Positions 1-32,000 of a DNA stretch of 32,000 bases are shown in pieces (position 1 is the stretch's first letter; every line of letters starts with the position of its first letter). The translations under genes were made by a program, and so were the position numbers. The notes under the pieces were generated by a model. That model saw nothing but the letters and a program-made list of their open reading frames with translations. It ran no database searches and was not told where the DNA came from. The DNA is from Chitinophagaceae bacterium (GTDB taxonomy: Bacteria; Bacteroidota; Bacteroidia; Chitinophagales; Chitinophagaceae), in NCBI GenBank assembly GCA_016720745.1, contig JADKKA010000006.1, positions 57,604 to 89,603 on the forward strand, in the 5' to 3' direction.

Positions 1-98
1 ATGCTGTCATTCGTCTGCTGTGCAGAAAGTGTTACTGTGAAAAAAACGGGAATGATACAAATGATCAATAGTGCAGTCCATGAAACAGACTTCAGCAT
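1..98 (-). CDS. 5' end (32 codons) of a secreted or envelope protein gene that continues beyond the left edge
   Basis: The reverse complement of 1..98 starts with ATG (96..98) and reads MLKSVSWTALLIICIIPVFFTVTLSAQQTNDS. It has a basic n-region, a hydrophobic core and an SAQ/Q cleavage-like site. It is too short for the ORF track and is divergent from the kinase operon. Confidence 0.35.
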   Translation of the reverse strand, partial: MLKSVSWTALLIICIIPVFFTVTLSAQQTNDS

Positions 99-324
99 AG
101 GAATAGTTTAATGAAAACTATTGATTTTGTCACCATAACAATTTGCGTTTTGGTAACCTTCCGGGCAGATTTTGTGGCAGCCTGATTTGATTTGACTGAT
201 GTACAGTCAGATAGCGGGTTCAAAAGGAGTCTGTTTTGCTGTGTATCGAGTTAATTGCCAATTTAAATGAGCTGGCGGCTAAATCTCCCTAATGTATTAT
301 TATCCCTTGTTTGTACTTTAGAGA

Positions 325-3300
325 ATGAGATTTTACAGTATCATCCTGGCCTTGCTGTTTTTGGGGCCGGTATCTGTAGTGGCACAGGAGGCGGGTGAGA
401 AGGCAAATAATATTCCTCAGCTTGCTTTCCGTGAAGTGAATTACCCTTTTCTGCCATCTATTACATCTGACTATTTTTATTTTTCAAGTGACGGGCTCAT
501 GTGGTTCTCCTCAGCCGGGGGTCTCACTTCCTTTGATGGCACCAGCGTGCTGTATCATAATAACAAAACAGAAGCCAATGAACTGGAGTTGAATTCGATA
601 AATACGATAACGGAAGATGAAAATAAGAATTTGTATATCGGTACCAGGACAAGACTGATCTATTTTGACAGGGCCAGGAAAACCTTATCAGGGGTGAATT
701 TGGGATTTAATAAATCTGGAAAGCCGGATATATATGGCATCACCAGTCTGTATTATGATCAGCAACGTAAGCTTGTATTTGTGGGCACAAATTCGCGGGG
801 ATTATTAGTATATGAAACAGCATCAACCCGATTCTCCCATTTCAATTTGAATACAGCCCAGCATGCTGACTGGGAAAACAGAACCGAGAATACCGTTCGT
901 GCTATTGCCCCGCATTTTTCAGATGAGAACCTGCTTTGGCTGGGTACATTTCAGGGGATTCAGTTATTCAATAAGAATACGAAGAAGATTACCAGGAATT
1001 TTTTCGTCAATAACCCTGTCAGCTCAGTAGATGGTACGGTAAAGAAGGATTATGAGGTGATCCAAATGGAAGTGATGAATGATTCCATCATCTGGTTTAA
1101 TAGCTGGTCGTCAGGATTGGGAAAATACAATGCCCGGTCTTCTGCTGTACAAATGTTCCTCAATAAAAAAGTGGCAGGCTTTGCAAATGCCGTTCCCAGA
1201 CAAGTCAGTCCATCCTTTTGCAGGCTGGGTAATGGCTACTTTTTTATAGGTGCCCATAATAACAAGTCCGGCATTTTTGATCCCAATACCGGTATGCATT
1301 ATCCTGTCAACATAAAGGAAATGATTGTGCCTGATGATAAAGTAACTTTTGTGTCGCCTGATCGCAAAGGGAATCTCTGGCTGATCCGCAACGGGGCCCT
1401 TGTTACAACTATGCCTGATTATGCCAGATTGCAAACCACCGATATCAGCCGGCAGCTGACACCGGATTATAATAACAATGAATTAAGAGGGATTTGTTAT
1501 GATTCAGTTACAAAGCGGTATTACGGTGCAGTCAGGCATTCCTCCGGGGTATATGTTTTTGACAGCAGTTTTAAACTGCTGGAAATTATTCCAACACCAT
1601 TGTATACGAACAGGTATACATTAAATGAAACCTGTACCGACAAAATTACGATTGATGGCAGCGGGAGAATTTGGGTTACCGGTCACGAAACGTACATTTT
1701 AATGCCGGGCCGGAAGAAATTCGATTATATCAGAAATGTGTTACCCTCTCTGGCCTGGCTGGAGAAAAAGGGAGAGTTTTACTTTATGCTCAGCAACCGG
1801 GAGGGTGATATTATGATGCAGGGGGATAATGCGAATCTATATGTCATTAACCACAAAAGTCTTGAAACGGATACTGCCGCTATCGTGAAATTTGACTATG
1901 AGGGAAATTATGTAAATACTAATTCGCCTTTGTTATATGATGCTGTAAGGTCCCTGGTTTACTATTCCAATAATTATGGGACCATACAATATGATTTAAA
2001 GAAAAAAAAGAGAAACATCATCAGCCCGGATGCATTTTTGGGACCTGACCGAAGTGGCAGGCCGCTTGTAAAATTTTCGCTGGATGATCTCGGTAGAATT
2101 TGGGTGCTTCGTGTGAATCAGGGAATCCGGATTATTGATCCACAGACTTTGAAATGTGTTGACTCATTTCCTATTGGATCCCGGGGATTGTTGCCGGAGA
2201 ACTACACTTATATTTCCGGCGGCGGGAAAGACTATATGATACTGGAGGGAAATTCAGGTATTGTGGTTTACAACTATACTACCCGGCATTCTTTGATGTT
2301 TAATCATACCAATGGATTGAAACATGTCAGGCCCTATGCAATCATGTACTGCAAAAATCACCTGGTGCTTGGGCTGTCAAATGCCGTTCAGTATTACCGG
2401 ATACCTGATTTTGTAAAAAATAATTTCACATTAAAACCCAGGGTAAATAATGTTCATGCGGATACAGTCATTGTTTACGAGCCAGGTTTAAATGATGAGG
2501 ATAGGGAAATCAGGATAAAATATTCCAGGAATAGTATTCGATTTTCTTTTTCGGTACCTGAGTATGTTTTTCCTGAAAGGGTGGAATATGCTTATCAGTT
2601 GTTTGGTTATGATAATGAATGGCATTTTGCCACTTATTTCAGACGGGAAGTAGCTTATTCCCGCTTACCTCCTGGAAAATACGTTTTCAGTCTTAAGGCC
2701 AGGTTGCAGGGCGGGAACTGGGATATCAATCCCGTAAACTATACCCTGATTATTGAGCCGGCATTCTGGCAAACAATCGGGTTTAAAGTGCTGCTCATGT
2801 TGCTGGTCCTGGCCGGTTTATTCCTCGGGCTGCAACTCCGTATCCGTGTAATCAGAAAACAGGAAAGGGAAAAAGCGGGATATGAAAAACAGTTTTTGGA
2901 ACTGGAGGCAAAGGCGTTAAGGGCACAGATGAATCCGCATTTTATATTCAATTGTATGAATTCCATCAAATCGCTTATACAGGAAGATCAAAGGGAGAAA
3001 GCGGTTGTTTATCTGACAACTTTTTCAAAATTGATCAGATTCCTTTTTAACAATGCAGACAAGAAAGAAATTTCCCTCTATGATGAACTGGAAACCTGCC
3101 GCTTGTACCTGCAACTGGAAGCCATGCGATTTGGGGTTCAATTCCAATATGAGATAGAAATTGATGAAGGGATAGATTTAAAATCAGTATTTATCCCGGC
3201 TTTAATTATCCAGCCATTTATTGAAAACGCCATCTGGCACGGAATCATTCCTAAGGGAAGCGGAGGAAAACTTTCCCTCGTTATAAAAAGAAAGAATGAT

Positions 3301-3534
3301 CAGGTTGAAATTATCATCGATGATGATGGTATTGGACGGCAGGTATCGTTGCAGAATAAATCCATATCCAATATCGCCCACCAGAGTAAAGGAGTGAATC
3401 TGACCCAGGCCCGGATTGAACTGGATAATCTTCTTCGACAGCAGGAAGCAGGTATTGAAGTGATCGATAAACATGATTCACTGGGATCGGCTGCCGGGAC
3501 AAAAGTTATTATCACACTAAAAATTCCGGAATGA
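325..3534 (+). CDS. Sensor histidine kinase with a large extracytoplasmic propeller-type sensor (two-component-regulator propeller repeats plus a Y_Y_Y-like domain), one TM helix and a LytS/YehU-type kinase core
   Basis: ATG at 325 and a signal-like N-terminus MRFYSIILALLFLGPVSVVAQ. About 790 aa of aromatic/Gly-rich repeat sensor follow, then the TM segment FKVLLMLLVLAGLFLGL. The core has LRAQMNPHFIFNCMNSI (the His box of the His_kinase/LytS family), QPFIENAIWHG, DDDGIG and GVNLTQ ATPase motifs. Confidence 0.9.
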   Translation: MRFYSIILALLFLGPVSVVAQEAGEKANNIPQLAFREVNYPFLPSITSDYFYFSSDGLMWFSSAGGLTSFDGTSVLYHNNKTEANELELNSINTITEDENKNLYIGTRTRLIYFDRARKTLSGVNLGFNKSGKPDIYGITSLYYDQQRKLVFVGTNSRGLLVYETASTRFSHFNLNTAQHADWENRTENTVRAIAPHFSDENLLWLGTFQGIQLFNKNTKKITRNFFVNNPVSSVDGTVKKDYEVIQMEVMNDSIIWFNSWSSGLGKYNARSSAVQMFLNKKVAGFANAVPRQVSPSFCRLGNGYFFIGAHNNKSGIFDPNTGMHYPVNIKEMIVPDDKVTFVSPDRKGNLWLIRNGALVTTMPDYARLQTTDISRQLTPDYNNNELRGICYDSVTKRYYGAVRHSSGVYVFDSSFKLLEIIPTPLYTNRYTLNETCTDKITIDGSGRIWVTGHETYILMPGRKKFDYIRNVLPSLAWLEKKGEFYFMLSNREGDIMMQGDNANLYVINHKSLETDTAAIVKFDYEGNYVNTNSPLLYDAVRSLVYYSNNYGTIQYDLKKKKRNIISPDAFLGPDRSGRPLVKFSLDDLGRIWVLRVNQGIRIIDPQTLKCVDSFPIGSRGLLPENYTYISGGGKDYMILEGNSGIVVYNYTTRHSLMFNHTNGLKHVRPYAIMYCKNHLVLGLSNAVQYYRIPDFVKNNFTLKPRVNNVHADTVIVYEPGLNDEDREIRIKYSRNSIRFSFSVPEYVFPERVEYAYQLFGYDNEWHFATYFRREVAYSRLPPGKYVFSLKARLQGGNWDINPVNYTLIIEPAFWQTIGFKVLLMLLVLAGLFLGLQLRIRVIRKQEREKAGYEKQFLELEAKALRAQMNPHFIFNCMNSIKSLIQEDQREKAVVYLTTFSKLIRFLFNNADKKEISLYDELETCRLYLQLEAMRFGVQFQYEIEIDEGIDLKSVFIPALIIQPFIENAIWHGIIPKGSGGKLSLVIKRKNDQVEIIIDDDGIGRQVSLQNKSISNIAHQSKGVNLTQARIELDNLLRQQEAGIEVIDKHDSLGSAAGTKVIITLKIPE

Positions 3535-4697
3535 GTGCTCTTAGACAAGCCTTATTTTCATTTCAGCAATCCAGATACCTGACCTGGCAACTGGCCGGGT
3601 GGGGAAGTTTTGCCCTCCTGCATACATCAGTGGAAGCACTGAAGCAAACAAATAGTTCAACTCCCTTTTTTGTTTTTGCGCTGGCTGCTCTGCTGATTAT
3701 TATTTGCGGTATCACCCTTACTCATCTGATGCGGGCAATCATCATTTACTGGGGGCTGATGAAACTACGTTTAGGTCAGCAGGCTTTTTTTCTTTTCGCA
3801 TTAACGGCATTCTTTACAATCCTGTTCTGGATTTTGTTTACAGTGTTCTTTTATTGTCTGATTGGGGCAGAGAGTTTATTGCCCCGGGTTTTTTCAGCCA
3901 TATTGCGGTTTGAGCTGGCCGGTATCAGGGGCATGGTTTCACAATGGCTCACTTTTTCCGTGCCCTTTGTAGTCTGGAACTTATCTTATACACTGATTCA
4001 TTATGATCAACGCAACAAGAATGCGGAATGGCAAAAACTGGTCAGAGAAAAGGAAATGGTGGAGCTCGAGGCCCGTGCCCTCCGTGCCCAGATGAATCCA
4101 CATTTTGTTTTCAATTGCATGAATTCCATCAAATCACTGATTCAGGACGGAGAACAGGAAAAGGCCGTGAACTATCTCACGACATTTTCCAAACTGATCC
4201 GAAACCTTTTCAGTCAGTCCGATAAAAATGAAATCACATTGTTTGATGAAATTGAAACCTGCCGTCACTACCTGCAACTGGAAGCCATGCGTTTTGATGC
4301 AAGCTTTTCCTATACCATTGAAATTGATGAGCATATTGATCTCAAATCGGTTTCTATTCCAGCCCTGATCATACAGCCATTTATTGAAAATGCCATCTGG
4401 CACGGATTGGTTCCCCGTGGTACCGGTGGCGAGTTACTGGTTAAAATTCAAATGGAGGTCAGGAATATCGAAATAGTCATTGATGATAATGGAATCGGCA
4501 GGGAAGCTTCCCGGCTGATGAAAAACAAGTCAACTTCAGTTCATCATAGCAAGGGTGTCAATCTAACCCAGTCAAGGTTATTGCTGGATAATATCCTGCA
4601 AAAAAGAAAAGCCAGTCTTCAGTATACAGATAAACGGGATAATGAAGGCAAAGCCACTGGTACTAAAGTGGTTATCAGCATTGTCGTAGAAGAATAA
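3531..4697 (+). CDS. Membrane-embedded sensor histidine kinase (multi-TM bundle with no large external domain) with a LytS/YehU-type kinase core
   Basis: Its ATG overlaps the upstream stop as ATGA (3531..3534). The first ~165 aa are hydrophobic helices (FFVFALAALLIIICGITLTHL, AFFLFALTAFFTILFWILFTVFFYCLIG, WLTFSVPFVVWNLSYTLI). The core has LRAQMNPHFVFNCMNSI, QPFIENAIWHG, DDNGIG and GVNLTQ. Confidence 0.9.
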   Translation: MSALRQALFSFQQSRYLTWQLAGWGSFALLHTSVEALKQTNSSTPFFVFALAALLIIICGITLTHLMRAIIIYWGLMKLRLGQQAFFLFALTAFFTILFWILFTVFFYCLIGAESLLPRVFSAILRFELAGIRGMVSQWLTFSVPFVVWNLSYTLIHYDQRNKNAEWQKLVREKEMVELEARALRAQMNPHFVFNCMNSIKSLIQDGEQEKAVNYLTTFSKLIRNLFSQSDKNEITLFDEIETCRHYLQLEAMRFDASFSYTIEIDEHIDLKSVSIPALIIQPFIENAIWHGLVPRGTGGELLVKIQMEVRNIEIVIDDNGIGREASRLMKNKSTSVHHSKGVNLTQSRLLLDNILQKRKASLQYTDKRDNEGKATGTKVVISIVVEE

Positions 4698-4805
4698 GGA
4701 TGAATATGAATGACTTTACAGGAAACAGAAATTGTTAAATCAAATTGGCCAACTGCCAAACTTCAATCATCAGAAGGGTCAAAACCCGTAATTTCAAAAA
4801 CAGTT

Positions 4806-5552
4806 ATGATCAGGGCTATAATTATTGATGATGAACCGCATTGTATCAGGGCATTGCTCAGGGACCTGCAATTGAATTGTCCCATCGTTGAAGTAGCAGA
4901 TACCTGCAATTCGGCCAAAGATGGGTTACAGGCGATAAAGCTGCATCAACCCGACCTGGTTTTCCTGGATGTGGAAATGCCCTGGATGAATGGCTTTGAA
5001 ATGCTGGACCTGCTGGGTGAAATCAATTTCTCCATCATATTTACCACCGCCCATGATGAGTTCGCCGCCAAAGCATTCCGGATCAGTGCCGTTGATTATC
5101 TGCTGAAGCCGATTGACGCCAATGATCTGAAAGCAGCGGTTAAGAAAGTGGAAAAAAAGATGGAGGAGGGTTCGGGTGTCAGACATATCACCAACCTGCT
5201 GGCCAATATAAAACAACCTTCAGGCAGTCAGAAAATAGCACTTCCACAAAGAGAGGGGTATGAATTTGTGGATGTAAGCTCGATTGTTTATTGCAGCGCG
5301 GAAGGAGCTTATACCAAAGTGCTGATTCTGGATAAAAAACCCATGCTGATTTCGCGTACACTGGGGGATGTGGAGGAACTGCTACCCCCGGAAATGTTTC
5401 AGCGAATACATCATTCCTCGCTGGTAAATGTGGATTATATTTCACAGTTTCTGCGAACGGACGGAGGCTATGTGGTTTTGAAAACAGGCGAAAAACTGTC
5501 GGTGAGCAAGGCGAAAAGGGAAAACCTGATGGCCAGACTGGGTTTAAAATAA
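4806..5552 (+). CDS. LytTR-family response regulator (REC domain plus LytTR DNA-binding domain)
   Basis: MIRAIIIDDEP ... LVFLDVEMPWMNG ... DYLLKP form the receiver domain. The C-terminal segment IVYCSAEGAYTKV ... FQRIHHSSLVNVDYI is LytTR-like. The ORF track opens at ATG 4710, but the family-typical start is ATG 4806. The extra 32 aa look non-conserved. Confidence 0.9.
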   Translation: MIRAIIIDDEPHCIRALLRDLQLNCPIVEVADTCNSAKDGLQAIKLHQPDLVFLDVEMPWMNGFEMLDLLGEINFSIIFTTAHDEFAAKAFRISAVDYLLKPIDANDLKAAVKKVEKKMEEGSGVRHITNLLANIKQPSGSQKIALPQREGYEFVDVSSIVYCSAEGAYTKVLILDKKPMLISRTLGDVEELLPPEMFQRIHHSSLVNVDYISQFLRTDGGYVVLKTGEKLSVSKAKRENLMARLGLK

Positions 5553-5557
5553 ATAAA

Positions 5558-6664
5558 ATGATCAAACTGAAATTTCACCCCGATAATGGCACGGCTTTCT
5601 ATAAAGAGCTGAAGCAACGACTGGATGAATATTTTACAAACACCCAAACCAGCCGGGAAGGAAATGGAATCATGCGGTTTAAAATCTTTCTTTATTTCGG
5701 ACTGGATATTCTATTTTATGTTTTGATGATTAATAGCCGGACTCCGGGGGCATTCTATCTTTTTTACCTGCTGCTGGGTTTATCCATTCTGCTGACTGCC
5801 TTTAATATTTCGCATGATGCAGCACATGGGGTGGCGGTGAAAAGTAAGTTCTGGAATAAGCTCCTGTTTCAACTCAGTTTTCAACTGCAGGGGAATAATG
5901 CCTATGTATGGGGTAAGAACCATAATGAATCCCACCATTTGTATACCAATGTTGAAGGCAGTGATATTGATGTGCTGAATAATCCCGCAGTACGGATGAC
6001 CGATACCCAAGCACTGAAATGGTTCCATCGTTTCCAGCATATTTATACTCCTTTTTTGTACCTGCTCTATTCCCTGAACTGGTTTCTGTTCAGGGAAACA
6101 CTGATGATTTTCAATTATTCCAGCCGCACGATTCAAATCAGGATTCCGCGGAATGAAGTAGCGAAACTGATCTTTTTTAAACTATTCTATATCGGCTATA
6201 TGATTGTATTACCGGCCCTCCTGCTTCCTTTTGGCTGGGGAACGGTATTGCTGGCATTTTTGCTGAACCATTTCATGGTGTCGGTGATATTTGTAGGCGT
6301 GCTGGGTGTTTCTCATTTATCCGATTATGTTCACCATCCCAAACCAGATGATAATGGGAATCTTTCCATGAGCTGGCCCAAGTTGCAGATGCTTACCTCG
6401 GTGGATTATAATTCGGGGTCGGTATTTTTTAACTGGACACTCGGCGGTTTTAATGCCCATGCCCTTCATCATCTGTTACCCAATATCAGTCATGTCCATT
6501 ACCTGAAAATACTACCCCTCTTCCGGGAAGTATGCAGGAAGCATGGTATTGTATATATGGAAATGCCCTATCACCGGGCCCTGGCGGCTCATTTTCGATT
6601 CCTGAAAAAAATGGGACAGTCGGCATCACCCCAACCCCTTGCATTTGAAGGACCGGCATATTAA
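5558..6664 (+). CDS. Membrane fatty-acid (acyl-lipid) desaturase of the DesD/Des-like type, without a cytochrome b5 fusion
   Basis: Three His boxes are present: HDAAH, HNESHH and GGFNAHALHHLLPNISHVHY. Hydrophobic spans lie between the boxes, and the N-terminus FYKELKQRLDEYF is typical of this desaturase class. The ATG lies 5 nt after the regulator stop. Confidence 0.9.
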   Translation: MIKLKFHPDNGTAFYKELKQRLDEYFTNTQTSREGNGIMRFKIFLYFGLDILFYVLMINSRTPGAFYLFYLLLGLSILLTAFNISHDAAHGVAVKSKFWNKLLFQLSFQLQGNNAYVWGKNHNESHHLYTNVEGSDIDVLNNPAVRMTDTQALKWFHRFQHIYTPFLYLLYSLNWFLFRETLMIFNYSSRTIQIRIPRNEVAKLIFFKLFYIGYMIVLPALLLPFGWGTVLLAFLLNHFMVSVIFVGVLGVSHLSDYVHHPKPDDNGNLSMSWPKLQMLTSVDYNSGSVFFNWTLGGFNAHALHHLLPNISHVHYLKILPLFREVCRKHGIVYMEMPYHRALAAHFRFLKKMGQSASPQPLAFEGPAY

Positions 6665-6686
6665 TATCAGCGATGACAGCCGGCTG

Positions 6687-7712
6687 ATGAAGCTGGTGTA
6701 CCAGGGAATTGAAAGTGAATTGCAAATCAATCCCCGGGCAACGACTTTTTTACTCCTGCTGAAGTTCCTCGTATATCTTTTCCTGGTTGTTTTCTTTTAC
6801 CTGTTGATCTATACTACAGATCAACCGGTAATATTTTTTGTAGCGTATACAGCTTATGGTTTGTCGGCCGTCCTGTTTGGATTTAATTATGCCCATGATT
6901 GCTCACATAACACGGTTTTTAAAAGCAAATCCCTGAACAGCGGCTTTTTCATTTTTATTTACAGCCTGGTGGGGGCGCATGCGGAAGCCTGGCGATACCG
7001 GCATATTCACTCACATCATTATGCCCCTAATGTAAAGGAATATGATACAGACCTGCAGATCACCTCATTGATCCGGGTGGAACCGGATAGTCACTGGCGC
7101 TGGTATCACCGTTTTCAACATTGGTATGCACCGCTGGCCTATATGACCTATTCTGTTTATTGGGTTTTTATCAAGGACTTTTTGATTTATGCAAAAGACT
7201 GCCGATGCCAACCAACGAAACCATTCTGGTATCATGTCTCTTTCTGGCTGCAGAAAGTATTTTACCTGGGCTACCTTTTATTCCTGCCACTTTATTTCAG
7301 TGGCATGGATTGGTACCTGGTACTGGCTGCTTTTCTGCTAATGCATGCCGTGCAGTCTTTATTCCTGTTGTTTACTTTTTTCATGACCCACCATGTAGAA
7401 GCTACCGCTTATTTTAAAGCAGATGAGGAAGGCTATATTCCTTCTTCCTGGTTCATGAATCAGGTAAAAAGCTCCAATGACTTTTACCCCTTCAGTAAAA
7501 CGGCTAATTTTATATTCGGCGGCTTTAATAACCATATTGCCCACCATCTTTTTCCGCATATACACCATGTGCATTACCCTAAACTGAACAGGATCCTGTA
7601 CCGTGTTCTGCAGGAGAACCAGATCCGCCCCAATGAAACAGGCTTCTTTACTGGTATTATTTCACACCTGGCTCATCTGAGAAAGTTGAGTCATCAGCCT
7701 AGCGACAAATGA
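6687..7712 (+). CDS. Second membrane fatty-acid desaturase, a diverged paralogue of 5558..6664
   Basis: His boxes HDCSH, HIHSHH and GGFNNHIAHHLFPHIHHVHY. The track start at 6639 is TTG and overlaps the upstream gene. The first ATG is 6687, 22 nt after the upstream stop. Confidence 0.88.
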   Translation: MKLVYQGIESELQINPRATTFLLLLKFLVYLFLVVFFYLLIYTTDQPVIFFVAYTAYGLSAVLFGFNYAHDCSHNTVFKSKSLNSGFFIFIYSLVGAHAEAWRYRHIHSHHYAPNVKEYDTDLQITSLIRVEPDSHWRWYHRFQHWYAPLAYMTYSVYWVFIKDFLIYAKDCRCQPTKPFWYHVSFWLQKVFYLGYLLFLPLYFSGMDWYLVLAAFLLMHAVQSLFLLFTFFMTHHVEATAYFKADEEGYIPSSWFMNQVKSSNDFYPFSKTANFIFGGFNNHIAHHLFPHIHHVHYPKLNRILYRVLQENQIRPNETGFFTGIISHLAHLRKLSHQPSDK

Positions 7713-8329
7713 AGAAAACGAGTTTTCAGCTGCTGCTTCTATTCTGTTGCATCAACAGCAATCTGCTGCTGGCACAATCATCCGAACCCCGGCTACGAAT
7801 CCTGGTCGTCAATTGTTTTGACCCGGCATCCACCAGCTTCCGGAAGAATAAAAAAGAGTTACTCTCTGAAGTAGCAGACAGCCTGCGATTTTATCTGCTT
7901 GAAATGATTGAAAAGTCAAATACCGGAATGGGAAGTATGGTAGATAATAAGTTTACTGATTTGAGCGGTAGTACAGACAGGCTGGATAGTCTCAGGGTAC
8001 AACAGCAGGCTGACTTTGTAATGGCCATTTTAAATGTGGAGGCTGAATTTGTAAAAACAGAGGTAGAAGTAGAAAGGCAGGATGATGGCTCAAAAAAACG
8101 TACAGCCCGTTATGATCTTTGTACTACCATTAATTATTTACTGGCTGGAAAGAATTCGACCTATATTGAAAGGAAGGAGATGGTTTGCGAGTTTTTTACA
8201 GAAAGGACCGTCATGAGTGGCTTACTGGCTGCCGGCCCCGACCTGGTTGGAAAACACAAATGGGTTTTCAGGGCTGCCAGGAAAAATGCAGCTGCTTATT
8301 TTGATTATATACGCAGCTCTCTGCAATAA
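7709..8329 (+). CDS. Secreted protein of unknown function, the last gene of the kinase-desaturase unit
   Basis: ATGA overlap with the desaturase-2 stop (7709..7712). It has the signal peptide MKKTSFQLLLLFCCINSNLLLAQ. I recognise no family motif. Confidence 0.65.
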   Translation: MKKTSFQLLLLFCCINSNLLLAQSSEPRLRILVVNCFDPASTSFRKNKKELLSEVADSLRFYLLEMIEKSNTGMGSMVDNKFTDLSGSTDRLDSLRVQQQADFVMAILNVEAEFVKTEVEVERQDDGSKKRTARYDLCTTINYLLAGKNSTYIERKEMVCEFFTERTVMSGLLAAGPDLVGKHKWVFRAARKNAAAYFDYIRSSLQ

Positions 8330-8330
8330 A

Positions 8331-9221
8331 TCAATCCGGAAATAAACTCCAGAATAACAATACCACCCTTCTGCGGGGATCATCAACTTTATAGTCTGCT
8401 ATTTTTGGATCCGGTAAGCCTTCTCCTTTTCCTTCGAACATGTAGAGTACGTTCTTGATATAGATCCCGTTCTGGGATTTCGTAGCCGCGAATTGTTTAA
8501 ACAGCACCCATACTGCTTCGGCCCTGGCCCTGGATAATTCTTTATTGAGTTCCCTGGCGTCTGGTTCTTTATTCGTCATCGCTAATCGTTCTCTCAGCGA
8601 ACGGTATAAGGTTGATCCTTCTCCAATCGTGGTGCCATCTGCATAGCCTTTAAATGTAATGACCAGGGAGAGGGGGAAATCAGGATACTTCGTTGTAAAA
8701 CGGTCGATCTCTGCCGCAGCTGGCTCAAATAATTTGGTCATGTTTTTAACCATATCCGGACTCACATTATAACTTCCGGGCTGAAACAAGACATCCTGGT
8801 CCAGTTTAACTACCATGTTCCTGTTCAGCAAATCCTGCAGGAATGATATTTTCTGATTGATGCGCTGTTCAGCTGTCCTTGTTGAAGACAATACTTTTTT
8901 CAGCCGGTCCCAATCGGATTTATCTACTTCGGTACCGTTGATCAGGATGGTATTCTGATTGATCAGGGTATCAATTTCCTTATCCGTTTTGTCGATAAAA
9001 TTTTTGATACGGGCATTCGCTGTACTGTCAATTCCGTTTTCATCATCTTTTTTCTGTCTGACTTCATCCAGCTTTTTCAGGTTCTGACTATGAACCGTCA
9101 GCTGACTGTCGAGGGTAGTGAGCTGCTTTTTACTGCTGATTACTTTTTGCTGGGGTACACAGGAAAATAATCCTGACAGGATGCATGCAATGAGTAGAAG
9201 GGGGAGGGCTGTTTTACGCAT
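8331..9221 (-). CDS. Lipoprotein with an N-terminal coiled-coil-like region and a C-terminal OmpA/MotB-like domain
   Basis: Lipobox LSGLFSC. The middle is K/E/Q-rich. The C-terminus has VLFQPGSYNVSP ... FKGYADGT ... NKELSRARAEAV ... RRVVLL, which resembles the OmpA-like peptidoglycan-binding pattern. Confidence 0.72.
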   Translation of the reverse strand: MRKTALPLLLIACILSGLFSCVPQQKVISSKKQLTTLDSQLTVHSQNLKKLDEVRQKKDDENGIDSTANARIKNFIDKTDKEIDTLINQNTILINGTEVDKSDWDRLKKVLSSTRTAEQRINQKISFLQDLLNRNMVVKLDQDVLFQPGSYNVSPDMVKNMTKLFEPAAAEIDRFTTKYPDFPLSLVITFKGYADGTTIGEGSTLYRSLRERLAMTNKEPDARELNKELSRARAEAVWVLFKQFAATKSQNGIYIKNVLYMFEGKGEGLPDPKIADYKVDDPRRRVVLLFWSLFPD

Positions 9222-9280
9222 AGAACAGCGGTTTTATGGTGCTATCTAAAGATAGAAAATCAAACGCTGAAAAACAATAT

Positions 9281-10162
9281 TTAATCTACTGCCAATAATA
9301 CCTGCCAGGCTGCCTGTACATGGCCTTTATCCAGTAATTTTTTAGCATAGCGGTGCAGCTCTTTTTCCATATCTGCCGGGTTAATGCTGTAATACTGAAT
9401 GATATGTTTCAGGTGGGTGTCCTCAAATGCCGGGTCAATAACAGGATATACGTTTACATTGCCCAATTGTCCCAGGTTATTCCCGGTTAAGATGGGGCTG
9501 TTCCGGATACCGGCCGGTAAAGCATCCACGCCAATACCCAACTGAGTATTGGGTTTTTCGACCCGAAAAAGATTGCGATCATCCACCCAACAGTACCAAT
9601 CGCCCCCGAGCCTTGCCACCAGATTAATTCTTCGCTGATCCAGTTTTTTTTCTTCGTCGAAAAGGGAATCGTCAATGTGCATCGTTAATACTTCACAAAT
9701 CACCAGGTTGCCGGCACCGCCTTCTGATCCCAGCGGTTTTACTTCCAGCACTTTGCATTCCATGTTCACCTTGCTTTCTTTTACCAGCGGCGGTCGTACG
9801 ATGCTGGCGGGTACTTCGGTAAAACCTGCTTTGGTAAATTCATTGACTCCTTCCGGGTATTCGCAGCTGGATAATGAAACCTGCTGCACCATGTCATAAC
9901 TCACCATGCTGATCACTACCTCGGGTACTTCCAGTACGTTTTGCAGGGTATGCTTGGTGGTATTATCCCTGACCCTCCGGGAAGGTGAAAAAATCACCAC
10001 CGGCGGATTAGAAGAAAAGAGATTGAAAAAACTGAAGGGGCTGAGATTCACCTCGCCATCCTTACTGATCGTGGAAGCAAAGCAAATAGGGCGTGGGGCT
10101 ACGACGTGTTGGAGGTAGTATTGTTTTTGTTGGGGGGAGAGGTCCTGGAGGTTGAGTATCAT
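9281..10162 (-). CDS. Flavin reductase-like (FMN-binding split-barrel) family protein
   Basis: VAPRPICFASTISKDGEVNLSPFSFFN and the following barrel-like segment are typical of the Flavin_Reduct family. The ATG is at 10160..10162. Confidence 0.8.
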   Translation of the reverse strand: MILNLQDLSPQQKQYYLQHVVAPRPICFASTISKDGEVNLSPFSFFNLFSSNPPVVIFSPSRRVRDNTTKHTLQNVLEVPEVVISMVSYDMVQQVSLSSCEYPEGVNEFTKAGFTEVPASIVRPPLVKESKVNMECKVLEVKPLGSEGGAGNLVICEVLTMHIDDSLFDEEKKLDQRRINLVARLGGDWYCWVDDRNLFRVEKPNTQLGIGVDALPAGIRNSPILTGNNLGQLGNVNVYPVIDPAFEDTHLKHIIQYYSINPADMEKELHRYAKKLLDKGHVQAAWQVLLAVD

Positions 10163-10168
10163 AGTTTA

Positions 10169-10211
10169 TTTTTAACCGCAGAGAACAGGAGTAAGCGGAG
10201 ATTTCGCAGAG
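10169..10211. repeat. Left arm of a 43-nt imperfect inverted repeat bracketing the GxxExxY ORF
   Basis: tttttaaccgcagagaacaggagtaagcggagatttcgcagag matches the reverse complement of 10750..10792 at 36/43 positions (hand-aligned), including the perfect 17-mer accgcagagaacaggag. Confidence 0.85.
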
Positions 10212-10601
10212 TTAGAACTGATATACAATTCGATGAAATCCTTCTTTAAGAAGAGGGACATTAAAATTAATCAAATATCCCAGTTTTTTCTGGTACAACT
10301 TAAGATAGGTTATAAGTTGAGCTTTGAAAATGGGCTCGATAGCAGTTACAGATTTTATCTCAAGAATGATTTCGTCTTCTACCAAAATATCTATAACATA
10401 AACTTTCCCCAAAGGCTTTTCTTTATAACTAAGCTCAACCGGAACCTGTGTTCTTATAAATAGACCTCTTAAGTTTAATTCCCTTACCAATGCAATTGTA
10501 TAGGCAGATTCCAGTAATCCCGGCCCCAGAATTCTATGAACTGCTAAACAGGAATCTAGAATAACTCCCCCGATTTTATTTAAATCTATTTTTGATAACA
10601 T
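10212..10601 (-). CDS. GxxExxY protein (small PD-(D/E)XK nuclease-superfamily protein)
   Basis: IGGVILDSCLAVHRILGPGLLESAYTIALVRELNLRGL carries the eponymous G-x-x-E-x-x-Y. DILVEDEIILEIK resembles a D..E.K nuclease core. The track start at 10628 is TTG. ATG 10601 gives the family-typical ~129 aa and sits 17 nt after a TTCATTTG near-consensus -7 box. Confidence 0.85.
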   Translation of the reverse strand: MLSKIDLNKIGGVILDSCLAVHRILGPGLLESAYTIALVRELNLRGLFIRTQVPVELSYKEKPLGKVYVIDILVEDEIILEIKSVTAIEPIFKAQLITYLKLYQKKLGYLINFNVPLLKEGFHRIVYQF

Positions 10602-10749
10602 GCTATCATATTCTTGCAAATGAATCAAATACCATACTTCAACAATTGCAAGTTATTAATAGCGTTATTTTGAAATTGATTATTGCTCCGTGTTTTTTCT
10701 CTTAAAAAACTGTTTTTTTCTGAAATACTCCAGGTTGTTTTCTGATTCT

Positions 10750-10792
10750 CTCTGCGTAAACTCAGCGCTCTCCTGTTCTCTGCGGTGAAAAA
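10750..10792. repeat. Right arm of the 43-nt inverted repeat bracketing the GxxExxY ORF
   Basis: ctctgcgtaaactcagcgctctcctgttctctgcggtgaaaaa. It ends 2 nt from the FAH stop codon (10795..10797). Confidence 0.85.
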
Positions 10793-10794
10793 CC

Positions 10795-11814
10795 TCATTT
10801 CTTCCTCCCCAATATACTCCACCCGATAGCCATCGGGTCCATTTCCTCCGCCACAATGGTATTACTCAATTTCCCCAATTGCCCAATTTCCATATCCACC
10901 ACATCTCCGGGTTGCAACCATTGCTCCACATAATTGGGATCATTTAGTTTGCCGGTGCCATTTAGTTCCAGGAAACATCCCGTACCTACCGTGCCGCTGC
11001 CAATCACATCACCGGGATAGAGATCAACTCCGTAAGAGGCCCTTTCAATAATTTCAGCAAAGGTCCAGTCCATATCAGCCAGGTTGCCATCACTTACCTG
11101 TTTACCATTCACAAAACATTTCATGGACAGATTCCAGCTTTTGCCGGTATGATTCTCTTTGCAGGGAACAACATATTCTTCGAGTTCATCCATTGTCACC
11201 AGCCAGGGACCGATTACGGTAGAGAAATCCTTTCCTTTGGCAGGCCCCAGGTTCAATAGCATTTCTTCCATCTGCAGGCGTCGGGCACTCAGGTCATTCA
11301 TGATCATCAGCCCGCCGATGTATTCATCTGCTTCTTCTGCTTTGATATTTCTTCCATGTTTACTGATCACAATGGCAGCTTCCAGCTCAAAATCCAGTTT
11401 CTCAAAATGATCAGGCATACAACGGATTTCGCCGGGGCCCTGGATACTATGATGATTGGTAAAATAAAAAATCGGGTACTGGTCAAACTCAGGAATCATC
11501 TCCACTTTGCGGTTACGACGTGCAGCTGCCACATGCTGCCGGAAGGCATAGCCGTCTCTGCAACTGGTGGGAAAGGGTACCGGTGCCATGAGTTGCACTT
11601 CGCTCAGTAATACGCCACGGTTGCTGGTACGGGTTCCTTCTTTTAATAAGATCTCACCAGCCTGGGCTACGGGAAAATAATCCTCCCAGTAATTCAAAAA
11701 AAGGTTCATGCTATTGGGCAGGTCGGGATGCAATACTTCCATATCATAAATCGTATCCTGAATCAGTACACCCAGTTGTTCTCTTTCTTCTTTAACATAC
11801 GTGACAAGCTTCAT
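10795..11814 (-). CDS. Fumarylacetoacetate hydrolase (FAH) family protein
   Basis: The N-terminal small domain MKLVTYVKEEREQLGVL is followed by an FAH-like core: FYFTNHHSIQGPG, ELEAAIVI, MIMNDLSARRLQ and GDVIGSGTVGTGC. Confidence 0.88.
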   Translation of the reverse strand: MKLVTYVKEEREQLGVLIQDTIYDMEVLHPDLPNSMNLFLNYWEDYFPVAQAGEILLKEGTRTSNRGVLLSEVQLMAPVPFPTSCRDGYAFRQHVAAARRNRKVEMIPEFDQYPIFYFTNHHSIQGPGEIRCMPDHFEKLDFELEAAIVISKHGRNIKAEEADEYIGGLMIMNDLSARRLQMEEMLLNLGPAKGKDFSTVIGPWLVTMDELEEYVVPCKENHTGKSWNLSMKCFVNGKQVSDGNLADMDWTFAEIIERASYGVDLYPGDVIGSGTVGTGCFLELNGTGKLNDPNYVEQWLQPGDVVDMEIGQLGKLSNTIVAEEMDPMAIGWSILGRKK

Positions 11815-11881
11815 ATAAATTCAATTGATTTTGTTCACAGATAAGGATGCTAAGTTAGCAGCTTGTTTGTAAATTGGTGGA

Positions 11882-13183
11882 ATGAATAAAGGCCTACTCC
11901 TTCTTTTATTTCCATTGCTTTCTTTTTGGCCCAGGGAAGAACCCTCCGCCTGGATCCGGATCAACCAGCTGGGTTATACACCGGCTGCTGTAAAAGTGGC
12001 TGTTTGGTGCAGAAAAGAAGCAAAGCAGGTCATATCAAAGTTTACCCTGGTGGATGCAGTGACGCAAAAGCCGGTCTATACCGGAAATGCTGGTAAGGAC
12101 TTCGGCGCCTATGGTCCATTTGCCCAAACTTTTCGGCTGGATTTTTCTACTTTCAAAAAACCCGGGCGATATTTTTTACAAACAACCGATGCCCGCTCCC
12201 CTGAATTTGAAATTGGAAACGATGTGTACAAAGGCGCAGCTGATTTTTGCCTGCGTTATATGCGGCAGCAAAGAACCGGTTTCAATCCCTATCTCAAAGA
12301 CAGCTGTCATACCCACGACGGATATGTGTTATATGGCGAAAAAGCCGGGATCAAGGACAGTACCCATATTGATGTGGTGGGTGGCTGGCATGATGCTTCG
12401 GATTATTTACAATACAGTGCCACATCTGCCAATGCTACCTGGCACTTGCTGGCTGCCTACCGCGATTTTCCACAAGTGTTTACCGATGAAAAACAGTCCA
12501 ACGGACTGGATGGTAAAAACGGAAGGGCCGATGTATTGGATGAAGCCAAATGGGGACTGGACTGGTTATTGAAAATGCATCCACGGGATGACTGGATGTT
12601 CAACCAAATAGGAGACGACCGCGATCATATCAATATGCGGATGCCCACACAGGATACACAGTATGGGAAAGGAATGGAAAGACCGGTCTATTTCGTGAGT
12701 GGTGAACCACAGCAACGGGGAAAATTCATGAATGCCACAACGGGAACTACCTCAACGGCAGCTAAATTCTCAAGTGCCTTTGCACTGGGGAGTATATTAT
12801 TTGATCCTGTTGAATCAGCCTACTCAAATCTGCTCTCGGAAAAAGCAATGACAGCTTATGTATTTGCTTCACGCAAAACCGGGTTTACTCAAACGGCATC
12901 TGTCAAATCACCTTATATCTATGCCGAAGAAAACTGGGTGGATGACCTGGAATTGGCCAATGCGTCGATGTACCAATTAATGAAACTTCCGGGAAAGAAA
13001 GTAGATGAAAATAGTTATGGAAAAAAAGCATTTGAATCTTCCCGGCTGGAACCTGTCACAACCTGGCTGGGTAAAGATACAGCCCGTCATTATCAATGGT
13101 ATCCCTTTATCAATCCTGGTCATTATGAAATCGCAAAGCAAATAAAAGGATTCCGGATCGAAAAGAGGGGTTTAAAAAAGTAA
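11882..13183 (+). CDS. N-terminal fragment of the split gene: signal peptide, CelD_N-like Ig domain and first part of the GH9 catalytic barrel
   Basis: IRINQLGYTPAAVKVAVW is an Ig-like N-domain and GGWHDASDYLQY is the GH9 DAxD catalytic-base motif. The fragment ends at TAA 13181..13183, right after AAAAAAG. Confidence 0.8.
   Translation: MNKGLLLLLFPLLSFWPREEPSAWIRINQLGYTPAAVKVAVWCRKEAKQVISKFTLVDAVTQKPVYTGNAGKDFGAYGPFAQTFRLDFSTFKKPGRYFLQTTDARSPEFEIGNDVYKGAADFCLRYMRQQRTGFNPYLKDSCHTHDGYVLYGEKAGIKDSTHIDVVGGWHDASDYLQYSATSANATWHLLAAYRDFPQVFTDEKQSNGLDGKNGRADVLDEAKWGLDWLLKMHPRDDWMFNQIGDDRDHINMRMPTQDTQYGKGMERPVYFVSGEPQQRGKFMNATTGTTSTAAKFSSAFALGSILFDPVESAYSNLLSEKAMTAYVFASRKTGFTQTASVKSPYIYAEENWVDDLELANASMYQLMKLPGKKVDENSYGKKAFESSRLEPVTTWLGKDTARHYQWYPFINPGHYEIAKQIKGFRIEKRGLKK
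13174..13183 (+). other. A_AAA_AAG heptamer in the 0 frame, immediately followed by the 0-frame stop TAA, at the junction of the two GH9 reading frames
   Basis: The 0-frame codons are TTA(13172) AAA(13175) AAG(13178) TAA(13181). The -1 frame continues GTA(13180) ACG GGC TAT TAT AAA GAA ... = VTGYYKE. Confidence 0.7.
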
Positions 13184-13347
13184 CGGGCTATTATAAAGAA
13201 GGTATTGAACTCGTCTGGAACAAAGCCAAACAAAACGCTTTCTACCGCGGCATCCCCTTTATCTGGTGCAGTAATAATCTCACTACTTCATTCGCGATTC
13301 AATGTTATTGGTACCAGCAGCTGACAGCAGATAAAAGCTATGAAGCA

Positions 13348-14433
13348 TTGATGCAAGCCAATATTGACTGGTTATTTGGTTGCAATCCCTGGGGAACATC
13401 CATGGTATATGGCTTACCCAATTGGGGAGATACACCGGTTGATCCGCATTCTGCATTCACCCATATTAAAAAATACCCGATTGATGGCGGACTGGTAGAT
13501 GGTCCGGTGTACACCAGTATTTATAAAGGACTGATCGGTATCAAATTGTTTGAACCCGATGAATATGCTGCATTTCAAAGTGACCTGGCTGTTTATCATG
13601 ATGATTATGGCGACTACAGTACCAATGAACCTACAATGGATGGAACCGCTTCGCTTATTTATTTATTAGCTGCGCAGGAGGCAGCACGCCCCTCTCCTTT
13701 GGTCCCGATAGCAATCGGGAGGGGTAAGGGGGAGAGGTCTAGCGGCGCCATCATCAGAGGAGATAGCTCGCAAAAGAAAATCGCTCTTGTCTTTACCGGT
13801 CATGAGTTTGCTGAGGGCGGACAGCAAATTGAAGAATACCTGGACAATGCCAATATCAAGGCTTCCTTTTTCTTCACCGGTGATTTTTACCGGAACCCGG
13901 ACTTTCATCCCATCATTCGTAAACTGTATAAAGAAGGACATTATCTGGGACCACATTCCGATCAGCATTTATTGTATTGCGACTGGTCCAAACGCGACAG
14001 TCTGCTCGTAACGAAATCGCAGTTTCGATTTGATTTGGCCGATAATTATACCGCCATGGCCCGGCTGGGGATTGATATTAAAAAAGCAAATATTTTTTTA
14101 CCGCCTTATGAATGGTATAACGATAGTATCGCTGCCTGGTCAAAGGAATTACAGATTCAGTTGATCAATTATACACCCGGTACCCTCAGTCATGCAGACT
14201 ATACCCTGGACAATGATAAAAACTACCGCAGCTCTGAAAAAATACTGTCCTCCATCCTGCAATATGAGCAAACAAAGCCGGCCGGACTGAACGGGTTTAT
14301 TTTGCTGATGCATGTCGGGGCCGGCCCGGGAAGGACCGATAAATTTTACCGGAAACTGCCCGAACTGGTCCGCTATTTAAAGGCCAAAGGCTATCAGTTT
14401 CAACGGGTTGACAACTTAGTTGAAACTGATTAA
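13348..14433 (+). CDS. C-terminal fragment of the split gene: end of the GH9 barrel plus a polysaccharide deacetylase-like domain. The reading frame is actually open from 13129
   Basis: DWLFGCNPWGTSMVYGLP, LVDGPV and YSTNEPTMDGTASLIYLLA (the GH9 catalytic-acid Glu motif). A linker ARPSPLVPIAIGRGKGERSSG follows, then IALVFTGHEFAEGGQQIEEYLDNANIKASFFFTGDF ... HSDQH, which is deacetylase-like. Confidence 0.8.
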   Translation: MMQANIDWLFGCNPWGTSMVYGLPNWGDTPVDPHSAFTHIKKYPIDGGLVDGPVYTSIYKGLIGIKLFEPDEYAAFQSDLAVYHDDYGDYSTNEPTMDGTASLIYLLAAQEAARPSPLVPIAIGRGKGERSSGAIIRGDSSQKKIALVFTGHEFAEGGQQIEEYLDNANIKASFFFTGDFYRNPDFHPIIRKLYKEGHYLGPHSDQHLLYCDWSKRDSLLVTKSQFRFDLADNYTAMARLGIDIKKANIFLPPYEWYNDSIAAWSKELQIQLINYTPGTLSHADYTLDNDKNYRSSEKILSSILQYEQTKPAGLNGFILLMHVGAGPGRTDKFYRKLPELVRYLKAKGYQFQRVDNLVETD

Positions 14434-14474
14434 AATCAGCCTGTTATACAATTTCTGACCCCCGATTCATTCCT

Positions 14475-14482
14475 TATCTTTG
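14475..14482 (+). promoter_or_regulatory. Bacteroidota-type -7 promoter box TAtcTTTG
   Basis: This is an exact TAnnTTTG match, 4 nt upstream of ATG 14487. A TTT at 14452..14454 sits about 20 nt upstream as a partial -33 element. Confidence 0.35.
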
Positions 14483-14486
14483 CGCC

Positions 14487-15164
14487 ATGCATTTCGAAAA
14501 AATACATAATAAAGGGCAGGCAAGGCTCTTCAAGAGTGATTTCCTTGAAGCACTGACCAAGGCCAATCCGCTTGTGATCTGGGGTATGTATATCCCTATC
14601 CTGACTTATATTATTTACCTGGCAGCCACCAAATACAATTACAGCACCGGTACCATCCTGCTGGTCTTCTTTGGGGGTATGTTTTTCTGGACACTATTTG
14701 AGTATATCGCTCATCGCTTTATTTTTCACTGGGTACCCAAAACGCCGGGTTCTATCAAGTTTGTGTACACCCTTCATGGGAATCATCATCATTACCCCCG
14801 CGACAGGCAGCGTTTATTCATGCCGCCTTTGCCTAGTATTATTATTTCATCCACTTTGTTTGGATTGACCTATCTGCTCATCGGTAGTTATACATTCATG
14901 TTCTTCCCCGGATTCCTGCTCGGTTACCTGATGTATGGTACCATGCACTATGCCATCCATGCCTGGAACCCTCCTTTTAAATGGATGAAACCACTTTGGA
15001 GAAACCATCACCTGCATCATTATAAAAATGAACATAATGGATACGGAGTGAGTTCTACTTTATGGGATCATATTTTTGGGACCATGTTTGATCTGAAAAG
15101 AGAAAAAGAAGATAAAGAGAAAGTAAAAGAACTGATGTTTGAGAAGAAATCTTCCAACTCCTGA
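14487..15164 (+). CDS. Fatty acid hydroxylase / sterol desaturase superfamily membrane protein
   Basis: Four His clusters are present: HRFIFH, HGNHHHYP, HYAIH and NHHLHHY. Hydrophobic helices lie between them. Confidence 0.85.
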   Translation: MHFEKIHNKGQARLFKSDFLEALTKANPLVIWGMYIPILTYIIYLAATKYNYSTGTILLVFFGGMFFWTLFEYIAHRFIFHWVPKTPGSIKFVYTLHGNHHHYPRDRQRLFMPPLPSIIISSTLFGLTYLLIGSYTFMFFPGFLLGYLMYGTMHYAIHAWNPPFKWMKPLWRNHHLHHYKNEHNGYGVSSTLWDHIFGTMFDLKREKEDKEKVKELMFEKKSSNS

Positions 15165-15190
15165 TGTGTAAGTAAAATATTAATCAATCC

Positions 15191-15220
15191 ATCCCGCCAG
15201 AAAATGGCGGGATTTTTATT
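15191..15220 (+). terminator. Rho-independent terminator
   Basis: The stem atcccgcc (15191..15198) pairs with ggcgggat (15206..15213) around the loop agaaaat. It is followed by ttttattt. Confidence 0.6.
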
Positions 15221-15229
15221 TAAAGCGTT

Positions 15230-16237
15230 ATGAAAAAGTTGCATTTTTTGTTATTGATCCTTCCACTTTGCATTGCAGCCTGTCAGTCAAAGGGAAAAAA
15301 ACAGGAATCGGCTTCTTTCTTATCCGCTAAGGAAACAGTACTGCTGAATCAATTGGTGTATAAGCCCGGGTTAAAAGATACTTTACTGACATATGCGCCC
15401 GGATTTGAACTGGTTTTTCAGCCACAGGCCGTCAATGGCAATTTTGCCTATATCGCTAAAAAGAAAGATTCTCTGCAATACGCCCTGGTGATCCGGGGTT
15501 CGCTGATTGAATTTAGCAACGAAGGTTTCCAGAATTTCATCCTGCAGGACTTCAATGTCTTTAACCAGAAAAAATGGGAATATGCCGATACTGTGAAAAA
15601 AGCCTATCTCTCCCGGGGAACTTATCTTGGTTTTCAAAACCTGCTGCAACTAAAAGATGGAACAACGGGTTTGTCACTGCTGGATTTTATTGAGCAGAAA
15701 ATTCCCGCGGGCTCATCGCTGGTTGTTACCGGACATAGCCTGGGTGGTAACCTCGCTTATCCACTGGCAGGCTACCTGAAGAAACAATTAAAAGGGGCTG
15801 TACAACAAAACATACAGCTGATCACATTTGGCGCACCTGCAGCAGGTAATGCTGCGTTTGTACAGGACCTGGAAGAAAAATTTCCCAACGCAGAACGTTA
15901 TACGATTGATAAGGATATTGCGCCTTCTTTCCCTGATCATACCCGGATGGGTTTGATTGCCAAGTCTATTGGACTGGATAAGGCCCTGCACATCAAAGAA
16001 CTTTCACTGGATGCCGGTGATTTATTGCAATTAGCAGGGGATTTACTCGAGCAAACGAATATCATTGGTAAGGATGATAAATATGTACAAAGTGAAAAAC
16101 ATCTCCGGTTGCTGACCAGTACAGCCCCATCAGTGATAGATACAGTTTTGTCTGCCGATGCTTTGTTCGGAAGAGCCTATGAATACCACCGGGTAGATGC
16201 TTATGCCATTTTACTGGGTGGGAAGGCGCTGGAATAG
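15230..16237 (+). CDS. Class 3 lipase family lipoprotein
   Basis: Lipobox LCIAAC and the nucleophile elbow LVVTGHSLGGNLA typical of Lipase_3. Confidence 0.85.
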   Translation: MKKLHFLLLILPLCIAACQSKGKKQESASFLSAKETVLLNQLVYKPGLKDTLLTYAPGFELVFQPQAVNGNFAYIAKKKDSLQYALVIRGSLIEFSNEGFQNFILQDFNVFNQKKWEYADTVKKAYLSRGTYLGFQNLLQLKDGTTGLSLLDFIEQKIPAGSSLVVTGHSLGGNLAYPLAGYLKKQLKGAVQQNIQLITFGAPAAGNAAFVQDLEEKFPNAERYTIDKDIAPSFPDHTRMGLIAKSIGLDKALHIKELSLDAGDLLQLAGDLLEQTNIIGKDDKYVQSEKHLRLLTSTAPSVIDTVLSADALFGRAYEYHRVDAYAILLGGKALE

Positions 16238-16238
16238 T

Positions 16239-16568
16239 TCACCATTTCTCATCATCCGGTATCGGGTCATCTTTTTTGAATTGCTTCCTGCTTTCTATTT
16301 TTTGTAATTGTCTTTCAATAATCAGATCGGCAATCAGTAAGGGTGCATTTTCGCCCTGCTGCTGATCGAGCAGCTGCCGCATTTTTTTCTCTGGTACATC
16401 AATACGATAAAGCAATGATACAAGCCGGTCAAAGTCGGTATTGATCAGCTGGTTCACATGATCAGCCAGGGCAATTCTGATGGCTTCCATACTTTTTTGT
16501 GGAGACAGTATCAGTCCGGCATCTTTTTGTAAAAGATCCGCCAGTTCCTGTTGTTGAGAATGATTCAT
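16239..16568 (-). CDS. Small hypothetical protein (109 aa, acidic, no TM helix)
   Basis: Its ATG shares 1 nt with the upstream stop (TAATG on the minus strand at 16566..16570). I recognise no family. Confidence 0.6.
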   Translation of the reverse strand: MNHSQQQELADLLQKDAGLILSPQKSMEAIRIALADHVNQLINTDFDRLVSLLYRIDVPEKKMRQLLDQQQGENAPLLIADLIIERQLQKIESRKQFKKDDPIPDDEKW

Positions 16569-17359
16569 TAGTAAAGTGTAATCCCTTTTTTGTTCATCGC
16601 GCCGAGTCCAAAAAGGGCAAAATCATATTTCACGGGATCTTCGCTGTCTAAAGTTCGCAAATAATCCGTTAAGGCAATGGCGGTTTCCCAACCGGGGTTT
16701 TGTTCTTTATTGCCCGCTGGTTTTAGTAATCCCAGAATCCGGGCCACACGGGCCACATGCAGATCAATCGGGCAGATCAGTTTGGAAGGAGAGATATTTT
16801 TCCAGATACCAAAGTCTACCCCGTGCTGATCCTTTCTTACCATCCAGCGCAGGAACATATTCAGTCTTTTACAGGCGGAGCCTTTTGCCGGACTGGCAAT
16901 ATGTTTCCGGGTTCGTTCCGGTATATGTTCCAGTGAGAAGAAGTAATGATGAAAACCAGTTAACATGGATTCAATGGTATCGCCATGCATGGTAAAAGCC
17001 GATTCCAGAGAATCAGCCTTGCTGTAATGCGTTTTGAAAAATTCGATGAAATAAAGCAGATCAGTTGCGTTGAAAGTCCGGTGTTTGAAGGAGAGCAGGG
17101 ATTGCAGGTCTTTCTTACTATGCTGCAGACAGAATGCATGCGGGGCATGATCCATCAGCTGCATCAGTTCTTTGGATTTATTGATGATGGTGGTTCGGTT
17201 GCCCCAGGCAAATATGGCCGCAAAGAAACCGGCGATTTCCCGGTCCTGTTTTTTATTGTATAGATGCGGAACAGCAACAGGATCAAAAGCAATAAAGGAA
17301 GGCTGATTGTATTCCTCAGCCTTCCTGTCGAGCAGTTCTTTTATTTTTTTCTGATGCAT
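16568..17359 (-). CDS. TIGR02757 / DUF2400-like family protein of unknown function
   Basis: The pattern FDPVAVPHLY...DREIAGFFAAIFAWGNRTTII ... DLHVARVARILGLL is recalled from that family. It was not verified by a search. Confidence 0.65.
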   Translation of the reverse strand: MHQKKIKELLDRKAEEYNQPSFIAFDPVAVPHLYNKKQDREIAGFFAAIFAWGNRTTIINKSKELMQLMDHAPHAFCLQHSKKDLQSLLSFKHRTFNATDLLYFIEFFKTHYSKADSLESAFTMHGDTIESMLTGFHHYFFSLEHIPERTRKHIASPAKGSACKRLNMFLRWMVRKDQHGVDFGIWKNISPSKLICPIDLHVARVARILGLLKPAGNKEQNPGWETAIALTDYLRTLDSEDPVKYDFALFGLGAMNKKGITLY

Positions 17360-17401
17360 ACTTACAGTAGTCCTGCAAGTATAGCCTAATTCCTTTAATG
17401 C

Positions 17402-18058
17402 TTAACGCGGAATCACGGCGCCACTGCCTGAAATATTGGTAGTGATAACCGGTGTACCATGATAGTACACATTTCCGCTACCGGCAATCCGTACTTTCAG
17501 CGTTGTATTGGCCGTGATCTCGGTATTGCCACTACCGGAAGTATTGGTCTCTGCTTTATCTGCCACCATATTCAGTGCCCTGATATTGCCACTCCCGTCA
17601 ATGGTTGCATAAAAATTACTGCAGCTCCCGGTACTAAATTCGATATTGCCTGATCCTGTAACACGGGCATTGAAGTCTGTTACCGAAGGGAAACTGCCGC
17701 TGGTACTGATATTACCTGATCCTGCCAGGCTGAGTCCATTCAATGAAGGCAAGGTGACAAAGACTTCTGTGTTGTCATTTTTTACATTGACCCCCTCTCT
17801 ATAACCCAGTTGCAGGGTATTGTTCACCAGTTTGGTTTCGTAATAAGGAAGGAGATTGCTGTATCCCTTTACTTCCACTTTAAAAGCTGCGCCCGGAGAA
17901 ACATAGATATTGGTGCTGCCTGCAGTAGAGATCGCTGTAAATCCGCTGATATTCCTGTTTTCTGTCGTAGTGGAACCATGTCCGCTGATTCTTTCTTTTG
18001 AACAGGAACTGAATGCCAAAATGGCTGAAATCACTGTGATGCCTAATCCTCTTTTCAT
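17402..18058 (-). CDS. DUF2807 / head GIN domain lipoprotein
   Basis: Lipobox LAFSSC and repeated GSGNI/GSGNV/GSGNT beta-helix-like motifs (at least 6 copies). Confidence 0.85.
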   Translation of the reverse strand: MKRGLGITVISAILAFSSCSKERISGHGSTTTENRNISGFTAISTAGSTNIYVSPGAAFKVEVKGYSNLLPYYETKLVNNTLQLGYREGVNVKNDNTEVFVTLPSLNGLSLAGSGNISTSGSFPSVTDFNARVTGSGNIEFSTGSCSNFYATIDGSGNIRALNMVADKAETNTSGSGNTEITANTTLKVRIAGSGNVYYHGTPVITTNISGSGAVIPR

Positions 18059-18102
18059 AAATGCTTGTTTAAATGTTTGAAATTGTTTTCATGACTATGG
18101 GG

Positions 18103-18110
18103 CAAAAATA
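18103..18110 (-). promoter_or_regulatory. Bacteroidota-type -7 promoter box TAttTTTG (minus strand)
   Basis: Exact TAnnTTTG match on the minus strand, 44 nt upstream of ATG 18058. Confidence 0.35.
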
Positions 18111-18214
18111 GAACCCGTAAAAGGGGGTCCTTTGATGAAGCAGGTAGATGGAAGCCTGAAAGACTGAAATCTTTCATCGGAATAGGAAAATTCCGCGTCG
18201 AAATTTCAGCGAAA

Positions 18215-19141
18215 TCAGGGATTGAGCCATTCTTTGAAGGCGGCAGCTCGTTTTTGGCTAATGATCACCTCTTCTTCCTGTGGTGGATGAAGGTGCAGGG
18301 CCAGTTTACCATTCTCTTCGTTGGTGAAATAATGGCAGGCCTTGATATTGATAATATACTGCCGGTTGGCCCGGAAGAAAAGGGATTCTTCAAGCAGTTT
18401 GGCCAGTTCGTCCAGACTATGGTTCAGCAGATAAGTATCGGACTGAAATGTTTTGAGGGTGGTATAATTGCCCGTCTTGTAAAAGCAGGCAATATTTTCA
18501 ACGGGAATCGGGATATTCTTATTGCCTGATACGGCTACCAGTAAACGGATTTTTCCCTGTCCCTGGTTTTGAGGAATGAGTTCTGCCTCCTCTGCTTCAA
18601 AACCCGGATCATTGGGCGCTGCAGGTAATACATCGGCACCGGTTCGTATATTTTGCAGCGTGAATAATTGTTGTTTCAGAGAGATTAGTTCTTCTTTTTG
18701 TTTTTTACTCTCCCGGTAAAAATAATAGCCCACATACACCACATTCCAGAAAATGATAAAGAGGATGGAAATCGGGAATTCCGTAAAAAAGAACTGTACT
18801 TCTTCTTTTTTAAACCCTAATAAAACAATCAGGTAAGTATACATGAATCCAAGCACAAAGAGTGCAGGCAGTACCACGGCAGCAATCAATTGATAGATCA
18901 GCCGGGTGGTAAAATATTTATGCCAGGGGTATTGCTGATCGAGATAGGAAGTAATCAGATTGATCAGCGATGTAACGATAAAACTGATCGAGAAACCGGC
19001 CAGCACATCAGAAAGAAAATATTTTCCGTTAATAATATCCGAAAAGGAATCAGTGCCCAGGAAGACAAAGAAAAAGCTGAGCAGTAAAGAAACGCCCAGG
19101 CGCAACCAGAAATCACGGTATGGAGAAAAACTGTTTTCCAT
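18215..19141 (-). CDS. Membrane-anchored LytTR-domain DNA-binding protein (4-5 TM helices plus LytTR, no receiver domain)
   Basis: The N-terminal half is hydrophobic helices. The C-terminus IACFYKTGNYTTLKT ... FFRANRQYIINIKA is LytTR-like. The track start at 19144 is TTG and the adjacent ATG is 19139..19141. Confidence 0.85.
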   Translation of the reverse strand: MENSFSPYRDFWLRLGVSLLLSFFFVFLGTDSFSDIINGKYFLSDVLAGFSISFIVTSLINLITSYLDQQYPWHKYFTTRLIYQLIAAVVLPALFVLGFMYTYLIVLLGFKKEEVQFFFTEFPISILFIIFWNVVYVGYYFYRESKKQKEELISLKQQLFTLQNIRTGADVLPAAPNDPGFEAEEAELIPQNQGQGKIRLLVAVSGNKNIPIPVENIACFYKTGNYTTLKTFQSDTYLLNHSLDELAKLLEESLFFRANRQYIINIKACHYFTNEENGKLALHLHPPQEEEVIISQKRAAAFKEWLNP

Positions 19142-19155
19142 CAATGGTAAAAGTA

Positions 19156-19185
19156 AAACCCCTTTTCCGGGTAGAAAAGGGGTTT
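19156..19185 (-). terminator. Hairpin terminator downstream of the trans-sulfuration gene
   Basis: A 12-bp stem pairs aaaccccttttc (19156..19167) with gaaaaggggttt (19174..19185) around the loop cgggta. On the minus strand it is followed by tacttttacc. Confidence 0.6.
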
Positions 19186-19206
19186 CGTATGAATTGGGAA
19201 AAAGGC

Positions 19207-20346
19207 TTATCCAATTGCTTTGGCCAGGTCTTCCACCAGGTCATCCGCATCTTCGATCCCCACACTCAGGCGGATCAGGGAATCACTGAGGCCGTTTTTG
19301 ATTCTTTCTTCTCTTGGAATAGAAGCATGGGTCATGCTGGCCGGATGATTGATCAGTGATTCCACACCACCCAGACTTTCTGCCAGTGAAAAAAGATGAG
19401 TAGCCGACAAAACTCTCCTGGCTTCTTCTACGCTGTCATCTTTTAATTCGAAAGAAATCATGCCACCAAAATCCTTCATTTGTTTTTTAGCTACGGCATA
19501 GCCTGGATGATCTTCAAATCCAGGCCAGTACACTTTTCCCACTTTGGGATGTTGCCGAAGCCAGTTGGCGATGATACGGCCGTTTTCACAATGGGCCTTC
19601 ATGCGTACCCCCAGGGTTTTGATTCCTCTTAATACCAGGAAGCAATCCATGGGGCCCGGAACTGCGCCACAACTCTTTTGAATAAAATATAATTTCTCTC
19701 TCAGGTCCGCATCGTTCATCACCAGGGCTCCTTGTATTACATCACTGTGACCGCCGAGGTACTTGGTCACTGAATGCATCACGATATCGGCACCGAGATC
19801 GAGGGGGTTTTGTAAAGCGGGCGAGGCAAAAGTATTGTCCACCGCCAGCAGGATGTTTTTAGGTTTTGTCAATGCAGCAATGGCGGCTATATCCGTGATA
19901 TTCATCAGCGGGTTAGTAGGTGTTTCCAGCCAAACCAGTTTTGTTTTGCTGCTGATGGCTTTGCCAACATTTTCTGAATGGGTGGTATCTACATAAGTAA
20001 AGATGATGCCGAAACGTTCAAACACTTTGGTGAAGAGCCGGTAAGTACCGCCATACATATCATTGGCGCAAATCACTTCATCACCGGGAGATAATAATTT
20101 AATGACGGCATCAGTGGCAGCCACACCGCTGCTGAAAGCCAGTCCAAACTGTCCATTTTCAATGATGGCCAGTGCTTCTTCCAATGCTTTGCGTGTAGGG
20201 TTCTGACTGCGGGCATATTCGAAACCCTTGTTCACGCCGGGTGCTTCCTGTACATAAGTGGAAGTCTGGTAAACAGGCGTCATGATGGCACCGGTAGAGG
20301 GATCGGGATGTGCACCGGCATGGATAAATTTGGTAGCGGGTTTCAT
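19207..20346 (-). CDS. PLP-dependent trans-sulfuration enzyme (cystathionine gamma-synthase, beta-lyase or gamma-lyase family)
   Basis: The Cys/Met-metabolism PLP family pattern is present: TGAIMTPVYQTSTY, FSSGVAA, VDNTFASP and HSVTKYLGGHSD (the PLP Lys). Confidence 0.9.
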   Translation of the reverse strand: MKPATKFIHAGAHPDPSTGAIMTPVYQTSTYVQEAPGVNKGFEYARSQNPTRKALEEALAIIENGQFGLAFSSGVAATDAVIKLLSPGDEVICANDMYGGTYRLFTKVFERFGIIFTYVDTTHSENVGKAISSKTKLVWLETPTNPLMNITDIAAIAALTKPKNILLAVDNTFASPALQNPLDLGADIVMHSVTKYLGGHSDVIQGALVMNDADLREKLYFIQKSCGAVPGPMDCFLVLRGIKTLGVRMKAHCENGRIIANWLRQHPKVGKVYWPGFEDHPGYAVAKKQMKDFGGMISFELKDDSVEEARRVLSATHLFSLAESLGGVESLINHPASMTHASIPREERIKNGLSDSLIRLSVGIEDADDLVEDLAKAIG

Positions 20347-20382
20347 GTTGACATTTTAATGAGCAAAGATGATGAAATAGGT

Positions 20383-22233
20383 TCATTTAAACAGCAATGC
20401 TGCGGATAGATAACGCCAGTCATCATTTCCCGGATCATGCGCAGCCTGAGGGCGAATATTTTTATCCAGTACTTCCGGTTTCAGGATTTTTTCGGTGACC
20501 AGTTTTTCTTTGGCGGCCCGGATGGCTTCCGCCACGGTCTTATCTTCCATCCATTGTTGTTGTGGTGGTTCAAAGCCCACTTTATCTGTTCGCCAGGTAA
20601 TGGTTTCGGGCAGTGTATTTTTCATAGACTCCCTGAGCAGCCATTTGGTACGGCCCTTTCTTATTTTGAAATGAGAAGGAAGACTGAATAAAAACTCAAC
20701 CAGTTCATGTGATAGAAAAGGTAAACGCACTTCTCTGCCATGGGCCATGGAGTTCCGGTCGGCCAGACGAAGCAGTTCCTCTAAGCCATGTACAAAACTG
20801 TTGAAATGCAATACACCATTTAAGGTAAAATGATCCGGAGGCGTGTAATAGGCATCCCGGCTTTGTTGCTGTACAAATGTTTTGGTTAGATCCGGATGTG
20901 CCAGTGCTTTGGCCAGGTATTGGTTTTCGATCACAATACTGGCGAAGGAAGGAAACCAGGCAGCAATTCTGTTCTTCCATGTAAAGGGTTCGTTAATGCC
21001 CAGTTCAAGGGTTGCTTTTCGTTCACCGCTGCGGTTTAATTTACTTTTTCTAAACAGTTCCTGCCAGTACCATTTATAATATTTGTGATAACCGGCCAGT
21101 ATTTCATCGGCTCCCTGTCCGTCGAGTAATACTTTGATGCCGTTTTCTTTTGCCAGTTCATAAACTTTATACTGGGCATAACTGCTCGAGGAGCCAAAGG
21201 GTTCTTCCTGGTGCAGGCAAAGTTTTTCCCAGTCCTGCATCAGATCCGTGGCAGTAATATTTACAAGATGCTGTTCTAATTCAAAACGATCCGCCACTTG
21301 TCTGGCATACTTGCTTTCATCTTTTTCAAATCCGGGAAAAGCGGCGGTAAATGCCTTGCCGGAATAATTGGAACTGCGGAGCGCATATACCATGGCGGCA
21401 ATAGAAGAACTGTCCAGTCCGCCACTAAGACTGCTTCCGATGGGAACATCACTGCGCATTCTTCTGCTGACAGATCTTTGAAATAATTCATGGAACTGGC
21501 TGATGGCGGCTTCATCACTGATGGAACTTTGTTCTTTTTCCGGATCAATCTTCCAGTAGGTTTGAATCTCCAGCAACTGATCGGGAAGTGAATAGACCAA
21601 ATAACTGGCGGCCGGTAACCGGTATATCTGCTGGTAAAATGTTTCTTCTTTTTTTTCCGGGTTGCTGGTATAGCCGATCGTGATAAAATTAAAAAGCATT
21701 TGCAGGTTGGGGGCTTTATTAATACCTGCTGCCCAGAGGGCTTTCATTTCCGACCCAAAAACTAATGCATCTTCTTCCAGTGTATAATAAAATGGTTTTT
21801 CACCGAAGCGGTCAACAGCCGCAAATAATTCCTGTTCCTGCTGATCCCAGATCGCAAAGGCAAACATGCCGTCGAAATGCTGTAAACAATCTTCCTTCCA
21901 GTAATCCCAGGCGGCAGCAATCACTTCCGTATCGGTTTGGCTGCGAAACTGGTAACCCTTTTGCTGCAGCAAATTTCTCAGCTCTGTATAATTATATATC
22001 TCACCGTTGTGAACGATGGAGTAACGATCCAGGTAATGCATCGGTTGCTCTCCGGCGCTGCTGAGATCAATAATGGATAAACGACGATGACCGAGTAATA
22101 CCGTATTGTTTTGATTGCACCATTCACCGGCTCCATCAGGACCGCGATGAGCAATAGCATCCGTCATTTGCTGCAGCTGTGATAACTGAAACCTTCCGGG
22201 ATTTGATTGTATGATGCCTGCAATGCCGCACAT
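20383..22233 (-). CDS. asnB: Asparagine synthase (glutamine-hydrolysing)
   Basis: MCGIAG is an N-terminal nucleophile Cys directly after Met, with the ATG at 22231..22233. The track start at 22242 is TTG. SLSGGLDSS is the PP-loop of the synthetase domain. Confidence 0.92.
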   Translation of the reverse strand: MCGIAGIIQSNPGRFQLSQLQQMTDAIAHRGPDGAGEWCNQNNTVLLGHRRLSIIDLSSAGEQPMHYLDRYSIVHNGEIYNYTELRNLLQQKGYQFRSQTDTEVIAAAWDYWKEDCLQHFDGMFAFAIWDQQEQELFAAVDRFGEKPFYYTLEEDALVFGSEMKALWAAGINKAPNLQMLFNFITIGYTSNPEKKEETFYQQIYRLPAASYLVYSLPDQLLEIQTYWKIDPEKEQSSISDEAAISQFHELFQRSVSRRMRSDVPIGSSLSGGLDSSSIAAMVYALRSSNYSGKAFTAAFPGFEKDESKYARQVADRFELEQHLVNITATDLMQDWEKLCLHQEEPFGSSSSYAQYKVYELAKENGIKVLLDGQGADEILAGYHKYYKWYWQELFRKSKLNRSGERKATLELGINEPFTWKNRIAAWFPSFASIVIENQYLAKALAHPDLTKTFVQQQSRDAYYTPPDHFTLNGVLHFNSFVHGLEELLRLADRNSMAHGREVRLPFLSHELVEFLFSLPSHFKIRKGRTKWLLRESMKNTLPETITWRTDKVGFEPPQQQWMEDKTVAEAIRAAKEKLVTEKILKPEVLDKNIRPQAAHDPGNDDWRYLSAALLFK

Positions 22234-22283
22234 GCCAGACAAATATCCAAATAAAGGGTGACTGTGAGGTAAATAAAAAAAGC

Positions 22284-22925
22284 TTATTGAAACAGGATGG
22301 GAAGACGTAATTCCACATTATCCCAGGCCATCATCAGGTTGGCACCTTTTGCTGCTTTTTCAAATAGCATGGTGTAATACTCGAGCGACTGATTTTTTTC
22401 TTCTACCGGAATGGTAAAACTGGCGACGTCTTTGGAATGGAGCTGTTGTAATCCCCATGAATCAGTATTGCTGTTGAAGACAATGGTCCATTCTTTTTGC
22501 TGAGGGATACAATAAAGGGTGTACCGGCCGGCGCGGATGGGTTTGCCCTGGATGCTGGCATTGGTAAAGAGTTGTAACTCGGTGGCTTCGTTGGCACCCA
22601 TGCGCCAGGGTTCGCCATAACTGAGCACTTCATGAAAAATATGACGACCCTGCAGGTGTGGCCGACTGTAAATCACACGGGCCAGCGGGGGAGCAATGGT
22701 GGAGTCATTTGTTTTCAATTTGGGATAATCTACCGGGAAATAAGACATATCCAAAGGTGATACATCCACATCTTTATACTGGTTGCTTCCGTTTTCAAGA
22801 GGGGGGAGATGATTGTCTTTCCCGTTTACAGGCAGGTTCACAGGATTGGCTACTGGTTGTTTTTTTTGCTCTTTGCAGGCAACCAGCAGACAGAGTGAAA
22901 ACAGGACAACAACAATTTTATTCAT
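22284..22925 (-). CDS. DUF2911-family secreted lipoprotein
   Basis: MNKIVVVLFSLCLLVAC lipobox. The core has ARVIYSRPHLQGRHIF, WRMGANEATEL and RAGRYTLYCIP..KEWTIVFN. The track start at 22976 is TTG and overlaps the upstream gene. The ATG is at 22923..22925. Confidence 0.8.
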   Translation of the reverse strand: MNKIVVVLFSLCLLVACKEQKKQPVANPVNLPVNGKDNHLPPLENGSNQYKDVDVSPLDMSYFPVDYPKLKTNDSTIAPPLARVIYSRPHLQGRHIFHEVLSYGEPWRMGANEATELQLFTNASIQGKPIRAGRYTLYCIPQQKEWTIVFNSNTDSWGLQQLHSKDVASFTIPVEEKNQSLEYYTMLFEKAAKGANLMMAWDNVELRLPILFQ

Positions 22926-22932
22926 AGTGGTA

Positions 22933-23496
22933 TCAGAATACAATGGGTAAAGCCACCCGGGTATTTTCCCAGGCAATATTCAGGTTACAGCCTAAGGCAG
23001 TCTTTTCAAAATACATAGACAAATTTTCAACCGGGCTATCGGTTTTCTGCATGGTTACTTCTGCCCTGGCCACATCTTTTTTAATATCATATTTAAAGGA
23101 GCCCCAGGTATCTGTTTCTTTATTGAGGATGAGGGTCCAGTTACTCTCATTCACTAAGGCATATAATGTATAGCGGCCGGCTTTTATTTTTTTACCCCCG
23201 ATCCTTACCGACCGGAAAAACTCAATTTCTGTTGCTTCATTGGCTCCCAGTCGCCATACTTCTCCGCTTTTAACCAGTCCCCCGAAAATGGGCCTGCCTG
23301 CTTTCTGCGGGCGGCTGTACAATACCCTGGCTGCCAGGGGCTCAGTTGCTTTATCCTGGATTTTCAATACCGGATAATTGACCGGGAAATAGCTCATATC
23401 CATCGGTGATTTATCAACCGGAGGGATATTGTTTTGAGCCAGCAGGCAGAAGAATGCCATTTGAAAGAAAGCCACCAACAGGAGTATTTTTCGCAT
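22933..23496 (-). CDS. DUF2911-family secreted protein, paralogue of 22284..22925
   Basis: It has a signal peptide and the motifs ARVLYSRPQKAGRPIFG, WRLGANEATEI and KAGRYTLYALV..SNWTLILN. Confidence 0.8.
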   Translation of the reverse strand: MRKILLLVAFFQMAFFCLLAQNNIPPVDKSPMDMSYFPVNYPVLKIQDKATEPLAARVLYSRPQKAGRPIFGGLVKSGEVWRLGANEATEIEFFRSVRIGGKKIKAGRYTLYALVNESNWTLILNKETDTWGSFKYDIKKDVARAEVTMQKTDSPVENLSMYFEKTALGCNLNIAWENTRVALPIVF

Positions 23497-23515
23497 AATC
23501 TGGTTTTTGAGTAGG

Positions 23516-23523
23516 CAAAATTA
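23516..23523 (-). promoter_or_regulatory. Bacteroidota-type -7 promoter box TAatTTTG (minus strand)
   Basis: Exact TAnnTTTG match on the minus strand, 19 nt upstream of ATG 23496. Confidence 0.3.
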
Positions 23524-23569
23524 GCCTATTTCTGATTTGGCTGTTAAAACGATTGAACCAGGCCAAATG

Positions 23570-24160
23570 TTACAGGGATAACTGATCGAAACAGGATTTT
23601 GCATAAGGCTTCATCCCGGCCCAAAAATGACGATAACAATCTTCCAGCAGTTGGAAGTGTTCTTCAAAAATGGTAAAAGCAGTGTGATAGTCTTCCAGGT
23701 AGGCCGCTCTTTTTACCAGTCCACCCATGCTTTTTTTAATACCCCAGCGGGTCCGGTAGTTGAACAGCCAGTTCTGCTGTTTCATAAAGGGGTACATATG
23801 GGCAAAGCGATCGGGCATCCAGGCTTCCTGCCGGTCTAAGGCTGCATAGGTATCCCGGCTGAATGCAAACAGGCTTTCTTCTGTAAATTCCGATTCGTCG
23901 TTGGCCAGGAAATGATCATACACCACATCTATAAAAGCACCACTGTATAACCGGTAATGGGCGCGAAAGACCTGTTTGGCTTCGCGGGTAGCAATATGGG
24001 TATCGGTATACTGGTCAATGGCACGATGGAGTTCAATACCCTGTTGTACTTCTGAGGGGTAATCAAATTTCTTTTTTCCCTTTACGAAATCACTGATCAT
24101 ATTACCGGTGAGCACACCGGGGTGGCCAAATGACAGGTATGCATGTGCCAGGTAATTCAT
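23570..24160 (-). CDS. acpH: Acyl carrier protein phosphodiesterase
   Basis: MNYLAHAYLSF ... ISDFVKG ... GIELHRAIDQYTDTH ... DVVYDHFL matches the AcpH pattern (E. coli AcpH begins MNFLAHLHLA). The ATG directly abuts the upstream stop (24160/24161). Confidence 0.8.
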   Translation of the reverse strand: MNYLAHAYLSFGHPGVLTGNMISDFVKGKKKFDYPSEVQQGIELHRAIDQYTDTHIATREAKQVFRAHYRLYSGAFIDVVYDHFLANDESEFTEESLFAFSRDTYAALDRQEAWMPDRFAHMYPFMKQQNWLFNYRTRWGIKKSMGGLVKRAAYLEDYHTAFTIFEEHFQLLEDCYRHFWAGMKPYAKSCFDQLSL

Positions 24161-25588
24161 TTATTGCTTTACAATTTTTTGGAGCCAGTCGCCCATGGTT
24201 TCCAGCGCAATGGGGGCGATGGTTTCTTCAATCGCCCGGTACTCTTCAATCGTGCATTCTTTGCAGGTTTGAAAAAGATGATTCAGTCCGGGTAATTCTT
24301 TAACCAGATAGTTTTTGGATTTACTTTTTTTCAATGCAGTTTCGATACCGGGCAGATTTTGTTTGGGTAAGACCTGTATATCTTTTCCACCATTGATAGC
24401 CAGTACTGCGCATTTGAGTTGTTGTAAATAGGGGGCGGGATCAAAAGAAAGAAAATACCGGAACCAGGGATTGGACATCGTCAGGATGAGTTCACGGATA
24501 TATTTATCCCTGTCTTTTTTCTGCGTCATTTCCAGTAAGCGTAAGGTAGCGGTATCGGTTTGGGCGGCCCATTCTTCAGCCGCTGCGGATGCCTGGGTGA
24601 AACCTGTTTTCATATCAGGTGACTGGGTGGCTGCGGTGGCGATTTTTTTGAATACCGGTCTTAATGCTGCCGCCGCATTTTCGGGGATGCCATATGATTG
24701 ATAGATCGCAATATTTTGTTCTACCAGCAGGTCCATGCATGGAACACCGGGCCCGGCCATTAATACGATATAAGCAATGTCTTTCCGCTCAGCTGCCACC
24801 ATGGGTGCAATCATTCCGCCTTCACTGTGGCCGATCAATCCGATTTGTTTTTTATTCACTTCTTTTCTTTGCAGCAGGTAATTGATATGGGTGTTCACAT
24901 CATCGGCAAAATCTCTGCTGGTCGCTTTATCAAAAACTCCCGTGCTTTTTGCCACCCCGCGGTCATCGGCACGTAATACAATAAAGCCTCTGCGGGTCAG
25001 GTAATCAGCCAGTACGGCAAAGGGTTGATGGCCCATTAATTCTTCATTCCTGTTTTGCGGACCCGAACCGGAGATCAGCACAACGGCAGGGAAGGGTCCC
25101 TTTCCTTCGGGAATAGTGATAGTGGCACCAAAACGAAGACTGGAATCGGCGTTAGCATAAATCAGGTCTTCTGATTGATAAGGAAAGGGAGGAAGGGGCT
25201 GCTGCGGCCTTTTCAGTGCTTCAGGGGTCTTTGGTTGGTCTGTTTTACTTGTTTTCTTCAGGGTAAGGGGCAGGTCAGCGCCCTGGGTGAAAGTCCCCTC
25301 GATGGTACTATCATTGATCAATCGGCCGGAAAAAGAAGCTTTTACAGCGGTGATCTCAATCTGAATTTCCTGATTCTTGATTATTGCGTCTTTGCATGTC
25401 AGGCCAAAGGCCGACTGATCCGGACTATCGGCTTTTACTTTGCCGTTTTCTTCGATATGAAATACAATCCTGATTTCTATCCCTGCCTGTAATACCCCTT
25501 CCCAGGAGCCGGTGAATTTGGAATTTTGTCCGTGAATACTGCTAAAAGCAGTACCAAGCAGCAGGACAAGAAACATTCTTTGTAGCAT
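24161..25588 (-). CDS. Secreted alpha/beta-fold hydrolase (serine hydrolase)
   Basis: It has the signal peptide MLQRMFLVLLLGTAFSSIHGQ, an N-terminal beta-rich domain, and the nucleophile elbow IGLIGHSEGG. Confidence 0.85.
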   Translation of the reverse strand: MLQRMFLVLLLGTAFSSIHGQNSKFTGSWEGVLQAGIEIRIVFHIEENGKVKADSPDQSAFGLTCKDAIIKNQEIQIEITAVKASFSGRLINDSTIEGTFTQGADLPLTLKKTSKTDQPKTPEALKRPQQPLPPFPYQSEDLIYANADSSLRFGATITIPEGKGPFPAVVLISGSGPQNRNEELMGHQPFAVLADYLTRRGFIVLRADDRGVAKSTGVFDKATSRDFADDVNTHINYLLQRKEVNKKQIGLIGHSEGGMIAPMVAAERKDIAYIVLMAGPGVPCMDLLVEQNIAIYQSYGIPENAAAALRPVFKKIATAATQSPDMKTGFTQASAAAEEWAAQTDTATLRLLEMTQKKDRDKYIRELILTMSNPWFRYFLSFDPAPYLQQLKCAVLAINGGKDIQVLPKQNLPGIETALKKSKSKNYLVKELPGLNHLFQTCKECTIEEYRAIEETIAPIALETMGDWLQKIVKQ

Positions 25589-25604
25589 ATTTTAAATTTA
25601 CTGA

Positions 25605-26267
25605 TTAAGACTGGTTATTTTTCTGTTGACGGAATAATTGGTAAGAATAGACGCAGGGAATCAGGGTAATGGTTACCATGATGGTGAAAAATATAATGAT
25701 GGCCAGCTCGGCAGGAAGAAATAGACATATCACAGCCAGCAAAATTCCGCCGCCAAACCAAAGTTTTCCGGCCAATTGATGGGTCTTTCTCCAGTTCTCT
25801 TCATTTTCGAGTGTCCAGGGCAGTCTGAAGCCGGCAAAATAATTGGGTTTCATATTGGGCAAATAATTGCCCAGGATGGCAAAGAATAAACCCACAGCGC
25901 TGAAGATCAGTCCGGCGCTGAACCGGATATTGCCTTTGGAAGCACTGTAAATGATCATACACATTACTGCGGAAAGCAGCACTGCGGTTGCAAAAGCGAT
26001 GGTGGAAATCCGGTTCCTGTTTTCGGCAGCATTTTTTTTGGGGTCAATCCGCCAGATATTGGTGAGCAGCAGATAGACCACCATATTCACCAGGATCATA
26101 ATGATTACGGTTGTGATCAATTCGTTTTTACTCCCGAAGCGGTCAGGATTGCCTTTGAGATCAAAATGCATGGCCACTTTTTCCGGTAAGTTTTTCCAGA
26201 CAATGGCGAGGTAGACGGCAGGTGCGGCCATCAGGGGCCAGACTCCTTTTTTTAATAAGCTGTTCAT
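25605..26267 (-). CDS. SdpI-family membrane protein (DUF1648 plus SdpI immunity-like domain)
   Basis: KVAMHFDLKGNPDRFGSKNE is DUF1648-like, and 5-6 TM helices are present. The gene lies directly downstream of an SdpR/ArsR-type repressor. Confidence 0.85.
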   Translation of the reverse strand: MNSLLKKGVWPLMAAPAVYLAIVWKNLPEKVAMHFDLKGNPDRFGSKNELITTVIIMILVNMVVYLLLTNIWRIDPKKNAAENRNRISTIAFATAVLLSAVMCMIIYSASKGNIRFSAGLIFSAVGLFFAILGNYLPNMKPNYFAGFRLPWTLENEENWRKTHQLAGKLWFGGGILLAVICLFLPAELAIIIFFTIMVTITLIPCVYSYQLFRQQKNNQS

Positions 26268-26279
26268 ATCAGTAGCTTT

Positions 26280-26543
26280 TTATTTCTTTTTGGTTTTGAA
26301 TTGCATCAGCCATTTCAGGATATCATCAACCACGGTTGTGTTAAGGGAATAATAAATAAACTGTCCCTCTTTCACCGACTGCACCAGGTTGGCCTGTTTC
26401 AGCAGGTCCAGGTGATGGGAAATACTGGGCCCGGATATATTGAATTGCTCCACAATCTCACCGGCGGTCATATCCCGCTGTCGCAGTAATTGCAGAATCT
26501 CCCGGCGGGTCGGGTCGTTCAGGGCCTTGAAAACACTGTTCAT
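26280..26543 (-). CDS. ArsR/SdpR-family winged-helix autorepressor
   Basis: MNSVFKALNDPTRREILQLLRQRDMTAGEIVEQFNISGPSISHHLDLLKQANLV. The track start at 26624 is TTG and the ATG is at 26541..26543. Confidence 0.88.
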   Translation of the reverse strand: MNSVFKALNDPTRREILQLLRQRDMTAGEIVEQFNISGPSISHHLDLLKQANLVQSVKEGQFIYYSLNTTVVDDILKWLMQFKTKKK

Positions 26544-26559
26544 GGTTTTCTTAATTATA

Positions 26560-26581
26560 TATTTAGACAAATATCTAAATA
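26560..26581. promoter_or_regulatory. Perfect 8-6-8 palindrome, candidate SdpR operator overlapping the sdpR promoter
   Basis: tatttaga caaata tctaaata sits 16 nt upstream of the sdpR ATG. On the minus strand it contains GATATTTG, one mismatch from the -7 box. Confidence 0.35.
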
Positions 26582-26762
26582 AAAAATCAATCCGGCAAGC
26601 ATGGAATCCTTTTTTTGATACCAACGGCAGTGAAACACGTGTTGTATGCTGTTAAAAGGCTGATGAATGGCTGTACTGTTAAATGCTGTTAACAATGCAA
26701 CCCGTTGATCTCATCAAAATTCCACTTGACATAATTGGCTTGTAGCCGGGTGTAACCCAATC

Positions 26763-26770
26763 TACCTTTG
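26763..26770 (+). promoter_or_regulatory. Bacteroidota-type -7 promoter box TAccTTTG, with TTG at 26740..26742
   Basis: Exact TAnnTTTG match. A TTG lies 20 nt upstream, and ATG 26814 lies 43 nt downstream. Confidence 0.3.
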
Positions 26771-26813
26771 ACACGTCAGACATTGAAAGAAATTGAACAG
26801 AAAATTAAATTGT

Positions 26814-27260
26814 ATGAAAAAGATCATGTTATTACTGGGTGTATTGGTAGTGAGTTTAGGTGCCGTTAATGCCAATCCCGGTTCAGAAGAAGTAGACGCC
26901 CGTGTACTCGGTGCTTTTAAAAAAGAATTTGCAACGGCAAAAGACATTACCTGGACCCTGGCCGTCAATTATTACCAGGCATCCTTTGTTTATAACGAGC
27001 AGCATATTACTGCGTATTACAATACAGAAGGAGAGCTGCTGGGTGTAGCCCGTTTTATCAGCCCGGTGGATTTGCCATTGGCCCTGCAGGCGGATCTCAA
27101 AAAGAATTACCAACCCTACTGGATCAGTAATCTCTTTGAGGCAGCTACCAGTGAAGGAACTACCTATTATATCACAATCGAAGATGCCGATCAGTCGATT
27201 GTATTGAAATCAGATAATGCCAGGGACTGGGATCAATACAAAAAAGTAAAAAAATCCTGA
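26814..27260 (+). CDS. Small secreted protein, probably PepSY-like (BLIP-like) fold
   Basis: MKKIMLLLGVLVVSLGAVNA signal peptide. The core has FKKEFATAKDITW...ASFVY......AYYNTEGELLG. The track start at 26793 is TTG. The family call is from memory. Confidence 0.65.
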   Translation: MKKIMLLLGVLVVSLGAVNANPGSEEVDARVLGAFKKEFATAKDITWTLAVNYYQASFVYNEQHITAYYNTEGELLGVARFISPVDLPLALQADLKKNYQPYWISNLFEAATSEGTTYYITIEDADQSIVLKSDNARDWDQYKKVKKS

Positions 27261-27319
27261 CGGGAACTCAACAGTCAGTTCTTTATAGCGAAGAAAGTTT
27301 TGGTGTGTGGTAAAAACAG

Positions 27320-27352
27320 CCCCGCTCCCTTTTGTAAGGGACGGGGTTTTTT
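27320..27352 (+). terminator. Rho-independent terminator
   Basis: ccccgctccct (27320..27330) pairs with agggacgggg (27337..27346) with one bulge, followed by tttttt. Confidence 0.65.
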
Positions 27353-27460
27353 ATCCCTCCTTCTTTTTGTAAAACTGTTGTGTAATGTTATTGCAGGTTA
27401 ATATCATTAACAAAGCCCTCCGGCAATCACAAATCACTTGACTTCACTTTGAAGAGAACC

Positions 27461-27468
27461 TATTTTTG
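27461..27468 (+). promoter_or_regulatory. Bacteroidota-type -7 promoter box TAttTTTG, with TTG at 27438..27440
   Basis: Exact TAnnTTTG match. A TTG lies 20 nt upstream, and ATG 27510 lies 41 nt downstream. Confidence 0.35.
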
Positions 27469-27509
27469 AATCAGCAAATCAAATAGCATTAATCATTAAA
27501 CCTTAAGCC

Positions 27510-27953
27510 ATGAAAAAAACAGTATTCGCCTTCTCACTTTTTGTGACGATGGCCGCAACATCAGCCAACGCTTCTATTTATCCGGATCCCTCCGGCGAAC
27601 AGGCAAAAGCCAATTTCAAAAAAGAATTTCCCGGTGCCGAGCTGATCAGCTGGGTCAACACAGGGGAAATGCTCAAAGCAGTTTTCATTTATGATGGCTA
27701 CCGTTCGGAAGCTTATTTCAATGAAGACGGGGAATTACAGGGAAGCGCCCGTAATATTTTTTACAGCCAGCTTCCATTGGCTGTTACCCGCTCGGTTGAT
27801 AAGCGCTTTGTAAAGCCTGATGTACTCGAAGTATGTGAAGTAACCATGGGCAGCACGACCAGTTATATTTTACGTCTTGTTGATGCAGGACGGCAGTATA
27901 AATTACAGCTGGATGCCGGTGGGAGCCTGATCAAAAAGGAAAAAATAAAATAA
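27510..27953 (+). CDS. Small secreted protein, paralogue of 26814..27260
   Basis: MKKTVFAFSLFVTMAATSANA signal peptide. It shares the FKKEFPGAELISW...AVFIY......AYFNEDGELQG pattern with the upstream paralogue. Confidence 0.65.
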   Translation: MKKTVFAFSLFVTMAATSANASIYPDPSGEQAKANFKKEFPGAELISWVNTGEMLKAVFIYDGYRSEAYFNEDGELQGSARNIFYSQLPLAVTRSVDKRFVKPDVLEVCEVTMGSTTSYILRLVDAGRQYKLQLDAGGSLIKKEKIK

Positions 27954-27975
27954 GGATAATCAGAAACCTGAGAAT

Positions 27976-28001
27976 GCCCTGCTAATAGCAGGGCTTTTTT
28001 T
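27976..28001 (+). terminator. Rho-independent terminator
   Basis: gccctgct (27976..27983) pairs with agcagggc (27987..27994) around the loop aat, followed by ttttttt. Confidence 0.65.
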
Positions 28002-28130
28002 ATTTCACAAACCTGTATTTTTGCGGCTCTTTCCCGGGTTACAGCTCAGCCTGTTTTATTCCGGTAAAGTATTCGCAAAGTCTCCCGTTTATTCGGGATC
28101 AGAAGGCGGTCACCTTTTAAAAAGTTTAAA

Positions 28131-29105
28131 ATGAACAAAGGACCCGTTTCACAATTCATCCAGCATCACTACCGTCACTTTAATGCCGCTGCCCTGATGG
28201 ATGCAGCCAAAGGCTATGAAACACATTTGAATGAAGGAGGAAAAATGATGATTACCCTGGCCGGCGCCATGAGTACCGGCGAACTGGGCATCTCACTGGC
28301 CGAAATGATCCGCCAGGGAAAAGTGGATATCATCAGTTGTACCGGTGCCAACCTGGAAGAAGATGTGATGAACCTGGTTGCTCACTCCCATTACAAACGC
28401 ATTCCCAATTACCGCGATCTGACTCCGCAGGAAGAATGGGATCTGCTGGAGAATCATTATAACCGGGTAACGGATACCTGTATCCCCGAAGAAGAGGCTT
28501 TTCGCAGATTGCAAAAACACCTGGTGAAGCAATGGAAGGATGCAGAAGCAAAAGGAGAACGTTTTTTCCCGCATGAGTTCCTGTATAAAGTAGTATTGAG
28601 TGGTGAACTGCAGCAGTATTATGAAATTGATCCGAAAGACAGCTGGATCGTAGCCGCAGCAGAGAAAAATATTCCAATTGTAGTACCAGGCTGGGAGGAC
28701 AGTACCACCGGCAATATTTTCGCCAGCTATGTGGTGAAAGGAGAATTACAGGCCAGTACGGTGAAAAGCGGAATTGAATACATGGTTTGGCTGACAGAAT
28801 GGTACCGGAATAACTCTGCCGGTAAGGGAGTTGGTTTTTTCCAGATCGGAGGCGGTATCGCCGGTGATTTCCCGATTTGTGTAGTGCCGATGATGTACCA
28901 GGATCTGGAATGGCATGATGTGCCTTTCTGGAGTTATTTCTGTCAGATCAGTGATTCCACGACCTCTTATGGTTCTTATTCTGGTGCAGTGCCGAATGAA
29001 AAAATCACCTGGGGCAAACTGGATATCAATACACCCAAGTTTATTGTAGAGAGTGATGCCACCATTGTAGCCCCGCTGATCTTTGCATGGGTGCTGGGCT
29101 GGTAA
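28131..29105 (+). CDS. Deoxyhypusine synthase family protein (bacterial DHS / homospermidine-synthase-like)
   Basis: FNAAALMDAAKGY, TLAGAMSTGELG, ISCTGANLEED, NRVTDTCIPE and VVPGWEDSTTGN fit the DHS Rossmann-type pattern as I recall it. Confidence 0.85.
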   Translation: MNKGPVSQFIQHHYRHFNAAALMDAAKGYETHLNEGGKMMITLAGAMSTGELGISLAEMIRQGKVDIISCTGANLEEDVMNLVAHSHYKRIPNYRDLTPQEEWDLLENHYNRVTDTCIPEEEAFRRLQKHLVKQWKDAEAKGERFFPHEFLYKVVLSGELQQYYEIDPKDSWIVAAAEKNIPIVVPGWEDSTTGNIFASYVVKGELQASTVKSGIEYMVWLTEWYRNNSAGKGVGFFQIGGGIAGDFPICVVPMMYQDLEWHDVPFWSYFCQISDSTTSYGSYSGAVPNEKITWGKLDINTPKFIVESDATIVAPLIFAWVLGW

Positions 29106-29163
29106 TAGATATGAAAATGTTCAACTTTATGACGGTTATGCTTCCTTAATAGCAGACCAGCAT

Positions 29164-29214
29164 GCAAACAAAACTGTCACATTGAGCTTGTCGAAATGTG
29201 GCAGTTTTGTTTGC
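29164..29214. terminator. Long hairpin (20-nt arms, 19/20 paired) between convergent genes, possibly a bidirectional terminator
   Basis: gcaaacaaaactgtcacatt (29164..29183) pairs with aatgtggcagttttgtttgc (29195..29214) around an 11-nt loop. There is no clear T-tract on either side. Confidence 0.5.
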
Positions 29215-29243
29215 TTAAGTTTCTGATTTTTTTCCTGCTATTG

Positions 29244-29696
29244 TTACAATGTCTTTTTCGTATCCTCCCAGGCCTTGGCAGGTTTGATGGCCTGTACCAG
29301 CGTAACAATAATGATCACTTTTACAATGACGCCTTTGTAGGCATTCTCCAATCCGTTCAGCGCAATTGCGGCAACCCAGTAGAGTACAAAAACAATAAGC
29401 CCAACGACAATAGCGGTATAAGGTTTTGTTTTTGTCCAAAAAGCCAGTGCCACAAAAATGCCGACCTCAATGGCAACAATTCCTATCATCAGAGGGGTCC
29501 ATTCTAATCCGGCCATGGAAATGGTAAGCACTTCACCAAGCAGCACAAGAAAAGCGGTTACAAACAAAGCCGTTCTCGCTTTTTTGATACCTGATTCATA
29601 TCCCTGCATTTCCATTTTCTTCACACCATCGACATACTCTGAAATCACATTTTCCTTTGGCGTTTCCGGTGTTGTGGGGTGTTGGTTGTCTGACAT
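29244..29696 (-). CDS. Small integral membrane protein of unknown function (about 4 TM helices)
   Basis: A hydrophilic N-terminus MSDNQHPTTPETPKEN is followed by the hydrophobic spans ALFVTAFLVLLGEVL, LMIGIVAIEVGIFVALAFW, AIVVGLIVFVLYWVAAIAL and VIVKVIIIVTLV. Confidence 0.65.
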   Translation of the reverse strand: MSDNQHPTTPETPKENVISEYVDGVKKMEMQGYESGIKKARTALFVTAFLVLLGEVLTISMAGLEWTPLMIGIVAIEVGIFVALAFWTKTKPYTAIVVGLIVFVLYWVAAIALNGLENAYKGVIVKVIIIVTLVQAIKPAKAWEDTKKTL

Positions 29697-29740
29697 ATTT
29701 TTTTATTTCTAAGATATTGAAAATTCCCGACCCGGGCTTT

Positions 29741-29850
29741 TCAGTCTGTCAGGCGACAGTCGACAGTCGACAGTCAACAGCCGTCAGTCAACAGCCGTCG
29801 GTCAACAGCCGTCGGTCAGCAGTCTTCAGTCAGTAGTCGACAGTCGGCGG
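29741..29850. repeat. Tandem heptanucleotide array of about 15 units with consensus GACAGTC (GAC-N-GTC palindromes). The middle has a 14-nt superunit aacagccgtc(a/g)gtc repeated 3 times
   Basis: Read directly: tcagtct gtcaggc gacagtc gacagtc gacagtc aacagcc gtcagtc aacagcc gtcggtc aacagcc gtcggtc agcagtc ttcagtc agtagtc gacagtc. The array is non-coding because 7 is not a multiple of 3 and no ORF covers it. Confidence 0.85.
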
Positions 29851-29859
29851 TAGGGGAAT

Positions 29860-29885
29860 ATAATAAACCCCGCCAAATGGCGGGG
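29860..29885 (-). terminator. Rho-independent terminator of the repeat-protein gene
   Basis: ccccgcc (29868..29874) pairs with ggcgggg (29879..29885) around the loop aaat. On the minus strand it is followed by tttattatatt. Confidence 0.6.
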
Positions 29886-29928
29886 TCGATTTATATAAAA
29901 GGGATGGATTAAAAACAGGACTAATACA

Positions 29929-30285
29929 TCAGAACCGGCGATCCCGGCGGTTCTCTCTTCTGTCACGTACATCTTCTCTGCGGTCACGCACATCTTCCCG
30001 GCGATCTCTCACATCCTCTCTTCTGTCACGCACATCCTCCATTCTGTCGCGTACACCACCCTGGTGCATGGCATCCCGGCGGTCTTCCCTTCTGTCGCGT
30101 ACGTCTTCTCTGCGATCACGCACATCTTCTCTGCGGTCGCGTACATTTTCCCTTCTGTCTCTTACATCTTCCACCCGGTCACGTACCCCATGACGACCCT
30201 GGGCACTGGCATGTTGGGTGGCAGAGAAAGCAACAAAAAGCATAATGGTCAGTACAAGTGATTTTACGATTTGATTCCTTTTCAT
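29929..30285 (-). CDS. Small secreted protein built of (DVRDRRE)n charged heptad repeats
   Basis: Signal peptide MKRNQIVKSLVLTIMLFVAFSATQHASA. Two blocks then follow: GVRDR(V/M)E-(DVRDRRE)x4-(D/N)RRD. The ORF is closed by a terminator and the repeat units are codon-diverged. Confidence 0.75.
   Translation of the reverse strand: MKRNQIVKSLVLTIMLFVAFSATQHASAQGRHGVRDRVEDVRDRRENVRDRREDVRDRREDVRDRREDRRDAMHQGGVRDRMEDVRDRREDVRDRREDVRDRREDVRDRRENRRDRRF
29932..30186 (-). repeat. Intragenic 21-nt (7-aa) repeats, about 10 full units plus degenerate edge units, arranged as a two-fold duplication of a ~42-aa block
   Basis: Example units on the minus strand are GAA GAT GTA CGT GAC AGA AGA, GAA GAT GTG CGT GAC CGC AGA and GAG GAT GTG AGA GAT CGC CGG. 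All three encode EDVRDRR. Confidence 0.85.
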
Positions 30286-30381
30286 GATTATCTATTTAAT
30301 GTTTTCAATCAGGTACAGGAGAATAGACCGGGGCCTGTTTGAAAAGTTTAATCCACCATGACCAGCTTTTCAATTGAAGAT

Positions 30382-30412
30382 GAAAAAGCCCCGGGTCCTT
30401 TCGGCCGGGGCT
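30382..30412 (-). terminator. Rho-independent terminator of the M28 peptidase gene
   Basis: agccccgg (30387..30394) pairs with ccggggct (30405..30412). On the minus strand it is followed by ttttcatctt. Confidence 0.55.
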
Positions 30413-30442
30413 GCTGATTTTCAATATGTTTTTGATCGGCTC

Positions 30443-31993
30443 TTAAAACCCTTTTGGTTTTTCCAGAATGATATCTCTTTTCAGCATTTCATTGCGATTG
30501 GCCATTTCCCAGGCGGTGTAAAATACCAGCTGGGCTCTTTTCGCCATCATGGGATAATTGATTTTATCGGGTGTGTCTGTTGGCCGGTGATAATCGGCAT
30601 GGGTGCCATTGAAATAGAAAATGATCGGCACGCCCTTTTGTGCAAAATTGTAATGATCGCTGCGGAAATAAAATCGGTTGGGATCGCTGGGATCATTGTA
30701 TTTCCGGTCCAGTTTCATTTTGACATACATATTATTCATCTGGTCAGTAATCGGGGTCAGATCAGAACTCAGTTTATCGTCACCAATGATATAAACATAG
30801 TTGGTAGAATCTTTATCTTTCAGGTATTCAGTACCAATCCTGCCGATCATATCAATGTTCAGATCCACCGTGGTTTTGTCGAGCGGGTAAACAGGATGTT
30901 CTGAGTAATAACGGCTTCCCCATAATCCTTTTTCTTCTCCGCTAACGGTCATGAATAAAATACTACGGCGGGGGCCTTTGCCGGCTGCTTTAGCTTTTAC
31001 AAATGCTTCTGCCAGTTCCAGGACACCTGTCGTACCGCTGCCATCATCGTCGGCGCCATAATAAATGGTGGTATCATTTCTTTTTCCCACGTGATCATAG
31101 TGGGCCGTCAGTACCACAAATTCATCTTTTTTATCTGTTCCTTCCAGTACAGCCAGTACATTGGATACCTGGGTGGTGGTGCTGGTCTTGGCATAGTTCA
31201 TGGTAATTTCTGCCGGATAGATTTTATTGCTCAGGGATCCTGCTTTCATCTTGTTGAAAATATCCTTTCCGTCTTCTCCCATGATTTTTGCCACTGCATC
31301 TGTTCCGATATTGAATGTAAATGGAGGCTGGCTGGGCCGGTATCCACCATTCATGCTCCAGTTGCTGTTGGTAGTTCCGGGTCTGCGGGGAAATCCGCTA
31401 TTGACAATCATCACTGCAGCAGCACCTTTATTCATGGCGGCTTCGAGTTTGCCAAATACTGAGGCCGGGGAGTTTCTTCCCTGTACAGTTGGTTTGTAGT
31501 CTGCAGGTAAAGCATCGAGGATGATGACGAGTTTACCCGCCACTTTCAGGTCCTTGTAATCATTTCTTACTTCTCCGTCCACAATACCATAGCCTGCAAA
31601 AACAGCTTCTGAAAAACGCATTTCAGCAGCATAACTGTTGGCCTGAGGTTGAAAATCTTTATTGAGTTCCAGTGAAGCACCATTAACGCTGAGAGATGCA
31701 CCAATCAGGGAGTCTTTGTATAAAGTATAGTACTGCCGGTAGCTGCCATTATTGCCCGGGGTTAAACCCAATGCTTTAAAATGCGCTTCAATATAACTGG
31801 CCGCTTTTTCCAGTCCGGGAGAAGGAGTATCCCTGCCTTCCATTTCCTTACTGGCGATGGTGTACAGGTGTTTTTTCATGTCTTCCGCTGTAATGCTGGA
31901 TGCGGCCTGCATAGCAGCTTTGTCTTTTTTCTGGGCATTGACCATCGCCGGTAAACAGATCAGGGCGAGGGCAATCGTTTTTTTCAATGTCAT
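30443..31993 (-). CDS. M28-family metallopeptidase with an inserted PA (protease-associated) domain, secreted
   Basis: Signal peptide MTLKKTIALALICLPAMVNAQ. The core has VLTAHYDHVG, GADDDGSGT, FMTVSGEEKGLWGS and HADYHRPTD, which are the Zn ligands of M28. Confidence 0.88.
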   Translation of the reverse strand: MTLKKTIALALICLPAMVNAQKKDKAAMQAASSITAEDMKKHLYTIASKEMEGRDTPSPGLEKAASYIEAHFKALGLTPGNNGSYRQYYTLYKDSLIGASLSVNGASLELNKDFQPQANSYAAEMRFSEAVFAGYGIVDGEVRNDYKDLKVAGKLVIILDALPADYKPTVQGRNSPASVFGKLEAAMNKGAAAVMIVNSGFPRRPGTTNSNWSMNGGYRPSQPPFTFNIGTDAVAKIMGEDGKDIFNKMKAGSLSNKIYPAEITMNYAKTSTTTQVSNVLAVLEGTDKKDEFVVLTAHYDHVGKRNDTTIYYGADDDGSGTTGVLELAEAFVKAKAAGKGPRRSILFMTVSGEEKGLWGSRYYSEHPVYPLDKTTVDLNIDMIGRIGTEYLKDKDSTNYVYIIGDDKLSSDLTPITDQMNNMYVKMKLDRKYNDPSDPNRFYFRSDHYNFAQKGVPIIFYFNGTHADYHRPTDTPDKINYPMMAKRAQLVFYTAWEMANRNEMLKRDIILEKPKGF

Positions 31994-32000
31994 ATTTGTT

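Follow-up and report, generated by a model that had tools for sequence, protein, structure and literature searches.

The window (the whole stretch of 32,000 nucleotides that was analysed) carries on its forward strand a unit of six genes which, on balance, appears to be a lineage-specific mosaic operon composed of a two-component system, a secreted 206-residue protein (O206), and a cassette of two desaturase genes (Des1/Des2). The first module would be an ordinary Bacteroidota two-component system with a REC-LytTR response regulator (RR) and two paralogous PF06580 kinases, one (HK1) with a putative periplasmic propeller/Y_Y_Y ligand-binding domain and the other (HK2) with a transmembrane N-terminus only. 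The second would be O206, which has an LptE-like predicted fold and normally lies 7-30 nt after RR, and the third the overlapping Des1/Des2 pair, which here has its place between RR and O206 without the usual upstream spacer. Des1, Des2, and O206 are presumably transcribed together with RR, and the transcript may start from a promoter in the 108-nt spacer between HK2 and RR, arise by read-through from 5′ of HK1, or both.

Gene models and predicted proteins

In the ORF list, HK1 (325-3534, 1069 aa) and HK2 (3531-4697, 388 aa) overlap as ATGA at 3531-3534, and Des2 and O206 (7709-8329) do so at 7709-7712; both overlaps, reported in a first-pass annotation of this DNA, are real. The RR stop codon (5550-5552) and the Des1 start codon (ATG 5558) were also placed correctly there and leave a junction of 5 nt, and the ORFs confirmed that the unit ends 1 nt from a convergent gene. 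Almost no spacing had been claimed for the unit as a whole, which holds for the RR-Des1, Des1/Des2, and Des2/O206 junctions but not for HK2 and RR, which are separated by 108 nt of non-coding DNA (4698-4805). RR was assigned to 4806-5552 (248 aa) rather than to the longer ORF from ATG 4710, since the alignment with its orthologues begins only at residue 30-33 of that ORF. The start of Des2 also had to be corrected. It had been set at ATG 6687, 22 nt after Des1 (5558-6664, 368 aa), whereas the peptide [L/M]-[R/K]-D-[K/R]-H-I-H-I encoded 5′ of this ATG is conserved in 76 of 81 loci with third-position variation, and it starts inside the end of Des1 with TTG in 53 loci and ATG in 22. Des2 is thus encoded at 6645-7712 from the conserved TTG 6645, and the supposed gap is an overlap of 20 nt.

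Both kinases matched His_kinase PF06580 (HK1, 2.2e-22 and 79.5 bits; HK2, 84.3 bits; cut-off 25.2 bits), and the HK2 core is 62% identical to that of HK1. The HATPase_c matches were below the cut-off of 26.4 bits (19.7 and 18.2 bits), and an N box (IENAIWHG) and a G box (DDDGIG/DDNGIG) are present in the kinase sequences. The phospho-acceptor motif AQMNPHF (NPHF) occurs in both. In HK1, a signal/transmembrane segment (residues 3-21) is followed by a periplasmic propeller (Reg_prop, 4.8e-09) with Y_Y_Y (2e-13), a second transmembrane segment (818-836), and the PF06580 core, which bears out the extracytoplasmic propeller described earlier. The description of HK2 as membrane helices plus a kinase core also stood, as the PF06580 core follows a transmembrane-only N-terminus of about four helices, on which neither 5TMR_LYT nor any other sensor domain was found even at E <= 10. 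Pfam detected no 5TMR_LYT or GAF in either kinase. RR showed Response_reg (2.7e-20, 73 bits) and LytTR (7.2e-16, 58.6 bits), both above their cut-offs, and contains the DD pocket, the phospho-acceptor D in LVFLDVEMP, and the T and K residues. Against NCBIfam it remained far below the cut-offs of BtsR (124 bits, cut-off 246) and LytR (92.5 bits, cut-off 375).

The two desaturases belong to PF00487 (Des1, 97.6 bits; Des2, 84.4 bits; cut-off 29.7) and are about 31% identical to each other. Des1 has the histidine boxes HDAAH at 86, HNESHH at 122, and HALHH at 301, and Des2 has HDCSH, HIHSHH, and HIAHH, so that both carry the set HX3-4H, HX2-3HH, HX2-3HH expected of membrane desaturases. Their hydrophobic segments are arranged in two blocks, with 2+2 segments above threshold in Des1 and 2+1 in Des2. 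The only NCBIfam desaturase match was a weak one to DesB Delta10 (32.9 bits, cut-off 500), and no solved structural relative was found. The substrates are presumably fatty acyl chains. Throughout the six genes, all signalling and catalytic residues and motifs are intact.

O206 has a signal peptide, belongs to no Pfam family, and is clade-specific, with 16 homologues that are all hypothetical proteins. Its AF2 model (pLDDT 85.2) is predicted to resemble the lipoproteins LptE, HpaA, and CsgG; Foldseek searches of the PDB gave E-values down to 2.9e-06, with TM-scores of only 0.35-0.47. The convergent gene that bounds the unit at its 3′ side (8331-9221, minus strand) encodes a 296-residue lipoprotein that contains a coiled coil; its C-terminus resembles OmpA only weakly, at E 0.013 and short of the Pfam cut-off. 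The gene is syntenic in L001, L003, L095, and L164. Beyond it, on the same strand, lies a flavin-reductase-like gene (9281-10162, PF01613, 5.4e-17), which served as a synteny anchor. The divergent gene at 1-98, previously considered as an alternative target of the two-component system, encodes a low-complexity protein of 111 aa, and nothing was found that points to such regulation.

Transcription signals within the unit

No perfect match to the consensus Bacteroidetes -7 box (TAnnTTTG) was found on the plus strand of positions 1-8329; the motif occurs at several other gene starts of the window. The non-coding region 5′ of HK1 (99-324, plus strand), a possible operon promoter, has only one-mismatch matches to this box, no ORF, and only short repeats, and no convincing LytTR-type direct repeat was found. 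A terminator scan of positions 1-10500 on both strands yielded 17 weak terminator-like sites, compared with 10.2 +/- 3.2 in shuffled sequences. The top plus-strand site (3862-3887, -14.5 kcal/mol) was not significant (fold z = -1.49) and is not kept in L001 or L083. Since the best hairpin is neither significant nor conserved, the unit contains no credible internal hairpin/T-tract terminator, in agreement with the first-pass annotation.

In an alignment of 14 orthologous spacers, the plus-strand HK2-RR spacer (4698-4805) showed indels whose lengths are not divisible by three, as expected of non-coding DNA, and two conserved boxes, TTGTTAAATC at 4732-4741 and GTAATTT at 4788-4794. The boxes were found in loci with and without desaturases. 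The spacer is a candidate promoter/operator of an RR-Des1-Des2-O206 transcript. These four genes share a strand, are joined by short junctions, and have no terminator among them, as expected for one operon, and the 108-nt spacer could hold a second promoter. The tight packing, with 5 nt after RR, leaves no room for a promoter of the desaturases' own, and since the RR 3′ end is free to vary at synonymous sites among the desaturase-containing loci, no embedded promoter is evident there; a weak non-consensus one may still lie within the RR coding sequence. With such packing, the desaturases are very likely co-transcribed with RR, and regulatory capture is plausible.

Distribution of the three modules

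About 165 related loci were compared. An overlapping Des1/Des2 pair was present in 76 of 81 surveyed Bacteroidota loci, with an overlap of 11 nt in 67 of these. Eighty genomes from several orders contain a Des1 orthologue (68-92% identity), which the databases name 'linoleoyl-CoA desaturase' or 'fatty acid desaturase family protein', and the Des2 orthologues (45-88% identity to the window) keep the gene order and the start that overlaps Des1. No gene family accompanies the cassette in more than 7 of 80 loci, and no regulator is conserved beside it. A co-oriented two-component system directly 5′ of the pair was found at none of 78 other Bacteroidota loci, and LytTR systems lie within 10 kb at only 4-5 of the 78, in varied orientations. 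Des1/Des2 is, by these comparisons, a self-contained cassette common across Bacteroidota. The cassette of the window departs from the usual one in the overlap (20 nt rather than 11 nt, because Des1 has three extra codons), in the loss of its own upstream spacer, and in its location within a two-component-system operon.

The usual layout of RR orthologues is kinase(s)-RR-O206, convergent to a flavin-reductase-like gene. At loci devoid of desaturases, RR orthologues with 68-84% identity stand next to O206 and the flavin-reductase gene, and the distance from the RR stop to the O206 start is 7-30 nt in nine desaturase-less loci. The signal peptide of O206 agrees with secretion, but the idea that it is a partner of the desaturases was not supported, since in relatives its gene ordinarily comes straight after RR. 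The cassette lies between RR and O206 in eight loci of one Chitinophagaceae RR subclade (the window and the near-identical contigs L002 and L089 counted separately), compared with five sister loci without it, and is absent after RR in every informative locus outside that subclade. The order HK2-like kinase-RR-Des1-Des2 is thus not unique to this genome, as a neighbourhood search across Bacteroidota showed, and recurs in seven other contigs (L001, L002, L083, L086, L088, L089, L104) with an HK2-RR spacer of 102-113 nt. The RR-Des1 junction is 5-13 nt in all desaturase-containing loci of this layout, and it lacks the usual -7-like box and C/A-rich leader that relatives devoid of the two-component system have. 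In a Des1 tree, constructed by neighbour joining on short proteins as were all trees here, the loci with the two-component system fell into a single clade that also enclosed one exception.

L003 and L164 have the same flanks as the window and contain the cassette, preceded by a spacer of 132-158 nt, without the two-component system or O206; L165 likewise has the cassette alone, behind an upstream spacer of its own, and keeps only the flavin-reductase flank. The flavin-reductase-like gene is downstream and convergent in all three types of locus, namely those with both modules, with the two-component system only, and with the desaturases only. The layout may have arisen by insertion of the cassette or by differential loss of parts from a composite ancestor. 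A conserved sensor-desaturase linkage is not found beyond the eight loci of the subclade, being absent from the 78 other cassette loci as well as from L003, L164, and L165.

Possible regulation of the desaturases and relation to known systems

Many LytTR regulators activate their own operon. If RR does so, desaturase expression would follow the signal of HK1 and HK2, and there is no indication that this signal is the state of the membrane. The first-pass annotation had proposed a hard-wired circuit dedicated to membrane unsaturation, a functional analogue of DesK-DesR in which HK2 senses the bilayer, HK1 adds an extracytoplasmic input, and RR switches the desaturases on. Such a lipid-sensing circuit is possible and would explain why the desaturases reside in the RR operon without their own promoter and why at least seven other contigs share the layout, all with an HK2-like kinase and a spacer of 102-113 nt; the lack of any recognisable sensor domain in HK2 except transmembrane helices also suits it. 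The proposal nevertheless failed the comparative test, since the desaturase pair occurs without the system and RR without the desaturases, and we consider it improbable. HK2-like transmembrane-only kinases stand beside orthologous RRs at six desaturase-less loci (L092, L121, L128, L131, L134, L159), and their identity to HK2 (39-47%) equals that in most desaturase-containing loci, which argues against the dedicated circuit. Among PF06580 kinases of Bacteroidota, the transmembrane-only type is the most frequent. The ectodomain of HK1 differs even in the nearest relative, where the protein has 754 aa (L001) compared with 1069 aa in the window.

An adjacency devoid of regulatory meaning would require that the desaturases are expressed constitutively, whether by basal read-through or from a non-consensus promoter inside the RR coding sequence, and that the two-component system has its targets elsewhere. 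The labile linkage is consistent with this, as each of the three parts (two-component system, O206, and cassette) has been lost from or is missing in close relatives, and the few LytTR systems near other cassettes look like chance neighbours. The highly conserved cassette also looks like a housekeeping one, and dependence on a variable sensor would hardly be expected of it. However, the short RR-Des1 junction is conserved and has lost the -7-like box and leader, the unit has no perfect -7 box, and genes that share the RR transcript are exposed to the regulation of that transcript. This reading is accordingly rather unlikely. Regulatory capture of the desaturases within the mosaic operon remains plausible. 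Its full form, that in this Chitinophagaceae subclade a dual-kinase LytTR operon captured the core desaturase cassette of the phylum and so made membrane unsaturation signal-dependent, as the first LytTR-type counterpart of DesK-DesR, is put forward only tentatively.

In DesK-DesR of Bacillus subtilis, the DesK core is HisKA_3, DesR is a NarL/LuxR-type regulator, and des is transcribed separately from a promoter that depends on DesR. HK2 resembles DesK in having no extracytoplasmic domain. In contrast, the unit in the window has PF06580 kinases and a LytTR regulator, two kinases and two desaturases, the desaturases inside the regulator's operon, and a linkage that is not conserved beyond one subclade. 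Assignment to the DesK-DesR type by domains was rejected, as HisKA_3 and a NarL/LuxR-type regulator are not what the unit contains. The cyanobacterial Hik33 (DspA), a membrane kinase proposed to sense rigidification and induce desaturases, controls desB and other desaturase genes. Hik33 contains HAMP, PAS, and HisKA domains and acts together with OmpR-type regulators, and its desaturase targets do not lie beside its gene. The earlier statement that the families in the window differ from those of both systems is borne out by Pfam. The PF06580 core with NPHF and the REC-LytTR regulator are shared with LytSR of Staphylococcus aureus, whose target lrgAB lies directly downstream, and with BtsSR and YpdAB of Escherichia coli. 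Unlike these, the window kinases have no 5TMR_LYT or GAF, HK1 has a propeller/Y_Y_Y ectodomain as in the hybrid two-component sensors of Bacteroides, and the downstream genes encode desaturases and an LptE-like secreted protein rather than holin-like proteins or transporters. Orthology to LytS proper (LytS, BtsS, YpdA) was also rejected on the missing 5TMR_LYT and the low equivalog scores of RR. We found no literature linking a LytTR system to desaturases, so the claim that such a module is undescribed stands in that respect, but not as to its hard-wired, dedicated nature.

If RR drives the desaturases, the unit would represent a second, unrelated bacterial wiring of a two-component system to membrane desaturation, and if the capture is true, a natural case in which insertion into an operon rewired regulation. 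Natural controls would be at hand in close relatives that share the flanks and lack either the sensor system or the cassette. The broader result may matter more: a conserved overlapping desaturase pair is common to aerobic Bacteroidota, and no experimental characterisation of it was found in the literature. We regard Des1/Des2 as the obvious candidate for making the monounsaturated fatty acids that serve as chemotaxonomic markers of the phylum, e.g., 16:1 omega-5c, and the window and its relatives supply precise gene models, including the corrected TTG start, with which the role of the cassette in such fatty acids may be tested.

Gene content and expression of the unit

The ORF listing and Pfam searches bore out the six co-oriented genes of the first-pass annotation. 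The sensor kinase gene HK1 (325-3534, + strand) encodes a protein of 1069 aa with a signal/TM segment, a periplasmic part of ~795 aa containing Reg_prop repeats and Y_Y_Y, and a TM helix at residues 818-836 followed by a PF06580 His_kinase core and a probable HATPase domain. The second kinase gene, HK2 (3531-4697, +; 388 aa), encodes only hydrophobic helices before its PF06580 core, and no sensor domain was detectable in it even at E <= 10. The two PF06580 cores are 62% identical. For the REC-LytTR response regulator RR, the alignment with orthologues begins only at residue 30-33 of the long ORF, and the stretch 5' of the aligned region contains indels whose lengths are not multiples of three; the RR gene (+) was thus assigned to 4806-5552, and the 108 nt before it to a non-coding spacer. 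Inspection of the kinase and regulator sequences showed a complete set of NPHF phospho-acceptor His, receiver Asp pocket, and ATP-binding boxes. RR is followed by the PF00487 desaturase gene Des1 (5558-6664, +), by a second desaturase gene, Des2, and by O206 (7709-8329, +), which encodes a 206-aa protein with a signal peptide and without a Pfam family. The gene for the 296-aa lipoprotein O296 (8331-9221) is convergent, with 1 nt between it and the end of the unit, and a convergent flavin-reductase-like gene (9281-10162) lies after it. Two metagenome contigs (L081 and L082) are practically the same as the window (99-100% at the protein level); among genomes, a Chitinophagaceae MAG (L001) comes closest.

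Outside the unit, the window encodes an FA_hydroxylase family protein (14487-15164), a class-3 lipase/thioesterase-like protein (15230-16237), and a 309-aa protein with a C-terminal LytTR domain and no receiver (18215-19144, -). A nearby GH9 cellulase seems to be split into an ORF with CelD_N and GH9 positions 1-240 (11882-13183) and an ORF in which GH9 positions 356-444 are fused to a polysaccharide deacetylase domain (13348-14433). In the syntenic locus L164, CelD_N-GH9 is encoded by a single gene (671 aa); a frameshift, decay to a pseudogene, or faulty assembly may explain the split.

The junctions on either side of the desaturase pair are too short for promoters. The absence of an internal terminator noted in the first pass held up: no credible one was found, and a candidate hairpin at 3862-3887 was rejected on three grounds: a z-score of -1.49, a position within Phe-rich TM-coding sequence, and a lack of conservation in L001 and L083. 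It is thus quite likely that RR, Des1, Des2, and O206 share one transcript, whose promoter would lie in the conserved spacer (4698-4805), with read-through from 5' of HK1 as an alternative or additional source. The spacer has conserved boxes at 4732-4741 (TTGTTAAATC) and 4788-4794 (GTAATTT). No convincing LytTR-type repeats were found in 4660-4830 and 60-340, where only short inverted repeats and a weak 14-nt repeat (4779-4792 and 4794-4807) were observed. A scan of the whole window for the perfect Bacteroidetes -7 box TAnnTTTG gave 13 matches, a depletion relative to shuffled sequences (28.9 +/- 5.8), and none on the + strand in 1-8329; one-mismatch matches were too numerous for interpretation, and sigma-70 promoter scans carry no meaning for Bacteroidota. 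Several perfect boxes lie 20-115 nt 5' of other gene starts, with examples at 18103-18110 (-), 23516-23523 (-), 26763-26770 (+), and 28016-28023 (+). Since no Rfam family reached its gathering score in the whole window, neither a riboswitch nor a known leader is involved. AgrA and ComE-type LytTR regulators autoregulate. If RR does so too, desaturase expression would track the HK1 and HK2 signals; the chance that RR controls the RR-Des1-Des2-O206 transcript is about even.

The sensor system with and without desaturases

A metagenome scan for RR yielded 80 orthologues (63-100% identity), which were placed on an NJ tree onto which gene context was mapped. Orthologues of >=68% identity repeatedly showed the order kinase(s)-RR-O206-like gene facing a convergent flavin-reductase gene, some of them also with the O296 gene. 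Nine loci without desaturases have the O206 start 7-30 nt past the RR stop, and thus RR and O206 form a conserved transcription unit. The suggestion that O206 is a partner of the desaturases was therefore abandoned, as O206 goes with the regulator. In L161 and L162 (1330-1503), distant O206 homologues still lie opposite a convergent flavin-reductase-like gene with only a 57-aa LytTR fragment upstream, apparently a decayed regulator.

In a single subclade only, the desaturase cassette follows RR and is bounded on its other side by O206 or the flavin-reductase gene. According to the first-pass annotation, an adjacency unique to this genome would speak against the circuit; besides the window, it recurs in L001, L083, L104, L086, L002, L089, and L088. 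These eight loci represent seven distinct sequences, as L002 and L089 are near-identical, and all have an HK2-like kinase, a spacer of 102-113 nt, and an RR-Des1 junction of 5-13 nt. Five loci of the same subclade (L087, L101, L110, L111, and L112) proceed from RR straight to O206 or the flavin-reductase gene, and outside the subclade no informative locus on the tree has the cassette beside RR.

The converse arrangement was also observed. L003 (Des1 81% identical) and L164 (84%) have the order DUF4197-DUF4197-Des1-Des2, followed by the convergent O296 and flavin-reductase genes and, in L164, further downstream by FAA hydrolase, GH9, and FA hydroxylase genes; L165 (Des1 81%) resembles them. The genes 3' of the cassette correspond to the downstream genes of the window, and DUF4197 is also encoded 5' of the window in L081. 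Neither L003 nor L164 contains the kinases, the regulator, or O206. Their Des1 spacer is 132-158 nt long and contains a -7-like box and a C/A-rich leader, and the window has lost this native spacer. The Des1 tree unites the loci that have the two-component system in one clade; L164 is nested within this clade, and L003 and L165 are basal. A single origin followed by loss could account for this topology, as could a small error in the tree. Each of the kinases, the regulator, O206, and the cassette is dispensable at this locus in close relatives. The observation behind the proposed sensor-desaturase circuit is thus real after correction of one gene start, and its interpretation is partly supported, whereas a conserved dedicated circuit is contradicted. 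The sequences suggest a new arrangement of sensor-linked desaturase genes limited to one subclade.

The region 5' of the unit is an array of LytTR two-component systems: L081 (1-3293, 5' of the window) and L001 (1-5489) contain a second, paralogous module of propeller kinase and LytTR regulator, whose RR is 58% identical. This module is followed by a DUF4197 lipoprotein gene and two small divergent genes, encoding a 168-aa protein and the 111-aa product of the gene at 1..98 of the window.

Signal, relatives, and candidate partners

By family, the kinases and RR are members of the broad PF06580/LytTR class. With no 5TMR_LYT and with equivalog scores well short of the cut-offs, they are not orthologues of LytS, BtsS, or YpdA, and both DesK-DesR and Hik33 belong to families unrelated to them. 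The desaturases have their orthologues in an uncharacterised cassette of Bacteroidota. Our literature search, in which coverage was incomplete and absence of evidence is all that a negative can mean, found neither a LytTR-desaturase link nor a characterisation of the Bacteroidota pair.

It is improbable that the system senses membrane state. HK2-like kinases accompany orthologous regulators without desaturases in L092, L121, L128, L131, L134, and L159 at 39-47% identity to HK2, the same as in most desaturase-containing loci, which weakens this reading. It is further weakened by the HK1 orthologue of the nearest relative, L001 (5715-7979), which has only 754 aa, with an ectodomain of ~425 aa plus Y_Y_Y and one propeller fewer than HK1 of the window. 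The kinase core alone aligns between the two (56%), indicating that the HK1 input domain turns over quickly. HK1 is similar to the propeller/Y_Y_Y domains with which Bacteroides hybrid sensors detect glycans, and to no lipid sensor.

O206 belongs to a small family with 16 matches, every one hypothetical. Its AF2 model (pLDDT 85.2) resembles LptE, HpaA, CsgG, PelC, and FlgT-type lipoprotein folds at the fold level only; TM-scores of 0.35-0.47 are too unspecific to assign a function or a link to desaturation, and O206 is best described as a putative periplasmic or outer-membrane-associated protein. PDB sequence searches with Des1 and O206 gave chance matches only. The flavin-reductase-like gene was rejected as an electron donor of the desaturases because it is kept in place in desaturase-less loci, and is thus a synteny anchor rather than a specific partner. 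The divergent gene at 1..98 was also rejected as a target of the system; its product, conserved in L001, is a low-complexity secreted protein with no link to the system.

An overlapping desaturase pair across Bacteroidota

Des1 and Des2 share ~31% identity, and the three His boxes are intact in both. In each, the hydrophobic segments are grouped into two blocks; both blocks of Des1 consist of two segments, and in Des2 two segments of one block and one of the other exceed the threshold. The ATG at 6687, previously taken as the Des2 start, is a Leu codon in most orthologues, and no ATG is present 3' of the Des1 stop in related loci. Des2 of the window starts at TTG 6645 within the 3' end of Des1 (overlap 6645-6664). 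The +1-frame peptide at this junction is conserved as [L/M]-[R/K]-D-[K/R]-H-I-H-I-x-x-D-S-x-L-L-K, and in related loci variation among its codons is concentrated at third positions. Of the 76 loci having the peptide, 53 begin it with TTG and 22 with ATG. Des2 overlaps Des1 by 11 nt in 67 loci, by 20 nt in five, and by 8 nt in three; in the clade of the window the overlap is 20 nt. Because the Des2 start within Des1 is conserved, the two genes are an overlapping pair, and translation of these paralogues is probably coupled across Bacteroidota, as judged from the junction sequences. Gene callers that require ATG shorten Des2; the 341-aa call in L164 is an example.

In a scan of one genome per species, Des1 orthologues (68-92% identity) were found in Chitinophagales, Cytophagales, Sphingobacteriales, Flavobacteriales, and Saprospiraceae, with Des2 directly after Des1 in nearly all loci. 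When all ORFs within about 6-7 kb of Des1/Des2 in 80 loci were clustered, no conserved regulator or other fixed neighbour emerged; the best families (DUF4197, ECF sigma, OsmC, and others) occurred in <=7 of the 80. A kinase and LytTR regulator co-oriented directly 5' of the cassette were present only in L001 (Des1 92%) and L002 (82%) in this survey. Other LytTR systems lie <=10 kb from the cassette in 4-5 loci (L027, L048, L063, possibly L068, L069); their orientations vary and such systems are numerous in these genomes, so that this proximity looks like chance.

Two elements were observed upstream of Des1 in other loci; both are limited to some loci and missing from the window, where RR abuts Des1. 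In seven loci of several lineages (L014, L022, L024, L028, L055, L062, and L066) a Pfam-less ORF, of 329-358 aa in four and shorter in the rest, abuts or overlaps the Des1 start codon. It has a conserved C-terminus (...GEPIHIYDSKY..FKHWGFI..ISKRNIKEG...) and in some lineages may form a third gene of the cassette. A C/A-rich leader 30-50 nt upstream of Des1 (...CATTTTAAAAGAC.ACCC.ACCGACAAAGACAAACATTGACAAAATG.) is shared by L030, L037, L044, L078, L063, L033, L003, and others, a subset, from different orders, of the loci that lack the two-component system; a possible explanation is a -7 box together with an unstructured leader for translation. Its ATTTTA[AG] core lies <=70 nt from the Des1 ATG in 14 of 76 loci compared with 5 in control windows. 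A general small upstream ORF or leader peptide of Des1 was rejected, as the signal corresponds to the C-terminus of the larger Pfam-less gene or to the C/A-rich leader.

The desaturase pair is a Bacteroidota-wide cassette without fixed neighbours, and this overlapping cassette is the more general lead of the locus.
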